Positions 1 to 48,302 of a stretch of DNA of 48,302 nucleotides are shown here, piece by piece. This stretch comes from a virus (taxonomy: Duplodnaviria; Heunggongvirae; Uroviricota; Caudoviricetes): IMG/VR virus record IMGVR_UViG_3300045988_153358, one strand, 5' to 3'. The notes beneath the pieces were generated by a model, which worked only from the letters and a program-made list of their open reading frames with translations, made no database searches and was not told the origin of the DNA. The position numbers were made by a program, and so were the translations under genes. How positions within the stretch are numbered: position 1 is the stretch's first letter; every line of letters begins with the position of its first letter.

Positions 1-119
1 GGGCGACTGGCGATTCTTTATTAGTGAGCCGGAAATTATTTCAGTTGAGGATTTACCTCCCGGCTGGGGATTACTTCACGTTGTTAACGGAAGAGTACGG
101 AAAGTACATGGATGGCCCA
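1..119. repeat. terminal direct repeat: bases 1-119 identical to 48184-48302; indicates circular or terminally redundant genome (likely assembly overlap)
   Basis: exact identity of the two window ends read directly. Confidence 0.9.
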
Positions 120-286
120 AGGGGAATTGCTGTTGGGGTAATCCTGACGATAAGCCATTTACTGGGAATAAGCAGGTTGAATGCGATTACATGTTATCTG
201 CATTAAGGCGCATGGAGCTAAGAGGACACCTTAATGAAATATATGACGGTGTAATTGTTAATAAGAAAGAAGGAAACGCGGCATGA
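2..286 (+). CDS. 3-prime portion of the wrap-around ORF that starts at 47954; hypothetical protein with PD-x12-EAK motif (possible PD-(D/E)xK nuclease)
   Basis: reading frame is continuous across the terminal repeat and stops at TGA 284-286. Confidence 0.45.
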   Translation, partial: GDWRFFISEPEIISVEDLPPGWGLLHVVNGRVRKVHGWPKGNCCWGNPDDKPFTGNKQVECDYMLSALRRMELRGHLNEIYDGVIVNKKEGNAA

Positions 287-690
287 CAACTTTAACCGAC
301 AAAGAAATGATTAAAGAAATCAAAGAGCGCATAGGCAGCCTGGACGTCCGAGACAATATTGAGCGCCGTGCTTATGAAATTGCACTGGCATCACTGGAAG
401 CAGAGCCGGTAGCGTGGGAATGCGGTGAAAACATAATCCTGTTTAACCCTGACACAGTTGAAGCATACGCAAAACGTGCGGAAATATCACCTAAACCTCT
501 ATTCTCCGCGCCGCCAACGGTGGTAGTGCCGGATGATGGGCGCGAAAAGTTCGAAGCACTTGTCAGGTTTCATGCGGGTGATAAAAACCATGAAACATTA
601 TTGATTCGTGCCAACGAAGGGATGAATTACCAGGACCCGAATGTTGATCTGGCGTGGATATTCTGGAAGTCCAGTCGTGAACATATATAA
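283..690 (+). CDS. hypothetical protein (135 aa)
   Basis: ORF track; AGGAA Shine-Dalgarno upstream of ATG. Confidence 0.55.
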   Translation: MTTLTDKEMIKEIKERIGSLDVRDNIERRAYEIALASLEAEPVAWECGENIILFNPDTVEAYAKRAEISPKPLFSAPPTVVVPDDGREKFEALVRFHAGDKNHETLLIRANEGMNYQDPNVDLAWIFWKSSREHI

Positions 691-1031
691 GCTGTAGTGA
701 GAATCCATGCGATTACGAGCAGTATTCAGATATTCAGAGCGGGTAATGAAGCACATACAACCGAAAACATGGCAGAAACTGGACTCTATGGGAGCTAAGT
801 TGGAGAAGATTACTCAACTTAAGCAGTGGCATATCGGCGAATATTATGGAAGTCCTGGTCGGGATGTTCGGTTGGTAAAAAGTTGAACATTGTTTTTTTA
901 TTGATCGATTAACCACGATATGAAGGTTTTTTTTATGGAAAAACCTTGTTTTAGATGGTAACTGGGTGTAGTGTTTCATTTAACGTAGTAAAACTGCGTT
1001 AAGCGATTACCGCGTAATTTGTTGCTTTATG

Positions 1032-1063
1032 AAGCCCTGCCTTTTTCGGCGGGGCTTTTTTTT
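1032..1063 (+). terminator. Rho-independent terminator-like hairpin immediately upstream of the lysis genes
   Basis: 10-bp GC-rich stem AAGCCCTGCC/GGCGGGGCTT (one mismatch) followed by a T-run. Confidence 0.6.
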
Positions 1064-1076
1064 AACGAGGATTTCA

Positions 1077-1472
1077 ATGTCAGCAGAACCAATTTCCGGT
1101 ACGGCCGTTGCTGCTGGTGGCCTGATGGGTGCCAGCGTTTTTGGTATTGCAACTGGTATTGATTACGGCGTTGTATTCGGGGCATTTGCTGGCGCTGTTT
1201 TCTATGTTGCTACAGCGGTGAATATTAGCCGTCTCAAGCTGATTGGCTATTTCTTTACATCGTTCATTGTTGGAGTGATTGGAGCGCCGTTAGTTGGCTC
1301 ATTTCTTGCCAAATGGACCAGCTACAACGATCGACCTCTTGATGCGCTTGGTGCGGTTATTGTGGCTGCATTGACAATTAAAATCCTCACGTTCGTAAAC
1401 AGCCAGGATCTCGGTAGCATCTTTGGAATGCTTTCCCGCTTACGTGGAGGGGGTTCAAATGGTAAGCAGTGA
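1077..1472 (+). CDS. putative holin (131 aa, about 4 hydrophobic segments)
   Basis: internal ATG with ACGAGGA Shine-Dalgarno after the terminator; hydrophobic helices; position before endolysin. Confidence 0.6.
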   Translation: MSAEPISGTAVAAGGLMGASVFGIATGIDYGVVFGAFAGAVFYVATAVNISRLKLIGYFFTSFIVGVIGAPLVGSFLAKWTSYNDRPLDALGAVIVAALTIKILTFVNSQDLGSIFGMLSRLRGGGSNGKQ

Positions 1473-1755
1473 CCCGTCAGCACTGATTAATGCGGTGCTT
1501 TGCACAGTAATAGTAATGGCGCTGATGCTTTATCAACGGAAAGACTCCAGGCATCGTCCATTTGTTTCCTTTCTGGCTTATATCTACGTCATTGTATACG
1601 CCAATGTTCCCTTCCGTTATGTGTTCGGTCTTTATCAAGAATCCCACTGGCTGGTGGTTATTGGAAATCTGATTATCTGCATCGTTGTTCTGTATTTCAG
1701 GGGCAATCTGGCGCGGATAGTTGACGCATTAGGATTTAATCATGACCAAAGATGA
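1459..1755 (+). CDS. putative second holin or antiholin-like membrane protein (98 aa)
   Basis: ATG with GGAGGG Shine-Dalgarno; hydrophobic segments; overlaps neighbours in the lysis cassette. Confidence 0.5.
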   Translation: MVSSDPSALINAVLCTVIVMALMLYQRKDSRHRPFVSFLAYIYVIVYANVPFRYVFGLYQESHWLVVIGNLIICIVVLYFRGNLARIVDALGFNHDQR

Positions 1756-2284
1756 GATTTTTAACAGCATTCTTGGAAAAGAGGGCGGCTATGTGGATCA
1801 CCCTGACGACAAGGGAGGCCCAACAAAGTGGGGCATTACTCAGAACACTGCCCGTGCTCATGGATACCGTGGCGATATGCGCGATTTAACCCGCGAACAG
1901 GCACTAGAAATCCTTGAGGCTGATTACTGGTACGGACCACGCTTTGATCAGGTGGCCGCATTATCCTCTGATATTGCCGCAGAGCTGTGTGATACCGGTG
2001 TGAATATGGGGCCAACAGTGGCGTCCAAAATGCTTCAACGCTGGCTGAATGTGTTCAATCTGCGTGGGAAGCTGTATCCCGATTTGGATGCAGATGGACG
2101 AATCGGTCCACGTACCATTAATGCGCTGCGTGCTTATCTTGGGAATCGGGGAAAAGACGGCGAACGGGTGATGCTGACGTCGCTGAACTGTACGCAGGGC
2201 GAACGCTATCTGGAGCTGGCGGAGAAGCGCGAGGCGAATGAGTCGTTTGTCTACGGCTGGATGAAAGAGCGAGTGGTGGTATGA
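1742..2284 (+). CDS. endolysin, GH108-type muramidase with peptidoglycan-binding region
   Basis: EGGYVDHPDDKGGPTKWGIT signature typical of GH108 lysozymes. Confidence 0.8.
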   Translation: MTKDEIFNSILGKEGGYVDHPDDKGGPTKWGITQNTARAHGYRGDMRDLTREQALEILEADYWYGPRFDQVAALSSDIAAELCDTGVNMGPTVASKMLQRWLNVFNLRGKLYPDLDADGRIGPRTINALRAYLGNRGKDGERVMLTSLNCTQGERYLELAEKREANESFVYGWMKERVVV

Positions 2285-2559
2285 CTGGTTTGAAGGCCGT
2301 TTTGTCATTTATTGGCACAATTATATTGGTTGCATTCGGCGCGTTTGGTTTTGGTCGTATGAAGGGGCGAGAAAAGGCCGAAGATGAAGCTGAAAAGCAG
2401 CGCATAAATGAGAATGCAGCCGCCGTAAAAGCCACTGCGGAGCGGCGTATAGAAGTGACAAAAGAGGTGGGCAATGTACAGCAGAGTGTTAACCATATGG
2501 CTGATGACGATGTTGATCGCGAGCTGCGGGAGTCGTGGAAGCGTCCCGGTGGTGGTTGA
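2281..2559 (+). CDS. i-spanin (Rz-like), N-terminal transmembrane helix
   Basis: N-terminal hydrophobic helix then charged coiled region; position after endolysin. Confidence 0.65.
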   Translation: MTGLKAVLSFIGTIILVAFGAFGFGRMKGREKAEDEAEKQRINENAAAVKATAERRIEVTKEVGNVQQSVNHMADDDVDRELRESWKRPGGG

Positions 2560-2683
2560 TACTGCCTGTGATTGGGTAAAGCCCATCTACCTGACTGATC
2601 ACGATATCGATGTTATGGACCGCCAGACAAAGAAAGATATTCTGGCTCATAACAGGGCATGGGAAATCAACTGCCCCAAGTAA
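2474..2683 (+). CDS. o-spanin (Rz1-like lipoprotein), overlaps the i-spanin in another frame
   Basis: signal peptide with lipobox-like LIASC; overlapping architecture typical of spanin pairs. Confidence 0.6.
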   Translation: MYSRVLTIWLMTMLIASCGSRGSVPVVVDTACDWVKPIYLTDHDIDVMDRQTKKDILAHNRAWEINCPK

Positions 2684-2852
2684 TATATATTTCTATAATT
2701 ATATAAATATATAGTTACAACATTCTATGCGCTTTTCTCATGGGCGCACGCATCAACCATGTTTGTCTGATATGCCGCCGCGCCCAAAAATCCTGAATTT
2801 ATTGGCTGGGATTTTCGTGCGCGGCGCCACACCAGACAAACAGATCAAATAT

Positions 2853-2928
2853 GGCCCCTTAGCTCAGTGGTTAGAGCAGGCGACTCATAATCGCACGGTC
2901 ATCGGTTCAAATCCGGTAGGGGCCACCA
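2853..2928 (+). tRNA. tRNA with anticodon CAT (Met elongator type, or Ile if lysidine-modified), includes 3-prime CCA
   Basis: cloverleaf folded by hand: 7-bp acceptor stem GGCCCCT/AGGGGCC, D-arm GCTC/GAGC, anticodon loop CTCATAA, T-arm ATCGG/CCGGT with TTCAAAT loop. Confidence 0.85.
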
Positions 2929-3236
2929 ATTCACTCTCACACATAAAGATAAGCGCGGTGGAGTTACTTCCTTCGTGCTCATCTTTATGCGTGCCTGGTG
3001 CGCATTTCGGGCGAACGTGGGGCTAAGTTACAGGCAGGGCCTGTTATCCGCAAAGGGGTAAAAGCTGGAGCGGCACGGAACTGTAGCCGTGTTACCAAAA
3101 CAGCGTTGTCGGGCGATATCCGGCACACAACAGGCAAGGGCATTAATCAGTCTGGTTAGTGCCCTTTTCGTTGCGTCTGCTGTAGAGCTGGCCAGCGTTA
3201 TGACTGCCGGAGATAAGCGCCGGAGGCACAACTAAC

Positions 3237-3824
3237 ATGGAGGCAATTGCATTGTTTAATCTGATTTATGCAGATCCCCCCTGGGAATACAAAGATAAGT
3301 GTAAGGATGGGAATCGTGGAGCTGGTTTTAAGTATCCAACGATGAAAGCTGAGGATATTGCTCGTATTCCTGTCTGGCAGCTTGCTAATCCTGAATCGTG
3401 TTTGTTGGCCATGTGGTGGGTTCCGACTCAGCCAGAAGAAGCGTTGCTGGTGGTGAAAGCATGGGGATTCAGGCTTATGACCATGAAGGGCTTCACATGG
3501 AACAAATGTGGTAGCCGACAACCAGATAAGCTGGTGATGGGGATGGGGCATATGACTCGTGCAAACAGTGAAGATTGCTTGTTTGCGGTAAAAGGCAAAT
3601 TGCCGACCCGCCTTGATGCGGGGATCATTCAGTCGTTTACATCGCCTCGTCTGGAGCATTCTCGGAAGCCTGATGTGGTTCGTGACAAGCTGGTAAGGCT
3701 GTTAGGTGATGTTCCTCGTATTGAGCTGTTTGCTCGCGGTGATTTACCTGATGGTTGGCATGGCTGGGGCAACCAGTGCAATGGAGGTATCCAGTTGCAT
3801 GATGCTCTCTGGCAAGTGGCATAG
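3237..3824 (+). CDS. MT-A70 family N6-adenine DNA methyltransferase
   Basis: DPPW catalytic motif (IYADPPWEY). Confidence 0.8.
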   Translation: MEAIALFNLIYADPPWEYKDKCKDGNRGAGFKYPTMKAEDIARIPVWQLANPESCLLAMWWVPTQPEEALLVVKAWGFRLMTMKGFTWNKCGSRQPDKLVMGMGHMTRANSEDCLFAVKGKLPTRLDAGIIQSFTSPRLEHSRKPDVVRDKLVRLLGDVPRIELFARGDLPDGWHGWGNQCNGGIQLHDALWQVA

Positions 3825-3936
3825 AATTATATAATTATAGATTTATATAAAAAGTGCTTTACAGGTGGGAAAAAATTTCCTATGGTTATACCCGAAACCG
3901 AGCGATACCCGCCCTGGTTAAACCGGAGATAACCCG
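3821..3936 (+). promoter_or_regulatory. promoter-leader cassette copy 1: AT-rich upstream element, TTTACA, 17-nt spacer, TATGGT, conserved leader with GGAG ribosome-binding site
   Basis: 118/119 identical to 35286-35404 and about 100 nt identical to 44816-44918. Confidence 0.7.
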
Positions 3937-4206
3937 ATGAAAGTACAAGACCGTGAAGTAGTAAAAAACCTCCTGCAATACCTGACCTCAAAAAACCTGA
4001 CGGGCAGCGTTGAGTTCCGTGAAGCGTTAAAACATTTCAACGTCACTACGGTTTATCGTTGGGAAAACAAACATTCTGAAAGACCGTATGTGGTGGATGT
4101 TTTTGCGCCTGATATTGAGTGCGGTTTTGAGCGCCATTCATTCAAAAAGAAACATTCCGCTGATGTTTTTTGTGAGGTTGTATGTGCGGCAGGAGATGAT
4201 GAGTGA
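3937..4206 (+). CDS. hypothetical protein (89 aa), first gene after cassette copy 1
   Basis: ORF track; conserved leader and ribosome-binding site. Confidence 0.6.
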   Translation: MKVQDREVVKNLLQYLTSKNLTGSVEFREALKHFNVTTVYRWENKHSERPYVVDVFAPDIECGFERHSFKKKHSADVFCEVVCAAGDDE

Positions 4207-4403
4207 TGCGTATTTCCTTCAAACGTGCGACTGAGCAGCAACGCAAAGAGTTCCTGGCTGATGATGTTGCGGCCGTTTATGACCTCATGAAAGAGGTTGT
4301 GGAATCAGGAAACTACACGGCGGCAAAGATGCTTAAACTGCAATTCTTGCTGGGCGACCTGAAATACAAATCCGAAGTTGTCGCCGGACGACGCGAGCAT
4401 TAA
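4203..4403 (+). CDS. hypothetical protein (66 aa)
   Basis: ORF track; start overlaps upstream stop. Confidence 0.5.
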   Translation: MMRISFKRATEQQRKEFLADDVAAVYDLMKEVVESGNYTAAKMLKLQFLLGDLKYKSEVVAGRREH

Positions 4404-4426
4404 ACCGTAACGATAACGAACAACGA

Positions 4427-4452
4427 GCCTCGGCAATTGCCGGGGCTTTTTT
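4427..4452 (+). terminator. Rho-independent terminator
   Basis: GCCTCGGC/GCCGGGGC stem then TTTTTT. Confidence 0.6.
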
Positions 4453-4477
4453 ACATCCAGACAAAGGAGAACATGGG

Positions 4478-4933
4478 ATGCCTTCGACAAGCACCAAAAA
4501 AGAAATGGCGGTTAGTGATGTGCTTTACGCGCTTTCGACTATATGTGACGGAGCAATGATGAGGATGAAAGTCCTCCATGAAGCATACGGAAAAAGTCAC
4601 GATGAGGCAGCTAAAGAATGCCTGAATGAGATTGTGGACTTCATTGATAGCCATCGGTCGCTGATAGCTCTCGATAACCATCCGCAAGCCGAAGAATGCC
4701 AGAAGCGCGAGTATAAAACGATATATGGGAATAAGTTCTTCTGTCTAAGCGAGTTGGCTGCAAAGGTGGCCGACATTCTGGAGAACAACGGCGGTCGAAT
4801 GCATCAGGTTAGCTATCTGGCTGAATATGAATCTCTAATCATGTTAGTTGATCATTTAGTTGATACAGGAGCTTTACAGCTCAACTGCCTAAGGCTATCT
4901 GGTCACCCGATAAAAATGAATGGAAGGATATAA
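4478..4933 (+). CDS. hypothetical protein (151 aa)
   Basis: ORF track; AGGAG 8 nt upstream of ATG. Confidence 0.6.
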   Translation: MPSTSTKKEMAVSDVLYALSTICDGAMMRMKVLHEAYGKSHDEAAKECLNEIVDFIDSHRSLIALDNHPQAEECQKREYKTIYGNKFFCLSELAAKVADILENNGGRMHQVSYLAEYESLIMLVDHLVDTGALQLNCLRLSGHPIKMNGRI

Positions 4934-4935
4934 CC

Positions 4936-5142
4936 GTGGACTTGCCTGGTGATTTGTTCTGGTTACCGCTTCCAATAAGAGATTTGTTGGTATTTCTGGC
5001 TGGCGCTTACGTCTGGAGAAAAGCGAAAGACACCTCGTTATCTTTGAGGTTTGTCTTGGCTATATCGATAGGAAACGCAATTGGTACGGCGTATCTCTTG
5101 ATATTACTGGAGGTATTCATTGGAAAATGGATAGTTTCATGA
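4936..5142 (+). CDS. small membrane protein (68 aa), GTG start
   Basis: GGAAGGA Shine-Dalgarno; two hydrophobic segments. Confidence 0.45.
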   Translation: MDLPGDLFWLPLPIRDLLVFLAGAYVWRKAKDTSLSLRFVLAISIGNAIGTAYLLILLEVFIGKWIVS

Positions 5143-5291
5143 ATGGTGTTGGCATTTTTCTGATGGTTGTGGCCGTGTGTTTTTGTATCTCGCTGGTGGT
5201 TATCGCTGGTGTCCTGTGGCGCATCTTAGTGGCGCAGAGGGCTTTTCGGCTTAAGCGGGAGCAAATGCGCCTTGATTTATATCGAAAGTAA
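5139..5291 (+). CDS. small hydrophobic peptide (50 aa, one transmembrane helix and basic C-terminus); below the ORF-track cutoff
   Basis: ATG overlaps upstream TGA (ATGA); translation MNGVGIFLMVVAVCFCISLVVIAGVLWRILVAQRAFRLKREQMRLDLYRK; terminator follows. Confidence 0.4.
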   Translation: MNGVGIFLMVVAVCFCISLVVIAGVLWRILVAQRAFRLKREQMRLDLYRK

Positions 5292-5299
5292 CTCTTACA

Positions 5300-5325
5300 G
5301 CCTCGCGGTGTCGCGGGGCTTTTTA
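5300..5325 (+). terminator. Rho-independent terminator
   Basis: GCCTCGCG/CGCGGGGC stem followed by TTTTT. Confidence 0.6.
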
Positions 5326-5340
5326 TTTTCAGGTGATGTT

Positions 5341-5751
5341 ATGGAAAAGAAAGAAGATAAACCGATTGCCATTGGTGCAGAGTCTGTTCCGTTTAAGTTT
5401 GAATTATCCCAACTGGTAACAATGCGTATCAGTGAAGAGTGGGGAGAAGTTCAAGCCCGTGCTCAGTATGCAAATGGCGAAAACCAGTATCTGATTCACT
5501 ATCAGGCGGCTGATGGCCGTGCTACCACAGAGTGGTTCGGTGAGTCGATGCTGATTGCGATGGAGGATAAACGTCATCCTGGCTGCCCTGTTTTTGCCTG
5601 TATTGATTTGCCAGAAGGCGCGGTACTTGAAGACGACAAAGAAGAATGGTCGCCTGATGGCGAACTTGTCATTACCGGAATCGTGGATGGTAAGCCGGAA
5701 TATTCCCGTATTGAGGTAAATAACGGCCACATCTGTTTGATCCCTGCGTAA
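5341..5751 (+). CDS. hypothetical protein (136 aa)
   Basis: internal ATG with AGGTGA Shine-Dalgarno downstream of the terminator. Confidence 0.55.
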   Translation: MEKKEDKPIAIGAESVPFKFELSQLVTMRISEEWGEVQARAQYANGENQYLIHYQAADGRATTEWFGESMLIAMEDKRHPGCPVFACIDLPEGAVLEDDKEEWSPDGELVITGIVDGKPEYSRIEVNNGHICLIPA

Positions 5752-5985
5752 CGCATTACAGCAGCTCTTGTGCTAATCAGGGGCTGCGATAATGCGCAAA
5801 CCAAAGCTGCCTCATTAACTCCAGCTCGCTGTGGAGTTAATGCTGGTGGCTTTTTTATTACTGGAAGGTGGGCGACCGCCGTCAGTTGCGACCTGACGAC
5901 AGTCATTCATACCCACAGGGTGCCGTGGATACAAACCGAGGCCCACTTGCTTGCACAAGCGAGGGGATTTTAGCGGATAAACGGC

Positions 5986-6609
5986 ATGACAAAACATCTT
6001 AATGTGGTTTCTTTACCACTTTCTGTGTTGATTGGTTATGAAAAGAACGCTCGCACACACTCCGTGGAGCAGGTAGATCAGATTGTTGCCAGCATACAGG
6101 AGTACGGATGGACTAATCCGATCCTGATAGACGAGAACAACGTTGTAATTGCTGGTCATGGTCGAATTGCTGCGGCCACTCAGTTGGGGATGGATGATGT
6201 TCCCTGCATTGTTCTGGCTGGGCTAACGGAGAATCAGAAGAAGGCATATCGTCTGGCCGACAACCGTATTCCGCTGAATGCTGGTTGGGATGAAGAGTTG
6301 TTAAGCGCGGAGCTTGCAGATCTTGCGGCCGATGATTTTGCTCTGGACTCAATTGGTTTTACTCAGCGCGAACTGGATAACTTATTGAGTGCGGCGGTCT
6401 ACGATGACACAGAGGGTATGGATATCCCATTTGAGAAGGATGAGGCCAAATCAGGCGTAAAAGTTCAGTACCTGTCATTTGGAGGTCATAAAATCCCGGC
6501 AACGGATGAGGAAGCGGATCGTTTTGACTGCGCGGTGTCTCGTTATGTTGATGATAATGGCAGCTATATCGGATTTGTATCCGCATTGCTGGCTGGGGAG
6601 GTGTGCTGA
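5986..6609 (+). CDS. ParB-like nuclease domain protein (copy 1)
   Basis: ParB N-terminal domain motifs (IAGHGR, KKAYRLADN); paralog of 9275-9865. Confidence 0.75.
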   Translation: MTKHLNVVSLPLSVLIGYEKNARTHSVEQVDQIVASIQEYGWTNPILIDENNVVIAGHGRIAAATQLGMDDVPCIVLAGLTENQKKAYRLADNRIPLNAGWDEELLSAELADLAADDFALDSIGFTQRELDNLLSAAVYDDTEGMDIPFEKDEAKSGVKVQYLSFGGHKIPATDEEADRFDCAVSRYVDDNGSYIGFVSALLAGEVC

Positions 6610-7982
6610 TGCTTCACCTGAATTACGACATAACGCACCTACGCGGCGCGGAATATAACCCGCGTTTTATCGGTGAGGATGATCTTGCGAGGCTGGCGGA
6701 AAGCGTCAGGGAGCTGGGGCTTGTGAAGCCATTGATAGTGCGCGGCGATTTGCTGGTGGCGGGACACCAAAGGACGAAGGCGCTACGTAAGTTGGGAATA
6801 ACGCGTGCTGCGGTGTATGTGTTGCCCTGTGAAACGACGGTATACGACGAAGTACGGTTTAACCAACTGCATAACGGAACGGATTTTGATAGCGGAGATG
6901 AGCGTTGCAGGGTGTCCGGTCTGGAAGATAAGCATGGTTTTGTTCAGGTATCGGCAAGCCAGATCTCAGGCAATATGCGCGCGAAAATGGCATATGTTCG
7001 AAAGAACATAGCGGAACTGGTTATCAAGTATGGTCCGTGGGGTGGTTGTGTTGCTACTCAGTCTGGTGAGGTTATTCACTGTGCTCAGTATGCATTAGCA
7101 GCGAAAATGACGCGCACACCGCTAACGGTGTTTGTGATCCCTGATGTTGAGAAGGAAAAATACCAAAGTTATCTGAATAAAACTTATGGTGTATTTGAGT
7201 ATTCTCATCTGGAGAAAACAACATACATCCAGACGTATGCGCAGCTTATGCGGTTGCGTAATGGTGGCAGCCTGAAATCAAACCTGTATGAGTCGTTGAT
7301 CCTCCCGATCATTGCCAAGACGCCAAGAGGAATTGATTTTGGTTCGGGGCAGGGAGACTACGCGCGAATGCTCAGGGCAAAGGGATATAACCTGCATGAT
7401 CTCGAGCTTTTCCGCCGTAAGGGCGCTGGAAACACTCTGGATAGGACCGCAACAAACCGGATGATTGATACGCTGGTGGACGACTTAAAAACGCGAGGGC
7501 GTTACGACTACGTGATTTGCGATAGCGTTTTGAACTCGGTCGATAGTGTCGAGGCTGAATGGTCTGTTCTGACGGTTCTGAAAGGCCTGTGTAAAGCTGG
7601 TGGGTCAATATTCTTTTCTGGTCGTAGCCGTGGAGAGCTGGAAACAGTCCTGAAGCAAACACAAGCGGCGAGTTCCAAAAGCCGGCTTTATTTTATTGAT
7701 CATAACGGTTTTACCGCGTTGTACCGGAAGGGGCACTGGTTTTACCAGAAGTTTCACTCTGATGATGAAGTGAAGCAGTTGTGTCGTGTACATGGTTTCA
7801 GGATTAAGCGGTCAATATTCAACTGTAAGAGCTGGTATTTGCACGTCATTAACGATGATTCCCTTAGTTGGGCGAGTCTGGAGAAAGCTGTTCGTTTTGA
7901 GTTTGAGTTGCCGTTGCCTGGTGGTTCAACAATCGGACGATCTGATGATGTGCTGGCGGCTTTCCGGCCGCTGATTAAGTAG
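6609..7982 (+). CDS. ParB-like N-terminal domain fused to a class I SAM-dependent methyltransferase-like domain
   Basis: N-terminal LVAGHQR ParB-like motif; downstream DFGSGQG, DYVICDSVL and LCKAGGSIFFS resemble methyltransferase motifs I-III; no DPPY/NPPY motif. Confidence 0.6.
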   Translation: MLHLNYDITHLRGAEYNPRFIGEDDLARLAESVRELGLVKPLIVRGDLLVAGHQRTKALRKLGITRAAVYVLPCETTVYDEVRFNQLHNGTDFDSGDERCRVSGLEDKHGFVQVSASQISGNMRAKMAYVRKNIAELVIKYGPWGGCVATQSGEVIHCAQYALAAKMTRTPLTVFVIPDVEKEKYQSYLNKTYGVFEYSHLEKTTYIQTYAQLMRLRNGGSLKSNLYESLILPIIAKTPRGIDFGSGQGDYARMLRAKGYNLHDLELFRRKGAGNTLDRTATNRMIDTLVDDLKTRGRYDYVICDSVLNSVDSVEAEWSVLTVLKGLCKAGGSIFFSGRSRGELETVLKQTQAASSKSRLYFIDHNGFTALYRKGHWFYQKFHSDDEVKQLCRVHGFRIKRSIFNCKSWYLHVINDDSLSWASLEKAVRFEFELPLPGGSTIGRSDDVLAAFRPLIK

Positions 7983-7998
7983 TGTGTAGGAGGCGCTG

Positions 7999-8718
7999 GT
8001 GGCTGACAGAATTGAGATAAAGATGGATTTTTCTTCTCAGGATATTCAACGGCAACTCCAGCGCATTGAAGAACGCGAATTGCCGTTCGCAATGGCGCTT
8101 ACAGCAACCAGAACGGCAAAGGCTTCTCAGGCTGCGATTAAGGATGAAATTAATCGGGTATTTGACAGGCCCACGCCGTGGATTCAGAACTCTACTTACG
8201 TTTTAGCCGCAAAGAAGAGTGATCCTACAGCCATTGTGTATGCTCGTGAATGGGGTGGAACGCCAGCCCCTGTAACGTTGACTCCGCAAATCGAAGGCGG
8301 CCAACGACAGTACAAACGCTCAGAAGGGGCGCTAAGGGCTGGTGGATATTTGCCTAACGGCTGGCAGCTTGCTCCTGGTCCCGGCGCAAAGCTGGACAAA
8401 TACGGGAATATTTCGCGGGGGCAATTACAGCAGGTCTTATCTGGCCTAAGAGTTCAGCGAGATGCGCATCAAAATCGCCGTCAGGGCAAGCCTACGGAGT
8501 TTTTTGTTGTTCGACCTGGTACAAGTAACCCGCTTCAACCAGGCGTCTGGCAGCGCGTTGGGCGGCGTCCTACGTTGATCCTTACGTTCATCCAGCAACC
8601 TAACTATTCGCAGCGTCTTGATTGGCATGGCGTGGCGCTGCGTGCTGGTGAGGATGCGTTTGCTGATGAAGTCACAAAGGCTATTGATGACATCCTTTCT
8701 AAGACGTTCTCTCGTTAA
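7999..8718 (+). CDS. hypothetical protein (239 aa), GTG start
   Basis: ORF track; TAGGAGG Shine-Dalgarno. Confidence 0.55.
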   Translation: MADRIEIKMDFSSQDIQRQLQRIEERELPFAMALTATRTAKASQAAIKDEINRVFDRPTPWIQNSTYVLAAKKSDPTAIVYAREWGGTPAPVTLTPQIEGGQRQYKRSEGALRAGGYLPNGWQLAPGPGAKLDKYGNISRGQLQQVLSGLRVQRDAHQNRRQGKPTEFFVVRPGTSNPLQPGVWQRVGRRPTLILTFIQQPNYSQRLDWHGVALRAGEDAFADEVTKAIDDILSKTFSR

Positions 8719-9274
8719 TCATCGTGTGGTTGATGGTGTTGTTATGCAGGGTGTATTCACTGTGTTCTGTAGCGTCGCTCGCTGGCTGTCTGTGGGGGAG
8801 CACGAGCATCGTTTCATCGTCCGGCAGAATTGGGTCCTTCTGGCCAAAAGCGTTGGATGCGGGTCATTCGAACCCCGATATTCGGCTAGCTAAACGTGAA
8901 AAAAGTTAGGTTAAAAGTTGCGGTAAAAGAAATTTACTCATCTCATTGAAAAATATCGGGAAAACGTGATTTTTTCTGTATTTGTGCTGGTAAAAAGAAA
9001 GTGGAAAATTTTCTTTTAGATCATCAAGATACGCGCAGATCTTTAACCAATGTGATGTTGTTCTGATAAAAATCGTTATAAATCATGCAAATACATCCAA
9101 TCTTTTAACCAAAACACCATCGCAAGATCCTTTTTACTTATAAAAACTTAATAAAATCAGATAATTATGCTGGTTTGTGTGATTTTTCATGAGTAAAAAG
9201 ATCGTCATTTTTCTCTTTTAGTATCAATAAGTTAAACAGTTTTCTTTAACCTGTTGTGTTATGGCGGTTAAAAA

Positions 9275-9865
9275 ATGGCTCTAAAAATCGAATATTTACC
9301 AGTCGGTAAGTTGCTCAGATATGCCAAAAATTCACGGACTCATTCAGATGAGCAAGTTGAACAGTTGGTGAACAGTATCCGTGAGTTCGGTTTCACTAAT
9401 CCTGTGCTGATCGATGAAAAGAATGAACTGATTGCGGGGCATGGGCGGCTTGCAGCAGCCGAAATTCTGGAAATGGATAAAGTTCCGGCGATTCGGTTGA
9501 GTAACCTTTCTGAAAAACAGAAGAAGGCTTACAGGATTGCAGATAACAAGCTGGCTTTAAATGCTGGCTGGGATATGCAGCTTCTGGCCGAAGAAGTCAA
9601 AGAGTTAATGGATGATGATTTTGATATTGATCTGCTTGGGTTTAATGATGCAGAGCTTGACGAAATGTTAAGCGATGAACAGCCGCAGGAAGAAGACGAT
9701 AATTCTTCCCCTGTTGTTCAAATTAAGTACCTGGCTATTGATAAAGAACGTATTCCCGCGACGGATATGGAAATTGCATTGTTGCTGGATGTTTATCGTC
9801 AGTACCACGACGCGCATGAAACGCATGAGGGATTTGTTCAGTATCTTGCTAATGGTTGCAAGTAA
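9275..9865 (+). CDS. ParB-like nuclease domain protein (copy 2)
   Basis: same motif layout as 5986-6609 (NSRTHS, IAGHGR, KKAYRIADN, LNAGWD). Confidence 0.75.
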   Translation: MALKIEYLPVGKLLRYAKNSRTHSDEQVEQLVNSIREFGFTNPVLIDEKNELIAGHGRLAAAEILEMDKVPAIRLSNLSEKQKKAYRIADNKLALNAGWDMQLLAEEVKELMDDDFDIDLLGFNDAELDEMLSDEQPQEEDDNSSPVVQIKYLAIDKERIPATDMEIALLLDVYRQYHDAHETHEGFVQYLANGCK

Positions 9866-10416
9866 TGGCCATCGTCAGTAAGTCAGAGTTTGCCCGCCGG
9901 AAAGGTATTTCTCCGGCAATGGTTACGAAGCTCTGTCGTTCCGGTCGCATTCCAGTGCTGAAAAGCGGCAAGCTGGATTTTGATAAAGCCAGTGCGGCTT
10001 ATGAAGCGAGCCGACAGGTTGGTCGTGAGGTATCTGCTGAAAATGGAAAAAGAGGGCATGGGATATCTTCGGAACAACCAGAGTTACCCGCTGATGATGC
10101 CGGATTAGCTGGTGGTACTTCCGGTGTTGCGGTGCAATTCAACAAGGCTAAGACCGCAGAAAAAATTTATCAGGCAAAGCTGAAACGCCTTGAATTTGAA
10201 GAAAAGGAAGGCTCTCTCATCGCTAAAGATGCGGTCAGGGATGATGCATTTCTGGCAGCTAATGAATTGCGTAGCCGCTTATTTAGTATTGCTCCAAGAG
10301 CAGCTCCCCGTTGTGAAGGCAAAACAGCCAGGGAGATCGAGCGCATTATTGAAGACGAGATTAATTTTGCGCTTCAGGCGCTCCAGGAATCCCGATTTAT
10401 TAAGCAGGAAGAATAA
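9865..10416 (+). CDS. terS: terminase small subunit
   Basis: N-terminal HTH-like SKSEFARRKGIS motif; directly upstream of TerL; ATG overlaps upstream stop. Confidence 0.65.
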   Translation: MAIVSKSEFARRKGISPAMVTKLCRSGRIPVLKSGKLDFDKASAAYEASRQVGREVSAENGKRGHGISSEQPELPADDAGLAGGTSGVAVQFNKAKTAEKIYQAKLKRLEFEEKEGSLIAKDAVRDDAFLAANELRSRLFSIAPRAAPRCEGKTAREIERIIEDEINFALQALQESRFIKQEE

Positions 10417-10421
10417 ACCTC

Positions 10422-12278
10422 ATGGGCGAAACAGTATGGAGCACCGCTTTTTTCCGTGCGCTTCGCCCTAAATCACGGCTAACTGTTTCCGAATGGGCTG
10501 ATAAGTATCGTCATGTAGCGCCGGGAACGTCTCCAGAGCCAGGGCCGTGGCGTACAAGCCGAGTGCCATATTTGCGTGAACCAATGGATGTTATTGGTGA
10601 CGCTGATACAGAAACAGTAGTGATGCAATGTAGCTCGCAAATTGGTAAATCCGAATTACAGCTAAATGTTATGGGTTACTTTGCAGATCAGGAGCCATCT
10701 CCTCAGTTGATGATTTATCCAACGGTAGAGGCGGCTGAGGCTTTTTCAAAAGAGCGTATTGATCCGACGTTCAAATATTCCCCTGGTTTGAAACACAAGC
10801 TGCATGAAGGGAAAGAGGGGCGCGGTGCAGCCAAAAAGTCCAGCACGACTATACGTATGAAGCATTACGCTGGTGGATATATAGCACTTGTTGGTGCTAA
10901 TTCCCCAGCAGGTCTTGCATCCAGGCCAATTCGAATACTGTTAGCTGATGAGATTGATCGTTACGGTGTGACGCAGGAGGGCGACCCACTAAAACTAGGT
11001 ATTCAGCGTACTACCAACTTTCATAATCGTAAGAAAGTTTTTGTTTCTACTCCTGTTTTGGAGGAAACAAGCAAAATCCACAAGTGGTTTAAGCTCTCCG
11101 ATCAGCGTTACTACCATGTTCCTTGCCCATGTTGTGGCACCATGCAGGTGATGAAATGGTCGCAAGTCAGATGGGATAAGAGCGATTCAGGTGAGGCGTT
11201 ACCGGAAACGGCCAGATATGAGTGCTGTGAGTGCGGCGGGATTATGCGCGGATCTGGTAAACCAGACGTTGATTGGTTGGCGAAGGGGGTATGGATAGCT
11301 GAACATACTGGAGTTAAAGGTATTGTTGGTTTTCATATTAACAGTCTTTACTCCCCGTGGGTTGCATTGTCAGAGCTGGTTGAAGAATTTACGGAAGCAA
11401 CCAGAAACCGCGATAAAAATGGATTAATGGAGTTTATTAACCTTAAGCTGGGTGAGCCATGGAAAGAGGATGCTAAAGACGATATCGATCCTGAATACTT
11501 GTTGCAACGCAGAATAAGGTTTGAAGAGTTTTTACCAGATGATGTTTTATTGTTAAGTGCTGGTGTTGACGTACAGGACACGTATTTAGTTTGTGAATTG
11601 GTCGGTTGGGGAAAAGGTAAGGAGTCATGGGGGATAGAATATAAAATATTCCCAGGTGATCCCGCACAAGATGTTGTCTGGAAACAACTTGATGAATACT
11701 TACTCCGTAGCTGGTCATTCCGTGACGGTCGAAAATTACAGATTTCTTCCGTTTGTATTGACTCTGGTGGGCATTTTACGACAGAGGTATATCGCTTTAC
11801 TAAGCCGAGAGAATCAAGGCGAATATACTCTATCAGGGGGCGTGGTGGGGTAGGTTTACCATTTATAGGAAAGCCAAGTAATAATAACCGTGTGGGTGCT
11901 ATGTTGTTTAATTTGGGGGTTGATGATGGTAAAGGGACCATCATGGCAAGAATTAAACTACATGATCCTGGTCCTGGTTATATGCATTTCCCATTAGATT
12001 CTGACAGAGGATATGATACCGAATACTTTAAAGGATTATTATCAGAGAAAAAAATATTTGAATATAAAAATGGGCAGACAAAAGAAAAGTGGGTGAAAGT
12101 CTACGAGCGTAACGAGCCTCTTGATTGCCGTAACTATGCAACTGCCGCGATGGAAATTCTGAACCCTAATTTTAACTGGCTTGCCGAACAGGAAATGCGA
12201 GGTAATGTGTATGTGCAGAACTCGTCAGGTATACGTAGAAGACGCCGTAGAGTTATAAGTAAAGGCGTAACCATATAG
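10422..12278 (+). CDS. terL: terminase large subunit, lambda GpA-like
   Basis: 618 aa; GpA-family N-terminal pattern (TVSEWADKY, PGPW, PYLREPMD); gene order. Confidence 0.85.
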   Translation: MGETVWSTAFFRALRPKSRLTVSEWADKYRHVAPGTSPEPGPWRTSRVPYLREPMDVIGDADTETVVMQCSSQIGKSELQLNVMGYFADQEPSPQLMIYPTVEAAEAFSKERIDPTFKYSPGLKHKLHEGKEGRGAAKKSSTTIRMKHYAGGYIALVGANSPAGLASRPIRILLADEIDRYGVTQEGDPLKLGIQRTTNFHNRKKVFVSTPVLEETSKIHKWFKLSDQRYYHVPCPCCGTMQVMKWSQVRWDKSDSGEALPETARYECCECGGIMRGSGKPDVDWLAKGVWIAEHTGVKGIVGFHINSLYSPWVALSELVEEFTEATRNRDKNGLMEFINLKLGEPWKEDAKDDIDPEYLLQRRIRFEEFLPDDVLLLSAGVDVQDTYLVCELVGWGKGKESWGIEYKIFPGDPAQDVVWKQLDEYLLRSWSFRDGRKLQISSVCIDSGGHFTTEVYRFTKPRESRRIYSIRGRGGVGLPFIGKPSNNNRVGAMLFNLGVDDGKGTIMARIKLHDPGPGYMHFPLDSDRGYDTEYFKGLLSEKKIFEYKNGQTKEKWVKVYERNEPLDCRNYATAAMEILNPNFNWLAEQEMRGNVYVQNSSGIRRRRRRVISKGVTI

Positions 12279-12289
12279 AGGAAATATAA

Positions 12290-12529
12290 ATGAACAATGA
12301 AGCATTTTCTCTGACTGAAGCCAGAGAGATGTTATCTGTCTGGCGGGAAGCATATCGCGCTATTGCTATTGGCGGTCAGTCATATAAATTTGGTACGCGG
12401 CAGTTAACTCGTGCGGATTTATCAGAAGTCAGAAAAGAGATGGATTACTGGCGTAATGAAGTAGAAAGATTATCAGCAGGTGTACGCCGAGGCCCACGAA
12501 TTAAACGAGTGGTGATAAGAGATTTATGA
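12290..12529 (+). CDS. gpW-like head-tail joining protein
   Basis: 79 aa between terminase and portal, as in lambda. Confidence 0.6.
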   Translation: MNNEAFSLTEAREMLSVWREAYRAIAIGGQSYKFGTRQLTRADLSEVRKEMDYWRNEVERLSAGVRRGPRIKRVVIRDL

Positions 12530-14100
12530 ATATTCTTGATCGAGTTATTGCGCCGTTTTCACCTCAGAGGGCATTAAATCGAGCTTTGGCAAGAAAACGG
12601 TTAGAAGCACTTGAAGGTATTAATAACCTTGGATATTCACGTCATGGTGCAAGCACTCATAAAAAATCATTAAGGGGTTGGTTTAGTAAAGCTGGTTCTC
12701 CTGATGATGATATTGTTAAAAATATAGATAAATTGCGTGAGCGTTCTCGTGATCTCTTCATGGGAAACCCGCTATCTGTTGGCGCAATAAAAACTATCAG
12801 GACAAACGTTGTTGGTTCCGGTTTAAAACTAAATGCGAACATTGATGCCGATTTCTTGGGGATGACGCAGGAAGAAGCGCGAGCATGGGAAAAGCATGTT
12901 GAGCGTGAGTTTAGATTATGGGCTGATTCTCCAAATTGTGATGCATCAAGAATGTGTACTTTTGGACAATTGCAATCATTGGTCCAAATATCTGCGTTAA
13001 CATCTGGCGATATATTTGCTGCGCTACCAGTTATTAAGCGTAAGGGTGTTATATATGATTTGTGCGTCTATTTAATTGAAGGTGATCGTGTTTGCAATCC
13101 AGAGGATCGTTTTATACCAAATCTTTACGGTGGCGTAGAGGTTGGTGAATTTAGCGAGCCTGTGGCGTACTGGGTTGCAAAACATCACCCAGCCGGGACT
13201 TCTGGTTTTGTAACCCGCAAGTGGGAACGTATTCCCGCATATGGGAGTAAAACAGGAAGAAGAAATATTCTGCATGTCATGCAGGATTTTGAAAGGCCTG
13301 GGCAACGCCGTGGCGTTCCTGTCCTTGCTCCTGTAATTGAAGCATTGAAGCAGTTAGGACGATACACCGATGCTGAATTGGTTGCTGCGGTTGTGTCAGG
13401 GATGTTTACTGTCTTTATTAAAACAGACGCTCCTGATGGGCCAGTCGGTGAATCGGGTATCCCTCAGTACGAGCAGATCGATAACCATGATAATAACACC
13501 CAAGAAATGGGGAATGGCTCCATAGTAAGTTTGGGTGAAGGTGAGTCGATAGATACAGCAAATCCCGGGCGACCAAATACGGCATTTGATGGTTTTGTTG
13601 TCGCCATATGCCGTCAAATTGGGGCTGCTTTAGAACTCCCTTACGAACTCTTGGTAAAGCATTTTACAGCAAGTTATAGCGCAAGCAGGGCCGCATTACT
13701 TGAAGCCTGGAAAATGTTCCGTATGCGACGTGACTGGATGGTTCAGTCATTTTGCCAACCGATCTATGAGGAATGGTTGGCCGAAGCCGTTGCTAAAGGT
13801 CGTGTTATTGCCCCTGGTTTTTTTTATGGGCCTGAATATCGCGCTGCATGGAGTGGCGCTCAATGGTATGGCCCATCACAAGGCCAATTAGATCCCCTTA
13901 AAGAAGTCAAAGCTGCAAAACTGCGTGTTGAGGAAACATTCTCTACCCGTGAAAAAGAAGCGGCTGAAATGTCAGGTCTTAACTGGGAAGAAACCGCACA
14001 AATCTGTGGCAGAGAAGAGAATGCTCGCCGTGAGTTGGGGCTTATTACACCTCCTGTTTCTGAGGTAAATGAACAAAATATGGAGACTGATGATGCCTAA
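12526..14100 (+). CDS. portal protein (lambda B-like)
   Basis: 524 aa; position after terminase and gpW-like gene. Confidence 0.8.
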   Translation: MNILDRVIAPFSPQRALNRALARKRLEALEGINNLGYSRHGASTHKKSLRGWFSKAGSPDDDIVKNIDKLRERSRDLFMGNPLSVGAIKTIRTNVVGSGLKLNANIDADFLGMTQEEARAWEKHVEREFRLWADSPNCDASRMCTFGQLQSLVQISALTSGDIFAALPVIKRKGVIYDLCVYLIEGDRVCNPEDRFIPNLYGGVEVGEFSEPVAYWVAKHHPAGTSGFVTRKWERIPAYGSKTGRRNILHVMQDFERPGQRRGVPVLAPVIEALKQLGRYTDAELVAAVVSGMFTVFIKTDAPDGPVGESGIPQYEQIDNHDNNTQEMGNGSIVSLGEGESIDTANPGRPNTAFDGFVVAICRQIGAALELPYELLVKHFTASYSASRAALLEAWKMFRMRRDWMVQSFCQPIYEEWLAEAVAKGRVIAPGFFYGPEYRAAWSGAQWYGPSQGQLDPLKEVKAAKLRVEETFSTREKEAAEMSGLNWEETAQICGREENARRELGLITPPVSEVNEQNMETDDA

Positions 14101-15157
14101 TTGGTGGGAAATAAAAAATAGCACGGGTGAAGATGACTCTCCGGCTGAACTTTTAATTTACGGGTATATTGGTGAATTTGATGAGGTTTCTTCTTCTGAC
14201 ATAGTTAATAAATTAAAGGATATTTCATCAAATACTATCAACGTAAAAATTAATAGTTATGGTGGTTCTGTTTTTACTGCTCAAGCTATTCTTTCATCAT
14301 TAAAGCGTCATAAGGCGAATATTACGGTTTATATCGACGGGATTGCTGCATCGGCTGCAACTATTATTGCAATGGCGGGTGATAAAATTATTATCCCATC
14401 TAATGCTATGATGATGATCCATAATCCGTGGATATTTGCTGCTGGCGATGCGGATGAATTGCGTGATATTGCTGAGATGATGGATAAGATACGCAATAGT
14501 ATTTTATCTGCATATAAGGAGAAAACAGGGCTTTCTGAGGATAAATTAATTGAACTAATGGATCAGGAAACATGGCTAAATGCAGAAGAGGCTGTAGAGC
14601 TTGGATTTGCTGACGAAGTTGAAAAACCAATACGCTTATCCGCTTCTATAAAGGAAGGGATGCTTTCGCTTAATGGAATAACTTTTGAAGCATCAAGGTT
14701 TTCAAAATTACCTGATTCACTCGCAAAGTTGCCGCAAAATAAAAATGAGTTATCTACTGAATCAAATGAACAAAATGAGGACGATATTGTGACTCTTGAT
14801 GAATTAAAAAATAAACATCCAGAATTATACAATCAGGTTTTTAATGCTGGTAAAGACGAGGGCGTTAAATCAGAACGCGAGCGCATTGAAACAATCGAGA
14901 ATAGCGTGATTCCTGGTCATGACGACCTGGTTAAGAATGCAAAATTCAAAACAGGAGTTTCTGCGGCTGAACTTGCTTTGGAAATTATGAATGCAGAGCG
15001 AGCGCGTAACAAAAACTTTCTTAATCAACGGCAAGAAGACGCAAGTGAGGTGAATGATTCAGTTGATGTTAATCAACCAGAAAACAACGGCAACAAACAG
15101 GCTGAAGCAGTAAAAAATGTTATTGGGTCAGTATTTAAAAACCGCGATAAAAATTAA
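14069..15157 (+). CDS. head maturation protease (ClpP/S49-like) with C-terminal scaffold-like region; start uncertain (14069, 14090 or 14093)
   Basis: protease-like core (NSYGGSVF, IDGIAASAATIIAMAGD); coiled acidic C-terminus. Confidence 0.7.
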   Translation: MNKIWRLMMPNWWEIKNSTGEDDSPAELLIYGYIGEFDEVSSSDIVNKLKDISSNTINVKINSYGGSVFTAQAILSSLKRHKANITVYIDGIAASAATIIAMAGDKIIIPSNAMMMIHNPWIFAAGDADELRDIAEMMDKIRNSILSAYKEKTGLSEDKLIELMDQETWLNAEEAVELGFADEVEKPIRLSASIKEGMLSLNGITFEASRFSKLPDSLAKLPQNKNELSTESNEQNEDDIVTLDELKNKHPELYNQVFNAGKDEGVKSERERIETIENSVIPGHDDLVKNAKFKTGVSAAELALEIMNAERARNKNFLNQRQEDASEVNDSVDVNQPENNGNKQAEAVKNVIGSVFKNRDKN

Positions 15158-15166
15158 GGTGAGTTT

Positions 15167-15550
15167 ATGCGAGAGTCTTTTTCATTTGAACCAGATAATC
15201 TGATTATTTCTGGTGGTATGCCAGCAATTCCAGCAAGTATTAAACTTGCCAGCGGTAAAGTAAAACGGGGTGAGTTACTTGCTTTTGTCAGTATTGATCA
15301 GACAACAAATGTTGTCACTGTGGCGCCAATAAATCTCTCTGGTGAAGGGGAGGCAAAAGAACCGTATTGTATCGCTCAACACAATATTGATGCGACTGAT
15401 TCAGCGCAAGTCGGAACAGCATGGCTGACCGGAATGTTCAATGCACATGCGGTTATCCTTCCTGAATCAGCAAAAGTTGCCGATGTATATCTGGCTTGCC
15501 GGAAGGTTGGAATATTCCTTAATACCGCACAACAAAATCCATCTGCATAA
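15167..15550 (+). CDS. putative head decoration protein (gpD-like position)
   Basis: 127 aa between protease and major capsid gene. Confidence 0.45.
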   Translation: MRESFSFEPDNLIISGGMPAIPASIKLASGKVKRGELLAFVSIDQTTNVVTVAPINLSGEGEAKEPYCIAQHNIDATDSAQVGTAWLTGMFNAHAVILPESAKVADVYLACRKVGIFLNTAQQNPSA

Positions 15551-15570
15551 TATAAAGAGGTCGTATTTTT

Positions 15571-16614
15571 ATGCCGAATATTGATATTTTTGAACGACGT
15601 ACGATGCTTGAGCCTGTTATTCAGAATTTCAAGGCTCGTCGTTTTCTTCTTCGTACCTTTTTTCCTGGTGTTCAGACCTTTAATACAAAGAAAGTTGATC
15701 TGGATTTTGTTCGCGGTGGCCGTACTATGGCTCCGTTTGTTGGTAAAGGTTTTGGCTCAAAAACCGTTGAGCGACGCGGCTTTGTAACGAGAACTCTGGA
15801 GCCACCACTTGTTGCACCTGATTTGGTAACAACAGCCGAGCTGCTTTTAAACAGGCTTCCGGGTGAGAATATTTACAACGCAAAATCGCCAGCAGAACGA
15901 GCCGCCGAGCAATTAGGTAAAGATTTGCTTGAGCTTGATGAAATGGTTAACCGCCGTGAAGAATGGATGTGTGCACAAGTCTTGTTTACGGGGCAGGTTG
16001 ATATTGTTGGTGAAGGAGTGGATGACACAGTTTATTTTTGGCCTGAAGAGGAAGGAGATAAACCATATCTTGAACTGACAGGTGATGATTTATGGAGTGC
16101 AGCAAAATCAGATCCGTTAGTCAATGTTCGCAACTGGAAACGTCGGGTATCACTAACTTCAGGTTTTACACCTCGTGTTGCCGTAATGGGCGCAAAAGTT
16201 GTTGATGCCTTCGTTAAAAATGAAGCAGTAACTAAATATCTTGATAATCGCCGAAAAGAGCTTGGGTATATTGAGCCTAAAGAGTTAGAAGAAGGCGTAA
16301 CTCATTATGGCAATCTTGAAGGTGTCGATTTTTATGGTTACGACGAACTTATTCGCAATGATAAAACAGGAAAACCTGAACCATTAGTACCGGAAGATAA
16401 GATCCTCTTTGGCTCTCCTGGTCGAGGAACGATGCTGTATGGTGCTGTAGAGCTTGTAGATGACGCCGAAAAGACTCTAACGATTGTTGAGTCACCACGA
16501 GTTCCAGACACTTGGGTAACTCGTAAGCCGGCTGGCCGTTATGTTGCCATGAAGTCATCTCCACTGCCTAATCCTGGTGTGGCTGATGCCTATCTGGTGG
16601 CTAAGGTGGTTTAA
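15571..16614 (+). CDS. major capsid protein (lambda E-like)
   Basis: 347 aa; size and position; C-terminal pattern resembles E family. Confidence 0.8.
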   Translation: MPNIDIFERRTMLEPVIQNFKARRFLLRTFFPGVQTFNTKKVDLDFVRGGRTMAPFVGKGFGSKTVERRGFVTRTLEPPLVAPDLVTTAELLLNRLPGENIYNAKSPAERAAEQLGKDLLELDEMVNRREEWMCAQVLFTGQVDIVGEGVDDTVYFWPEEEGDKPYLELTGDDLWSAAKSDPLVNVRNWKRRVSLTSGFTPRVAVMGAKVVDAFVKNEAVTKYLDNRRKELGYIEPKELEEGVTHYGNLEGVDFYGYDELIRNDKTGKPEPLVPEDKILFGSPGRGTMLYGAVELVDDAEKTLTIVESPRVPDTWVTRKPAGRYVAMKSSPLPNPGVADAYLVAKVV

Positions 16615-17007
16615 ATGGCCAGACTGATTAAAAACATTGATACGATAAGCCACGGCTCGCTAAAAGCGGGCCGTTTGCTTAATGGGCTAATGGATAACTC
16701 CAGAATTGCCGAACTGATTGCGTCAGGACATGCTATTGCCACCGAAGAGGATGGTGATTTGGCATCGGCTGGGGGCTATGATGCTGCTAAGTTAGCTTTT
16801 GAGCATGGATACGCATCTGCTGTTAATGATGCTGTGGACGCGGGGTTGATTACGCGAACGGAGGCGGGTAGCTGTGTATTCGAGGTTGAGTTTGAGGATG
16901 ATGGCGGCAATGAGGAAATGGTTGCTGATGATTCATCTGAATCTGTAGCTACTTCTGATACCAGTAATGCGAAAAAATCAACGCAAAAAAAAGGTAATAA
17001 GAAGTAA
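16615..17007 (+). CDS. hypothetical head-associated protein (130 aa, acidic C-terminus)
   Basis: ORF track; position in morphogenesis module. Confidence 0.5.
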   Translation: MARLIKNIDTISHGSLKAGRLLNGLMDNSRIAELIASGHAIATEEDGDLASAGGYDAAKLAFEHGYASAVNDAVDAGLITRTEAGSCVFEVEFEDDGGNEEMVADDSSESVATSDTSNAKKSTQKKGNKK

Positions 17008-17351
17008 TGAACTCCTTCAAAGAGGTTATAGCGCAAGATATTTCTGCAATATTCCTCAATGAAAAAGAGTTTGCCGATACATATAACATAGACGGCAAGG
17101 ATATCCTTGCCGTTATTGATACAGACCTTATTCATGAGCGGAATAAACGCTCATATGCTGAGTTTGCAGAGGGAATAAATCAGGGGCAAATAATATTATT
17201 TGTTTCAAGAAAAGATTTTCCTGTTCTCCCTGTCAAAGACCAGTCAATGAAAATCAACGGTAAAAATTATATTGTTGATGAAGTATCAGATAATGTTGGT
17301 GTATTGGAAATAACTCTCACTGTTAATACTAACAGAGGAATGCCGATTTGA
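17007..17351 (+). CDS. hypothetical head-tail connector or completion protein (114 aa)
   Basis: ORF track; position. Confidence 0.5.
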   Translation: MNSFKEVIAQDISAIFLNEKEFADTYNIDGKDILAVIDTDLIHERNKRSYAEFAEGINQGQIILFVSRKDFPVLPVKDQSMKINGKNYIVDEVSDNVGVLEITLTVNTNRGMPI

Positions 17352-17833
17352 TTAATCTTTTGATAGATGCAATAAAAAATCGGTTGGAACATGAGGTTTT
17401 CCATGATTTATTAGTGCAGGGGCCTCCTTATGATGAAACAGACAGCGATATTAAATTGTTTGTTCCAACAATATTTAAAGGGTACTTGCCTCCTAAATCA
17501 CAACCATCTCCAGATAAACCGCCAGAATTTCCTCATGTGATTATCAGGCCCACGGAAGGAGGAATGCAGCCTGAAACGGATGAAGTTAAGGTTAAGTTTC
17601 TTCTAGGTGGTTTTTGTGAGGACCATACTGGATATGAATGGGTAATGGCTCTTCTTGAAAGGATGATGTTTCATTTTCAGGAGAAGCCTTTACTTGAAGA
17701 GAAATTTCTCTTTCAGGGTGATATCAGATGGCGAATGTTTGATGATCAACCATATCCATATTGGATAACGGAAGCAACTGGAACGTGGCTAGTATTAAAG
17801 CCTCAGAATATTCAGTCTCAGGAGTTTATCTAA
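17348..17833 (+). CDS. hypothetical tail completion protein (161 aa)
   Basis: ORF track; position. Confidence 0.5.
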   Translation: MINLLIDAIKNRLEHEVFHDLLVQGPPYDETDSDIKLFVPTIFKGYLPPKSQPSPDKPPEFPHVIIRPTEGGMQPETDEVKVKFLLGGFCEDHTGYEWVMALLERMMFHFQEKPLLEEKFLFQGDIRWRMFDDQPYPYWITEATGTWLVLKPQNIQSQEFI

Positions 17834-18124
17834 ATGGCTAATAAGAAAAGTAGTAAAGAAGATATAGAAAAGAAGGAAGATGTTGCTCAAACATTTGTAT
17901 ATATAGGGCCAACAATCCCTCAACTCTCAATTTTGAAGCATAAACTATTTAAGAATGGCTTATCTCCAGAGTGTGAAAAATTAATATCACATATTCCTGG
18001 TGCAAAGTGTTTGTTTGTGGCAACCAGTGATTTTTCAGATGCAGAAAAAAGACTTTCTGATAAAACCAGTGTCGAGTATGTAATGTACTCTAGAGTTTCT
18101 TCTTCTATCATGGAGATTAAATAA
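17834..18124 (+). CDS. hypothetical protein (96 aa)
   Basis: ORF track; position before sheath. Confidence 0.45.
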   Translation: MANKKSSKEDIEKKEDVAQTFVYIGPTIPQLSILKHKLFKNGLSPECEKLISHIPGAKCLFVATSDFSDAEKRLSDKTSVEYVMYSRVSSSIMEIK

Positions 18125-19587
18125 TGGGATATCGCCACGGTATTTATATATCTGAGCTGGCTACATCTATAACTCCTCCAGTACAAGTTAGTGCTGGGTT
18201 GATTGTCGCATTTGGTACAACTCCTGTTAATCAGTTAGAAGATCCAGCCTCAGCGGTAAATAAACCTATCATTGCTTATACATACGCAGAGGCCGTATCT
18301 AAAATAGGATATAGCACAAACTTCGAGAAATATACTTTAAGCGAAGTAATTAAAGTCGCATTTGGAATATATGGTGTTGCGCCAGTTGTATTTATCAATG
18401 TGCTTGATCCAGCAAAGCATAAGAAAGACGTAACTGATGAGGTAGTAAAACTTTCTGGCGGGAAAGGTACGCTCTCTAACGATGGTGTCTTATATAAATC
18501 TGTTGTTGTGAAAAAAGCAGATGGTGATTCTCCAGGGTTAACGGTTGATACAGATTATGTACTGGCGCTGGATGATAATGGCTATACGGTCATTACCGCT
18601 ATTAGCGGAGGAAAAATTACTGAAAAAGACGCCACTCTTAAGGTTAGTTATACGCATCTTGATCCCGGGGCTGTAACTAAAAACGATATTATTGGTGGTG
18701 TGGATTCCAACACTAAAGCGAATACGGGGCTTGAGTTACTGTCGGATGTTTATCCCCGCTTCAAACTAGTTCCAGGACAAGTGATTGCGCCTGGATTTAG
18801 TTCTGATAGTGAAGTTGGCCAGCTAATGGCGGCTAAAGCTGCGCTGATTAGTGAATTGTTCAAAGCAGAAGCTATCACCGATGCGCCGACTGATAAATCT
18901 ACTATCAGTGATTATTCTGCTGTTCCTGAATGGAAGCAGAACAATAATCATATGGCAGCTAACCAGACAGTGTGCTGGCCGATGGTGAAACTTGGTGACA
19001 ATATTTACCATCACTCAACCCATTTAGCGGCAGCAACATGCTTGCTGGATAGTCAGTATGGTGATATTCCATCACGTTCTCCGTCAAATATAAAACTACA
19101 GATGGACGGTGCTGTACGTAAAGATGGCAGTGAGGTATGGCTTAACATTAGCCAGGCAAACTACTTAAATGGACAGGGGATTGTAACAAGCCTTAATTTT
19201 GATGGTTGGAAATCATGGGGAAACCGTAATGCTATTTATCCAACATCTACAGACCCCAAAGACGCATTTCGTGTTTGCCGACGTATGTTTAACTGGGTGG
19301 GTAATACGTTAATTCTTTCGCATTGGTCAAAAATAGACAATCCTGCAAACCGTCGATTAATTGAATCGATTGTTACTAGTGCGAATATTTGGCTTAACGG
19401 CCTCACTGGTAATCAGGATATTGCAGGTGGTGTTGTTACCTTTGATCAGTCTGAAAACACGATTACGTCATTGATGGACGGGATTGTTAAATTCCATGTG
19501 AAAATGACACCATTCTCACCTGCCAGAGATATAGAGTTCGTCATGGAATATAATCCTGATTATCTGCTGAACTTGTTTTCTGAATAA
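18124..19587 (+). CDS. contractile tail sheath protein
   Basis: 487 aa; N-terminal HGIYISE pattern like P2 FI/Mu L sheaths; followed by tube gene. Confidence 0.8.
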   Translation: MGYRHGIYISELATSITPPVQVSAGLIVAFGTTPVNQLEDPASAVNKPIIAYTYAEAVSKIGYSTNFEKYTLSEVIKVAFGIYGVAPVVFINVLDPAKHKKDVTDEVVKLSGGKGTLSNDGVLYKSVVVKKADGDSPGLTVDTDYVLALDDNGYTVITAISGGKITEKDATLKVSYTHLDPGAVTKNDIIGGVDSNTKANTGLELLSDVYPRFKLVPGQVIAPGFSSDSEVGQLMAAKAALISELFKAEAITDAPTDKSTISDYSAVPEWKQNNNHMAANQTVCWPMVKLGDNIYHHSTHLAAATCLLDSQYGDIPSRSPSNIKLQMDGAVRKDGSEVWLNISQANYLNGQGIVTSLNFDGWKSWGNRNAIYPTSTDPKDAFRVCRRMFNWVGNTLILSHWSKIDNPANRRLIESIVTSANIWLNGLTGNQDIAGGVVTFDQSENTITSLMDGIVKFHVKMTPFSPARDIEFVMEYNPDYLLNLFSE

Positions 19588-19603
19588 ATAATAGGAGGTT
19601 GCT

Positions 19604-20125
19604 TTGAGCAATCAAATTCCTGAGAGACTTATTAACTTTACAGTATACGGTGAAGGAAACCGTATTATCGGTGTTGCTGACGCAAAGCTGCCATCAATTG
19701 AGATGATGACAGAAACTGTTAGTGGTGCAGGTATTGCTGGAGAGCTTGAGAGCGGAACGCTGGGGCATTTCAAACCAATGACCGTCTCTCTTAAATGGCG
19801 AACCCTAACCTCTGCTGGTACAAAATTATTTTTATCCTCATCGCATCAGGTAGATTTTCGTGGTAGCCAGCAGGTTTATGATGCCGGAACAGGAAAATAT
19901 AAAACGGTTCCCATTCGGGCTTCAATGAAGCTAAACCCTAAAAAACTGGATTTAGGTTCGCTACAGGTGGCAAAGGCTACTGATTCAGAGAATGAATTTG
20001 AAGTTCTCTATATCAAATTATTTATTGAGGGAAAAGAAGTCCTGGAAATTGATAAATTGAACTTTATTTGTATCTTCGATGGTGAAGATATATTAAAAAG
20101 CGTTCGTGATGATTTAGGTTTATAA
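19604..20125 (+). CDS. tail tube protein (P2 FII-like), TTG start
   Basis: 173 aa; C-terminal VLEIDKLNFI pattern like FII; AGGAGG upstream. Confidence 0.8.
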   Translation: MSNQIPERLINFTVYGEGNRIIGVADAKLPSIEMMTETVSGAGIAGELESGTLGHFKPMTVSLKWRTLTSAGTKLFLSSSHQVDFRGSQQVYDAGTGKYKTVPIRASMKLNPKKLDLGSLQVAKATDSENEFEVLYIKLFIEGKEVLEIDKLNFICIFDGEDILKSVRDDLGL

Positions 20126-20134
20126 GGTGACAAA

Positions 20135-20416
20135 ATGGAAACCGTTAAATTAAGTAAAGAGTATCGTTTTGAAGACTTCGAGCCGGTGACTGAACTCAAC
20201 CTTGATTTAGACAACCTAAAAGGCAGCGATATTTTAGAAGTATCGGACTTACTGCAATCTCAAGGGCATGTTACAGTTCAAACATCACTTGATCATAAAG
20301 TCCACGTTGCTCTGGCTGCTCGCTGTATTGGCCGTCCGATAGAGTATCTGAATGGATTGCCAGCGAAAGACTTTGTTAAAGTTTGCCAAAAGGTACAGAA
20401 TTTTTTGCTCTCGTAG
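20135..20416 (+). CDS. tail assembly chaperone (P2 gpE-like), zero-frame product
   Basis: 93 aa between tube and tape measure; slippery heptamer T_TTT_TTG at 20401-20407. Confidence 0.7.
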   Translation: METVKLSKEYRFEDFEPVTELNLDLDNLKGSDILEVSDLLQSQGHVTVQTSLDHKVHVALAARCIGRPIEYLNGLPAKDFVKVCQKVQNFLLS

Positions 20417-20565
20417 GTTTTGATGAGCAAAAACCTATTGATAAGCAAATAATGAGGGCCGCGAGTTCTCTATCTCAATCATCTCAATCAACACCTATAT
20501 CCTACTGGCTTTCTCTTCGGTTGAGGCGAATTGTCGCATGGATTGATGTGTTTAATGAGGATTAA
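20135..20565 (+). CDS. tail assembly chaperone extended product made by programmed -1 frameshift at 20401-20407
   Basis: canonical X_XXY_YYZ slippery site; -1 frame stays open to 20565, just before the tape measure gene. Confidence 0.6.
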
Positions 20566-20570
20566 TACTA

Positions 20571-23363
20571 ATGGCCAGCAATAAGAACTTTAAGCTGGCT
20601 TTTGAAATTGGCGGCAAAGTTGCCGCCTCTCTCCCCAAAAGTTTTACTACAGCTAATCAGGCTGTTGCTAAATTAAATGCCGAGCTTGCTGGATTAACGA
20701 AAGAACATGGGGAAATTCAAAAGCTACAATCTGTAAAAGTAAAGGTTGGACAGACTGCCCTCGAATATCATAAAGCTGCCGCTCGCGTTGAAGAGTTACA
20801 GAAGCAAATAAAAAACACGGCCAATCCAACCAGAGCGATGCTTCGTGACTTTGAGAAGGCAAAAACACATTCATCGAATTTACGAGCATCACTACGTTCT
20901 CAGCGTGAAGAACTGGCCGCTTTAAAGTCTGCCTATCAGGGAGCTGATACATCTGCCAGAGCTTTGGCTTCAAGAGAGAAAGAGCTTAAAGCCAGCATTG
21001 ATCGTAATCGTGAGGCTCAGGCCCGTAGCGTTGAGCAGGTTAACCGCTACAGAACGGCTTTGGCTTTAGCCAGAGCAAATGTTCAGCAAGTGAAAAAACA
21101 GCAGGAGGAACTTAACCGGGCATTAGAAAAACAACGTATTGATAAAATTAACAGCTATAAAAATGCGTTGGCTGAAGCACGGAAAAATGTTCTTGCAGTA
21201 AAACGTGCTCAGGAGGAGTTAAACCGCGCGTTGGAAAGGCAGCGTGAATTGAAGCGAGAGCATCTTGGTGAGGCAAAGAGTCAACTTGTAAGGTCAGGAT
21301 TACAAACTGGTGCTGTAGCTGCTGGTGCATTTGCTGCTGCTAACAATGCAGCAAATTTTAATCGTGAAAACAAAATGATTGGTCTTACGGCAGATATGAA
21401 GCCGGAAGAAGTTCAGGCGATGGGGCAGGCGATGCTTGTTACCGGAACGGCTACCAACCAGTTTGCATCTGATATTCAGGCCGCTCAGGGTTTTCTCGTC
21501 GCTGCTGGGCAGGATTATAAAGAGGCTCAGGCGAATCTACTAACTATTGGGCGAACAGCTACAGCTACTGGCTCTGATATCCTCGATGTCTCGAAAGCAT
21601 CATTTACATTAAGTGACTCATTGAAGATTGATCCATCTCAAATGAAGTCTGCAATGGGGATTCTGGTTCAGGCAGGGAAAGAGGGAAACTTTGAATTTAA
21701 AGATATGGCCAAAAATCTTCCTGTGCTTGGTGCCCAGTTCCAGGCATTAAAAATGGGAGGTAAAGAAGCCGCCGCGACGATGGGGGCAGCTTTGCAGATA
21801 GCTCGCAAAGGTGCTGCAACTTCGGATGAGGCTGCTAATAATATGAACAACTTTTTGGCGAAAATACTTTCCCCTGAAACACTAAAAAAAGCAAAGAAAA
21901 ATTTCGGTGTAGATTTATATAAAATTGTCACAACAGCGCAGAAAAAAGGGAAGAATCCATTCGAAGCTGCAATGCATTCTGTCATGAAAATGACTAAGAA
22001 CGGAGATCAGAAGTTACTTGGTGAGCTATTTGGCGATATGCAGGTTCAGAACTTTGTTCGTCCGATGATTCAAAACTGGAAGGAATACCAGAGAATCAAA
22101 GCAACATCTATTGGTGCTGGAAGTGCTGTTATTGACCGCGATTTTGCCAACATAACGAAAGACAATGCGGAGCGATTGAAACAATTACGTATTCAGGCTA
22201 GCAATGCATCATTAAGTTTTGGTCAGGCCTTGCAACCTGCTTTGAATGCCGCGCTTAGTGTTTTGGTTCCGCTGATTACAAAAATTAGTGAATTTGTAGC
22301 TAACAACCCCAATTTTGTGTCTCAGATTGTGATGGCGGCAGGTGCGTTTCTAACCATGAAAAGTGTGGTTATAGCGTGTAGGGTAGCTATGCTGGCTTTA
22401 TCTGTAGCGACAAAGCTAACACCCTTCGGGTGGATTCAGATGGCTATATCTGCGCTGGTTGCCGCAGGAATATTGCTCTATCAGAACTGGGATAAGATCA
22501 GAGATTATGCTGTCAGAGTTTGGCCTTCTGTTAAGGAATATACAGTTAAATCGTTTGAAGCTATAAAAAACTTTATCTTAAACTTTGATCTCAATGGATG
22601 GATTATATCTATGTTTGGTAAAGCATGGGATTATCTTTCCAACATAAACTGGAGTTCGGCAGGAGTAAGAATTTACAGTACATTAATTAGTGCTTTTAAA
22701 TGGATGTCTCCGCTTCCGTTCTTAATTAAAGCATTTAAACTTACAACAAATTACCTTTCTGGCATTAACTGGAGCGAAACAGGAAAGAAAATCATAGATA
22801 CACTGGTATCTGTTTTTATGCGTTTTTCACCAGTTGGACTCTTTATAAGAGCATTCCAATCTGTAACGGCTTATTTGTCTGGAATAAACTGGAGTGAGTC
22901 AGGCGCAAAAATAATTGAGACGTTAATCACTGGGATAAAATCAAAAGCAAATGCTTTAATTAATGAAGTGAAAGGCGTTTTTTCTTCTGTACGTGAGTAT
23001 TTACCGTTCTCTGATGCGAAAAAAGGTCCATTCTCACAGCTAACAAAGTCAGGTAGTGCAATAATGACTACTCTGGCATCTGGTGTTAGCAGAAATAACA
23101 GCTTACAGAATGCAATCGCAACCCAGTTCGGGCAATCAAATTTATCACCTCACGGGATCTCTGCTGCCGGGAGTTCTGGACCTCGCCAGAACGTTAACGC
23201 AGTGACTGGTGGGATAACCTATTCGCCTGTAATCAATCTTCCGGCTGGCTCACCAAAGGAAACTGAGGCGGCAGCTAAAAGAGCATTAGATGCGGGATAT
23301 TCTGATTTTGAGAAGAAATTGAGTGCTCATATGTTCCAACAACGGAGATTAAGTTTTGGATGA
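20571..23363 (+). CDS. tail tape measure protein
   Basis: 930 aa, coiled-coil rich, tandem about 40-aa repeats, hydrophobic segment; position. Confidence 0.85.
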   Translation: MASNKNFKLAFEIGGKVAASLPKSFTTANQAVAKLNAELAGLTKEHGEIQKLQSVKVKVGQTALEYHKAAARVEELQKQIKNTANPTRAMLRDFEKAKTHSSNLRASLRSQREELAALKSAYQGADTSARALASREKELKASIDRNREAQARSVEQVNRYRTALALARANVQQVKKQQEELNRALEKQRIDKINSYKNALAEARKNVLAVKRAQEELNRALERQRELKREHLGEAKSQLVRSGLQTGAVAAGAFAAANNAANFNRENKMIGLTADMKPEEVQAMGQAMLVTGTATNQFASDIQAAQGFLVAAGQDYKEAQANLLTIGRTATATGSDILDVSKASFTLSDSLKIDPSQMKSAMGILVQAGKEGNFEFKDMAKNLPVLGAQFQALKMGGKEAAATMGAALQIARKGAATSDEAANNMNNFLAKILSPETLKKAKKNFGVDLYKIVTTAQKKGKNPFEAAMHSVMKMTKNGDQKLLGELFGDMQVQNFVRPMIQNWKEYQRIKATSIGAGSAVIDRDFANITKDNAERLKQLRIQASNASLSFGQALQPALNAALSVLVPLITKISEFVANNPNFVSQIVMAAGAFLTMKSVVIACRVAMLALSVATKLTPFGWIQMAISALVAAGILLYQNWDKIRDYAVRVWPSVKEYTVKSFEAIKNFILNFDLNGWIISMFGKAWDYLSNINWSSAGVRIYSTLISAFKWMSPLPFLIKAFKLTTNYLSGINWSETGKKIIDTLVSVFMRFSPVGLFIRAFQSVTAYLSGINWSESGAKIIETLITGIKSKANALINEVKGVFSSVREYLPFSDAKKGPFSQLTKSGSAIMTTLASGVSRNNSLQNAIATQFGQSNLSPHGISAAGSSGPRQNVNAVTGGITYSPVINLPAGSPKETEAAAKRALDAGYSDFEKKLSAHMFQQRRLSFG

Positions 23364-23574
23364 TTATAGAACGGTTCAAGGGGACTCATGGGATAGCATC
23401 GCGTTAAAGTTGTATGGTAATGAGTACCTGTCTTATCTTCTTATTGATGCTAATACTGAGCACCGCTTTACGGTGCTTTTTTCTGCGGGAATTATTCTTA
23501 AAGTTCCTGATGCTCCGGTTATGCCAATATCAGTAAACAATTTGCCTCCGTGGAGACGCAATAGTGTTACGTAA
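23356..23574 (+). CDS. tail protein X-like (LysM-like), TTG start
   Basis: 72 aa with VQGDSWDSIALKLYG LysM-like pattern as in P2 gpX; GGAG Shine-Dalgarno. Confidence 0.7.
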   Translation: MDDYRTVQGDSWDSIALKLYGNEYLSYLLIDANTEHRFTVLFSAGIILKVPDAPVMPISVNNLPPWRRNSVT

Positions 23575-24565
23575 AACGCTTTTTGATGTTATATATCAGA
23601 ATGTAAATATTACCGCTCATATGTCACCTGATGTTTTGTCAATGTCTTATACAGATAATGAAGATGGTCAGGTCGATGATATTTCTATTATATTAAAAAA
23701 TGATGATGGGAAATGGTCTGGAGACTGGACACCTAAAAAGTGTGATTTTATTGATTTGAGCTTTAAGCCTATAAATCAAATCGTCCTTGAGTGCGGGAAA
23801 TTCCAGGTGGATGGCATAACTTGCTCTGGACCACCTTCTGTTGTTGAGGTGACTGCTGTTTCTGTTCCTGTTTCATCAGGCATTAGACGTGATTTAAAAA
23901 GTAATGCATGGGAAAAAACAACTCTTAAAGATATAGCGACTTCTATAGCTAAATTAGCTAACCTTGAACTGTTGTTTCTTATTGATGGTGATAGTAATCC
24001 ATATTATGCGCGTGAAGATCAAATGGAGGAAAGCGATTTAAAATTTCTCCATCGACTTTGCCAGGATGAAGGGGTGTCGTTAAAGGTCACTGATAGCCAA
24101 TTAATAATATTTGCTCAAGAGATGTTTGAGCAAAAAGATCCTATCGCTACGCTTACGTTAGGTATTGATGAGATAATCAGATATAGCTTTAGCACACAAT
24201 CTACAGATTTGTATAAAAGTTGCACGTGCAAATATCGCGTACCTAAAAAAAGAAAATCGCTTTCGTATACTTGGGTAGATCCATCCGTAGAAGAAGGGGC
24301 GAATCTTAAGATAAGAAAACTGGTAGCTAATTTAGATGAAGCAAAACGTAAGGCAAAGGCTGCTTTGCGGCTTAAAAATAGATATCAAAATACCGGATCT
24401 TTAGTTTTGGTTGGAGACACCAGATTGGTAGCTGGTGTAACTATAAATCTGGACGGATTTGGTTCATTTTCTGGAAAATATCTTATATCGAAAGCTGTGC
24501 ATTCAATTGGGGCTAGTGGTTATACCACCTCGATTGATGTCCGAAGAGTAATTAATGGGTATTAA
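23564..24565 (+). CDS. tail protein D-like (P2 gpD / Mu gpP family)
   Basis: 333 aa; position and pattern. Confidence 0.65.
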   Translation: MLRKTLFDVIYQNVNITAHMSPDVLSMSYTDNEDGQVDDISIILKNDDGKWSGDWTPKKCDFIDLSFKPINQIVLECGKFQVDGITCSGPPSVVEVTAVSVPVSSGIRRDLKSNAWEKTTLKDIATSIAKLANLELLFLIDGDSNPYYAREDQMEESDLKFLHRLCQDEGVSLKVTDSQLIIFAQEMFEQKDPIATLTLGIDEIIRYSFSTQSTDLYKSCTCKYRVPKKRKSLSYTWVDPSVEEGANLKIRKLVANLDEAKRKAKAALRLKNRYQNTGSLVLVGDTRLVAGVTINLDGFGSFSGKYLISKAVHSIGASGYTTSIDVRRVINGY

Positions 24566-24567
24566 TT

Positions 24568-25188
24568 ATGAATGATTTAGAAACATTATTACGTCAGACT
24601 ATAAGAGTTGGCGTTGTTTCTGATATTGATGATGGTGATGTTACAGCAAGAGTTACTTTCGATGATCAGGATAACGTCACTTCGGCAAAGTTATCAGTTA
24701 TTGTGAAAAATACAGATAAGAATGCTGATTACTGGATGCCAGATATTGGTGAGCAAGTTTTGTGTATCTTTCATCCCGCAGGGCCGCAACAAGGTTTTAT
24801 TCTTGGTAGTTTTTATGATGAAACACAGAAGCCGCCATCTAATACTGTTAATAAACGCGTAATTAGATTTAATAACGGAACTCGTATTGAGATAGACAGA
24901 GAATCTAATTTACTCCTTGTTGATGCTGTCGGAGATGTAACCGTTAAGGCTACAGGAACCGTAACTATTGATGCTCCAGAAACCATCATTACCGGAAATG
25001 CTACAGTTGAAGGATTACTAACCTTCAAAGGTGGAATGAAAGGATCTTCTGCTGGAGGTGTTGCAGCTACAATTTCTGGGAATGTTAAGGTTGTTGGTGG
25101 TGATATAGATGTTGATGGGATTAAATCTAAAGGCCACCATCACACAGCTCAGGGGGAATACGCTCCGACAACGGAGGCTCAGGCATGA
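24568..25188 (+). CDS. baseplate assembly/spike protein V-like
   Basis: 206 aa; IGEQVLCIF and C-terminal GHHHT pattern like P2 gpV. Confidence 0.75.
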   Translation: MNDLETLLRQTIRVGVVSDIDDGDVTARVTFDDQDNVTSAKLSVIVKNTDKNADYWMPDIGEQVLCIFHPAGPQQGFILGSFYDETQKPPSNTVNKRVIRFNNGTRIEIDRESNLLLVDAVGDVTVKATGTVTIDAPETIITGNATVEGLLTFKGGMKGSSAGGVAATISGNVKVVGGDIDVDGIKSKGHHHTAQGEYAPTTEAQA

Positions 25189-25652
25189 TTGTGGGTATGC
25201 TTGGTACAATGCCTTTTGTTGCCTCATCAATAGTAGTGAATACGTTCAACAATTTTAAAAGGACGTCAAAGCGTCGTGTAGCGCGCCATGATGTTATTGG
25301 GCTTAAACCTGTTCTGGAGGATATAGGTCCAGATCTGGATGAAGTTAGTTTTAATATGCGGTTGGATACAACACTTGGCATTGTTCCATTGGCTGCGCTT
25401 TCATTACTTAGGACGATGCAATCAATTCAGGAAGTAAATCCTGTTGTAATTGGTATTCAGTATTTTGGTAATTTTATAATTACAGATATAGAGGAATCAT
25501 GGACTTATTTCGGTCCAACTGGGAATCCGCGAGTGATTATCGTCGGCATTAAATTACAGGAAGTCGGACAGACCTCTCTGAAAGAAGCATTAGTTGATAT
25601 TGCTGGCAATATAGAGTCAAAAACTAGAAGTGCGTTAGGTAAATTATTATGA
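25185..25652 (+). CDS. tail or baseplate protein (tentatively P2 gpU-like)
   Basis: 155 aa; weak recalled resemblance only. Confidence 0.4.
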   Translation: MIVGMLGTMPFVASSIVVNTFNNFKRTSKRRVARHDVIGLKPVLEDIGPDLDEVSFNMRLDTTLGIVPLAALSLLRTMQSIQEVNPVVIGIQYFGNFIITDIEESWTYFGPTGNPRVIIVGIKLQEVGQTSLKEALVDIAGNIESKTRSALGKLL

Positions 25653-25969
25653 ATAATACGTTTACCATATTATCAACTTCTTACTCGATTGATTGGTCGC
25701 CCAAAACAGTTGTAGAAGAAGTTTTGCAAAATGTCTCTACTATTATTAACACTCAGATTGGCACTGTACCATATGCCAGAAAATTAGGAGTTAATTCAAG
25801 TCCTGTTGATAGCCCCAGTCCAATTTTTATTGCTACAGCAACACGAGAAATAATTCAAAAAATTAGTGAGTTTGAGCCTAGAGCGATTATCCATTCTGTT
25901 ACTTTTGAAAGAACGGACGTTTCTGATGGTTTTATTAGGCCAAAACTTGTGATAGGAGTTAGAGAATGA
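25649..25969 (+). CDS. baseplate protein W-like (gp25 family)
   Basis: 106 aa; position before J-like gene. Confidence 0.7.
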   Translation: MNNTFTILSTSYSIDWSPKTVVEEVLQNVSTIINTQIGTVPYARKLGVNSSPVDSPSPIFIATATREIIQKISEFEPRAIIHSVTFERTDVSDGFIRPKLVIGVRE

Positions 25970-27090
25970 CGTTGCCGCGTGGTGGTTTGCCAGATATTAC
26001 TTTCGCAGATTCTAACCCGACTGATATAACAACTCGTTCAATCAGGGCTTTTGAGAGTATAACAGGTGAAACATTAGCACCTGCTGATCCACGTAGATTA
26101 TTCATCTTATCATTGTGTGAGATTATTATACAGCAAAGAAAAGCTATCGATTTTTCTGCAAAACAAAACCTTCTTACATATGGTGAAGGTGAATATCTCG
26201 ACCATATAGGCTATCTGACGGATACGCCTAGGCTGGAAGCTCAATCTGCCTTGACTACATTTGAGTTTAATCTGTCAACAAAATTATCGGGGATATATAC
26301 AATACCTGCTGGCACTCAAGTTTCAACTGGAAATGGTGTTATTTTCCAAACAGATATTTTGTTGGAAATACCTGCTGGGAAAACAGTTGGTACAGTCTCA
26401 GGATATGCTGTTATACCTGGTTTATCTGGGAATGGCTTTTTACCAGGGCAAATAAATGAGTTGGTGACTCCGTTGCCGTATGTTTCCAGCGTAAGGAATG
26501 TAACAACATCTAATTCTGGTGCTGATACGGAGTCAGATGATAATTATGCTGAAAGAATAAAACTGTCGCCGGAAAAACTGTCTACAGCAGGGCCGGAGGA
26601 TTCTTATAAATATTGGACAAGAACAGCCAATCAGAATATAAAAGATGTGAATGTATATACACCATCGCCCGGAATTGTAGAAATCCGTTCTTTGTTAGAG
26701 AACGGAGATATACCTTCTAATGAACTATTAGAGCAGATAAATAGCGTTCTCTCTGCAACTAATATTCGACCATTCACAGATAAAGTTCTTGTTAAGAAAC
26801 CAGAGAGCATTGAATACGATATAATAATTAAATACTGGATTAACTCATCGGACAAAAACAGAACAACTTTAATTCAAAGTGAGGTTGAGAAAGCTATTGA
26901 TGAGTATAAACAATGGCAACGTTCGGTTATGGGAAGAGATATAAATCCAGATGAAATTATTCAACGTTTAAAAAATGCTGGGGCTAAAAGATTAGAAATA
27001 TCAAGTCCTGTTTTTACTGTGATTGGAGAGACACAGGTCGCCAGAGAGAGAAATATAAATTGCCAGTATGCGGGGTTAGAGGATGGCTGA
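25966..27090 (+). CDS. baseplate protein J-like
   Basis: 374 aa; position and pattern. Confidence 0.75.
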   Translation: MTLPRGGLPDITFADSNPTDITTRSIRAFESITGETLAPADPRRLFILSLCEIIIQQRKAIDFSAKQNLLTYGEGEYLDHIGYLTDTPRLEAQSALTTFEFNLSTKLSGIYTIPAGTQVSTGNGVIFQTDILLEIPAGKTVGTVSGYAVIPGLSGNGFLPGQINELVTPLPYVSSVRNVTTSNSGADTESDDNYAERIKLSPEKLSTAGPEDSYKYWTRTANQNIKDVNVYTPSPGIVEIRSLLENGDIPSNELLEQINSVLSATNIRPFTDKVLVKKPESIEYDIIIKYWINSSDKNRTTLIQSEVEKAIDEYKQWQRSVMGRDINPDEIIQRLKNAGAKRLEISSPVFTVIGETQVARERNINCQYAGLEDG

Positions 27091-27664
27091 TATCTTTAAT
27101 GTTAGCTTGTTGGATGTTTTACCTCCTAACTTAGCTAGCGATCCCAACGTGATAGCTATGTCGAAAGCTATTGATGATGAACTACAAGCAATTAACAATT
27201 TAATATATAAGACAGAAATATATAGCGTTGTTGATAACCTGGACTCAGTTGTTCTCGATCATTTAGCTTGGCAATGGAATGCTGATACATGGAGGGATAG
27301 TTGGCCTGTATTGTTAAAGCGTTCTGTTTTTAAATCAATAATACGAACAAAGCGAATAAAGGGTACAAGGGCAGCGGTTGAAGATGTAGTAAATAGCTTG
27401 GGTGGAGAGGTAAACATAACAGAATGGTTTGAAACATCACCACCTGGCGAACCATATACAGCCTCAATTGTTGCTTCGATTAACTCTTTTGATGGTGCTG
27501 TTCCTTCGAAAGAGATGTTGGAGGATACGTTAAGAAGTATCAAGAGTGCAAAGTCGGCAAGAACACTATTTACATTTTCGCAAGCAACCAATGTTTCAGG
27601 TGGTGTTGGTATTGTCGGTGCTTTCCAGCCTGTGTCTTATGTACGATTAATTGGTGAGTGCTAA
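27083..27664 (+). CDS. tail protein I-like
   Basis: 193 aa; position between J and tail fibre. Confidence 0.7.
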   Translation: MADIFNVSLLDVLPPNLASDPNVIAMSKAIDDELQAINNLIYKTEIYSVVDNLDSVVLDHLAWQWNADTWRDSWPVLLKRSVFKSIIRTKRIKGTRAAVEDVVNSLGGEVNITEWFETSPPGEPYTASIVASINSFDGAVPSKEMLEDTLRSIKSAKSARTLFTFSQATNVSGGVGIVGAFQPVSYVRLIGEC

Positions 27665-27694
27665 TTTGCGATTTGTTAATCCAAGGAATTAAGC

Positions 27695-30541
27695 GTGAGT
27701 AAATTATTATTTACGATGACTGACGCCGGGCGTAAGGCGCTGGTTAATGCCAACAAGACTGGAACAAATAAAGTTGAGATCGTTTCTGTTGGTTTAGGTA
27801 GTAGATATTATGCCACATCAACCACACAAACAAAAATAACAGATGAAATAAAGCGACTTACCACAATAGGAGGCAAAGTCGTTTCTCCTGATACCATTCA
27901 TGTAACTGCGAAGGATGATAGTAAAGATGAGTATGTTGTCCATACAATAGGTTTGTATACAAATAAAGGAACATTGTTTGCTGTATACTCGCAAGAACAA
28001 GTAATAATAAATAAAGCATCTTCTACAATTGCTTTAATATCAAGTGATATAGCAATTAAAAATCTTGATACTAAAAACATTACATTTGGTGATGTTGAGT
28101 TTATTAACCCTCCCGCAACCGAAACTGTTGTTGGAGTAGCAAGATTTGCTAATGAACAAGAAATTGATGCAGGTACAGATGATTCCCTGGCTGTTTCAGC
28201 AAAGCGGCTTAAGCAAGCTATTGTAAAACATGAGCAATCACGTAATCATCCTGATGCAACTTTAACATCAAAAGGCATTGTTCAACTCAGTAATGCCACC
28301 AATAGCACGTCTGAAAAGCTCGCAGCGACGCCTAAGGCTGTTAAGGCTGCATATGACCTGGCTGACGGAAAATATACCGCCCAGAATGCCACCACGGCAC
28401 AAAAAGGGATAGTTCAGCTCAGTAGTGCCACTAACAGTACGTCTGAAACGCAGGCGGCAACGCCAAAAGCGGTCAAGGCAGCAAATGACAACGCAAATTC
28501 ACGTCTGGCGAAAAATCAGAACGGTGCAGATATCCAGGATAAATCAGCTTTTCTGGACAATGTTGGCGTTACCAGCCTGACGTTTATGAAAAACAATGGC
28601 GAAATGCCGCTTGATGCTGATCTGAATACGTTTGGTCCTGTTAAGGCTTATTCAGGTATCTGGTCTAAAGCAACATCCACCAACGCAACACTGGAGAAAA
28701 ATTTCCCGGAAGATAATGCTGTCGGTGTGCTTGAGGTTTTTGCTGCCGGCAATTTTGCAGGTACGCAACGCTTTACCACGAGAGACGGCAATGTATACAT
28801 GCGTAAACTCGCCAATAAGTGGAATGGCACTGATGGTCCGTGGGGCGTATGGCGTCACACTCAATCTGCTACCCGCCCTTTGAGTACGACTATAGACCTG
28901 AATACGCTTGGAGCCGCCGAGCATCTTGGTTTATGGCGTAACAGTAGCTCAGCTATAGCTTCATATGAACGCAATTATCCAGAGGAAGGCGGCTTTGCTC
29001 AGGGGATGCTTGAGATCCTCGAAGGCGGAAATTATGGAAGAACGCAACGTTATACCACTCGCCGTGGAAATATGTATGTCCGCTGTCTTGCGGCAAGCTG
29101 GGATGCATCAAATCCGCAGTGGGAACCGTGGTTAAGAGTCGGTCATCAGTCAGAGAGTCGTTATTACGAAGGTGATTTGAATGATGTAACCTCACCAGGT
29201 ATTTACAGCGTTACAGGTAAAGCGACCAACGGTCCAGTACTGGACGGAAACGGCGTGACTGTACTCGGCATTCTGGAAGTGTTGAGGCGGTTTGATGGTG
29301 TTAATGTATGGCAGCGTTATACAACTGCCGGAACAGGTACAACCCTTAAAGGCCGCACCTTTGAGCGCGTCTTTACCGGCAGCTCATGGAGCGAATGGCG
29401 GGAAGTCTACACCTCGTATTCACTTCCCCTGAATCTAGGTATCGGCGGTGCTGTGGCAAAGCTCACCAGCCTGGACTGGCAGACCTACGATTTTGTGCCG
29501 GGCAGTCTGATAACCGTTCGGCTTGATAACATGACCAATATTCCCGACGGTATGGACTGGGGCGTCATTGATGGCAACCTGATAAACATCTCAGTCGGTC
29601 CGAGTGATGATTCTGGTTCGGGACGCTCAATGCATGTATGGCGCAGCACTGTAAGTAAAGCCAACTACCGCTTTTTTATGGTTCGCATTTCAGGAAATCC
29701 GGGAAGCCGCACGATCACGACAAGACGTGTGCCAATTATCGACGAAGCTCAGACATGGATGGCGAAACAGACATTCAGCGGTGGTCTTTCAGGCGAACTA
29801 TCCGGCAATGCTGCTACAGCAACAAAGCTGAAAACGGCAAGGACAATTAACGGCGTAAAATTTGACGGCTCGGCAAATATTGAAGCGTTTCCGCCAGGTG
29901 TTCCGCTGCCGTGGCCATCAGATACGCCACCTGCAGGTTATGCAATCATGCAGGGGCAGACGTTTGATAAGGCAGCATATCCGAAACTGGCTATTGCCTA
30001 TCCTTCTGGTGTTATTCCAGATATGCGCGGCTGGACAATCAAGGGCAAACCCGCCAGTGGTCGGGCCGTATTGTCTCAGGAACAGGATGGCATTAAATCG
30101 CACACCCACAGTGCCAGCGCATCCAGTACGGATTTGGGTACGAAAACCACATCGTCGTTTGATTACGGTACTAAATCAACGAATAACACAGGTGCACATA
30201 CCCACAATGTATCTGGTACTGCAAATAGTGCTGGCGCACATACTCATACCGTTCCATTAAGGAGACCAAACAGTGGCGGTATGAATTTCGACTGGCTGGA
30301 TGGTTCATCAAGTGGCACGGTGGTGGGGAATGGAACTGTGCCTTCTTCTGGCGCACATACCCACTCAGTATCAGGTACCGCTACAAGTGCTGGGGCACAT
30401 GCACACACTGTTGGTATTGGCGCTCATACGCACTCTGTTAAGATTGGTTCACATGGACACACCATCACCGTTAACGCTGCTGGTAACGCGGAAAACACCG
30501 TTAAAAACATCGCATTTAATTATATTGTGAGGCTTGCATAA
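27695..30541 (+). CDS. tail fibre protein (start GTG 27695 or ATG 27716)
   Basis: 948 aa; tandem [23 protein letters not shown] repeats; C-terminal GAHTH repeats. Confidence 0.85.
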
Positions 30542-31158
30542 TGGCATTCAGAATGAGTGAACAATCACGTACCGTAAAAATTTATAACCTGCTGGCCGGA
30601 ACTAATGAGTTTATTGGTGAAGGTGACGCATATATTCCACCTCATACAGGGCTGCCAGCTAATTCTACAGATATCGCCCCACCGGAAATTCCTGCTGGCT
30701 TTGTGGCAGTTTTTAACAGTGAAAATGAATCGTGGAATATTGTTGAAGACCATCGTGGTAAAACGGTCTATGACGTGGCGTCGGGGGACGCATTGTTTAT
30801 TTCTGAACTCGGACCGCTACCAGAGAATGTCACCTGGTTGTCGCCAGCAGGGGAGTATCAGAAGTGGGACGGCGTATCCTGGGTGAATGATGAGGAAGCA
30901 GAAAAACTGTTTCGGATACGGGAAGCGGAAGAGAAAAAGGCAAGGTTGATCCAGGAAGCAACAGATAACATCGCAATTCTGCAGGATGCAGTTAATCTTG
31001 AAATAGCAACAAACGAGGAAAATTCACAACTGGATTCCTGGAGAAAATACAGAGTATTAGTGAGTAGAATTGACACCAGTACAGCTCCGGATATCGTATG
31101 GCCAGAGCTGATGAATCAGGGTTATGTTCGGGAGGACGAGCAGATAACTTCAGACTGA
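30541..31158 (+). CDS. tail fibre assembly protein
   Basis: 205 aa directly after tail fibre gene; typical N-terminal pattern. Confidence 0.8.
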
Positions 31159-31685
31159 AATTTAGTGATGAATGTTGAATCATCAGGAATATCATGCAAT
31201 ACCAATGCATGAGCACCTATTGTGACATTGTTTCCTATACGCACTTTGCCACCAAGAATGGTGGCATTACAACCAATGGTCACATTATGCCCTATAACAA
31301 TATCCATATCATTAAATTCCCCGCGAAGTCCAATAGTTACTCCGGGCTTAATTGAACAATTTTCACCGATTGTTACTTTGTGACCGATAACAACACTGTT
31401 GAGATAAGAAATATCAAAGCCTTTCCCTATATTTACAGTTAAAGGGACTGTTACATTATATTTATCAAGAATGAAACGTTCTATTTTTCCCGCAATCTTC
31501 CGACAGTATCCGCCTTTATCAAAAAGGTATTTGGCTATGCGCCACCAAAATAAATAACGAACCCTTCTATGTTTTATTGCGCGAACAATTGCCTTTCGCC
31601 AGGAGAAAGGACGCTCGCTACCGATTACTTCATAGTGAATACAGTCTTTAAGTTCATTAATATTCATATCTTTATTATTCAGCAT
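31122..31685 (-). CDS. hexapeptide-repeat acyl/acetyltransferase (left-handed beta-helix family)
   Basis: repeated [LIV]-G-x-x-x-x hexapeptides ([43 protein letters not shown]). Confidence 0.75.
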
Positions 31686-32155
31686 AAGATAATCATGTGA
31701 CCAATTATTGTAATAATTTTAATGGTATGTTTCTACTGGCTATCCAGCGTGTCTGATATCCAGTAACAAATCGTCAACACGGGTGCAATCAAATGGTGAG
31801 TGTTAAGACTGACCACTTATTACCAGGTATGAGTGGCCAGCATTAAATCAGAACAGCCCTTTAACTGAACTGGCCGCGCTGTTAAGGGATGATGTCACCT
31901 TATCTTTGAAGCCGGACAGCATATTGCTGAACGATGAGTTTACCGCAGGTTTCTGGCTGGGAATCATTGACTGGAGTTAGGCCAGTAGTATGATGCTCGC
32001 AAAACGAGATCCAATTTAGATCCTTTTACTGGTGGATTATCGTTCGATCAGTGAGAGACTTCGTGCATGACCGAAAGTGTTGTGGTAGAGTTCTCTTAAA
32101 ACCACGTAACGTGGTTATGATTGTGGGTGTCTGGTTGGAAAGTGACCAGATATGG

Positions 32156-32268
32156 AAACAAAAAGCCCGCAGATAAATCTGCGGGCTTCTTGCGACATCC
32201 ACGGAAAACCAACAATTAACCATGGGCGCCTCGACAACTCCCATTATACGTTGGTTTTCCGTGGACGC
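32156..32268 (-). ncRNA. candidate CopA-like antisense RNA region for repA control
   Basis: 16-bp perfect inverted repeat 32198-32213 / 32250-32265 with about 36-nt loop; 10-bp hairpin 32163-32188 followed on the minus strand by a U-run. Confidence 0.45.
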
Positions 32269-32280
32269 AAGAGCGAACAT

Positions 32281-33129
32281 ATGGATAGACCAATGCCGTC
32301 TCTACGTTCAGCTTACGTTTGTAATTTGTCGCCGGAGTTCCAGCGTCCAAAGCACCATACGCACAAGCTGCCGCTGGTGTTATCTGATGCTTTACAGCGC
32401 ATTAATGGGCGTGATCTTACGTGTGAGGTTGCGTTCTACGTTAATCAACCGTCAGAGCGGAAGCGCCGGATAAACGAGCATCGTCGTCGGGCGATTAATG
32501 CTGTGATCGCTGCGATTTTGCACCATGTAAACATCATTTCTAAGCGGGTTCTGGCTAGTGCTGAGGCGTTGGCTGATTTTTGCGGCCTGTCTACCGTATC
32601 CGAAGCTGGGAACAAGTCTATAACGCGCTGTACAAGGGCGTTGTCGCAACTGAAAGCGTTAGGTTTTATTGATTATGAACGTCGCTGGGATCGGGTGAAT
32701 AAACAGTATTGGCCAGCGAAAATAGAGATTCGTGATCAACTGCTGGAAACCGTTGGTATTACTGAACAAGCATGGAGACGTGCGGTTAGCCAGAAACTTA
32801 ATTACTTCAATGCGAAGAATAGCGAACGGCTTAAAAAAGCGATAACGGAGGCTGATTATAAGCGTATTGTTATTCAGGAGCAGATGGAGAATGTATGGCG
32901 TCAGAGGAAGACGGCCAGAGAGATAAAGGCAAAACAGAAAGCAGCGGAGAGAGCTGCGCGTCTTGTTCGGGAAAAGGGAGAGGCCGAACTTCGTCATCAA
33001 ATCACCAGAGAGGTTAGTCAGGAATTTGCTGATGGCATGTATCCTGGTGCTGACCTTGCATATTTACGATCCCTCGTTGAGCAGCGTTATAACAGGTTAA
33101 GAAAGACCTGGAAATCACTCCAACATTAA
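32281..33129 (+). CDS. repA: plasmid replication initiator RepA, IncFII RepA1-like
   Basis: central region (GLSTVSEAGNKSITRCTRALSQLKALGFIDYE) closely resembles R100/R1 RepA1; ORF extends upstream to 32152 but that stretch holds the stem-loops. Confidence 0.75.
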   Translation: MDRPMPSLRSAYVCNLSPEFQRPKHHTHKLPLVLSDALQRINGRDLTCEVAFYVNQPSERKRRINEHRRRAINAVIAAILHHVNIISKRVLASAEALADFCGLSTVSEAGNKSITRCTRALSQLKALGFIDYERRWDRVNKQYWPAKIEIRDQLLETVGITEQAWRRAVSQKLNYFNAKNSERLKKAITEADYKRIVIQEQMENVWRQRKTAREIKAKQKAAERAARLVREKGEAELRHQITREVSQEFADGMYPGADLAYLRSLVEQRYNRLRKTWKSLQH

Positions 33130-33400
33130 CCCACCTGAATGATGAATCCGGTTTTACCGGAGGATTATCTACGTCGCAATAAAATATCTGTTCAAAAAAC
33201 AATCTAAATTAATTTTCTCTAAACCTGAACACAGCAAAAATATCGCCTTTACAGGCATCGGCTAATAAAGTTATCCACAGTTCTGATATGTATATGCAAA
33301 TGGTTTTTTATAATAGATGCACTAAACAAATAAATGCAAAATCACTTTCTTTTATTAAGACTTTCTTTATTTAACTTACGCAGGCTTTGCCTGTGAATAT
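33130..33400. other. putative plasmid-type replication origin region
   Basis: AT-rich tract directly downstream of repA with a perfect DnaA box TTATCCACA at 33271-33279. Confidence 0.5.
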
Positions 33401-33772
33401 GTTCGCCCTTGCAGCGAGCTAAAGCTCGCGCCGGTTCGAGTCGCTACGCTCAAATATACCTCCTCCGGCACTTGCCGGAGGCATGGAGCAGCCTGATCAT
33501 CCTTTTCGAAACGGCACGTTTCGAACTATACAAAATCAATTTATATAAGGCCGAAATAAGGCCTACGGCCGGGCTTTGCAGGAGGAAGGGGCGAGCCTTA
33601 TCAATAAACGTCGATAAATACGCACACAGTAGCCATCAGAACGCGATAAAATGTAAGAAACATCATTTCCTATTAGACATAGAAAACTTGTCTTATACGC
33701 AATGTAGTAAATTTCTATTGCCACATAGGAAAAGATTTCCTACCATCGTAGATATAATAAATGGAGATGGTT

Positions 33773-34060
33773 ATGGATAAAGATACTGTTTTAAAAATGT
33801 TGAATCCGGCTTGTTTAAAAAAAGCGGATGAATGGGAATCTCCTACATGTGGAGAAGTTCGGGCAGTCATTGGCCTGACCGGAATGAGCGGCTCGCAGTT
33901 AGCCAAAAAACTAGGCTTAAAAGATAGTCGCAATGTTCGCAACTGGCAGATGTTAAAGGAGTCCACATCCAGATCCAGCATTCCGTATGCAGCCTGGGCG
34001 CTGCTGTGTTACTTCGCTGGGTTAGGGTTAATCTTCATTGATAACAAAACAGATGTTTGA
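33773..34060 (+). CDS. hypothetical HTH protein with C-terminal transmembrane helix (95 aa)
   Basis: HTH-like GMSGSQLAKKLGL, hydrophobic IPYAAWALLCYFAGLGLIFI; GGAG Shine-Dalgarno. Confidence 0.5.
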   Translation: MDKDTVLKMLNPACLKKADEWESPTCGEVRAVIGLTGMSGSQLAKKLGLKDSRNVRNWQMLKESTSRSSIPYAAWALLCYFAGLGLIFIDNKTDV

Positions 34061-34083
34061 AACATGCAAATATGAGGTTTGTT

Positions 34084-34347
34084 ATGGAACTTGTACGCAA
34101 AACACGCAAAGAGTTCTTGGACCTGTATCGCATGGGAGCTTTCACTTGTGTTGTGGCTACCCAGGACGAAGTGACAAAAAGCTGGCGGCTTTTTGCTCTC
34201 AATAAAAAAGGGATTGCCGTTTTCATTGAAAAAGCCCGTGGTGGTATCCGCGAATGGGCGGGATTGAATTATGTGGCTGATTTTTGCGCAGCTATGGGGA
34301 TTCGTCGCTGGGAAGTCCATATGCCAGGAGTAAAGTCACAAAAATAG
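34084..34347 (+). CDS. hypothetical protein (87 aa)
   Basis: ORF track; internal ATG with GAGG Shine-Dalgarno. Confidence 0.45.
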   Translation: MELVRKTRKEFLDLYRMGAFTCVVATQDEVTKSWRLFALNKKGIAVFIEKARGGIREWAGLNYVADFCAAMGIRRWEVHMPGVKSQK

Positions 34348-34535
34348 GGCTTTCGCGTCGAAAATGAGGCGAAACTGAAAACGAGATTTCATTAACAAAT
34401 AAGCAACATAAAAAACGGTGGAAAACGCCCAGGAAAACATGATCTTTTGAGCGGATTTTTTAGATCCGACAATGAACGGTGATCCGGTGGTGCCGATAAC
34501 GTCCATTATGTTAAATAGCCCCGTTTTTCTTGAAA

Positions 34536-34581
34536 TTATAACTCACAGGTTATATAGTTAGTGATATAAACTACAGGTTAT
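34536..34581 (+). promoter_or_regulatory. two dyad-symmetric operator-like sites upstream of the toxin-antitoxin operon
   Basis: TATAAC-N6-GTTATA at 34536-34553 and TATAAA-N6-GTTATA at 34564-34581. Confidence 0.5.
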
Positions 34582-34591
34582 AGGATTGAGC

Positions 34592-34939
34592 ATGTGGACG
34601 GTACTTTTTAGCCAGCGATTTGACGACTGGCTAAATGAGCAAGAAGACGCTCTTCAGGAAAAGGTTTTGGCTGATTTGAAAAAGCTACAGGTTTACGGAC
34701 CTGAGTTACCCAGGCCATATGCCGATACCGTAAAAGGTTCTCGGTACAAAAATATGAAAGAGCTTCGCGTTCAGTTTTCTGGCCGTCCGATAAGAGCCTT
34801 TTATGCGTTCGATCCGATTCGCCGGGCCATCGTTCTTTGTGCAGGAGACAAAAGTAACGATAAGCGGTTTTATGAAAAACTGGTGCGTATAGCTGAGGAT
34901 GAGTTTGCAGCACATCTGAACACACTGGAGAGCAAGTAA
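34592..34939 (+). CDS. type II toxin, RelE/ParE superfamily (gp49/HigB-like)
   Basis: 115 aa; MWTVLF start, ELPRPYADTVKGSRYKNMKELR and VLCAGDKSNDKRFYE patterns; upstream of HTH partner. Confidence 0.75.
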   Translation: MWTVLFSQRFDDWLNEQEDALQEKVLADLKKLQVYGPELPRPYADTVKGSRYKNMKELRVQFSGRPIRAFYAFDPIRRAIVLCAGDKSNDKRFYEKLVRIAEDEFAAHLNTLESK

Positions 34940-35238
34940 TGAGAACATTAGATGAGGCGATTGCCAGCCGTTCACCTGAAAGCCAGGCGCGAATTAAAGA
35001 AATGGCAGATGAGATGATTCTTGAGGTCGGCTTGCAGATGATGCGTGAAGAACTCCAGTTATCACAAAAACAGGTTGCTGAGGCGATGGGTATAAGCCAG
35101 CCAGCAGTAACAAAGCTGGAGCAGCGCGGAAATGATTTAAAGCTGGCGACATTAAAGCGTTACGTTGAAGCTATGGGAGGCAAATTAAGCCTGGATGTTG
35201 AGCTTCCCACAGGAAAACGAATAGCGTTTAACATCTGA
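34939..35238 (+). CDS. HTH (XRE-type) antitoxin
   Basis: 99 aa; HTH LSQKQVAEAMGISQPAVTKLE; ATG overlaps toxin stop. Confidence 0.75.
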   Translation: MRTLDEAIASRSPESQARIKEMADEMILEVGLQMMREELQLSQKQVAEAMGISQPAVTKLEQRGNDLKLATLKRYVEAMGGKLSLDVELPTGKRIAFNI

Positions 35239-35252
35239 TCAGAACGAATGAT

Positions 35253-35280
35253 AAGCCCCTGTTGCAAAGGGGCTTTTTTG
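35253..35280 (+). terminator. Rho-independent terminator
   Basis: AAGCCCCT/AGGGGCTT stem followed by TTTTTT. Confidence 0.7.
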
Positions 35281-35285
35281 CGCTC

Positions 35286-35401
35286 ATAGAATTATATAAT
35301 TATAGATTTATATAAAAAGTGCTTTACAGGTGGGAAAAAATTTCCTAAGGTTATACCCGAAACCGAGCGATACCCGCCCTGGTTAAACCGGAGATAACCC
35401 G
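35286..35401 (+). promoter_or_regulatory. promoter-leader cassette copy 2
   Basis: 118/119 identical to 3821-3939; the single mismatch is in the candidate -10 (TAAGGT versus TATGGT). Confidence 0.7.
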
Positions 35402-35782
35402 ATGAGCATGATTAAAATCCGCAAAAACGCTTTCCTTAAAATTCAAACTATCCTGGCTGGTTCTGTTGGCGTGATTTGCCGTTCTTCTTCAAGCCGCATC
35501 GATGACGGCTACGATGATGAGTATCGTTTGTCCTCGTGCGATGAGGCTTTAACCTGGCTGAAGGAGAATCAGGAACGTGCCCAGGTATATCTGGAAACAG
35601 AGAACGGCAATCAGATGCTCCGTATTAGCGGTCGTTATGGATTTGAAACCACATTCATGGCCTATTTTAATCAGGCTTACTTTGACAAGGAGTTGGCCTG
35701 GTACACTGATCGCATGAGCAAAAGCGAGCCAGCCCCGATTACACCGCCGAACGATAAACCATTTTTATTCCTCGTTAAGTAA
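35402..35782 (+). CDS. hypothetical protein (126 aa)
   Basis: ORF track; conserved leader and ribosome-binding site. Confidence 0.6.
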   Translation: MSMIKIRKNAFLKIQTILAGSVGVICRSSSSRIDDGYDDEYRLSSCDEALTWLKENQERAQVYLETENGNQMLRISGRYGFETTFMAYFNQAYFDKELAWYTDRMSKSEPAPITPPNDKPFLFLVK

Positions 35783-35790
35783 ACACAATG

Positions 35791-35817
35791 CGCAAAGTGT
35801 CAAAATGACACTTTGCG
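35791..35817. other. 12-bp perfect hairpin between convergent genes (possible bidirectional terminator)
   Basis: CGCAAAGTGTCA-AAA-TGACACTTTGCG; no clear U-run on either strand. Confidence 0.4.
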
Positions 35818-35885
35818 AGTGTTAATATAGGGGGCGTTTGAAGATAGATAACTTATTGTGGGGCAAGCCGATAACTTACATTGGG

Positions 35886-36311
35886 TTAGCTTGAATAGGT
35901 AGTTGGTATTTTGAGCATATGGCCAATCTCTTCGAGATGCTTAGATGGATTCTCCCCAGTCTTACCTTCATGTATTGACGCTATATAGTTCAAATTTTGA
36001 GCTGCCCCAAGAATCTCGGTGGCTGATGGAACAAGACGAAAGCCGATATGTAACTTTTTGATATAGAAAGGTAAAGTGGAATATTTCGCCATTAACTGTG
36101 CTGCGGAATCTTTTAGATCATGAATGATTTCTGGCTTTAAGTTCGAGCCAGGATTCACTATTTTTGCTTGGTTACACAATAACAGATTGGATATTTTCCC
36201 TAGCTGTTCCCTGAATGAAATGTAAGGCTCAATAGCTCCTTTGACGATGAGTTGGCCTAGAACAAAAACACTTACACCAGTGACCACGGTGACAAAAGCA
36301 GATGAACTCAT
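35886..36311 (-). CDS. hypothetical membrane-anchored protein (141 aa) in an AT-rich moron
   Basis: N-terminal helix AFVTVVTGVSVFVLGQLIV; own flanking hairpin and promoter region. Confidence 0.55.
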   Translation of the reverse strand: MSSSAFVTVVTGVSVFVLGQLIVKGAIEPYISFREQLGKISNLLLCNQAKIVNPGSNLKPEIIHDLKDSAAQLMAKYSTLPFYIKKLHIGFRLVPSATEILGAAQNLNYIASIHEGKTGENPSKHLEEIGHMLKIPTTYSS

Positions 36312-36412
36312 TTTTTACCTAAAGCCTAAAGATTGGATTGTTAATACATCTTATTTTGTCGTGAGTGGCTATGTCTAATTTATTGAATATCTAGGGAAAG
36401 GTAGAGGATGTA

Positions 36413-36673
36413 ATGACGGGTTACGAATTGAAATTATGGCGTCGTGGGATGAACTGGACGCAGGAGCGAGCCGCCGAAGAGTTTGGGATATCGTTGGCTA
36501 CATATAAGCGATATGAGAAGGGTGAGCCGCCGAGGGTCATTGAGATGGCCATTCGCGTTCTGTCGTTTGACGATATGGTTAAGGATCTTTCACACCTTGA
36601 TAAAGATGTGATTCTGTTAAGGCTGCAAACCCTTGTATGGGAAAAGGTTAAAGTGTCGTCAGAATTGGAATAA
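36413..36673 (+). CDS. HTH (XRE-type) transcriptional regulator
   Basis: 86 aa; HTH WTQERAAEEFGISLATYKRYEKGE; divergent from the membrane protein. Confidence 0.65.
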   Translation: MTGYELKLWRRGMNWTQERAAEEFGISLATYKRYEKGEPPRVIEMAIRVLSFDDMVKDLSHLDKDVILLRLQTLVWEKVKVSSELE

Positions 36674-36734
36674 GGGATCAAATGATCCTTTACGGATCGT
36701 TTTATGGTGGTGTAATGTAAGCGCCAGAAAGACA

Positions 36735-36758
36735 AAAACCGCCTTGCCGGGCGGTTTT
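36735..36758. terminator. bidirectional Rho-independent terminator
   Basis: AAAACCGC/GCGGTTTT stem flanked by A- and T-runs. Confidence 0.6.
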
Positions 36759-37295
36759 CAGTCTGAAATTTAAATCTTGCTTGGTAGGCTGGATTTAAAA
36801 AGACACCTCTTGATTGGGGCGGCTTTCTTGCGTCTAAAGATAATCAAATCTTTTTGCGCCTGCAACCCCTTTTTTACTGGTGCCCATTTCAGACTCACGC
36901 TCGCGTCGTTGTCTTTGCCACTTCGTTGGGTTCGGTGTTTTTGGGCGAAGTGGCGCGCGGGTATGCGTACAAGGGGAAAGTGTGCTGACGCAAGCCAGGA
37001 ACAGCGATCTAAACTAAGTCGAGTCTGAGAAAGGCAGGAGTGCGACAACTCGCCTGTGCTCTATGAGCAGAAGAAGGTATATCAGACGACCAATGGCATG
37101 ATTGTGGGCCACAGGGCGCACACGGCGGCGAAGCATTGGAAACGATGTGGAGCTATCTGGTGGCATGAGTTCCGGTACTCGATCTCGAGCTTTTTTTGAT
37201 GCTTTTGAGAAGGGGCCGGAACTCCGGTAAAGGGCACCCTGTATGGGGGGAGGGGGGGTTGTGTCTGAAGGGTGGTTATCGGTTATGGTGGAATT

Positions 37296-37484
37296 ATGAT
37301 GCGTAGAAAAGCGAGTTTGCTGCAAGCTGTTGGGTCCATTATTTCTTTGTTTCCGGCAGTTGATCATTTTCGTCATATGGCGACACGTTCCAGTATGGGC
37401 TTAGCGCGTGATGCTGACGCTATTCGAAAGGATTTTCAGAAAGTCTCTGGCGTTGATAAGAGAGAAAAGAGTAAGGGGCCGTAG
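37296..37484 (+). CDS. possible small protein (62 aa)
   Basis: ATG with GGTGGA upstream; stop lies in the hairpin 37473-37490. Confidence 0.3.
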   Translation: MMRRKASLLQAVGSIISLFPAVDHFRHMATRSSMGLARDADAIRKDFQKVSGVDKREKSKGP

Positions 37485-37494
37485 CCCCTTGTAG

Positions 37495-38694
37495 TTATGG
37501 TCTGCTCTTCTGTGCCAGCTTATCAGCACATGTTTTTATCAGATCCTGTAGTGTCCTGGCTGGCAGGTTTGCATCCAGTACGCTGAGTATGCTGTTGTGA
37601 TCTGCTTGGTCGACTACTTTGCCTGTCGGTGGTAGTAGCTTGAGCTGAGGATTCAGGTTTTCGTCAAAGCTGATAAGTGCTCTGGCGTTTCTGAGCAGAT
37701 CAAGAAGTAAGGCTGATATCACATTTTCCTGAGTCATTGCTGACAGATTTAGCGCCGCTTTGGTTTTCCCTGTTGCCTTGTCAAACTCCTTGATTAGTTC
37801 CTTCCTGTAGTTCGGTTCCGTTAATAGCCGATTATGCTCTGTTGCCGCGCGGATAATCGTTTTTTCCTGGTACAGTCGTTTAGCCAGATCACGCTCGTAC
37901 TGTGTTTTTAACACGCTGCTGATAGCGTTAAAGGCTTCAATGTAGGCCAGCTTGATATCTTTCACGCCTGGACCGTCGATACTTTCCATGAGCAAGGTAA
38001 ATCCGTCTTTTGTCATGCGATAGATTGTTATTTCGCGGTCGCTTCCTTCCAGCGGTCGTTGCTCTTTAAAGAAATGACGTGCCGCAGCTGTGCGAGGAAT
38101 GCGTAACGCATCGATGGCCATAACGATGGAATTGTTTGTGGTGCTGAATGCCTGGGCAACATCGGCTGAGGTTGTGAGTGGCTCGTTGTTGCACACCTTA
38201 ATGTAAAACATCGGTTTGGCGTTGAGCGTATCGACAACCTCACGAGCATTGTTTGGCGAGACGGTTACGGTCGCGGCCGTTTGTGTGTTCTGGCTGAAAT
38301 AGCAGTCTTCCAGCCGTTCGAACACATCCCAAGCCTGATCGGTTTCAAGCATTTTGGCGTGACGTGCAGCCCCGCGTTCTGTCCAGAGAATGAGGGAGCG
38401 GGCTTTCGGGGAAATTTGTAACCCTCTTAAAGATGGTTGCACATTTTGTGAGTTACTTAAAGTAACCCGCAAATTTTGTGAGTGACTTAAAGTCACTCGC
38501 AAAGTTTTTAACTCATCGCCAGCCACTTTGAAAAAATGCTTTCCTTCAATAAAGCGGTTTGCGTTACGTGAGTAATTTTTTTTGATGTTATCAACGTCTG
38601 TGCCGTATAGCTTTGCCAGTAGTTCAGTAGTGATAACGGGGATCTGGTTATGCAGGATAGGCTGTAGGGTGTTAACGGTCGGAAGCGTTTTCAT
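37495..38694 (-). CDS. antirepressor-like protein (ORF6N/KilA-type N-terminus, Rha-like C-terminal part)
   Basis: ITTELLAKLYGTDVDNIKKNYSRNANRF motif; downstream of a small overlapping ORF and structured RNA region. Confidence 0.65.
   Translation of the reverse strand: MKTLPTVNTLQPILHNQIPVITTELLAKLYGTDVDNIKKNYSRNANRFIEGKHFFKVAGDELKTLRVTLSHSQNLRVTLSNSQNVQPSLRGLQISPKARSLILWTERGAARHAKMLETDQAWDVFERLEDCYFSQNTQTAATVTVSPNNAREVVDTLNAKPMFYIKVCNNEPLTTSADVAQAFSTTNNSIVMAIDALRIPRTAAARHFFKEQRPLEGSDREITIYRMTKDGFTLLMESIDGPGVKDIKLAYIEAFNAISSVLKTQYERDLAKRLYQEKTIIRAATEHNRLLTEPNYRKELIKEFDKATGKTKAALNLSAMTQENVISALLLDLLRNARALISFDENLNPQLKLLPPTGKVVDQADHNSILSVLDANLPARTLQDLIKTCADKLAQKSRP
38443..38502. repeat. two tandem 30-bp dyad-symmetric repeats inside the antirepressor gene
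   Basis: ATTTTGTGAGTTACTTAAAGTAACCCGCAA then ATTTTGTGAGTGACTTAAAGTCACTCGCAA; arms GTTAC/GTAAC versus GTGAC/GTCAC. Confidence 0.8.
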
Positions 38695-38882
38695 TTTGCA
38701 CCTCCCATAACTACTTTGGTTACGAGGGAGATTTTTGCGTCAGAAACAGCGTTATCGTTGCTGGCGATGCGCATAGCTTCGCGCTCGATGATTTCAGCCA
38801 GGCGGAATTTATCGGCGTATGAGGCTTTCTTGAGAAGGATCTTTACGAGGTTGACGTAATAGTCATGGGGTAGGTTTGTCAT
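38691..38882 (-). CDS. small ORF (63 aa) overlapping the antirepressor start; icd-like position
   Basis: 4-nt overlap with downstream gene; AGGGA Shine-Dalgarno. Confidence 0.45.
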   Translation of the reverse strand: MTNLPHDYYVNLVKILLKKASYADKFRLAEIIEREAMRIASNDNAVSDAKISLVTKVVMGGAK

Positions 38883-39046
38883 TGTGATGATTCCCTTAAA
38901 GGTTAAGGATACTCACCACCGTCAGGTTCCAATCATTGGGTGGTGAGACGTGCAGGGTTGGAACTACCGGACACAATGACGAACCGGCGAGTCTTACGAC
39001 TCCCCCGCACGCCCCACCATAATTTGGGTGTAGCAGTGCTTTACGC

Positions 39047-39150
39047 ATAAAAAAACCGCTAACGCGGTATGCGCCATTGTGTCTACGGGGTTCCAATCCC
39101 GACCGTAGATTTTGCTACGGCTCGGAAAGTGTCCACCAATGGCGCATTCA
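39047..39150 (-). ncRNA. candidate c4-like antisense sRNA (5-prime end not determined)
   Basis: minus-strand hairpin ACCGC-GUUA-GCGGU plus U7 at 39049-39068; stem CCGUAG/CUACGG; GAUUGGAACC element repeated in the leader at 38925-38936 and complementary to 38954-38964. Confidence 0.35.
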
Positions 39151-39638
39151 TGTCAATACGGCGGGATTTTAACAGAGACAACCACATAGCGTGGGTTTAT
39201 TGGTAGGCAGAAACAAAAAAACCGCCCTATTGAGGACGGTTCTTTCGTGCTGATCGGATTCGCGGTCCTTTCAGCATAACGTCGTTGTATAAACAACCAC
39301 GCAAGCACAAGCAGCAAGTTAATTTTACCCAAAAGGTAATAATAGTCCACTATTATGCTTCAAAAAATTGTGGTTCTTGTTGTGCCTGCAAACTCACAGA
39401 TTGTGGGTAGGTTACTGATTTTGTGAAAATAAACGAGTTTTTTCGTTTAATTTCTTTCCTATTACTAATCTTAAAATAATCGTAAAATACCTGTGGACCT
39501 TCCCGCCGATTCGCACCCGGGCACCGACTTTAGGGGAGGATTCTCCGTTGCCGTACATGCAAGCACAAGCAGCCGTGCTTGCTCTCGCGTTGTTTTCGTC
39601 GGTGGGGATGCCGTGAAACGGCCTGTAAGGGCCATACA

Positions 39639-39761
39639 ATGAAAAAATACTGTATGTGTATTTTTATCGTTGTTACTGGGGCTTTGTTTACGCCACATGG
39701 GGAGGGTTGGAAGATTACTGATAACGCTCTGAATGTGACGATAAACATTAGCAGCAAGTAG
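39639..39761 (+). CDS. possible small hydrophobic peptide (40 aa)
   Basis: AAGGG Shine-Dalgarno 8 nt upstream; translation MKKYCMCIFIVVTGALFTPHGEGWKITDNALNVTINISSK; strong terminator follows. Confidence 0.3.
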   Translation: MKKYCMCIFIVVTGALFTPHGEGWKITDNALNVTINISSK

Positions 39762-39766
39762 CGATT

Positions 39767-39790
39767 AGGCCCCTTCGGGGGCCTTTTTTA
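39767..39790 (+). terminator. Rho-independent terminator with UUCG tetraloop
   Basis: AGGCCCC-TTCG-GGGGCCT followed by TTTTT. Confidence 0.75.
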
Positions 39791-40010
39791 TGGTTGAATT
39801 TAAACGCTGGAGCGCTTAAGCCTTTCAGAACTGCTTCACGTACCCATTCTGGCCTGGTGGATAGCAGGGCAAATAAGCGACCAGCTTGCAGCCGTTTGAG
39901 GTCGGTTAGACGAGTTTTCAGTAACCGTGTATATTGTTGCTCGGACATAACAAATTCCCCTTGTTGTGTCGCGACGGCCAACAGTTGGCGCTGGAGGCCG
40001 TCACCTTCTC

Positions 40011-40259
40011 TTACTTCTGGTTGTATTGAGCCTTGAGTAACTCAAAAGATTTTGTCAGCACTTCTTTCAATGACATATCCATTGAGCTGGCGAACGTTTT
40101 GTACTCGCGTTTAAATTCAGGGTCGACGTTAAACGCCATTTGTGCCCCACCTGATTTGGTTCTGGTTGGCGTTTCAGTCGGGTCGAAAACCTGCGGTTGT
40201 TCGATCGATGGCGGTACGCCTTTGCTGTTCTTCTTTGGTGGTTTTGATGGTCCGGCCAT
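40011..40259 (-). CDS. ParG-like ribbon-helix-helix partition/centromere-binding protein
   Basis: 82 aa; disordered basic N-terminus, C-terminal RHH-like segment; adjacent to ParA. Confidence 0.55.
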   Translation of the reverse strand: MAGPSKPPKKNSKGVPPSIEQPQVFDPTETPTRTKSGGAQMAFNVDPEFKREYKTFASSMDMSLKEVLTKSFELLKAQYNQK

Positions 40260-40302
40260 GTGTATCCCCTCTTATATAAATCTATAAATCTATAATTATA
40301 TA
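40260..40302. promoter_or_regulatory. AT-rich repeat motif between parA stop and parG start
   Basis: tandem TATAAATC units; same motif family as other intergenic sites. Confidence 0.5.
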
Positions 40303-40956
40303 TTACGCGGCAGTAGTCAGAGCCTCAAGCTGGTTGATAATCCCCTGAATAACGTCGTCTGCCTTTTTGCGTGGCGCAACGTATGAGCATTCAATGAGGC
40401 TTAAGCCCTTATCCTGAGCTTTGCTCAGAGCTGGCTTGTGGGGAATGTACTTATCGACAACAAAGTATGGCGTATTAGCCAGGTACTCTTGGGCTTCAAT
40501 GTAGTCGGCTTCGTTTTCAGCCGCGCCTGAGAACACCATGCAAATTTTCTTGATTGGCACACCCTTTTTAACGATGCCGTGAGCTGTGTTAACGGTGGTT
40601 TCTAGGTCATCGGTAGAGAATCTGGTTGGCAAAATAACCATATCCAGAAATTCAGAGAGCTTCGGTACTGATTCAGATGCGTAGGCACCGCCATCGACGA
40701 TAACCAGGTCGTATACTTCTGATTCGATGATTTTCTGGACTTGTGATGGCGTGCCGCACGGCTGCGCCGCGATTGCAGGTTCGATATTGTTGGCCATTCT
40801 GCGTTGTACCCAACGCGTTACCGTTCCGTTAAGCACATCCATATCGATCAGGCATACATTCCAGCCGGCCTTTGCATAAGCAACTGCTAAAGCACGGGCA
40901 ATTGTTGATTTGGTTACGCCGCCTTTTCCGTTGAAAATACCTACAGAGATAGTCAT
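40303..40956 (-). CDS. parA: ParA/MinD-type partition ATPase
   Basis: deviant Walker A GIFNGKGGVTKST; start at second ATG chosen because of GGAG Shine-Dalgarno. Confidence 0.8.
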   Translation of the reverse strand: MTISVGIFNGKGGVTKSTIARALAVAYAKAGWNVCLIDMDVLNGTVTRWVQRRMANNIEPAIAAQPCGTPSQVQKIIESEVYDLVIVDGGAYASESVPKLSEFLDMVILPTRFSTDDLETTVNTAHGIVKKGVPIKKICMVFSGAAENEADYIEAQEYLANTPYFVVDKYIPHKPALSKAQDKGLSLIECSYVAPRKKADDVIQGIINQLEALTTAA

Positions 40957-40974
40957 TTGTCGAGACTCCATGTG

Positions 40975-41080
40975 TTTGGTTATATAATTCTATAAATCTA
41001 TATTTATAGAACGAGGTAAGCATAACCAACTTTTTGGCGGATGAAAAGCGTTTTATATAATTATATAAATCTATAATCAT
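40975..41080. promoter_or_regulatory. parA upstream region with two further copies of the AT-rich motif
   Basis: 40981-41010 and 41053-41077 carry TATATAATT...TATAAATCTATA-type elements. Confidence 0.5.
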
Positions 41081-41106
41081 GTAAGCGGGCGTTAGCCCGC
41101 TTTCAG

Positions 41107-41481
41107 TCAGAGGTCAGCTATCGTTGATATCAGTTGATTTGCTAGCTGTCGCTGTTTACGTGAGAGGGTGAGAGCAGCTTCTGAGCGGTCGCTAAGAGGG
41201 GTGTTTTCATCAAGAATCATGAGGCATACAGAAATAATAGCCCTGTTATATGCCATCAATGGCTGGCACAGCTTCGATATCGCTGGCACATCGTATTGTA
41301 AGGCCGTTTTGAGGCAGACTTTTTGTTCTGATGCCAGATGAAGGATAGATTCTATCCAGTCGATATCTTTCTCATTATCAATGATTTGGCATAACATACA
41401 CTCAATCGCTATGTTCAACGCTTGGATTTCGATTCCAGCAGTGATCAGAGTTTCGTTTTTATTGGCTGTATGTAATTCCAT
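41107..41481 (-). CDS. hypothetical protein (124 aa) between repressor and par locus
   Basis: ORF track. Confidence 0.5.
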   Translation of the reverse strand: MELHTANKNETLITAGIEIQALNIAIECMLCQIIDNEKDIDWIESILHLASEQKVCLKTALQYDVPAISKLCQPLMAYNRAIISVCLMILDENTPLSDRSEAALTLSRKQRQLANQLISTIADL

Positions 41482-41517
41482 GCGTAGCCTCTTTTATACT
41501 TTTACATGTTGTCAAAA

Positions 41518-41530
41518 CCACAAAATGTGG
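41518..41530. promoter_or_regulatory. operator-like dyad CCAC-N5-GTGG downstream of the repressor gene
   Basis: CCACAAAATGTGG, same pattern as the sites in the cI-cro intergenic region. Confidence 0.45.
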
Positions 41531-41573
41531 TTTTTTTGAGCGTAGAAATGCACGGCTTTCGCCGTGCTGTGTA

Positions 41574-42230
41574 TCATAACCAGTTGACAACACTAACTAC
41601 GCGGCCAAGAACTTTATAACGCTTAAATTCCTCGTTATTCAGATGCTTAGTGTTCATTTCAGCATCCCTTTCGGTTGACAGCATAACAGCATTGTCACCC
41701 GGTATGACTCTACAGTGCCTCAAAACAACCAGGCCATTTCTGTCTTCAAGGGCATAGATCCCCTCATGAATCTCTGTATCGTCTGTATTAATCAGGACTT
41801 GGGAGCCAGGGGATATTGTTGGTGACATTAACTCATCGTTGCTCTGGAGAACTGACAGAGACGATGGGTTGATGTTCTTGCTTCGTAGAATCTCCTGTTC
41901 TATCGCCAGCACTGGCTTTTCTCCGGCGTGCGATGCTATGTCATTTTTTATAGCTACAAGCCCAGGAATAACAGGAGCGTTAGTATTCTGGGGTGGGAAC
42001 GGGTTATCTGTTAAGCACGCGATATAAGGCGCTGATGCTTTCAGGGCGTGCGCGATTTTCTTGATGGCAGGTATAGATGGTTGTCTTAATCCGGCCTCAT
42101 AGTTCTGCAAGGTGCTTAAGCCTATTCCAGTGACTTGCTGGAGATCTCCGGCAGTCATGCCGGATTGTTTCCGTAGAGTCTGAATGCGCAGACCTATTTC
42201 TTTCTTGATGTTCTCGTCGTTGCTTTTCAT
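41574..42230 (-). CDS. CI-like repressor (N-terminal HTH, C-terminal S24/LexA-like peptidase domain)
   Basis: HTH GMTAGDLQQVTGIGLSTLQNYEAG; S24-like C-terminal region; divergent from cro-like gene. Confidence 0.8.
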   Translation of the reverse strand: MKSNDENIKKEIGLRIQTLRKQSGMTAGDLQQVTGIGLSTLQNYEAGLRQPSIPAIKKIAHALKASAPYIACLTDNPFPPQNTNAPVIPGLVAIKNDIASHAGEKPVLAIEQEILRSKNINPSSLSVLQSNDELMSPTISPGSQVLINTDDTEIHEGIYALEDRNGLVVLRHCRVIPGDNAVMLSTERDAEMNTKHLNNEEFKRYKVLGRVVSVVNWL

Positions 42231-42404
42231 GTCTCATCAATCGTGAATGGTGGGTTATTTATACATTACCACATTTAGTGGTTTTCACATGGTAAGACGA
42301 GAGGTGGACCACAAATAGAAGGTTATTTTTTGTTTCGCCCATTGAAAAACTCACGATATGTGGTTTTAATACCACATATCGTGGTTTTGACTGGAGTTCG
42401 TTAA
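42231..42404. promoter_or_regulatory. cI-cro intergenic switch with three CCAC-N5-GTGG operator-like sites
   Basis: CCACATTTAGTGG 42269-42281, TCACGATATGTGG 42351-42363, CCACATATCGTGG 42372-42384. Confidence 0.6.
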
Positions 42405-42899
42405 ATGACCTTTCAGGAGTGGGTTGACGAAAATGGAGGCCAAATTGGTGTTGCCAGAAAGTTTGGCTTTACGTCATCACTGATTGGTGCCTGGTATCGC
42501 TTCGAGAGATTCCCTCGTGCGGATAACCTGACGCTGCTGGTGGCGTATTCGGAAGGCCGGATTAACGTCCAGCAATGGGCGGCAGATTTTGCCGAACGTC
42601 AGCGCCAGCGTAGCGATGGCACATCGGTTCGGCAGAACAAGATCAAAGGGAATCTCCCTGTTAACTGCTTATCAAGGCTGAAAGCGGTTTTCTCTGAGCT
42701 GGGGATGCCTGCGGAGCGTTGCAATCTACGCGGTCCGCGATTCATTGCTCGCTGGAAACACTCACATGTAACCGTTTCAGAGGTTCGTGATGCGATTACC
42801 GTGCTGGAGCTTAAGAATAAAGATTCCAGCGATATCGAGCTGATTCATAAGGAGATTAGCAACGCCCGGCGTTCAGCACTTGGGAGGCTTGAGGAATGA
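42405..42899 (+). CDS. Cro-like regulator with extra C-terminal domain (164 aa)
   Basis: divergent from cI; N-terminal Cro/YdaS-like region. Confidence 0.5.
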   Translation: MTFQEWVDENGGQIGVARKFGFTSSLIGAWYRFERFPRADNLTLLVAYSEGRINVQQWAADFAERQRQRSDGTSVRQNKIKGNLPVNCLSRLKAVFSELGMPAERCNLRGPRFIARWKHSHVTVSEVRDAITVLELKNKDSSDIELIHKEISNARRSALGRLEE

Positions 42900-43411
42900 T
42901 GATTCTGGCCTTCTTTGGTGATAATCACCAGATTCAATCGCAGGTGGTGCACTACCTTGATCAAACGATTAAAGGATTTGTTATCGATCATATTGATAAC
43001 GATAGCAAACGTCTATCTGTAGAGCAGAAAATTGGAGGTGTGCAGCGACTGGTTGCCAGCCGTAACAGACGTGACACCGTAACAGTCGTTACGGGGATTA
43101 CGGAGGTCATGGAGTACCAGATGTTGCTGCATCGTGGAGCTGTTTTCTGCGTTCTTCCTGGTATTCTGCCAGCAATTCTTGCTCGTGGTTTTGTCCCTAT
43201 TGATGAGTCGTTCTTATATGTAACCCCAAGCCGTTCCCTTCTGGATACGGAGGCGAAGCGTCGCATTTATATGATGCCGGACGAGGCATTTTCTGAATGT
43301 TACCGCCGTGAAATGAGGTTGGGTAAACGAGAAGTGTCTGTTGTTCGTGATGGCAGGTTTTTAAGAAGCCGCACGGTGAAAAGCACCAGAAATGACGGGG
43401 GCCATCAATGA
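42896..43411 (+). CDS. hypothetical protein (171 aa)
   Basis: ORF track. Confidence 0.5.
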   Translation: MMILAFFGDNHQIQSQVVHYLDQTIKGFVIDHIDNDSKRLSVEQKIGGVQRLVASRNRRDTVTVVTGITEVMEYQMLLHRGAVFCVLPGILPAILARGFVPIDESFLYVTPSRSLLDTEAKRRIYMMPDEAFSECYRREMRLGKREVSVVRDGRFLRSRTVKSTRNDGGHQ

Positions 43412-43641
43412 GTAGTTATGTTCGCGGTGCTGCGATGCATTGCCAGAATCCCCAATTCTGGCGCTTTCTGGCCAGTAAAACAGGGAAGAACGTTTCAAAC
43501 AGTTCTGAGGCCTCTGTGATTCTGCGTGAGTTTTGCGGGATCTCATCCCGTAAAGAGCTGGCAAAGAACTACGCGGCCAGAAGCATGTATGTCCAGTTAA
43601 TCAACGAGTTCAACCTCTTTATCAATGGTAAGGGGCGCTGA
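43408..43641 (+). CDS. hypothetical protein (77 aa)
   Basis: ORF track; overlapping start/stop. Confidence 0.45.
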   Translation: MSSYVRGAAMHCQNPQFWRFLASKTGKNVSNSSEASVILREFCGISSRKELAKNYAARSMYVQLINEFNLFINGKGR

Positions 43642-44045
43642 TGAACGGACGTACACCAACGAAGAAAGAGAAACTTTATATACAAGCGGTGCTCACTCAC
43701 GTGGGTTGCATAGCTTGCATTATTGATGGCCGTGAAATTGAGAATCCAGAGCTGTGGACGGAGCTACATCACGATCCTGATTACGGCAGCGTTGATGAGA
43801 ATTGCCACTTCCATAGCTTTGGGTTGTGCGCACCACATCATCGCGGTGTTGTGCCTGGTGGTGGGCGTGTGCCTCCGCATATTGCCGTTCGTCACCCTCC
43901 CCTGAGTAATTGTGCTCGCTTTGTTGAGCGTTATGGCACAGATGAATTTTTGTGTGCGCAGACGTGGGAGCTGTTGCCGCAGTCAGTTAAAGACGAAATT
44001 GGGTTTGATCTTAGTCTTGGTGAAGTACCAGGGGATACCAAATGA
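43641..44045 (+). CDS. hypothetical Cys/His-rich protein (134 aa), possible metal-binding nuclease-like
   Basis: clustered Cys and His (CIACI, CHFHSFGLCAPHH). Confidence 0.45.
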   Translation: MNGRTPTKKEKLYIQAVLTHVGCIACIIDGREIENPELWTELHHDPDYGSVDENCHFHSFGLCAPHHRGVVPGGGRVPPHIAVRHPPLSNCARFVERYGTDEFLCAQTWELLPQSVKDEIGFDLSLGEVPGDTK

Positions 44046-44374
44046 GATATACCGGCTTTCGCAAACCAGCGACAAGGAAAAGCAAATACGGCAATAAAAA
44101 AACGGTTGTCGATGATATCGCTTTTGATAGCAAAAAAGAGGCTGATTACTACTGCGAACTGAAGCTACTGAGAAAAGCTGGCCGCGTTGTGACGTTTCTT
44201 ATGCAGGTGCCTTTTCATCTGCCAGGTGGTGTCGTTTATAAACTTGATTTCATGGTGTTTTATGACGATGGGACGATTGATTGTGTCGACACTAAAGGTG
44301 TGCGAACAGACGTCTACATCATGAAGAAAAAGCAGGTAGAGGCGCTTTATCCCGTCACGATACGGGAGATCTGA
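44042..44374 (+). CDS. DUF1064-like phage protein (110 aa)
   Basis: N-terminal KYGNKKT...DSKKEADYYCELKLL pattern recalled for this family. Confidence 0.5.
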   Translation: MRYTGFRKPATRKSKYGNKKTVVDDIAFDSKKEADYYCELKLLRKAGRVVTFLMQVPFHLPGGVVYKLDFMVFYDDGTIDCVDTKGVRTDVYIMKKKQVEALYPVTIREI

Positions 44375-44377
44375 ACA

Positions 44378-44755
44378 GTGAGACGCGATCTGGATAGCTT
44401 GTTTGAGCTATGGGCGCTGTGGGTGCGCAATGGCTGCAACGCCCGTAGCGGTTTCGCGTCGATGTTAGAAATGATGATGGTTACGCGCTGCCAGTTTACC
44501 GGAGGGGGCGGCGCACCAAATGACTCACTGGAAACCAGTATAGAGGGAGCGGTGACGGCCCTCACGGTAGTTGATGAGACTGCGGCGCTGGTTGTCCGAA
44601 TTGAATACGGGGCGTGGGAGATTCGGGGCCTCGACATAAATGCACCGCATATTGATAAAGCCCACGCCCTTTCTCTTAGCCTCAGACAGTATCGCCGGAA
44701 GCTGGCAAAAGCCAGGGCGTATGTTGTCGACTATTTGAAAAAGCGAAGAGAGTAA
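44378..44755 (+). CDS. putative late-gene regulator, antitermination Q-like (PF06530-type), GTG start
   Basis: LFELWALWVRNG and downstream pattern resemble recalled Q-like family; lies directly upstream of cassette copy 3. Confidence 0.45.
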   Translation: MRRDLDSLFELWALWVRNGCNARSGFASMLEMMMVTRCQFTGGGGAPNDSLETSIEGAVTALTVVDETAALVVRIEYGAWEIRGLDINAPHIDKAHALSLSLRQYRRKLAKARAYVVDYLKKRRE

Positions 44756-44807
44756 AAGTGTCATTTTGAGCTGTTTTGATGGTGTGTAGACATCGGGAAC
44801 ATCGAAA

Positions 44808-44924
44808 ATCTATAAATATATAATTATAGATTTATATAAAAAGTGCTTTACAGGTGGGAAAAAATTTCCTATGGTTATACCCGAAACCGAGCGATACCCG
44901 CCCTGGTTAAACCGGAGAAATCTG
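44808..44924 (+). promoter_or_regulatory. promoter-leader cassette copy 3
   Basis: about 100 nt identical to copies 1 and 2, diverging only in the last 6-7 nt before the ATG. Confidence 0.7.
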
Positions 44925-45992
44925 ATGAATAAACAAGTAATTATTTCTGACTGGATCAACAACCCTAACAGCCTGTTAAGCACTGATACTGGCTACCTAT
45001 TACGCCATGTTAATGGTCGTATGGTCAAAAGCGATGAGCACGAAACCTTTTTCTTTGTTGAAGACGATGGGCGTATCTATGAGGATGGTTACTCTTATGA
45101 AGCCCAAACTGGTTGTATCCCTGCGGAGCTGGTGGATGTAACAGAAGATCTGCGCAAAGCATGGCTTGAACAGCAGCAGCGCGGAGATGATTACGTAAAC
45201 ACCTATCAGGAACGCCAGAACGCGCGTCTTGCCCGATATATTGCTCGTGCAGAAAAAGCCAGAAAAGAAGGTGCGGTAGCGCATAAGCGAGCGCATGACC
45301 TGTTGGATGTGATCCCGTTAGGCCAGCCGATTTTAGTTGACCATTATAGCGCGAAAGGCCATCGCCGCCGTTTGTCTAAAGCTGATGCGTTATTCAGAAA
45401 AGCGTTTGTTGAATGCGAAAGTAAAGCATCACACTACGAGAGCAAAGCCGCAGGTGTTGGTCGTAATGGAATTTCGTCTGATGATCCTGATGCGCTATTT
45501 AAGTTGCTTCGTAAGCTGCAAGGCTGCATGAAGTCACACGTCAAAATGAAGGCCGCAAATAAGGCCATTCGCAAATACAAAAAAGACCAAATACAGCAGC
45601 TTTCTGCATTAATCGATCTCAGGTTTACAGAAAGCGAAGCCAAAGAGTTACTGGCCGGAGATTTCTGTGGGCGCATCGGATTCCCTTCATACGCACTGAG
45701 CAACAATAACGCCGAAATCAAACGACTACAGAGCCGTATTAAGGAGCTTGAATCGGTCAAGTCTGTAACAGGAGCACAGCGCGAAGAATACGACGGCTTT
45801 TCTATGGAGATAGATCCAGAGGATAACCGCATCCTGTTTTATTTCCCTGGCAAACCAGAGGCAAACATTCGTTCGCTGCTTAAATCACGCGCCTTTAAGT
45901 GGAGTCCAACCCGTAATGCATGGGTTCGCAAGATTACTCCAAACGCCCTGGCTGATGCCCGATATCTGAAAGAATCGCTATTGAAAGCCTGA
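44925..45992 (+). CDS. hypothetical protein (355 aa), first gene after cassette copy 3
   Basis: ATG at 44925 at the same leader position as the other copies; the track ORF start at 44871 lies inside the promoter. Confidence 0.6.
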   Translation: MNKQVIISDWINNPNSLLSTDTGYLLRHVNGRMVKSDEHETFFFVEDDGRIYEDGYSYEAQTGCIPAELVDVTEDLRKAWLEQQQRGDDYVNTYQERQNARLARYIARAEKARKEGAVAHKRAHDLLDVIPLGQPILVDHYSAKGHRRRLSKADALFRKAFVECESKASHYESKAAGVGRNGISSDDPDALFKLLRKLQGCMKSHVKMKAANKAIRKYKKDQIQQLSALIDLRFTESEAKELLAGDFCGRIGFPSYALSNNNAEIKRLQSRIKELESVKSVTGAQREEYDGFSMEIDPEDNRILFYFPGKPEANIRSLLKSRAFKWSPTRNAWVRKITPNALADARYLKESLLKA

Positions 45993-46069
45993 CAGTAAGC
46001 CTACGGCGGGATGTCTCCCGCCGTATATAGAATTATATATTTATATAAATGTATAAGGACGCCTCGACA

Positions 46070-46351
46070 ATGAAACGCAAAATTATTAACCCCCAAGATG
46101 TGATTAATTTCCTGACCGATCACCCATGTTCAAAAGTGGACGTAATCGCGGAGCACATTGGTGTGTCGCAGAACTCTATGCGTTGCAGACTGAGAAGCAT
46201 GGTTGCCGAAGGACAGATAACAACCAGGAAAATAAATGGTTGCCTGTACTACTCCGCTAAACCGGAATTGCCATTTGGCATGAATCCTAACTCCATGTTG
46301 TTTAACACCTTATTAGCCAAAGTTAAGCCGTTGAGAGGGGCTGTGGCATGA
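46070..46351 (+). CDS. hypothetical protein (93 aa), possible winged-helix DNA-binding
   Basis: internal ATG with AAGGA upstream; track start 46049 lies in the AT-rich motif. Confidence 0.45.
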   Translation: MKRKIINPQDVINFLTDHPCSKVDVIAEHIGVSQNSMRCRLRSMVAEGQITTRKINGCLYYSAKPELPFGMNPNSMLFNTLLAKVKPLRGAVA

Positions 46352-46713
46352 GCATCAAAACACATACCGGAATAATCATTACCAATGATGGTGAGAAAAA
46401 AGTGAAGTTGCGCGAGACGCCGACAACCTGGTGTGTTGGTCCGAAAGAAACATATCGCAAGGAAGATGGCCGTCGTTGTGGGGCACCACTTTCCCGCCGT
46501 CGCCTCCTTTTGAGCACGATAAAACCTATCGGGCAGGTTGAGCAACCAACGACTCCGGTAACGAAGATTTCAGACAAGAGTCTGGCAAACCTGATCGCCG
46601 ATGCGGACAAGGTGCTGGAGCGGAACACCCCCGTTGCAGATGAGGAATGGTGGCAGGATTTCCGAGCCGCAATGCTAGAGCTTCAGGAACGTCGTCGGGA
46701 GGAGTTGAAGTGA
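46348..46713 (+). CDS. hypothetical protein (121 aa)
   Basis: ORF track; GAGAGGGG Shine-Dalgarno. Confidence 0.5.
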   Translation: MSIKTHTGIIITNDGEKKVKLRETPTTWCVGPKETYRKEDGRRCGAPLSRRRLLLSTIKPIGQVEQPTTPVTKISDKSLANLIADADKVLERNTPVADEEWWQDFRAAMLELQERRREELK

Positions 46714-46901
46714 GCAAGAAAAATGCCGGATGGGTCAGGCCAATGAAGGCGAATAAACATCATTATTTTAATGAAGGTGAAGTAACCAGCATTTGCGGCC
46801 GTTGGATGTATTTTGGTGATTACCGTGAGCCAGACACTTTTGAGAGTCCTGATGATTGCGTGTCTTGTCGCCGGAAATTGAACAAGGTGGCTTCTAAATG
46901 A
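46710..46901 (+). CDS. small Cys-containing protein (63 aa, CxxxxxC ... CxxC), GTG start
   Basis: GGGAGGAG Shine-Dalgarno; overlaps upstream stop. Confidence 0.4.
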   Translation: MSKKNAGWVRPMKANKHHYFNEGEVTSICGRWMYFGDYREPDTFESPDDCVSCRRKLNKVASK

Positions 46902-47518
46902 AAGAACGTGGTGTTGTTTTTAATGACGATATGGTTAGGGCCATCCTCGAAGGAAGGAAGACGCAGACTCGCCGACCTGTAAAAAATGTCAGGGCCGATA
47001 ACTGCCTGGTTATCCGTAAACCGACAAAGAAACGCAATGGTGTCTATACCCACGTTATGGATGCACCGGAACATGGTTTATGCCCGTTCGGTAACGTTGG
47101 TGATCGCATATGGGTCCGTGAAACATTCAACGCTTTTTGGCTGGATAACGATGTCATTCAGGAAATCAAAGATGGTGTCTCTCTGGCTTCTGAACTGTGT
47201 GATTACAAGGCTGATTACTCAGATAGTAGCAAGCCAGCTGAGGGCTGGACCCCGTCGATTCACATGCCGCGCTGGGCTTCGCGTATTTTGCTGGAAATTA
47301 CCGACGTGCGTGTGGAACGGCTGCATGACATGAGCGAGGCAGATGCTAAAGCGGAAGGCGCATCTCCGGCGACGTACAAGATTACACCGCCGGAAGCGGT
47401 TTATCGCGTTGGCTTTGGTGATATCTGGCGCGGTATTTACGGGCAAGAGAACTGGCTATCTAACCCGTGGGTATGGGTAATTGAGTTTAAACGTATTCAG
47501 GGGGCAACCAGTGAGTAA
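46898..47518 (+). CDS. hypothetical protein (206 aa), possibly ASCH-like
   Basis: N-terminal MVRAILEGRKTQTRR pattern. Confidence 0.5.
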   Translation: MKERGVVFNDDMVRAILEGRKTQTRRPVKNVRADNCLVIRKPTKKRNGVYTHVMDAPEHGLCPFGNVGDRIWVRETFNAFWLDNDVIQEIKDGVSLASELCDYKADYSDSSKPAEGWTPSIHMPRWASRILLEITDVRVERLHDMSEADAKAEGASPATYKITPPEAVYRVGFGDIWRGIYGQENWLSNPWVWVIEFKRIQGATSE

Positions 47519-47768
47519 TTCCGCACGGCTACAGCTTGGTTTTTCACCGCTATCAAAAACCATCGTGTTGGCCAAAATGCGCGATTTAGGTGACGGAACA
47601 AAACGCCGTGTAGGCAATGATCGCGGTCGTGATGTAACCAACGAGGCCGCACAACTCGTTTGGCATCTTGTCATGGCAGAAGGCGGTGAAATCAATTGGG
47701 AGCTGGATGATGGTTCTCGCATGGTGTTAAGGGCAGAAAAGCAGGGGGCAAACGATGAAAAACCGTAA
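47511..47768 (+). CDS. hypothetical protein (85 aa), GTG start
   Basis: GGGG upstream; overlaps upstream stop. Confidence 0.4.
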   Translation: MSNSARLQLGFSPLSKTIVLAKMRDLGDGTKRRVGNDRGRDVTNEAAQLVWHLVMAEGGEINWELDDGSRMVLRAEKQGANDEKP

Positions 47769-47952
47769 AGCAAAGATGCTAATTTCCCGTGTATACAGAC
47801 TTTGCTACCCCAGCCAGTGGTTGAGAGTTAGCAATCGCCGTGTGGTGTTGTTCTCATTTTCTGGAATTGCCAGAGAGGGAGTCAAAGATAAGCGTAGCGC
47901 GGTGCAAAACCGCTGGAAAAACCACTGTTATCTGCGCACTAAAGGAGAGTGA
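47755..47952 (+). CDS. hypothetical protein (65 aa)
   Basis: ORF track; overlapping start. Confidence 0.4.
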   Translation: MKNRKAKMLISRVYRLCYPSQWLRVSNRRVVLFSFSGIAREGVKDKRSAVQNRWKNHCYLRTKGE

Positions 47953-47953
47953 G

Positions 47954-48302
47954 ATGGCGTTAACACACCGCGAACTCTGTCAGATTGCGTACAAGTTCCT
48001 TAAGCGCAACGGGTTCAAGGTTTGCTTTCATGACCGCTTTATAGCTGTAACCAGTACCGGAGAACAGCCAGATGCTATGGGATTCAGAAATTCAGCATCA
48101 TGCTTGATAGAGGCGAAGTGTTCTCGTGCTGACTTGTTGGCAGATAGAAAAAAGCGTTTCCGTAAAAATCCCTCACTTGGCATGGGCGACTGGCGATTCT
48201 TTATTAGTGAGCCGGAAATTATTTCAGTTGAGGATTTACCTCCCGGCTGGGGATTACTTCACGTTGTTAACGGAAGAGTACGGAAAGTACATGGATGGCC
48301 CA
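47954..48302 (+). CDS. 5-prime portion of wrap-around ORF (171 aa in total, continues at 2-286)
   Basis: ATG at 47954; no stop before window end; PD-x12-EAK motif. Confidence 0.45.
   Translation, partial: MALTHRELCQIAYKFLKRNGFKVCFHDRFIAVTSTGEQPDAMGFRNSASCLIEAKCSRADLLADRKKRFRKNPSLGMGDWRFFISEPEIISVEDLPPGWGLLHVVNGRVRKVHGWP

Follow-up and report, generated by a model that had tools for sequence, protein, structure and literature searches.

A hydrophobic ORF of 40 codons, closely followed by a strong terminator, lies between the immunity region and the partition locus of a phage-plasmid, and the question is what kind of genetic system it belongs to. The window analyzed here, that is, the whole stretch of 48,302 nt to which all positions refer, is an IMG/VR virus record of the Caudoviricetes (IMGVR_UViG_3300045988_153358). 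A sequence-only reading of this DNA had proposed either a type I toxin-antitoxin locus of the hok/sok kind or another sRNA-regulated peptide. The general part of that proposal is retained in this study, on the basis of a ryfA match, a TimP homologue and a TimR-type RNA gene; the hok/sok-like part is given up, since neither a family match nor a mok frame was found. Positions 39215-39789 very probably constitute a type I toxin-antitoxin module of the timPR family (RyfA/TimP-TimR), complete in its parts and carried by an E. coli phage-plasmid of ~48 kb. The locus is a divergent timPR copy without RefSeq annotation, and thus a member of a known family and no new kind of system. The features that define timPR at the RNA level are present, with only a short option for the inhibitory pairing of sites 1 and 2, and the curated peptide score falls short.

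The host element, a phage-plasmid of the myovirus type, has repA and parA and also carries a RelE/ParE type II module. Its assignment to the pSLy3/SSU5 group was rejected on a literature check. A scan of the whole window with Rfam at curated thresholds returned four matches, namely a tRNA, a c4 antisense RNA, an isrK-like RNA and ryfA. The flanks of the locus are as had been described from the sequence, with the c4 and isrK-like RNAs and an antirepressor-like ORF on one side and the ParA gene on the other (Table 1). The region had also been called structured, and the folding energies agree with this: the plus-strand 297-nt RNA folds at -114.5 kcal/mol (z = -4.0 against shuffled controls) and a minus-strand 103-nt RNA at 39316-39214 folds at -42.8 kcal/mol (z = -5.4).

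The extent of the module follows from the comparison with relatives. In one group of them (type B, see below) an extra HTH/XRE gene is located directly outside the TimR terminator, between this terminator and the isrK-like RNA; sequence similarity to these relatives stops just past the TimR terminator, which places the module boundary there. In the alignment of the relatives the spacer with both promoters is full of substitutions and indels, and hardly any change is seen in the ORF or in the body of TimR. Between 39250 and 39500 there are two further ORFs, of 41 aa (plus strand) and 65 aa (minus strand); they were rejected because among relatives this stretch is either invariant at all codon positions, in the TimR body, or rich in indels, in the spacer.

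Table 1. Features of the locus and its neighbours in the 48,302-nt window.
Feature	Position	Strand	Basis and remarks
c4 antisense RNA	39024-38936	-	Rfam; upstream of antirepressor-like ORF
isrK-like RNA	39121-39049	-	Rfam; upstream of antirepressor-like ORF
timPR module (assignment very probable)	39215-39789	both, divergent	From the TimR-like terminator to the mRNA terminator
Intrinsic terminator of TimR-like RNA	39215..39247	-	CCGUCC-UCAAUA-GGGCGG, then U7; fold; invariant in relatives
TimR-like antitoxin sRNA, ~100 nt	~39315 (predicted start) to 39216	-	Own covariance model; single-stranded 5' seed, two hairpins, terminator
Seed of TimR-like RNA, 5'-GCUGCUUGUGCUUGCGUG	39298..39315	-	Contains the upstream 15-mer copy
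Promoter-like site for TimR-like sRNA	39322..39349	-	-35 TGGACT (39349-39344), 16-nt spacer, -10 TAAAAT (39327-39322); promoter scan
Spacer with both promoters	39316..39492		Hypervariable in alignment of 8 otherwise close relatives
-10-like TAAAAT before predicted mRNA start	39483-39488	+	Read from sequence; -35 poor
timP-like (ryfA) toxin mRNA, 297 nt	39493..39789	+	Rfam RF00126
SL1 (+7..+46)	39499..39538	+	Pair counts, 8 homologues; upper part holds site 1
Site 1, CACCGAC	39522-39528	+	Upper SL1; pseudoknot partner of site 3
Site 2, GCCGU (+58..+62)	39550..39554	+	Predicted to pair with site 4, opening SL4; role from PMC13000454
TimR target (+64..+81)	39556-39573	+	5' arm and loop of SL2; matches position of K-12 timP/TimR duplex
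SL2 hairpin	39559-39582	+	Fold and pair counts; contains the downstream 15-mer copy
SL3 (+93..+124)	39585..39616	+	Loop is site 3
Site 3, GUCGGUG	39598-39604	+	SL3 loop; pseudoknot partner of site 1
Site 4, ACGGC	39618-39622	+	Folds and pair counts
SL4	39620-39633	+	GGCCU/GGGCC stem; sequesters the Shine-Dalgarno sequence AAGGG (39627-39631)
timP-like ORF, 40 aa, MKKYCMCIFIVVTGALFTPHGEGWKITDNALNVTINISSK	39639..39761	+	ATG at 39639; TAG ends at 39761
Intrinsic terminator of toxin mRNA	39767..39789	+	AGGCCCC-TTCG-GGGGCCT: 7-bp GC-rich stem, UUCG loop, U6
ParA gene	40303-40971		ORF list and relatives

The timP-like mRNA, its leader and the encoded peptide

The Rfam model of ryfA (RF00126) matches the plus strand over its full length (model positions 1-296 of 296) with 141.8 bits, compared to a gathering threshold of 80, and E = 1.8e-36; the copies in relatives score from 129 to 166 bits. 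The homology of this RNA to ryfA is thereby established. The 'RyfA' RNA is the mRNA of TimP, a toxic inner-membrane protein of 38 aa (PMC7667032). A small RNA named TimR, whose gene lies upstream in the opposite orientation, prevents TimP from being translated and pairs through its 5' end with the timP leader over 18 nt (PMC7667032). The timP leader is composed of four stem-loops, with the TimR site in SL2 and the Shine-Dalgarno sequence sequestered by SL4 (PMC11228461, PMC13000454). Translation requires that site 1, in SL1, and site 3, in SL3, form a pseudoknot and that sites 2 and 4 pair, which opens SL4; the inactive form is locked by a pairing of sites 1 and 2 (PMC11228461, PMC13000454). 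Toxicity of TimP, its insertion into the inner membrane and the translation block by TimR were shown for Salmonella only (PMC7667032), and by analogy within the timPR family the window module may likewise encode a toxic, membrane-targeted peptide repressed by an sRNA.

The 40-aa ORF that had been noticed from the sequence is borne out by the sequence and the ORF list, and so are the Shine-Dalgarno sequence AAGGG, 7 nt before the ATG, and the GC-rich UUCG terminator after the ORF, which was also recovered by a terminator scan. The ORF spans +147..+269 of the mRNA, and its start at +147 is the same as in E. coli K-12 timP. The peptide displays a hydrophobic, signal-like N-terminal segment and a polar C-terminal half, with a mean Kyte-Doolittle hydropathy of 2.36 over residues 4-17 (2.34 in K-12 TimP) and -0.53 in the tail (-0.68 in K-12). 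BLASTP aligns it to K-12 TimP with 36% identity (E = 4e-8), and a profile search connects it to TimP-named proteins of Salmonella, Erwinia, Citrobacter and Kalamiella at 45-51% identity. A relative of 39 aa with 68% identity is encoded by a related element. No Pfam match was found for the peptide. The NCBIfam model toxic_TimP (NF040796) aligns to all of it (1-40 of 40, E = 7e-5) with 23 bits, which misses the curated cut-off of 45, and this is why RefSeq annotates nothing at the locus. The peptide is a divergent but clear homologue of TimP, and its toxicity is predicted from this relationship.

Conservation of the leader was assessed on eight aligned homologues, to which the pairs of SL1-SL4, of the terminator and of the pseudoknot were applied, with slid pairing partners and 500 shuffles as controls. 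In the leader 96.5% of the cells are paired, compared to 40-53% in the slid controls, and seven pairs changed on both sides, a number equaled by 0 of 500 shuffles. The pseudoknot of sites 1 and 3 (CACCGAC/GUCGGUG, 7 bp, -16.4 kcal/mol) is paired in 100% of the eight homologues, and two of its pairs differ from those of K-12 by compensating changes on both sides. The pairing of sites 2 and 4 (GCCGU/ACGGC, 5 bp) is also 100% paired in these homologues, compared to 25-53% when slid; it is invariant and shows no double changes, so that its support is of conservation only. The helix of SL2 is 98% paired, and the stem of SL4, which covers G137-G139 of the Shine-Dalgarno sequence, is 100% paired with one compensated pair. 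The inhibitory pairing of sites 1 and 2 is only a 4-bp option here (GGCA/UGCC), with -6.5 to -9.0 kcal/mol compared to -12.9 in K-12. [quoted passage not shown]

The divergent small RNA and its pairing with the leader

The sequence-only reading had suggested a search for an antisense promoter. No minus-strand promoter-like site was found inside the toxin gene (39493-39789) by a promoter scan; instead, the antitoxin is encoded by a separate divergent gene ~180 nt upstream and shares only ~18 nt of complementarity with the mRNA. Rfam has no TimR family, and homology to TimR was therefore determined with a covariance model of our own, for which K-12 TimR and two TimR homologues of IncF plasmids were the sole input. 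This model finds one strong match in the 48-kb window, full length at 39314-39216 (-) with 60.7 bits and E ~1e-13; the next-best match in the window has 20 bits. The 100-nt RNA aligns with the annotated K-12 TimR in a common core, CUGCUG.AAGG.CCGCGAA.C.GA..AGCA, and in the terminator, and the consensus fold of seven TimR homologues contains a consensus hairpin with six compensated pairs. Homology of the minus-strand RNA to TimR is established by these results. A sub-threshold Rfam match of the same RNA to RNAI (26 bits, compared to 47) was treated as chance. The promoter-like site is located 7 nt before the seed and predicts a start near 39315. Its TGGAC(T/A) and -10 blocks are conserved in eight diverged relatives, and the DNA beyond them is hypervariable.

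Repeated elements upstream of the ORF had also been pointed out. The 15-mer GCAAGCACAAGCAGC occurs exactly twice in the window, at 39301-39315 and 39559-39573, so that the repeat is real and the second copy starts at 39559 rather than 39560. Allowing up to two mismatches gives three matches in the window; the expectation from shuffles is 0.17, and none of 100 has as many as three. The repeated 15-mer is the seed of the antitoxin and its target in the mRNA: the seed pairs with +64..+81 of the mRNA through 18 contiguous base pairs including one G-U. This duplex is the best that the mRNA can form within 1300 nt of the upstream minus strand, and 0 of 100 shuffles reach it. The same search in K-12 recovered the 5' end of the annotated timR, pairing at +64..+83. 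The site starts at +64 in both the window and K-12, and at +63 to +65 in six other variants. Among targets in the window, the site in SL2 gives the best non-self duplex of the seed, with -35.9 kcal/mol; the other duplexes are bulged, with -31 to -35 kcal/mol, and indistinguishable from noise. The 15-mer copy with two mismatches, at 7655-7669, is not among the top seed duplexes.

Taken together with the work on Salmonella, these features suggest how the module would operate. Transcription of the plus strand would give the 297-nt mRNA, whose 146-nt leader is predicted to fold into four stem-loops, the last of which would hide the Shine-Dalgarno sequence of the ORF for the TimP-like putative inner-membrane toxin. 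By homology to Salmonella, translation of the ORF would need both the pseudoknot of sites 1 and 3 and the pairing of sites 2 and 4, the latter opening the hairpin over the Shine-Dalgarno sequence, and the mRNA would switch between an inactive and an active fold. The TimR-like sRNA, of ~100 nt, would be transcribed divergently, and the 18 nt at its 5' end may bind SL2 at its loop and 5' arm, destabilizing the active fold and blocking translation.

Relatives, specificity types and known systems

The module region is 100% identical in a plasmid of E. coli AR_0067, and relatives of it were found on 60 PLSDB plasmids. They are present in 72 of 5426 complete E. coli genomes (~1.3%), where 76 of the 77 places are on plasmids, and also in the Yersinia phages vB_YpM_39, 41 and 44 and in seven IMG/VR contigs. 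One member of the family of elements is the plasmid of 48.5 kb in E. coli ATCC 25922, a widely used reference strain. In all relatives the module adjoins parA, even in L017, a rearranged element from the Logan assemblies. A 22-base IUPAC pattern derived from SL1 was too strict as a probe and matched two E. coli chromosomes, with one chance match in a Planctomycete MAG. No link of ryfA or timPR to phage-plasmids was found in the literature that we searched.

Three types of seed and target are present among the relatives, and a fourth is found on the more distant Logan-assembly element. Type A is that of the window (mRNA target CAUGCAAGCACAAGCAGC), type B is found in the ATCC 25922 plasmid and the Yersinia phages (ACCACGCAGGCACAAACAGCG), type C in JE86 plasmid p3 (CACGCAAGCACAAGCGGUGUG), and type D in L017 (AUGCAAGCACUAACCUG). 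Seed and target change in step across types A-D, two IncFII plasmids (pGDT4 and a Serratia plasmid, see below) and K-12, and the complementarity stays at 17-28 bp, beginning at +63 to +65. In a 5x5 matrix of duplexes the cognate pair is the most stable each time. The matrix predicts cross-reaction among types A, B and C, and no cross-reaction for type D and K-12 (-17 to -25 compared to -32 to -42 kcal/mol). Between the window and K-12, cross-pairing reaches -22 to -25 kcal/mol with a longest run of 6-10 bp, compared to -36 to -39 kcal/mol and 18-20 bp for the cognate partners. Given this weak predicted cross-pairing, the plasmid module is probably insulated from the timPR of the host chromosome.

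Chromosomal timPR of Salmonella enterica and E. coli K-12 (ryfA/timP with timR, formerly STnc2070/RyfB; b4440/b4812/b4811 in K-12) has the same layout as the window, with a divergent sRNA upstream. [quoted passage not shown] The body of TimR is also common to them, with a hairpin CUGCUG..AAGGnCCGCnAAnC..CAGCA and the terminator, as is the N-terminus of the peptide, MK..C.CI..IV.GAL, followed by a polar tail. The differences are in the genomic site, where chromosomal timPR is located at sseA-sseB and the window copy between the immunity and par regions of a phage-plasmid; in the peptide, only 36% identical to K-12 TimP and below the NCBIfam cut-off; in the seed and target sequences; in the distance between the promoters (~180 nt in the window compared to ~400 nt); and in the weaker pairing of sites 1 and 2 in the window.

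Mobile copies of the family are also found on pGDT4 of Yersinia pseudotuberculosis and pJSRIV006_1 of Serratia sp., both IncFII, with ryfA scores of 235 and 214 bits. pGDT4 has an annotated timP (WP_243758296.1), and a plasmid-borne timP is thus already known from annotation. Both plasmids encode a cognate TimR-like sRNA upstream, with 20-28 bp of complementarity at +63, and the C-terminal motif G-GW-I-.N...V.IN is common to their peptides and that of the window, to which they are 47-50% identical. Unlike the window element they are conjugative, and their modules are close to transfer genes, encode peptides of 39 aa and have the sRNA gene only ~60-70 nt from the mRNA start. Upstream, pGDT4 possesses an additional element with complementarity to the region of the start codon, of which no counterpart was seen in the window.

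Among other type I systems of E. coli, tisB/istR-1, zorO/orzO and shoB/ohsC have a divergent, trans-encoded antitoxin with ~18-20 nt of complementarity to the toxin leader and no full overlap. The window module resembles them in outline but is not related to them in sequence or RNA family, and none of their families reached its Rfam threshold in the window. The mRNAs of tisB, zorO and shoB can be translated only after cleavage by nucleases, and timP relies on a structural switch instead (PMC11228461).

Possible roles of the module and their implications

The role that we favor is post-segregational killing, in which the module would disable or kill cells that lose the element; it is a tentative reading drawn from the context, to which we give slightly less than an even chance. 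It is favored by the adjacency to parA on a low-copy plasmid-prophage, combined with the finding that the timP mRNA of Salmonella is more stable than TimR and outlives it (PMC7667032). However, deletion of timR in Salmonella does not slow growth at native expression (PMC7667032), which counts against a strong addiction effect, and the RelE/ParE type II module already carried by the element counts against a maintenance role of timPR.

The same module may instead act in phage defense or superinfection exclusion, which we consider unlikely. An invader that shuts off transcription would let the short-lived TimR decay, TimP would be made, and the cell would die before the invader completes its cycle. 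The greater stability of the timP mRNA conforms to this scheme as well, the module adjoins the immunity region of the element (c4/isrK/ant), and a link to abortive infection has been described for type I toxins, such as hok/sok against T4 (cited in PMC13000454). However, this reading is built on context, and the partition operon is also its constant neighbor; related copies are found near the transfer genes of conjugative IncF plasmids, so that plasmid maintenance fits at least as well.

It is quite improbable that the 297-nt RNA is mainly a non-coding regulator, a 'RyfA' in the sense used for UPEC, APEC and Shigella, that tunes stress and virulence genes of the host and contains the ORF incidentally. 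RyfA is described as an sRNA affecting stress resistance, biofilm and virulence in several papers (PMC8205139, PMC10664665, PMC13188913), and the leader structure makes up most of the RNA. However, the ORF is intact in each homologue examined, with the same start position and hydropathy profile down to 36% identity, and the hairpin sequestering the Shine-Dalgarno sequence is conserved together with the two pairings that control translation. A dedicated sRNA directed against translation is co-inherited, and the toxicity in Salmonella depends on the start codon (PMC7667032).

A hok/sok-type locus, with a cis-antisense RNA from a promoter within the toxin transcript, a Hok-family peptide and a coupled upstream frame, would account for a small hydrophobic ORF, a structured leader and a strong terminator beside a plasmid par locus, and such membership is refuted and can safely be dismissed: Rfam gave no hok, sok or other type I family at gathering thresholds in the whole window (ryfA, c4, isrK and tRNA only) and no hok or sok match at E up to 1 in 39130-39900, the peptide is a TimP-like one of 40 aa without a Pfam match, the complementary RNA is encoded ~180 nt upstream, and no overlapping mok-type frame is present at the locus. 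What hok/sok of plasmid R1 shares with the window module is that of a plasmid-borne type I system by partition functions, with a plausible role in post-segregational killing; its toxin family, its cis-overlapping antisense RNA, its mok-coupled translation and its activation by 3' processing have no counterpart in the window.

For the timPR module, a broader proposal can be made from the specificity types. On phage-plasmids timPR might be a true addiction or exclusion module whose recognition is under diversifying co-evolution, with types A-D insulating the toxin from chromosomal TimR and, where types are more distant, also from the modules that competing elements carry. We regard this as a speculative proposal that is more likely wrong than right. 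If true, carriage of one specificity type would not cure another and would give no protection against it, and addiction or exclusion on phage-plasmids would be the first clear biological role of the timPR family.

The locus was missed by RefSeq in a plasmid family that includes the one of ATCC 25922, and the NCBIfam threshold for the peptide could be revisited. The natural variants with co-changed seed and target provide ready-made specificity mutants for the model of pseudoknot and structural switch, and a copy borne by a phage-plasmid of low copy number, beside par, offers a natural setting for testing post-segregational killing and phage exclusion by timPR.

The immI-type region and neighbouring genes

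Beside the antitoxin sRNA gene, the minus strand of the window carries an isrK-like RNA and a c4 antisense RNA, which together with a short ORF and an antirepressor-like ORF constitute a P1/P7-type immI arrangement. The TimR-like RNA has the same direction as the isrK-like/c4/antirepressor-like operon, and is closed by its own terminator about 95 nt ahead of the isrK-like RNA. In the type-B relative on the ATCC 25922 plasmid (L004), the stretch from the TimR terminator to the isrK-like RNA is interrupted by an inserted gene of the XRE/HTH family, about 190 aa long. This insertion is also present in L001, L024 and other type-B elements (relatives of ~85% identity); the window lacks it.

A RelE/ParE type II toxin-antitoxin pair occurs in the same family of plasmids, as seen in NZ_CP032259.1 (L009). 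In that record the antirepressor gene is split by an IS21 copy; it is intact in the window. The single tRNA annotated on the matching RefSeq plasmid, tRNA-Ile, is a candidate counterpart of the tRNA gene in the window.

Features of the window and of related records
Feature	Record	Position	Strand	Remark
isrK-like RNA	window	within 38936-39121	-	67.7 bits
c4 antisense RNA	window	within 38936-39121	-	77.8 bits; directly after isrK-like RNA
63-aa ORF	window	38691-38882	-	after c4 antisense RNA
Antirepressor-like (ORF6N/Rha-type) ORF, 399 aa	window	37495-38694	-	after 63-aa ORF
tRNA gene	window	2853-2925	+	67 bits
Third 15-mer copy	window	7655-7669	+	inside 459-aa ORF 6603-7982
XRE/HTH-family gene	L004	907-1479
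RelE/ParE pair and IS21-split antirepressor gene	L009	20788-21434 and 23930-25899
Second sRNA-like element	L022	2144-2168	-	own terminator
Extra ~175-bp stretch	L006; L007	1240-1629; 1240-1638		vs window 39790-40010

Additional pairing elements

A second sRNA-like element was found upstream, beside the TimR homologue, on the Yersinia pseudotuberculosis plasmid pGDT4 (L022, NC_011759.1); no counterpart of it is found in the window. Its 5' 25 nt are complementary, with two G-U pairs, to timP +135..+159, which comprises the SD-hairpin and start-codon region, and it may be an additional antitoxin that targets the ribosome-binding site itself. In the window itself, the 15-mer shared by the TimR-like seed and its timP target recurs in a third copy with two mismatches (GCAAACACAAGCGGC). 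Its predicted pairing with the TimR-like seed does not rank with the best duplexes, and the copy probably arose by chance.

Variation of the spacer and flanks

Downstream of the timP terminator, some relatives possess about 175 bp more before the 82-aa gene that precedes parA, and a 49-aa hypothetical protein is annotated in this stretch in one of them (L006). Comparison of the window with its relatives L003-L006 reveals that the spacer separating the divergent promoters (39316-39492) is hypervariable, with many substitutions and indels, and that the TimR body and timP ORF flanking it are 97-100% identical. Such a hypervariable spacer within near-identical flanks suggests that the surroundings of the recognition elements have been exchanged like cassettes or have undergone diversifying change.

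What the first reader, a model, noticed from the sequence alone, without database searches (positions are those of the whole stretch)
40260..41080. Dispersed AT-rich motif family (TATAAATCTATAATTATATA-like) concentrated at the par locus
Variants of one AT-rich motif occur in at least eight intergenic sites: 2684-2720, 3821-3850, 35286-35315, 40270-40302, 40981-41010, 41053-41077, 44808-44840 and 46025-46050. Orientation tracks the downstream gene. Three copies flank parA/parG, one as a tandem TATAAATC unit in the 43-bp gap between parA and parG. They could be centromere or operator sites for the RHH ParG-like protein, or an UP-element-like module shared by the cassette promoters.
Basis: seen in the sequence. 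Interest (0 to 1): 0.55.

Follow-up and report, generated by a model that had tools for sequence, protein, structure and literature searches.

The report
Partition-protein binding arrays scattered over phage-plasmid
Eight short arrays of an 8-bp AT-rich repeat in this E. coli phage-plasmid are most likely docking sites for the small DNA-binding partner of its ParA segregation ATPase, so one protein probably serves both plasmid inheritance and the control of several scattered genes.

Summary
The window is a complete circular ~48.2-kb E. coli phage-plasmid. It carries eight arrays of 3-4 contiguous 8-bp units (ATAKAWTT). I found 20 two-unit matches against about 0.1 expected, even when only AT-rich blocks are shuffled. 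Three arrays bracket parA and its 82-aa partner. Three sit just upstream of the -35 of an identical 121-nt promoter cassette. One precedes a tRNA-Met and one a MarR-like gene.

The 82-aa protein has a disordered basic tail plus a ribbon-helix-helix (RHH) domain. It has no detectable sequence similarity to TP228 ParG or omega. In ten unrelated plasmids examined, its homologues lie directly downstream of a small ParA. In eight of them I saw 8-bp-periodic arrays around the parA promoter, and usually in the parA-RHH gap. The unit sequence differs by lineage: ATAKAWTT here, AAAKAWWT in Serratia, AATAACGC in Halomonas, AATTAGCT in Pseudomonas, AACGAAAT in Nostoc. Serratia and Halomonas phage-plasmids have dispersed arrays of their own unit type, in Serratia at the equivalent positions.

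Best reading: these are RHH centromere-binding-protein sites acting as centromere and auto-operator at par, and as a dispersed regulon elsewhere, in the manner of omega or KorB. Binding and the direction of regulation are inferred, not shown. I rate it a new variant of a known kind, of moderate interest.

The parts
2684..2720 (.). Array A. Four 8-bp units; polarity is ambiguous. It lies directly after the stop codon of the upstream gene and about 130 nt upstream of tRNA-Met.
2853..2928 (+). tRNA-Met (CAT), the nearest downstream gene of array A.
3820..3940 (+). Promoter cassette 1. It contains array B (3821-3852: ATAGAATT ATATAATT ATAGATTT ATATAAAA), the -35 TTTACA (3858-3863), a 17-nt spacer holding the palindrome TGGGAAAAAATTTCCTA (3866-3882), the -10 TATGGT (3881-3886), a conserved 50-nt leader, and the ATG at 3937 of an 89-aa gene.
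   Evidence: (D1)
35285..35405 (+). Promoter cassette 2. It contains array C (35286-35317), the -35 at 35323-35328, the palindrome at 35331-35347, the -10 TAAGGT at 35346-35351, the leader, and the ATG at 35402 of a 126-aa gene. A terminator-like hairpin precedes it.
40011..40259 (-). Gene for the 82-aa RHH protein (ParG-like). Residues 1-40 form a disordered basic tail and residues 41-80 form the ribbon-helix-helix domain. This is the proposed binder of the arrays.
40270..40301 (-). Array D, in the 43-bp parA-parG gap. Read on the - strand it is ATATAATT ATAGATTT ATAGATTT ATATAAGA, followed by the parG ribbosome-binding site. It has 4 units here and 7 units in the ECOR39 plasmid.
40303..40956 (-). 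parA, a small type Ib Walker ATPase of 217 aa counted from the ATG at 40956. It has the GKGGVTKST motif and no N-terminal DNA-binding domain.
40978..41009 (-). Array E. It lies between the parA -10 and the parA ribosome-binding site. Read on the - strand it is CTATAAAT ATAGATTT ATAGAATT ATATAACC.
41019..41047 (-). Putative parA promoter: -35 TTTTCA (41047-41042), 17-nt spacer, -10 TATGCT (41024-41019). I read it by eye; the promoter scan did not list it.
41051..41082 (-). Array F. It ends 3 bp upstream of the parA -35. Read on the - strand it is (ACATGATT) ATAGATTT ATATAATT ATATAAAA. The terminator hairpin of the upstream gene (41083-41106) precedes it.
44809..44929 (+). Promoter cassette 3. 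It contains array G (44802-44841, with units on both strands), the -35 at 44847-44852, the palindrome at 44855-44871, the -10 at 44870-44875, the leader, and the ATG at 44925 of a DUF3560 protein with a primase-like C-terminal part.
46027..46050 (+). Array H (ATAGAATT ATATATTT ATATAAAT). It sits between a terminator-like hairpin and the leader GGACGCCTCGACAATG of a MarR-like 93-aa gene whose ATG is at 46070. No separate promoter is visible.

Best explanation
The eight arrays are cooperative binding sites for dimers of the 82-aa ribbon-helix-helix protein encoded downstream of parA. One dimer would bind per 8-bp unit, as in TP228 ParG and pSM19035 omega.

The three par-proximal arrays lie upstream of the -35, downstream of the -10, and in the parA-parG gap. 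They would form the partition complex that the small ParA ATPase acts on, and would also auto-repress the operon.

The five dispersed arrays extend the same protein's reach.
- Three occupy the UP-element position of three identical sigma-70 promoter cassettes that drive small stand-alone gene units.
- Two abut a tRNA-Met region and a MarR-like gene.

Occupancy by the RHH protein would probably damp these units once the plasmid is established, and could add extra attachment points for segregation.

What is shown: the arrays are real, and they are conserved while their flanks diverge. The protein has an RHH fold. It is coupled to ParA across unrelated plasmids. The repeat unit changes with the lineage.

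What is inferred: actual binding, repression rather than activation, and centromere activity of any individual array.
For: 1. Non-random arrays. There are 20 two-unit matches against 0.08 to 0.11 expected. Each array has 3-4 contiguous 8-bp units.

2. The protein. 17 of 44 family members match Pfam RHH_10 and 10 match Antitox_RHH. In the AlphaFold model residues 41-80 are confident and the N-terminal half is unstructured. The top Foldseek PDB matches I inspected are nearly all RHH proteins (PutA, CdbA, CopG, AmrZ, Arc, ParD), with TM-score on the target 0.64-0.87 for the top 13, though E-values are weak.

3. Coupling to ParA. In ten other plasmids the homologue lies immediately after a 207-232-aa ParA. 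These include conjugative, mobilizable and phage-plasmid replicons from E. coli, Serratia, Halomonas, Pseudomonas, Nostoc, Methylobacterium and Yersinia.

4. Lineage-specific units in one architecture. In eight of those ten plasmids, arrays flank the parA promoter, and in six of them the parA-RHH gap also holds one (in Nostoc, where there is no gap, it lies downstream). The unit is TATA-type in E. coli, AAAKAWWT in Serratia, AATAACGC or TAGCACGC in Halomonas, AATTAGCT in Pseudomonas and AACGAAAT in Nostoc. A lag of 8 is the top or joint-top autocorrelation in 6 of the 11 parA upstream regions I scored.

5. Reciprocal scans. The E. coli pattern gives 20 and 23 hits in the window and in L002, and 0 in both Serratia plasmids. 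The Serratia pattern gives 14 and 17 hits there and 2-3 here. The candidate DNA-facing beta-strand residues differ accordingly: AQMAFNV here against KAMNFNV and KPMNFNM in Serratia.

6. Conserved positions. L003 (RHH protein 80% identical) keeps the arrays around parA while the promoter spacer diverges. Salmonella L004 (89%) keeps those and also the cassette arrays. Both Serratia phage-plasmids have three cassettes with their own unit type, the par arrays, and one array before the gene homologous to 46070. The Halomonas phage-plasmid also has dispersed arrays.

7. Copy-number variation. The gap array has 4 units here and 7 in L002. In other plasmids the par region is 8 or 16 bp longer.

8. Precedents. 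TP228 ParG binds 4-bp boxes with 4-bp AT spacers, and those sites act as both centromere and operator (PMC3130281). Omega binds heptad arrays upstream of several promoters that double as parS sites (PMC4627068). At least 4 contiguous repeats are needed to activate the omega-system ParA (PMC9499535).
Against: - No binding, expression or stability data exist for this element. I found no paper on it.
- Every protein diverges between E. coli and Serratia, so covariation within phage-plasmids alone does not single out the RHH protein. That attribution rests on the non-phage plasmids, which share only the parA-RHH pair.
- The arrays are short (3-4 units). Efficient TP228 centromere function needs about 8 boxes (PMC3130281).
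- The cassettes also carry a separate conserved palindromic operator inside the core promoter. A second repressor may therefore do the main regulation, leaving the arrays' regulatory role uncertain.
- A position from -38 to -70 could equally mean activation.
- Arrays A, D and H have no recognisable promoter next to them.
- I saw no obvious arrays upstream of parA in the Methylobacterium and Y. pestis pTP33 loci.
Confidence: 0.65

Rival explanations
1. The dispersed arrays are purely additional centromere sites, a distributed centromere like the four separate IR sites of prophage-plasmid N15. Their nearness to promoters would be incidental, with no transcriptional role.
For: - The same units occur at par and elsewhere.
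- N15 uses four separate SopB sites (PMC7205306).
- Arrays A, D and H have no adjacent promoter.
- The cassettes already carry another operator.
Against: - Four arrays keep a fixed register 3-5 bp from a -35 hexamer.
- That placement is preserved in Serratia with a different unit. Sites needed only for attachment would not be expected to keep it.
- All characterised RHH centromere-binding proteins also regulate transcription (PMC3130281, PMC4627068).
- All arrays lie within one 17-kb arc rather than being spread around the circle.
Confidence: 0.15
2. The arrays are generic AT-rich promoter-upstream DNA: UP elements contacted by the RNA polymerase alpha subunit, or sites for host nucleoid proteins such as H-NS, IHF or Fis. 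No plasmid-encoded protein would recognise them.
For: - Four arrays occupy roughly -38 to -70.
- The promoter-proximal end ATATAAAAAGTGC resembles the proximal UP subsite consensus AAAAAARNR. That consensus is from my own knowledge and was not tested here.
- The tracts are almost pure A/T.
Against: - Strict 8-bp periodicity and a defined unit far exceed what AT-richness gives.
- The other 58 AT-rich blocks lack the unit.
- Four arrays are not upstream of any -35.
- The unit differs between E. coli and Serratia plasmids. Their host factors are closely related; that statement is my own knowledge.
- Halomonas, Pseudomonas and Nostoc relatives use GC-containing units in the same architecture.
Confidence: 0.07
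3. A different phage-plasmid regulator binds the arrays. Candidates are the MarR-like protein at 46070, the 124-aa protein between cI and parA, or the 95-aa HTH-like protein at 33773.
For: - These genes are conserved in the Serratia relatives and also diverge there.
- Array H directly precedes the MarR-like gene.
Against: - Non-phage plasmids L009, L010, L012, L015 and L016 carry the same array architecture with only the parA-RHH pair in common.
- Tandem short units in direct and inverted order are typical of RHH binding (PMC4627068, PMC3130281).
- The cI-like repressor and the HTH-like protein already have their own candidate palindromes: AACCAC-N5-GTGGTT and TRGGAAA-N3-TTTCCTA.
Confidence: 0.08

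Closest known systems
TP228 ParF/ParG/parH-OF (type Ib partition, E. coli)
   Same: - A small ParA-type ATPase is followed by a roughly 80-aa protein with a flexible N-terminal tail and an RHH domain.
- Binding sites have 8-bp periodicity. In TP228 this is a 4-bp box plus a 4-bp AT spacer, in direct and inverted order.
- The sites lie at the operon promoter and serve as both centromere and operator (PMC3130281).
   Different: - There is no detectable sequence similarity to ParG.
- The unit here is all A/T apart from one G/T position, where TP228 has an ACTC box.
- TP228 has one contiguous block of 20 boxes upstream of the operon. Here there are short 3-4-unit arrays split around the promoter, in the intergenic gap, and at five distant sites.
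pSM19035 delta/omega, an RHH centromere-binding protein that is also a global regulator (Firmicutes)
   Same: - An RHH protein with an unstructured N-terminal domain.
- Arrays of unspaced short repeats in mixed orientation lie upstream of several promoters and double as parS sites.
- One protein links partition with the control of other plasmid functions.
- Four contiguous repeats are the functional minimum, which matches the array size here (PMC4627068, PMC9499535).
   Different: - Omega uses 7-bp heptads in arrays of 6-10. Here the units are 8 bp in arrays of 3-4.
- There is no sequence homology.
- The host is Gram-negative and the element is a phage-plasmid.
- Omega targets copy-control, par and toxin-antitoxin promoters. 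The targets here are three identical cassettes for unknown or primase-like genes, a tRNA region and a MarR-like gene.
- The cassettes also carry a second, palindromic operator.
N15 prophage-plasmid SopAB with four separate centromere sites IR1-4
   Same: A phage-plasmid whose partition-protein binding sites are several separate sites rather than one block (PMC7205306). From my own knowledge, these sites are spread through the N15 genome (Ravin and Lane 1999).
   Different: - N15 is type Ia: a large ParA and an HTH ParB (SopB).
- Its sites are single 16-bp palindromes rather than RHH repeat arrays.
RK2 KorB/IncC, a ParB that is also a global repressor with 12 dispersed operators (my own knowledge, not checked here)
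   Same: A partition protein whose sites are scattered over the replicon. Some lie immediately upstream of -35 boxes, and the protein coordinates gene expression with segregation.
   Different: - KorB is an HTH ParB that binds a 13-bp palindrome.
- RK2 is a conjugative plasmid, not a phage-plasmid.
Mycobacteriophage L5 'stoperators' (my own knowledge, not checked here)
   Same: Many copies of a short, oriented repressor site lie in short intergenic gaps throughout a temperate phage genome, with polarity following transcription.
   Different: - Those are single 13-bp sites for the HTH immunity repressor.
- They are not tandem arrays and are not linked to partition.

Membership tests
Type Ib plasmid partition system (small ParA + RHH centromere-binding protein + repeat centromere) | A small Walker-type ParA (about 200-230 aa) with the deviant Walker A motif and no N-terminal DNA-binding domain. 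| tested here: met
   The protein is 217 aa from the ATG at 40956 and carries GKGGVTKST. It matches Pfam CbiA, ParA and MipZ, and NCBIfam ParA_partition at 4.7e-22, which is below that model's curated cutoff.
Type Ib plasmid partition system (small ParA + RHH centromere-binding protein + repeat centromere) | The partner gene lies immediately downstream and encodes a small RHH protein with a flexible N-terminal tail. | tested here: met
   The 82-aa gene lies 43 bp downstream. Family members match Pfam RHH_10 and Antitox_RHH. The model has a confident strand-helix-helix region at residues 41-80 and a low-confidence tail. The top Foldseek matches are nearly all RHH proteins. The synteny with ParA holds in ten other plasmids.
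Type Ib plasmid partition system (small ParA + RHH centromere-binding protein + repeat centromere) | An array of short repeats in or next to the operon, which the partner protein binds. | tested here: inconclusive
   The arrays are present, statistically secure and lineage-specific. Binding itself cannot be tested with these tools.
Type Ib plasmid partition system (small ParA + RHH centromere-binding protein + repeat centromere) | The locus stabilises an otherwise unstable replicon. | not testable with these tools
   This needs plasmid-loss assays.
ParG family (TP228 ParG, Pfam ParG; PDB 1P94 recalled from memory) | Significant sequence similarity to ParG. | tested here: not met
   No Pfam ParG hit was found for the protein or for any of the 44 family members. 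No NCBIfam hit was found. phmmer and a profile search of all PDB chains returned no ParG chain at E up to 10. The protein is ParG-like in architecture only.
ParG family (TP228 ParG, Pfam ParG; PDB 1P94 recalled from memory) | Sites with 8-bp periodicity (a 4-bp box plus a 4-bp AT-rich spacer), one dimer per unit. | tested here: met
   The 8-bp register is seen in every array. A lag of 8 is the top or joint-top autocorrelation in 6 of the 11 parA upstream regions I scored. The TP228 layout is taken from PMC3130281. The stoichiometry of one dimer per unit was not tested.
Omega-type RHH global regulator and centromere-binding protein (pSM19035) | Repeat arrays embedded upstream of several separate promoters on the replicon. 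| tested here: met
   Arrays end 3-5 bp upstream of a -35 hexamer at four promoters: three cassettes and parA. The same layout is found in the Serratia relatives.
Omega-type RHH global regulator and centromere-binding protein (pSM19035) | Sequence homology to omega, and 7-bp WATCACW heptads. | tested here: not met
   The PDB sequence searches returned no omega chain. The units here are 8 bp and read ATAKAWTT.
Omega-type RHH global regulator and centromere-binding protein (pSM19035) | The protein represses or activates those promoters. | not testable with these tools
   This needs reporter fusions or RNA-seq with and without the protein.
UP element (binding site for the RNA polymerase alpha C-terminal domain) | An A/T-rich tract at about -40 to -60 of a sigma-70 promoter. 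| tested here: inconclusive
   The position fits arrays B, C, G and F. Arrays A, D, E and H are not upstream of a recognisable -35. The lineage-specific unit sequence is not expected of a generic UP element.
Iterons of a replication origin | Repeats next to and bound by a Rep initiator of the iteron type. | tested here: not met
   RepA is IncFII-type (NCBIfam RepA_IncFII_LM, 2e-68). No array lies near repA at 32152-33129. In other plasmids the arrays travel with the par locus.

The most novel reading that the evidence does not exclude
A widespread but unstudied family of E. coli, Salmonella, Serratia and Halomonas phage-plasmids uses the RHH partner of its type Ib ParA as a master switch. On this reading:
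- The same 8-bp arrays that build the segregation complex also gate three identical, separately terminated promoter cassettes, a tRNA region and a MarR-like regulator.
- A second repressor acting on a palindrome in the promoter core makes this a two-key logic.
- The gated genes would fire on entry into a naive cell and be shut off as the partition protein accumulates.
- The scattered arrays would jointly act as a distributed centromere.

The single-position difference in the repeat unit (T in E. coli, A in Serratia), paired with beta-strand changes, would give a natural specificity code for this RHH family.
Probability: 0.35. Interest if true: 0.65.

Novelty: new variant of a known kind. Interest (0 to 1): 0.5.

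Why it matters
This phage-plasmid is common. At least 61 complete plasmid records carry this par region, mostly from E. coli. One is in the reference strain ATCC 25922. Close relatives were deposited as Yersinia phages. I found no description of how it is maintained or regulated.

If the arrays are sites for the partition protein, three things follow.
- The element is a Gram-negative, phage-borne counterpart of the omega and KorB paradigm, in which one protein couples segregation to gene control.
- It defines an uncharacterised RHH centromere-binding family (phrog_6024; some members match Pfam RHH_10). That family is present in at least 233 plasmids, from Enterobacterales to Nostoc.
- The natural series of unit variants paired with beta-strand variants offers a tractable system for learning RHH-DNA recognition rules.

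It would also give incompatibility and curing targets for phage-plasmids, some of which carry resistance genes. The Serratia relative examined here carries blaTEM-1.

Tried and rejected
1. Chance or AT-richness. Rejected by whole-genome shuffles and by shuffles within AT-rich blocks.

2. Membership of the ParG or omega families. Pfam, NCBIfam and PDB sequence and profile searches found nothing. Only the fold and the architecture match.

3. RepA iterons. Rejected because RepA is IncFII-type and no array lies near repA.

4. cI-repressor operators. The cI-like protein has its own candidate palindrome AACCAC-N5-GTGGTT at 32100, 39180, 41516, 42267, 42349 and 42370, which is unrelated to the arrays.

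5. The search for related loci with the RHH alignments A2 and A3 failed, because no stretch was conserved enough. I used tblastn against plasmids instead.

6. The word-index homologue search found only relatives at 80% identity or more. The exhaustive HMMER search was needed to reach the wider family.

7. I guessed the element might belong to the pSLy3 phage-plasmid group. That group is part of the SSU5 supercommunity (PMC7969092). I did not compare it with this element directly and found no link.

8. Literature searches for this element's partition system found nothing specific.

9. Rfam found no family over the arrays or the cassette leaders.
Full report
**What the window is.** The first 119 bases repeat exactly at the end (D3), so the window is one complete circular genome of about 48,183 bp.

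Its gene content is as follows:
- a myovirus-type packaging, head, tail and lysis block on the + strand;
- an IncFII-type RepA (32152-33129);
- a RelE/ParE-HTH pair;
- a cI-like HTH-S24 repressor (41574-42230, - strand);
- a small ParA followed by an 82-aa gene.

Near-identical records are E. coli plasmids of roughly 46-52 kb, including one in ATCC 25922. At 97.6% identity over 82% of the query there are also three records deposited as Yersinia phages. It is therefore a phage-plasmid. I found no publication on its maintenance functions.

**The observation.** All eight sites are present. The motif is a tandem 8-bp unit, ATAKAWTT, with 3-4 contiguous units per site. A two-unit pattern with at most one mismatch matches 20 times, always inside the eight sites.
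- Whole-genome shuffles give a mean of 0.08.
- Shuffling only within the 66 AT-rich blocks gives a mean of 0.11, and the other 58 AT-rich blocks have no match.

- Site 2684-2720 precedes a tRNA-Met (2853-2928).
- Polarity is weak because the unit is almost self-complementary at a 4-nt offset.
- Three sites are copies of a whole 121-nt cassette (D1).

**Anatomy.** There are four contexts.

(i) The parA promoter. A terminator hairpin is followed by array F, which ends 3 bp before a putative -35 TTTTCA. Then come a 17-nt spacer, a putative -10 TATGCT, array E, the leader GGAGTCTCGACAAATG, and parA. I read this promoter by eye; the scan did not list it.

(ii) Array D fills the 43-bp gap before the ribosome-binding site of the 82-aa gene.

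(iii) Three cassettes. Each has an array ending 5 bp before the -35 TTTACA, a 17-nt spacer, a -10 TATGGT or TAAGGT, a 50-nt leader and an ATG. They drive an 89-aa gene, a 126-aa gene, and a DUF3560 protein with a primase-like C-terminal part. Hairpins before cassette 2 and after the genes of cassettes 1 and 3 suggest stand-alone units (D10).

(iv) Arrays A and H have no visible promoter. Array A lies upstream of the tRNA. Array H lies 19 nt before the ATG of a MarR-like gene, whose leader resembles that of parA.

**The protein.** The 82-aa product has no Pfam, NCBIfam or PDB sequence match. Its only database family is phrog_6024, of unknown function.

An exhaustive HMMER search found about 50 small homologues at 33-49% identity. 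Their alignment shows:
- a conserved N-terminal MAxPxKPxKK..KGxPP segment;
- a core LNFKVxxEFxREFKxFA..DMSMxELLxxxFELYK.

Of 44 members, 17 match Pfam RHH_10 and 10 match Antitox_RHH. The AlphaFold model is confident for residues 41-80 and shows two helices after an extended segment; the first 40 residues are unstructured. The top Foldseek PDB matches I inspected are nearly all RHH proteins, with TM-score on the target 0.64-0.87 for the top 13, although E-values are weak for so small a domain. A profile search of PDB sequences did not recover ParG or omega.

So the protein has the architecture of a type Ib centromere-binding protein, but it is not a member of the ParG family by sequence.

**Linking the arrays to the protein.** tblastn with a distant family member finds homologues in 233 plasmids. 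In the ten I inspected, the gene lies directly after a 207-232-aa ParA. These ten are:
- two Serratia phage-plasmids;
- an E. coli MOBC conjugative plasmid;
- an E. coli IncFII 21.7-kb plasmid;
- a 304-kb E. coli plasmid;
- Halomonas, Pseudomonas, Nostoc and Methylobacterium plasmids;
- Y. pestis pTP33.

In eight of them, arrays flank the parA promoter, and in six of these an array also fills the parA-RHH gap. In Nostoc the two genes abut and the array lies downstream instead. The unit differs by lineage:

| Lineage | Unit |
|---|---|
| E. coli small plasmids | TATA-type |
| Serratia | AAAKAWWT |
| Halomonas | AATAACGC / TAGCACGC |
| Pseudomonas | AATTAGCT |
| Nostoc | AACGAAAT |

I saw no obvious arrays upstream of parA in the Methylobacterium and pTP33 loci. 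Several of these plasmids share nothing with the window except the parA-RHH pair. That points to the RHH protein rather than a phage regulator, since type Ib ParA proteins lack a specific DNA-binding domain (established knowledge).

Reciprocal scans are clean:

| Pattern (two units, at most 1 mismatch) | Window | L002 | Serratia L007 | Serratia L008 |
|---|---|---|---|---|
| E. coli type, ATAKAWTT | 20 | 23 | 0 | 0 |
| Serratia type, AAAKAWWT | 3 | 2 | 14 | 17 |

The systematic difference is position 2 of the unit, T against A. It goes with changes in the candidate DNA-facing strand: AQMAFNV here, KAMNFNV and KPMNFNM in Serratia.

**Conservation of the dispersed sites.**
- The E. coli ECOR39 plasmid has the same eight arrays.
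- L003 (RHH protein 80% identical) keeps the arrays around parA while the promoter spacers diverge. Salmonella L004 (89%) keeps those and the cassette arrays as well.
- One Serratia phage-plasmid has a myovirus structural module and the other a siphovirus module. Each has three cassettes with its own unit type, the par arrays, and an array before the homologue of the 46070 gene.
- The Halomonas phage-plasmid also has arrays at four intergenic sites away from par.
- The gap array varies in whole units: 4 here and 7 in ECOR39. In other plasmids the par region is 8 or 16 bp longer.

**Mechanism.** I propose that RHH dimers coat each array cooperatively, one per 8-bp unit, as documented for ParG on its 4+4-bp sites (PMC3130281) and for omega on heptads (PMC4627068).

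At par, the arrays that bracket the promoter and fill the gap would form the segregation complex and auto-repress the operon. Both TP228 sites and all three omega sites have this dual centromere-operator character (PMC3130281, PMC4627068). An array size of about four units matches the minimum of four contiguous repeats needed to activate the omega-system ParA (PMC9499535).

Array F holds the same position relative to the -35 as the cassette arrays. By analogy, I infer that those arrays let the same protein modulate the cassettes. Repression by occluding the UP-element position is the most likely outcome. However, omega shows that an RHH protein can activate at low occupancy and repress at high occupancy (PMC4627068).

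All of this is inference. Neither binding nor the direction of regulation has been shown.

**Complication.** Each cassette also carries a palindrome, TRGGAAA-N3-TTTCCTA, in the promoter spacer. A fourth copy lies in an array-less promoter (TTGCCA, 17 nt, TACCAT) upstream of a 95-aa HTH-like gene at 33773-34060. Both Serratia genomes show the same pattern of three cassette copies plus one copy just after repA. The partial Salmonella locus shows two cassette copies plus that one. The palindrome arms are conserved across all of these. A second repressor therefore probably controls these promoters, which lowers confidence that the arrays are the main regulatory input.

**Comparison and verdict.** The element works like a type Ib partition locus whose RHH protein has a dispersed set of sites. 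It combines features of TP228 ParG (8-bp periodicity), omega (arrays at several promoters), N15 (several separate sites in a phage-plasmid; PMC7205306) and, from my own knowledge, KorB of RK2.

It is not a sequence member of the ParG or omega families. I classify it as a new variant of a known kind, in an uncharacterised protein family and an unstudied but common phage-plasmid. Interest is moderate, and the claims are directly testable.

Noticed in passing
window 1-119 and 48184-48302: There is an exact 119-nt terminal direct repeat. The window is therefore a complete circular genome of about 48,183 bp with an assembly overlap.
   Followed up: partly
window 3866-3882, 35331-35347, 44855-44871, 33726-33742: A second dispersed operator-like element. 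The palindrome TRGGAAA-N3-TTTCCTA sits in the -35/-10 spacer of the three cassettes. A fourth copy lies in an array-less promoter (TTGCCA, 17 nt, TACCAT) before a 95-aa HTH-like gene (33773-34060), a candidate autoregulated repressor. Both Serratia relatives show the same three-plus-one pattern, and the partial Salmonella locus shows two plus one.
   Followed up: partly
window 3887-3936, 35352-35401, 44876-44924 (cassette leaders): The 50-nt leader ends in the conserved AAACCGGAGA sequence before the ATG. It holds a small predicted hairpin with two adjacent compensatory pairs: AACC...GGTT in E. coli and Salmonella, GGCC...GGCC in Serratia. This is weak evidence, since it reflects one lineage split.
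   Followed up: partly
window 32100-32116, 39180-39196, 41516-41532, 42267-42283, 42349-42365, 42370-42386: The palindrome AACCAC-N5-GTGGTT gives 9 matches against 1.4 expected. It clusters in the divergent region between cI and the early genes. Copies also lie just upstream of repA and upstream of the C4/isrK-antirepressor region. These are probably the cI-like repressor's operators, which would imply that the repressor also controls replication.
   Followed up: partly
window 38936-39024 (-), 39049-39121 (-), 39493-39789 (+), 37495-38694 (-): Rfam finds a C4 antisense RNA, an isrK-like RNA and a ryfA-like RNA directly downstream of the RHH gene. An ORF6N/Rha antirepressor-type gene follows. 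This looks like a P1-type immI module placed right after the par operon.
   Followed up: no
window 2853-2928; ORF 2727-3026: There is a tRNA-Met (CAT). The 99-aa ORF that overlaps it is probably not a gene, although it matches phrog_23857.
   Followed up: partly
L002 15014-15061 versus window 40270-40301: The parA-parG gap array is polymorphic in whole 8-bp units: 7 units in the ECOR39 plasmid and 4 here. In other plasmids the par region is 8 or 16 bp longer.
   Followed up: partly
window 5986-7982 and 9275-9865: Three ParB/Srx N-terminal-domain proteins are annotated in the homologous plasmid, next to the terminase genes. They are unrelated to the partition locus.
   Followed up: no
window 22628-22912 and 30191-30412: There are in-frame tandem repeats inside the tape-measure gene (120-nt period) and the tail-fibre gene (GAHTH-type repeats) (D4-D6).
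   Followed up: no
L007 (CP083756.1) 23202-24062: The Serratia marcescens relative of this phage-plasmid carries blaTEM-1 next to a recombinase gene.
   Followed up: no

Follow-up and report, generated by a model that had tools for sequence, protein, structure and literature searches.

How far the repressor of a lambda-like immunity switch reaches on an element that lives as a plasmid is the question raised by the cI-cro locus of a viral DNA of 48,302 nucleotides (hereafter the window, meaning the whole stretch that was analysed), in which dyads of the form CCAC-N5-GTGG lie on both sides of cI. The window represents a circular phage-plasmid of E. coli, myovirus-type and ~48 kb in size: plasmid NZ_AP022164.1 matches it at 100% and Yersinia phage vB_YpM_41 at 99%, its plasmid relatives are circular according to their plasmid records, and the annotation of the full record includes no protelomerase. 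The element is a common one: 58 complete plasmid records match it, and so do three phages that were isolated on Yersinia pestis. Among the plasmid matches is one from E. coli ATCC 25922, a reference strain whose relative of 48.5 kb is NZ_CP009073.1. Its regulation is apparently not described in the full-text literature, where the names of the Yersinia phages and of the plasmid also returned nothing. We additionally considered whether pSLy3 might be this element, and rejected it because pSLy3 belongs to the SSU5 supergroup, at ~100 kb.

The operator family and the cI-cro switch

The switch itself is made up of two divergent genes and the sites in the 174-bp gap between them:

41574-42230, minus strand: cI, a 218-aa repressor with an N-terminal HTH_3 domain and a degenerate S24-like C-terminal domain
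42269-42281: O2, dyad CCACATTTAGTGG, 25.6 bits
42308-42322, plus strand: H1, asymmetric site ACCACAAATAGAAGG (AACCAC-N5-GAAGG), between O2 and O3
42351-42363: O3, dyad TCACGATATGTGG, one mismatch, 24.4 bits
42372-42384: O4, dyad CCACATATCGTGG, an inverted copy of O3, 29.5 bits
42405-42899, plus strand: cro-like gene, 164 aa, first gene of the rightward early operon

The initial annotation had placed three dyads in this gap and a fourth in front of a 124-aa gene downstream of cI, and all four were recovered: exact CCACNNNNNGTGG dyads at 41518-41530 (O1, the site before the 124-aa gene, found in every lineage examined), 42269-42281 and 42372-42384, and a third intergenic dyad at 42351-42363 that reads TCAC and so departs by one mismatch. 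Six exact matches to the pattern occur in the 48.3-kb window against 0.37 expected, a count reached by 0 of 100 shuffles. The motif exceeds 13 bp, its extended form being AAAACCAC-N5-GTGGTTTT, and a weight matrix derived solely from sites in other genomes scores the four reported sites at 24.4-30.6 bits. With the same matrix the window yields six hits at or above 22.6 bits, compared with a maximum of 19.4 bits across scans of 200 simulated windows, thereby adding two sites beyond the region that the annotation covered, at 32102-32114 (29.7 bits) and at 39182-39194 (22.6 bits).

Lesser motif hits were set aside. One at 29055 (coding, in the tail-fibre region, 7.7 bits) and one at 39394 (13.9 bits, inside the null range and not found in L002) were taken as chance, and a pair at 5995 and 6016 (11.7 and 9.0 bits, 21 bp apart, within the first codons of a ParB/Srx-like gene), which recurs in Salmonella at 16.2 and 11.7 bits, was not counted because it falls within the null range.

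Conservation follows the outline of the dyads. Across a six-genome alignment of the switch region, invariant columns number 22/24 in the arms, 4/15 in the spacers and 46/135 in the other intergenic sequence. The positions of O1-O5 are kept, with variable spacers, in Salmonella, Citrobacter and Yokenella, and those of O1-O4 in L014, a short contig that ends before repA; CI is 61-66% identical in these relatives. The Serratia CI is 33% identical with a recognition helix that differs at its start, and the Serratia motif is different too (AACCACAnnnnG), with copies at the switch, at repA and at the late region and two more downstream of cI, a pattern in which the motif appears to change in step with repressor divergence. 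The four CCAC-N5-GTGG dyads are predicted to be conserved lambda-like repressor sites.

The cI product matches HTH_3 (4.5e-11) and phrog_4, annotated as transcriptional repressor (9.6e-27), and has a weak S24 match that stays below the Pfam cut-off (E 0.0018). When it is aligned to lambda CI and LexA, all lineages have Glu for Ser and Arg for Lys at the catalytic columns and Ala-Ile in place of Ala-Gly at the cleavage site. The S24-like C-terminal domain is therefore predicted to be catalytically dead, and RecA-stimulated self-cleavage is unlikely. The 164-aa protein owes the name Cro-like solely to where its gene lies and to a single weak PHROG match (phrog_35, E 0.0023, residues 1-53); it has no Pfam or PDB sequence match, and its AF2 model was unusable for a fold search because of a pLDDT of 57.

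Each dyad in the gap falls on a predicted promoter. O2, in which AACCACTnAATGTGGTAA shows no change across 6 genomes, overlaps the extended -10 predicted for a leftward cI promoter (TGgTAATGT, 42271->42263, minus strand). This putative promoter was assigned by reading the sequence, and relative to it the centre of O2 falls at about -19, the position of lambda OR3. O3 sits in the spacer of a predicted PR (TTGAAA at 42342-42347, 17 nt, TTTAAT at 42365-42370), while O4 lies directly downstream of the -10 and covers the predicted start point, such that O3 and O4, mutually inverted copies spaced 21 bp apart in 6/6 genomes, bracket the predicted -10 at a distance of two helical turns. This -10 is without the usual A at position 2 and was not listed by the promoter scan. 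At -42 of the predicted cI promoter there is no dyad, the nearest conserved element being the degenerate H1 at -59, so lambda-style positive autoregulation is not evident. A CI dimer would most likely bind 17-bp dyads of the form AACCAC-N5-GTGGTT; joint occupation of O3 and O4 would shut PR and silence the cro-like early operon, and occupation of O2 would result in negative autoregulation of the cI promoter.

H1, missed by the initial annotation, is conserved in all lineages, and the asymmetric pattern has 2 matches in the window against 0.06 expected, the other one being:

912-926, plus strand: H2, ACCAC-N5-GAAGG, the second asymmetric copy, upstream of the lysis (late) genes

The centre of H1 lies at -62 from the predicted PR start and that of H2 at -62 from the start of a conserved predicted promoter (TTGTTT at 946-951, 17 nt, TAGTGT at 969-974). 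Moreover, the gap from asymmetric site to -35 covaries at PR and the late promoter, being 19/19 nt in E. coli and 18/18 nt elsewhere, and at the Serratia counterpart of the H2 locus two AACCAC sites are spaced by 21 bp.

Candidate operators at repA and the antirepressor operon

The two additional sites lie at a distance from the switch, next to replication and antirepressor genes:

32102-32114: O5, dyad CCACGTAACGTGG (AAAACCAC-N5-GTGGTTAT), 29.7 bits
32152-33129, plus strand: repA, IncFII RepA family
37495-38694, minus strand: ORF6N/Rha antirepressor gene, downstream of O6, isrK and C4
38936-39024, minus strand: C4 RNA, Rfam 77.8 bits (cut-off 45)
39049-39121, minus strand: isrK RNA, Rfam 67.7 bits
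39182-39194: O6, dyad CCACATAGCGTGG, upstream of the isrK-C4-orf63-ant operon, 22.6 bits

O5 is located upstream of repA, which lies 9.4 kb from cI, and just downstream of a conserved extended -10 (TGnTAGAGT, 32083-32091), with a -10-like TATGAT (32116-32121) on its other flank. Salmonella, Citrobacter and Yokenella retain the site with another spacer sequence, and the Serratia form of the motif stands at the same place. The true repA start is probably near 32272, with relatives annotating a 277-aa RepA, which would make 32098-32270 a leader. Facing this leader on the minus strand we predict a conserved antisense promoter (TTGCGT 32270->32265 and TATAAT 32248->32243, 16-nt spacing, as read from the sequence) and find a conserved terminator hairpin at 32159-32192, so that a CopA-like antisense RNA of ~90 nt is predicted to oppose the repA leader. 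A search of Rfam at a permissive threshold gave no CopA match, only terminator-like partial matches. No copB, that is, no small repressor ORF, is found upstream of repA, where the window has a divergent hexapeptide acetyltransferase gene and Salmonella and Citrobacter have a resolvase gene. At the level of sequence, a predicted operator of the CI family thus overlaps the predicted repA promoter. CopB represses PrepA in plasmid R1 (PMC5717011), and CI bound at O5 would take this role on the repA promoter.

O6 is centred at -67 from the isrK 5' end and at about -29 from a second, upstream predicted extended -10 promoter (TGTTAAAAT, 39174->39166, minus strand; conserved in E. coli, Citrobacter and Yokenella), through which CI would repress the antirepressor operon from a single operator. 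E. coli O145 (L002), Citrobacter (L010) and Yokenella (L012, L013) have the site at an unchanged distance; the Salmonella relatives lack it, so it does not belong to the regulon universally. SOS control of the operon was rejected, there being no LexA box near it and no enrichment of the LexA pattern in the window. With O5 at the repA promoter and O6 at the antirepressor operon, the local switch would become a dispersed repressor regulon.

O1 and the possible control of orf124

The remaining site is the one downstream of cI, in front of the 124-aa gene:

41107-41481, minus strand: orf124, 124 aa, phrog_7632 (a family of unknown function), always between cI and parA
41518-41530: O1, dyad CCACAAAATGTGG, extended form AAAACCAC-N5-GTGGTTTT, 30.6 bits
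41550-41567, minus strand: terminator hairpin after cI, GCACGGC-loop-GCCGTGC

O1 has the highest score in the window and also in most relatives, and its position is conserved, with a variable spacer, in L002, L007, L009, L010, L013 and L014. Its centre lies 43 bp upstream of the orf124 ATG, within a gap of 92 bp from cI stop to orf124 start. The cI terminator is a hairpin of -10.7 to -15.3 kcal/mol in six lineages, with loops that differ and a T-run that is weak in the window (ATTTCT) and comprises 5-7 T in relatives. From O1 to the conserved Shine-Dalgarno (SD) sequence of orf124 the region aligns without large gaps. Because O1 lies between the cI terminator and this SD, any orf124 promoter must overlap O1, and from this placement we can reasonably infer that CI controls orf124.

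What such a promoter would look like is less obvious, as no strong sigma-70 promoter and no -35 element is visible between the cI terminator and the orf124 SD. A -10-like TGTAAAAGT (TGTGAAAGT in the E. coli O145 variant) is weak and partly conserved, and the start predicted from it puts the O1 centre at about -32. Filling the only gap for an orf124 promoter at this position, O1 would be an operator comparable to OL/PL by which orf124 is held silent in the lysogen, and it could additionally pair with O2-O4 by looping. Given the weakness of the promoter, read-through of the weak cI terminator could feed orf124 instead. Two other promoter elements were considered and rejected: a TTGACA adjoining O1 as the -35 (no -10 at 16-18 nt, not conserved) and a TATAAA as the -10 (overlapping the SD, not conserved).

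The alternative that survives best, although we judge it unlikely, is that O1 has no promoter of its own and acts as an auxiliary looping operator, like lambda OL on OR or FL/FR of phage 186, raising local CI and tightening PR repression and cI autorepression from 750-860 bp away, with orf124 transcribed by read-through only. The top score of O1, the lack of a convincing sigma-70 promoter before the orf124 SD and the retention by CI of an S24-like oligomerisation domain are all consistent with this. However, the remote single sites O5 and O6 each sit on a conserved promoter-like element, suggesting that single sites act as operators, and the corresponding Serratia motif directly adjoins a good -10 (TAGGAT) located 8-9 nt upstream of the SD of the orf124 homologue. 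The O1-O2 distance also varies between 751 and 759 bp, a point of little weight since phasing matters little at such length.

Looping and operator roles of O1 are not mutually exclusive.

Activation rather than repression at O1 appears more improbable still. Here CI would switch on orf124 as part of a leftward maintenance module, expressed in lysogeny together with cI and the par genes, in keeping with a promoter that has no -35, as activator-dependent promoters do, with the TTGACA directly adjoining the O1 dyad in the window, and with the place of orf124 among genes needed in the plasmid state. Yet the dyad centre is at about -32, not -41.5, and overlaps the place of sigma region 4, and that TTGACA is neither conserved nor followed by a -10 at a workable distance.

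We give little credence to a reading in which some other protein, such as the 164-aa Cro-like protein, is the chief occupant of the dyads and CI recognises something else. CI was assigned to the dyads by deduction, and the AACCAC-N5-GAAGG sites suggest more than one specificity reading the AACCAC half-site. Against this, the dyads lie over the cI promoter and over those that a prophage repressor would be expected to silence, and 6-bp arms 11 bp apart suit an HTH dimer such as CI. In lambda, moreover, CI and Cro bind the same operators. The same is true of CB and Cro in N15 (PMC4488713).

What orf124 itself does bears on the last proposal. Its product is acidic (pI 4.8) and is modelled as a four-helix bundle (AF2 pLDDT 91.6); Foldseek comparison of the model with the PDB returned designed or generic four-helix bundles only, none at E <= 0.001. 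It has no Pfam match at E up to 10 and no HTH, RHH or other DNA-binding signature, and the 12 homologues from a database search are all within this plasmid group. A conserved GC hairpin 3' of orf124 separates it from the par locus, where the pair of parA and the gene for a small 82-aa partner protein carries iterons of its own, 8 bp long (TATAAATC) and grouped in three clusters, two upstream of parA and one adjoining the partner gene. Iterons upstream of parA are the usual arrangement of a self-regulated type Ib partition operon. The cascade suggested by the initial annotation, from CI to orf124 and from the orf124 product to the par operon, for which adjacency, shared orientation and the constant place of orf124 between cI and parA in all relatives are the only arguments, is the least credible of the readings and was not borne out, given the intervening hairpin, the iterons of the par locus itself and an acidic product with generic fold matches and no DNA-binding signature.

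A predicted CI regulon among known systems

Taken as a whole, O1-O6 are best read as a CI regulon comprising the immunity switch, orf124, repA and the antirepressor operon, the last three each repressed through a single operator, a model that we consider probably correct. That CI is the protein bound to these sites, where exactly the promoters and their start points lie, and whether regulation is positive or negative are all inferred here from sequence features. The sites provide a testable map of a repressor regulon, predicted to place immunity, IncFII-type replication and antirepressor expression on one protein. If true, this would explain how elements of this kind, with no lytic replicon set aside for the purpose, go from low-copy maintenance to lytic amplification, and would offer defined operators for engineering or curing such plasmids.

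More tentatively, and with doubt outweighing confidence, a self-cleavage-dead CI may be the single master regulator of the element, replacing CopB and gating the antirepressor, with AACCAC-N5-GAAGG as a class-I-type activator input. The asymmetric class would then take its input from CI or the Cro-like protein and couple early and late transcription, and copy number and lytic DNA replication would be two outputs of one repressor.

The arrangement at the switch is that of lambda in several respects: repressor and cro-like genes that diverge from a gap with three predicted operators, of which one lies at about -19 of the repressor's own promoter (like OR3) and two close together on PR; a further operator past the cI 3' end that faces a leftward gene (like OL/PL); and a repressor with an N-terminal HTH and a C-terminal S24-fold domain. 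It differs from lambda in having 13-17-bp CCAC-N5-GTGG dyads, with O2 82 bp from O3 rather than adjacent, no site at -42 of the cI promoter and a single leftward operator, in lacking the catalytic Ser/Lys and the Ala-Gly cleavage site, and in being a plasmid, not an integrated prophage.

The wider distribution of sites recalls P1, in which C1 operators are reportedly dispersed and immI is said to consist of c4 RNA, icd and ant under Op51. As in P1/P7, the element has an antirepressor operon with a C4 antisense RNA, a site for the primary repressor ahead of it (here a candidate operator), and repressor operators, likewise predicted here, scattered over several operons, including replication functions. 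Unlike P1, with its C1-family repressor and asymmetric 17-bp operators, the present element has a lambda-type HTH/S24-fold repressor and palindromic operators; here, too, isrK RNA precedes C4, and the Salmonella lineage lacks the operator at the ant operon.

A closer parallel for the repA site is found in N15, where CB binds three OR operators together with two OL operators on the promoter of repA and thereby sets copy number (PMC4488713). With immB of N15, phiKO2 and PY54 the element would share this link of immunity to copy number (PMC4488713), and it likewise has a separate antirepressor locus. In contrast to N15, in which a primase-helicase-type repA adjoins cB on a linear plasmid with telomeres and protelomerase, here orf124 adjoins cI, the repA is of the IncFII family with a predicted CopA-like RNA and lies 9.4 kb away, its operator is single and the plasmid is circular.

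As in IncFII plasmids R1 and R100, an IncFII RepA is preceded by a long leader; a ~90-nt antisense RNA that has a strong terminator is predicted to oppose this leader, and a repressor site is predicted on the repA promoter. The difference is that no copB lies upstream and that the site belongs to the operator family of a prophage CI, so replication would be tied to the lysis-lysogeny decision and not to a dedicated copy-number repressor. Together, the conserved sites at repA and the antirepressor operon suggest that one repressor ties immunity to plasmid copying, as in N15 and P1, and the type of mechanism is one already known, combining the regulatory logic of lambda, N15 and P1.

Predicted operators distributed over the phage-plasmid

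E. coli plasmid pWP5-S18-ESBL-08_3 (NZ_AP022164.1, 47.5 kb, circular) matches the interval 40900-42900 at 100% identity, and Yersinia phages vB_YpM_39, vB_YpM_41 and vB_YpM_44 match it at 99%; the matching plasmids (n = 58) are non-mobilizable, 46-51 kb long and nearly all from Escherichia. The full record has head, tail and lysis genes of a myovirus alongside genes for ParA and toxin-antitoxin systems and a repA of the IncFII family, and on this basis we classify the element as a phage-plasmid; it additionally carries a tRNA gene at 2853-2925 (Rfam tRNA, 67 bits). Our literature search found no publication on this phage-plasmid or its operators.

Genes and RNAs around the switch
37495-38694, minus strand, ORF6N/Rha antirepressor (ant)
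38691-38882, minus strand, 63-aa ORF (orf63)
38936-39024, minus strand, C4 antisense RNA
39049-39121, minus strand, isrK RNA
39493-39789, plus strand, ryfA-like RNA (141.8 bits)
40011-40259, minus strand, 82-aa ORF
40303-40971, minus strand, ParA
41107-41481, minus strand, 124-aa gene (orf124)
41574-42230, minus strand, cI, lambda-like repressor (HTH_3 and a weak S24-like domain)
42405-42899, rightward, 164-aa cro-like gene, first of the early operon

In enterobacteria, ryfA RNAs represent a type I toxin-like locus; the copy here, situated between the antirepressor operon and the par genes, is missing at the equivalent place in the Salmonella, Citrobacter and Yokenella relatives.

The initial annotation described four CCAC-N5-GTGG dyads, three between cI and the cro-like gene and one before orf124; we find the exact pattern at 41518, 42269 and 42372, while the site at 42351 reads TCAC-N5-GTGG. 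The exact pattern occurs six times in the window against 0.37 expected (a count attained in 0 of 100 shuffles), and the full motif, AAAACCAC-N5-GTGGTTTT, is longer than originally described. Two of the dyads, O3 and O4, are mutually inverted copies 21 bp apart.

Searches by tblastn with CI and orf124 recovered a Serratia plasmid whose CI is 33% identical, as well as Salmonella plasmids at 65% and 59% identity; Citrobacter amalonaticus, Yokenella regensburgei and one more contig came from a protein search with orf124. All relatives share the gene order cro-like, cI, orf124, parA, small partner gene, antirepressor. (The Serratia marcescens plasmid, CP083756.1, also carries blaTEM-1 beside a recombinase gene at 23202-24062.) In five lineages with CI 61-66% identical, all four dyads are equally placed, with unchanged arms and differing 5-bp spacers; a six-genome alignment of the switch has 22/24 invariant columns in the arms, 4/15 in the spacers and 46/135 in the remaining intergenic sequence.

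We then scored the window with a weight matrix derived from the sites of other genomes only, leaving out the window's own, and obtained six matches.

Matrix matches in the window
O1, 41518-41530, downstream of cI, 30.6 bits
O5, 32102-32114, at repA, 29.7 bits
O4, 42372-42384, cI-cro gap, 29.5 bits
O2, 42269-42281, cI-cro gap, 25.6 bits
O3, 42351-42363, cI-cro gap, 24.4 bits
O6, 39182-39194, at the antirepressor operon, 22.6 bits

As the highest score among 200 simulated windows was 19.4, these values confirm the dyad observation and place at least two members outside the interval originally reported. Two sub-threshold operator-like sequences at 5995-6028, separated by 21 bp within the opening codons of a ParB/Srx-like gene, recur in Salmonella at 16.2 and 11.7 bits; as these scores fall within the chance range, the sites were left uncounted.

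The cI-cro switch and probable control of orf124

Promoter positions at the switch were read from the sequence. The predicted rightward early promoter (PR) comprises a conserved TTGAAA (TTGATA, TTGCTT or TTGAAT in relatives), 17 nt and TTTAAT at 42365-42370, with O3 occupying the spacer and O4 spanning the start point. A consensus promoter scan did not list PR, whose TTTAAT is without the usual A at position 2, and we infer its assignment from conservation and geometry. Overlapping O2 is the conserved extended -10 of the predicted leftward cI promoter, which reads TGgTAATGT here, with TAAAGT or TAAGGT in relatives; this puts O2 at about -19, the position of OR3 in lambda, and no dyad is present at -42 of this promoter.

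On the far side of cI, every lineage carries a GC hairpin (GCACGGC-loop-GCCGTGC, -10.7 to -15.3 kcal/mol, with lineage-specific loops) after the cI stop, followed by five to seven T in relatives and merely ATTTCT in the window. Next comes O1 and then, after 35-36 nt, the invariant orf124 translation start GAGAGGCyaCGCATG, so that O1 is wedged between the two and any orf124 promoter must therefore overlap it. The sole conserved candidate is a weak -10-like element without a -35, seven nt before the Shine-Dalgarno sequence (TGTAAAAGT in the window, TACAAATG in one relative, TGTGAAAGT in E. coli O145), which would place the O1 centre near -32. The Serratia counterpart of O1 directly adjoins a good -10 (TAGGAT) at the equivalent place before the orf124 homologue. 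O1 has the highest matrix score in the window and in most relatives, for which the matrix included their own sites. Its most likely role is repression of orf124, making the originally proposed control of this gene by the repressor a reasonable idea, and O1 would then be the counterpart of the lambda OL/PL and N15 OL sites. O1 could also act as a looping partner of O2-O4, 750-860 bp distant, a possibility compatible with repression of orf124.

The further proposal that the repressor reaches the par locus through orf124 found no support. The orf124 model is a confident four-helix bundle (pLDDT 91.6) whose fold matches are designed or generic helical bundles only; the protein is acidic (pI 4.8, net charge -6), and Pfam gave no match to it, even at E = 10. 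Immediately 3' of orf124 comes a conserved hairpin (GCGGGC-loop-GCCCGC, with TTTATA after it in relatives), and the par locus has three clusters of its own 8-bp iterons (TATAAATC and variants), two upstream of parA (40972-41016 and 41053-41089) and a third separating parA from the 82-aa gene (40272-40308). Type Ib partition operons, which are autoregulated by a small centromere-binding protein, typically have this layout, and the clusters presumably serve such a system as its centromere and operator.

Predicted operators at repA and the antirepressor operon

O5 (AAAACCACGTAACGTGGTTATG) is a perfect motif member approximately 50 bp upstream of the annotated IncFII-family repA start, kept in Citrobacter, Yokenella and the two Salmonella plasmids, though with an altered spacer, and replaced in Serratia by that lineage's own motif variant. 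Within 32083-32121, an extended -10, TGnTAGAGT, invariant even in Serratia, lies directly upstream of O5 and a -10-like TATGAT adjoins O5 downstream; under either reading, O5 would overlap the predicted repA core promoter. Downstream of O5, the repA leader is approximately 170 nt long and is opposed by minus-strand elements (32150-32270), namely a conserved promoter TTGCGT-16-TATAAT and a likewise conserved terminator hairpin (32159-32192), which predict a CopA-like antisense RNA of approximately 90 nt. This RNA matches no Rfam family, the CopA model included, and there is no copB-like gene upstream of repA. In plasmid R1, the stronger repA promoter is repressed by CopB (PMC5717011); here the prophage repressor CI appears to hold CopB's position. 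If CI acts at O5, replication would be tied to the immunity state, a coupling shown for CB at the N15 repA promoter (PMC4488713).

O6 lies upstream of the isrK-C4-orf63-ant operon. Its centre is at -67 from the start of a conserved predicted promoter (TTGACA-17-GACACT), a start that coincides exactly with the isrK model's 5' end, and at about -29 to -31 from the start set by a further extended -10 located upstream (TGTTAAAAT in E. coli, TGGTAGATT in Citrobacter and Yokenella). E. coli O145, Citrobacter and Yokenella retain O6 at this spacing, and Salmonella has no such site. The arrangement resembles the P1 immI operon promoter, which is controlled by C1.

In an alignment with lambda CI and LexA, the S24-like C-terminal domain of the repressor (CI residues ~135-185) has, in every family member, Glu at the catalytic Ser column (Asp in Serratia), Arg at the Lys column and Ala-Ile in place of the Ala-Gly cleavage site. 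With catalytic columns and cleavage site replaced, self-cleavage is unlikely. Induction probably runs through the antirepressor, in keeping with the isrK/C4 module carried here. A search around this module found no LexA box.

Sites at -62 and comparison with known systems

We also identified an asymmetric motif, ACCAC-N5-GAAGG, present exactly twice in the window against 0.06 expected.

Copies of ACCAC-N5-GAAGG
42308-42322, between O2 and O3, degenerate conserved site
912-926, upstream of the lysis genes

Every lineage keeps both positions, and two AACCAC sites spaced by 21 bp occur in the Serratia late region. The GAAGG half of each copy points towards a rightward promoter: 19 nt separate it from a TTG-type -35, which in turn stands 17 nt before a -10 hexamer. 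The sites are therefore centred at -62 from the predicted starts of PR and the late promoter. The 19-nt gap applies to both promoters in E. coli; in other lineages it is 18 nt at each of them. Such an arrangement suggests that the early and late rightward promoters may receive a class-I-type activator input. Within the highly conserved late region (880-1062) are a hairpin (AACGTAG..CTGCGTT), a predicted promoter (TTGTTT-17-TAGTGT) and, immediately preceding the holin gene, a strong terminator (1030-1062). By its resemblance to lambda PR'/6S RNA/tR', this layout implies a Q-like antiterminator, although no such protein was identified.

Collectively, the operator finding is real, well conserved and biologically sensible, and the more interesting sites are those missed initially, which lie at repA, before the antirepressor operon and at -62 of two promoters; every mechanistic statement is inferred from sequence. 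As in lambda, two operators lie on PR, one on the repressor promoter and one beyond cI, but self-cleavage of the repressor is unlikely and no activating site lies at -42 of the predicted cI promoter. As in N15, the repressor would reach a replication gene, although the replicon here is of another family and the plasmid is circular. With P1 the element shares dispersed operators and a C4/antirepressor module, whereas its repressor comes from a different family.

Follow-up and report, generated by a model that had tools for sequence, protein, structure and literature searches.

The closest described counterparts of the regulatory locus considered here are the Q21/QuuD antiterminators (PF06530; structures 6JNX and 6P18-6P1C), which comprise an N-terminal L-E-x-W-x-x-W helix, a flexible middle, and a sigma-R4-like four-helix domain. 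Their gene is the final one of the early-right operon, and terminators lie ahead of the lysis and late genes. The HT[loop]H motif of Q21 has a long loop that enters the DNA minor groove (10.1101/651190), and the Q21 QBE subsites (at -21 and -13) and the lambda QBE are positioned in the promoter spacer (PMC6606751). The lambda switch (Q, PR', qut, and tR') similarly comprises an early-operon regulator and terminators ahead of the lysis genes. The PA0613 family (NF051483), encoded between ptrB and the holin gene in the R/F-pyocin cluster of P. aeruginosa, is of a size similar to the protein described below, and its gene, too, lies a short way before lysis and tail genes; its function was not described in the literature that we searched. 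Type Ib partition systems use small RHH centromere-binding proteins, as in ParF/ParG of TP228 and delta/omega of pSM19035, and the phage-plasmid N15 has dispersed SopB sites. Among autorepressors, the HTH domain of AcrIF24 binds an inverted repeat in its own promoter and represses (PMC9638941), and Aca proteins regulate further anti-defence operons, more than one at a time, and also bind hairpins in 5' UTRs (PMC13551039).

The stretch of DNA analysed here (48,302 nt, hereafter the window) is a phage-plasmid of ~48 kb, with an IncFII-type RepA, a ParA, and a Mu-like tail (features in Table 1). It also carries P1-like c4/ant and Ref genes. Because of these genes, P1 Lpa and the P1 ‘-22’ late promoters (AACAAATGACTA-N4-TAGAAT) were considered; Lpa was rejected as the identity of the Q-like protein (hhalign probability of 0.1%), and the ‘-22’ promoters were rejected as unlike the cassette described below. 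The Q-like gene, with the SD GGGAGA 8 nt upstream by reading of the sequence, belongs to a conserved block ordered Ref-like, DUF1064, Q-like, of which it is invariably the last gene. It occupies the Q position, as the final conserved gene of the early-right operon; in Vibrio phages it is found mid-operon. The original prediction placed its end about 50 bp before the third copy of a repeated cassette, and this held, with the stop codon ending at 44755, the repeat starting at 44809, and a gap of 53 nt. For the DUF3560 gene that follows, a start at 44871, giving a longer open reading frame, was rejected in favor of the one preceded by the SD in Table 1.

Table 1. Coordinates of regulatory features and associated genes in the window.
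Feature	Position	Strand	Description
Conserved block	945-1003	+	Promoter-like TTGTTT-17-TAGTGT (weak); 8-bp-stem hairpin at 982-1000
Intrinsic terminator before holin	1031-1058	+	Strong; 11-bp stem, T9
Cassette copy 1 (array, dyad promoter, leader)	3820-3940	+	Predicted to drive 3937-4206 (89 aa) and 4203-4403 (66 aa)
Intrinsic terminator after cassette-1 genes	4425-4448	+	Directly precedes SD and ATG at 4478
Intrinsic terminator before head/terminase genes	5299-5320	+	Directly precedes ATG at 5341
Fourth dyad promoter	33718-33746	+	TTGCCA-17-TACCAT; dyad TAGGAAAAGATTTCCTA at 33726-33742; without AT array or leader hairpin
HTH protein gene	33773-34060	+	95 aa; homologous to the AcrIF24 DNA-binding domain and Aca3; candidate dyad-binding autorepressor
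Cassette copy 2	35285-35405	+	-10 is TAAGGT; predicted to drive 35402-35782 (126 aa)
Partition module	40011-40971	-	ParA-like ATPase at 40303-40971; 82-aa protein with ParG/omega-like C-terminus at 40011-40259
Q-like gene	44378-44755	+	125 aa, GTG start; distant Q21/QuuD-superfamily member with sigma-R4 fold; sister of the PA0613 family
AT-rich array, copy 3	44805-44844	.	Four 8-bp units, ATCTATAA ATATATAA TTATAGAT TTATATAA; upstream part of cassette
Sigma-70-type promoter, copy 3	44847-44875	+	-35 TTTACA at 44847-52, 17-nt spacer, -10 TATGGT at 44870-75
Spacer dyad, copy 3	44855-44871	.	17 bp, TGGGAAA-AAA-TTTCCTA, overlaps -10; putative Aca-like repressor operator
Leader hairpin, copy 3	44885-44908	+	Conserved; AACC..GC / GC..GGTT, 6 consensus pairs
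DUF3560 protein gene, first after cassette copy 3	44925-45992	+	355 aa; SD GGAG at 44914-17
MarR/FaeA-like gene	46049-46351		

The Q-like gene is conserved in 31 close homologues, all of equal length, and 130 cluster representatives were recovered at E ≤ 1e-3, nearly all of them 110-160 aa long and matched end to end. Among 5,426 complete E. coli genomes, 74 carry the family on plasmids, and homologs were also identified in phages infecting Yersinia pestis, in Vibrio phages, and among relatives of the pyocin gene PA0613; a scan of species-representative genomes found a single locus (the alignment of distant relatives is too diverse for finding loci). The protein had been predicted to resemble PF06530-type Q proteins. 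As a single 125-aa sequence it did not match the PF06530 HMM at E ≤ 1, a scan in which QuuD as a control scored 3.5e-53, nor did it match lambda Q (PF03589) or Q82 (PF06323) at that threshold; the Pfam scan returned nothing relevant (EIIA-man at E 0.079), and the PHROGs match, phrog_5285, is annotated as ‘unknown’. The single sequence also had no match in the PDB, where a profile of the close family matched only the Tc3 HTH, and weakly. At the level of the wider family, the predicted resemblance was recovered. A profile from 111 relatives matched the Q21 chains in the PDB (E 5.6e-5), hhalign of the family against the QuuD alignment gave 86% (P 5e-6, 113 columns), and PF06530 was matched at E ≤ 0.01 by 10 of the 111 members. 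The alignment with Q21 is collinear over the full length and includes the W-x-x-W motif. Unlike Q21/QuuD, the Q-like protein falls below the Pfam threshold, is 125 rather than 162 aa long, and has an invariant Gly-rich segment (QF-GGGG-P-D). NF051483 aligned with it over the full length (E 2.5e-4, 21.3 bits) and was weakly matched by 58 of the 111 relatives (best 6.7e-9). Since the curated cut-off of that model is 100 bits and the Q-like protein reaches 21, we regard the protein as a sister of the PA0613 family and not as a member.

The predicted structure comprises the N-terminal W-x-x-W helix, the highly conserved Gly-rich flexible segment, and a four-helix, sigma-R4-like DNA-binding domain. 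The sigma-R4-like helices pack on the N-terminal helix and an H2/loop segment is mobile, as in Q21, and the sigma-like aspect raised in the original prediction emerged from the structure search as a sigma-region-4-like fold. Q21 gave the first or longest alignment in the sequence profile, the profile-profile comparison, and two structure searches; Foldseek E-values were ~0.3, and the fold is as near to a plain ECF sigma R4 as to Q21. A turn of 4 residues connects the HTH helices (91-97 and 102-124) in place of the HT[loop]H of Q21, the long loop of which is absent. The recognition helix reads SLRQYRRKL in lineage A versus SLRTYKRKL in lineages B/C. Collectively, these sequence and fold comparisons indicate that the 125-aa protein is a previously unnamed distant relative of the phage-21 Q antiterminator. 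It probably switches on the late genes of this E. coli/Yersinia phage-plasmid.

The terminators in Table 1 lie where such a switch would act. The one before the holin ends 12 nt ahead of the start codon (1078), an interval that contains no promoter, and terminators also precede the lysis genes in relatives. Because the terminators abut late-gene starts, antitermination would be needed for late expression. The conserved block upstream is identical in three phages, where its flanks are ~70-88% identical, and together with the terminator directly before the holin (945-1066) it resembles lambda PR'-tR' in layout. The block is a candidate for the true late regulatory site. In contrast to the lambda switch, the putative promoter in the block is weak by consensus, ~4.3 kb of accessory genes intervene between the Q-like regulator and the terminator-holin junction, and the regulator has no homology to the lambda Q or Q82 families. 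Unlike Q21/QuuD, most relatives lack a PR'/QBE/pause-element/terminator unit directly after the gene.

The cassette is a 121-nt repeat present in three copies (copy 1; copy 2, 99%; copy 3 at 44809-44929, 90%), and lineage-specific versions of it exist in the lineages that carry it. It is a composite of an AT-rich array of 8-bp units, a near-consensus sigma-70 promoter with a good -35 element and a dyad in its spacer, and a ~45-nt leader with a conserved hairpin, ahead of the SD and ATG; the AT-rich part at copy 3 begins at 44805. In groups B and C the leader contains an extended SD-sequestering stem, partly upstream of the predicted start site. No terminator was found between a cassette promoter and its first gene, and Rfam contained neither a family matching the cassette nor one for a put/nut-like RNA. 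No convincing or consistent sigma-dependent pause element was detected in the leaders. Hexamers resembling xAxAxT occur in some of them (GATAGT, CATAGT), with GATACC or CACAAC in others, and were rejected as a pause element because they are absent from some copies and lie inside the hairpin loop. Genes following the cassettes (DUF3560 and the 89-, 66-, and 126-aa proteins; 86-191 aa in group B) had no Pfam or PHROG function. Downstream of the copy-2 gene are a hairpin with a 12-bp stem (35791-35817) and then convergent genes.

The spacer dyad follows the pattern TAGGnnn-W3-nnnCCTA in lineage-specific forms, with 4 sites observed in the window versus 0.22 expected. One of these sites (33726-33742) lies in the promoter spacer of the 95-aa HTH gene itself, the promoter being 27 nt ahead of the gene. 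The same arrangement was observed in lineages L010 and L019, and in group B the HTH gene lies within a cassette-driven operon. The HTH protein matched AcrIF24 with E-values of 1.4e-5 (single sequence) and 1.9e-6 (profile), and Aca3 with an E-value of 0.016. Its homologues are confined to dyad-bearing lineages, a perfect co-occurrence but in three lineages only. Because of this co-occurrence, and because its own promoter carries the same dyad, the AcrIF24/Aca-like HTH protein most likely uses the dyad as its operator. The MarR/FaeA-like gene was rejected as a source of the dyad binder, being absent from groups B and C. Co-variation across lineages did not separate the candidate DNA binders, since all of the proteins co-diverge among lineages. 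As in Aca systems, the inverted repeat is embedded in a strong promoter and covers part of the -10, the putative operator is shared by the promoter of the candidate regulator itself and by several further operons of small genes, and the conserved 5' UTR hairpin recalls the acr-aca1 and acr-aca2 leaders. Unlike in Aca systems, none of the genes behind the cassettes was recognized as a known Acr or anti-defence gene, and the putative operator unit is a near-identical 121-nt cassette with an AT-rich array. Since the HTH gene occurs only in lineages with dyad cassettes and the Q-like gene in all, the cassettes most likely represent accessory-gene units under an Aca-type repressor rather than Q-loading late promoters.

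The original prediction took the latter view, with the genes behind copies 1 and 2 as late-expressed accessory genes. Worked out in full, such a model would have the Q-like protein bind the spacer dyad as a QBE, engage RNA polymerase as it leaves each cassette promoter, and render it terminator-resistant; transcription of the lysis and structural genes would start from copies 3 and 1, and whatever lies behind a copy would count as a late gene. The short distance from the Q-like gene to copy 3 is consistent with this, as are the position of the dyad (~-27 to -11), which coincides with the QBE subsites of Q21 and the QBE of lambda, the near-consensus promoters expected of a constitutive PR', the terminators downstream of copies 3 and 1 and ahead of late genes, and the fact that recognition helix and dyads both differ between lineage A and lineages B/C. 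However, Q-like genes were found in every lineage examined, whereas cassettes, identified with a covariance model, were restricted to groups A, B, and C; at least seven other lineages have a Q-like gene with no cassette or dyad within 10 kb, and the mid-operon gene of Vibrio phages is similarly at odds with Q loading. Nor is the proposed adjacency of Q, late promoter, and qut conserved among relatives. Full cassettes in group B lie 7-8 kb upstream of Q, ahead of four small tandem accessory genes, an AT-rich array alone follows Q, and within 10 kb there is no cassette either after Q or ahead of late genes; in L010, L011, and L019 Q and the cassette have one or two genes between them. The element at the QBE position is an inverted repeat, whereas Q21 has direct-repeat subsites, which were not found here, and across lineages it co-occurs with the Aca-like gene. 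No site for Q loading was recognized. The lack of a consistent -10-like pause element in the leader and of a terminator before the first gene, together with the direction of copy 2 into convergent genes, also argues against this reading, which is probably wrong and which we hold to be quite unlikely.

It is unlikely, too, that the Q-like protein is a sigma-R4-like activator or repressor, or an RNA polymerase appropriator, acting for example at the 8-bp-period AT-rich arrays that in some relatives replace the -35 before -10-like hexamers. The homology to Q21/QuuD covers an N-terminal half that sigma R4 lacks, the cassette promoters in the window already have a good -35, and the terminators that abut late genes call for antitermination, for which no other candidate was found. 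Moreover, 3 of the 8 arrays in the window (40272-40305, 40980-41011, and 41051-41080) flank the parA/ParG-like genes, and a partition protein is therefore the simpler array binder. The module resembles type Ib partition in pairing a ParA-like ATPase, with clear domain matches, with an ~82-aa protein that adjoins parA in all lineages. Unlike in type Ib systems, the assignment of this protein to the RHH fold is by eye and pattern only, from a C-terminal beta-strand/helix/helix, and it matched nothing in Pfam, NCBIfam, or named PHROGs. As with omega and N15 centromeres, the short tandem units form arrays on either side of the par genes and, in addition, upstream of other promoters. In the favored model, the small ParG-like protein is the probable binder of these arrays. 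A chance similarity between helical HTH proteins, with the Q-like gene encoding an ordinary small regulator, would agree with the lack of a direct Pfam match, a PDB profile E-value of only 5.6e-5, and an hhalign probability of 86% and not >95%. Yet three independent approaches, namely sequence profile, profile-profile comparison, and the two structure searches, favor Q21, in a collinear, full-length alignment that includes W-x-x-W, and coincidence is highly improbable.

As a whole, the locus is best explained, with a probability of roughly 0.5, by an antiterminator of the Q21/QuuD superfamily together with separate, portable cassettes under an Aca-like repressor. Under this model, the Q-like protein would be produced from the final conserved gene of the early-right operon, and we infer that it renders RNA polymerase resistant to the terminators before the holin, after the cassette-1 genes, and before the head/terminase genes. 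The 121-nt cassette would be a portable regulatory unit separate from the Q-like gene, and the HTH protein would bind the dyad operators, including that of its own promoter. The cassettes would then form a small regulon in which accessory, possibly anti-defence, genes are strongly promoted and subsequently auto-repressed. Each would be a promoter-gene(s)-terminator unit inserted in the phage backbone, through which late transcription would read by Q-type antitermination. A decidedly speculative extension is that the Q-like protein and the PA0613 family constitute an unrecognized fourth branch of Q-type antiterminators controlling late genes in phage-plasmids, Vibrio phages, and the R/F-pyocin cluster.

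These findings show that a Q-like gene beside a strong promoter is insufficient for calling a Q loading site. The cassettes may serve as a signpost, in that several small genes under a putative Aca-like repressor share an operator, promoter, and leader that are almost unchanged from one copy to the next, and this is the way in which new anti-defence genes were found elsewhere. Should the Q-like protein prove to be an antiterminator, a family now labelled ‘hypothetical’ in all annotations would gain a name as the late switch of a phage-plasmid group and would provide a testable candidate for read-through expression of pyocin late genes.

The gene encoding the Q-like protein was found where the original prediction had placed it, with a GGGAGA Shine-Dalgarno (SD) sequence 8 nt upstream, the stop codon of the preceding gene at 44372-44374, and its own stop codon ending 53 nt (claimed as ~50 bp) before copy 3 of the repeated promoter cassette. 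The protein had been likened to PF06530-type antitermination Q proteins. As a single sequence it matched no PF06530, other Q, or sigma model in Pfam at E ≤ 1, PHROGs assigned it to a family labelled 'unknown', and its 31 close homologs, all of the same length, are unnamed. A profile of these homologs recovered 130 cluster representatives among 1.8 billion proteins (E ≤ 1e-3), nearly all of 110-160 aa and matching end to end. When a profile was built from 111 diverse relatives (A3), it matched the phage-21 Q (Q21) chains 6JNX/6P18 at E = 5.6e-5 (next-best match, E = 0.18), aligning profile positions 4-89 with Q21 residues 11-93. Compared profile to profile with a QuuD-type alignment, in which every protein is annotated as PF06530, the family scored 86% probability (P = 5e-6), and the 113 aligned columns run collinearly from the L-E-x-W-x-x-W helix through the C-terminal helix-turn-helix (HTH).

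An AlphaFold model based on a deep alignment (pLDDT 87) returned Q21 entries as its top four Foldseek matches in the PDB, with probabilities of 0.77-0.94 but E about 0.3; given together with the profile matches, chance similarity seems very improbable. Individual matches among the 111 relatives were to PF06530 (n = 10), Sigma70_ECF (n = 6), and Sigma70_r4_2 (n = 5). We consider it unlikely that the protein is a sigma-R4-like regulator (activator or repressor) instead of an antiterminator. The strongest conservation is in the N-terminal W-x-x-W helix and a flexible segment (G-F-x-S-M-L-x-M-M...Q-F-x-G-G-G-G-x-P-x-D), not in the recognition helix. The ring that Q21 places in the RNA exit channel is formed by its H2/loop region (PMC6606751), to which the flexible segment may correspond. 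The Q-like protein differs from Q21 in length (125 versus 162 aa) and in its HTH, which has a 4-residue turn where Q21 has a long loop. Kinship with P1 Lpa was also considered and rejected, the two being unrelated. Collectively, the family profile, profile-profile, and fold comparisons uphold the Q identity as distant homology, and we place the protein in the Q21 superfamily as a remote member, outside PF06530 as defined. It would represent an unannotated, structurally trimmed, phage-plasmid-borne branch without a canonical adjacent qut site.

Bases 1-119 of the window recur exactly at 48184-48302, and the window is therefore one complete genome, circular or terminally redundant, of about 48,183 bp. 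Yersinia phages vB_YpM_39/41/44 are 99% identical to it (annotated almost wholly as 'hypothetical'), and 47-49-kb E. coli plasmids such as pECO-b75 match with 100% identity over the query. The element is present in 74 of 5,426 complete E. coli genomes; 215 of 218 matching places are on plasmids, with a median of three places per genome, equal to the three cassettes. Because RepA and ParA are encoded alongside a CI-like repressor, a HigBA-like pair, a P1-type c4/isrK RNA with anti-repressor, holins, endolysin, terminase, an HK97-type head, and a contractile tail, its gene content identifies the window as a phage-plasmid. The C4 antisense RNA and isrK lie upstream of the 399-aa anti-repressor gene in a P1-type immI module, and a ryfA RNA matches its Rfam model at full length (141.8 bits). 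The interval separating the CI-like gene from the first early gene contains large palindromes (42282-42384) that resemble neither the cassette dyad nor the AT-rich arrays and are probable CI/Cro operators; a related half-site, AACCACGATATG, occurs at ~913-924.

In every relative examined, the Q-like gene is the final member of a conserved early-right block (164-aa, 171-aa, 77-aa, Ref-like nuclease, (DUF1064), Q-like), with variable content downstream. Three strong plus-strand intrinsic terminators in the window abut late-gene starts, leaving no room for a promoter, and late expression therefore needs read-through; relatives likewise have strong terminators immediately upstream of holin genes. 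An Rfam scan of the window found no put-like RNA, and no antiterminator candidate other than the Q-like protein was seen. We infer, chiefly from the terminator positions, that the Q-like protein supplies this read-through as an antiterminator.

The original prediction had further proposed that the cassettes are Q-loading late promoters. Each comprises an array of AT-rich 8-bp units, a sigma-70 promoter with a spacer dyad, and a leader hairpin. The sole promoter-core substitution among the three copies is in the -10 of copy 2 (TAAGGT rather than TATGGT; 35331-35352). Multi-copy cassettes of 110-128 nt are also present in related phages, each built to this plan but with its own sequence: the dyad is TAGGACT-AAA-AGTCCTA in group B (Q-like protein 59-65% identical) and TAGGTC-AAAAA-GACCTA in group C (50% identical), while the -35 retains TTG and the -10 TAnnnT. 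Across 18 sequences, representing only about three independent lineages, three of six leader-hairpin pairs show compensatory double changes and none is broken; G-U variants occur inside group B. In groups B and C, the bases immediately following the -10 complement the SD region (TTCAT/ATGAA co-varying with CCTCAT/ATGAGG; also TTATCTC/GAGATAA), a pairing predicted to sequester the SD only in transcripts begun upstream of the predicted start site.

The proposed tie to the Q-like gene fared poorly. A leader covariance model detected cassettes in groups A, B, and C only; in seven further lineages, and in the Vibrio phages (whose Q-like stop codon is overlapped by the following gene), no cassette lay 10 kb or less from the Q-like gene. 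Group B carries full cassettes 7-8 kb upstream of Q, before three or four small tandem genes, and an AT-rich array alone after Q; in L010, L011, and L019 the cassette is set apart from Q by one or two intervening genes. The leaders lack a consistent -10-like pause element, and no terminator lies between promoter and first gene. Despite the adjacency of copy 3, we consider it quite improbable that the cassettes are Q-loading sites.

The window contains four matches to the dyad pattern (0.22 expected). The fourth lies in a promoter without AT array or leader hairpin, 27 nt before a 95-aa gene (33773-34060) whose product matches the HTH 'body' domain of AcrIF24 (E = 1.4e-5; six-sequence profile, E = 1.9e-6) and Aca3 (E = 0.016). 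The AcrIF24 HTH binds an inverted repeat in its own operon promoter, causing repression (PMC9638941; PMC9001735). By tblastn, homologs of the 95-aa protein were confined to dyad-cassette loci (the window, L010, all five group-B loci, and L019), a perfect co-occurrence across lineages. None turned up in L016, L017, L021, L025-L029, or the Vibrio phages, including loci whose sequence extends over the RepA-ParA region. The homolog has its own dyad promoter in L010 and L019 and sits inside a cassette-driven operon in group B. Aca proteins also control other anti-defence operons and can control several, and Aca1 and Aca2 bind 5' UTR hairpins (PMC13551039); the cassette resembles Aca systems in its strong promoter, operator dyad, leader hairpin, one or two small uncharacterised genes, and terminator. 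Most simply read, the dyad would be the operator of the 95-aa Aca-like repressor.

Of eight arrays of AT-rich 8-bp units in the window, three border the ParA-like gene and its partner, a conserved 82-aa protein with no HMM match; by eye, the partner's C-terminus shows a strand-helix-helix pattern like ParG or omega. The unit is lineage-specific (GATATAAA in group B, TTAAAGAA in group C, TAAATAAT in L016, L017, L026, and L028, AACGAAWT in L021), and arrays are dispersed in similar places in each lineage. In four lineages an array directly adjoins a strong intrinsic terminator that closely precedes the lysis genes. The simplest idea is that the arrays may be a partition-protein centromere or operator.

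Features of the window and of related loci
Feature	Position	Strand	Details
Q-like ORF	44378-44755	+	GTG start, 125 aa
Cassette copy 1	3820-3940		121-nt repeat
Cassette copy 2	35285-35405		99% identical to copy 1
Cassette copy 3	44809-44929		90% identical
Copy 3 AT-rich part	44805-44844		four 8-bp units
Copy 3 -35	44847-44852		TTTACA
Copy 3 spacer dyad	44855-44871		17 bp, TGGGAAA-AAA-TTTCCTA, overlaps -10
Copy 3 -10	44870-44875		TATGGT, after 17-nt spacer
Copy 3 leader			about 45 nt; hairpin 44885-44908
Copy 3 gene start			GGAG at 44914, ATG at 44925
Fourth dyad	33726-33742		TAGGAAAAGATTTCCTA, spacer of promoter TTGCCA-17-TACCAT
Fourth dyad promoter and 95-aa HTH gene	33718-34060		PGAP label 'hypothetical'
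Terminator	1031-1058	+	11-bp stem, T9; holin ATG at 1078, 12 nt on
Terminator	4425-4448	+	then ATG at 4478
Terminator	5299-5320	+	then ATG at 5341, ahead of head genes
AT-rich arrays	2678-2717, 3821-3855, 35286-35320, 40272-40305, 40980-41011, 41051-41080, 44805-44844, 46024-46056
IncFII-type RepA	32152-33129
ParA-like ATPase	40303-40971	-
C4/isrK	38936-39121	-	Rfam
Anti-repressor	37495-38694	-
ryfA	39493-39789	+	Rfam
Palindrome	42282		ACCAC-N5-GTGGT
Palindrome	inside 42351-42384		ATGTGGT-N6-ACCACAT, in 14-bp-stem inverted repeat
SD-complementary leaders			L013/L014/L020 (e.g., L013 1655-1715), L019 4950-5002
Array-terminator pairs			L014 17990-18045; L016 15370-15425; L017 16298-16340; L026 15872-15925

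We give about an even chance (0.5) to the joint model. The Q-like protein would act as a late antiterminator of the Q21 superfamily; the neighboring cassettes would be accessory-gene units controlled, separately from Q, by the Aca-like and ParG-like proteins; and late transcription would have to read through them. A possible late regulatory site, offered as a lead only, lies in the ~340 nt of non-coding DNA upstream of the terminator before the holin gene. There, the window, L010, and L011 share an identical 59-nt block (~945-1003; flanks about 70-88% identical), which holds an 8-bp-stem hairpin (982-1000) and a weak promoter-like site, TTGTTT-17-TAGTGT. Block plus terminator fold with z = -4.9, and their layout directly before the lysis genes resembles lambda PR'-tR'.

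The Q-like protein is also a weak full-length match to the NCBIfam 'PA0613 family' (NF051483; E = 2.5e-4), as are 58 of the 111 relatives. PA0613 is an uncharacterised gene of the P. aeruginosa R/F-pyocin cluster, where it immediately precedes the holin gene; its family is a sister of the Q-like family, and PA0613 may be a pyocin late-gene antiterminator. The joint model is useful and testable, in that the cassettes would mark candidate anti-defence genes and the Q-like protein gives a handle on PA0613, but every component of it fits an existing paradigm.
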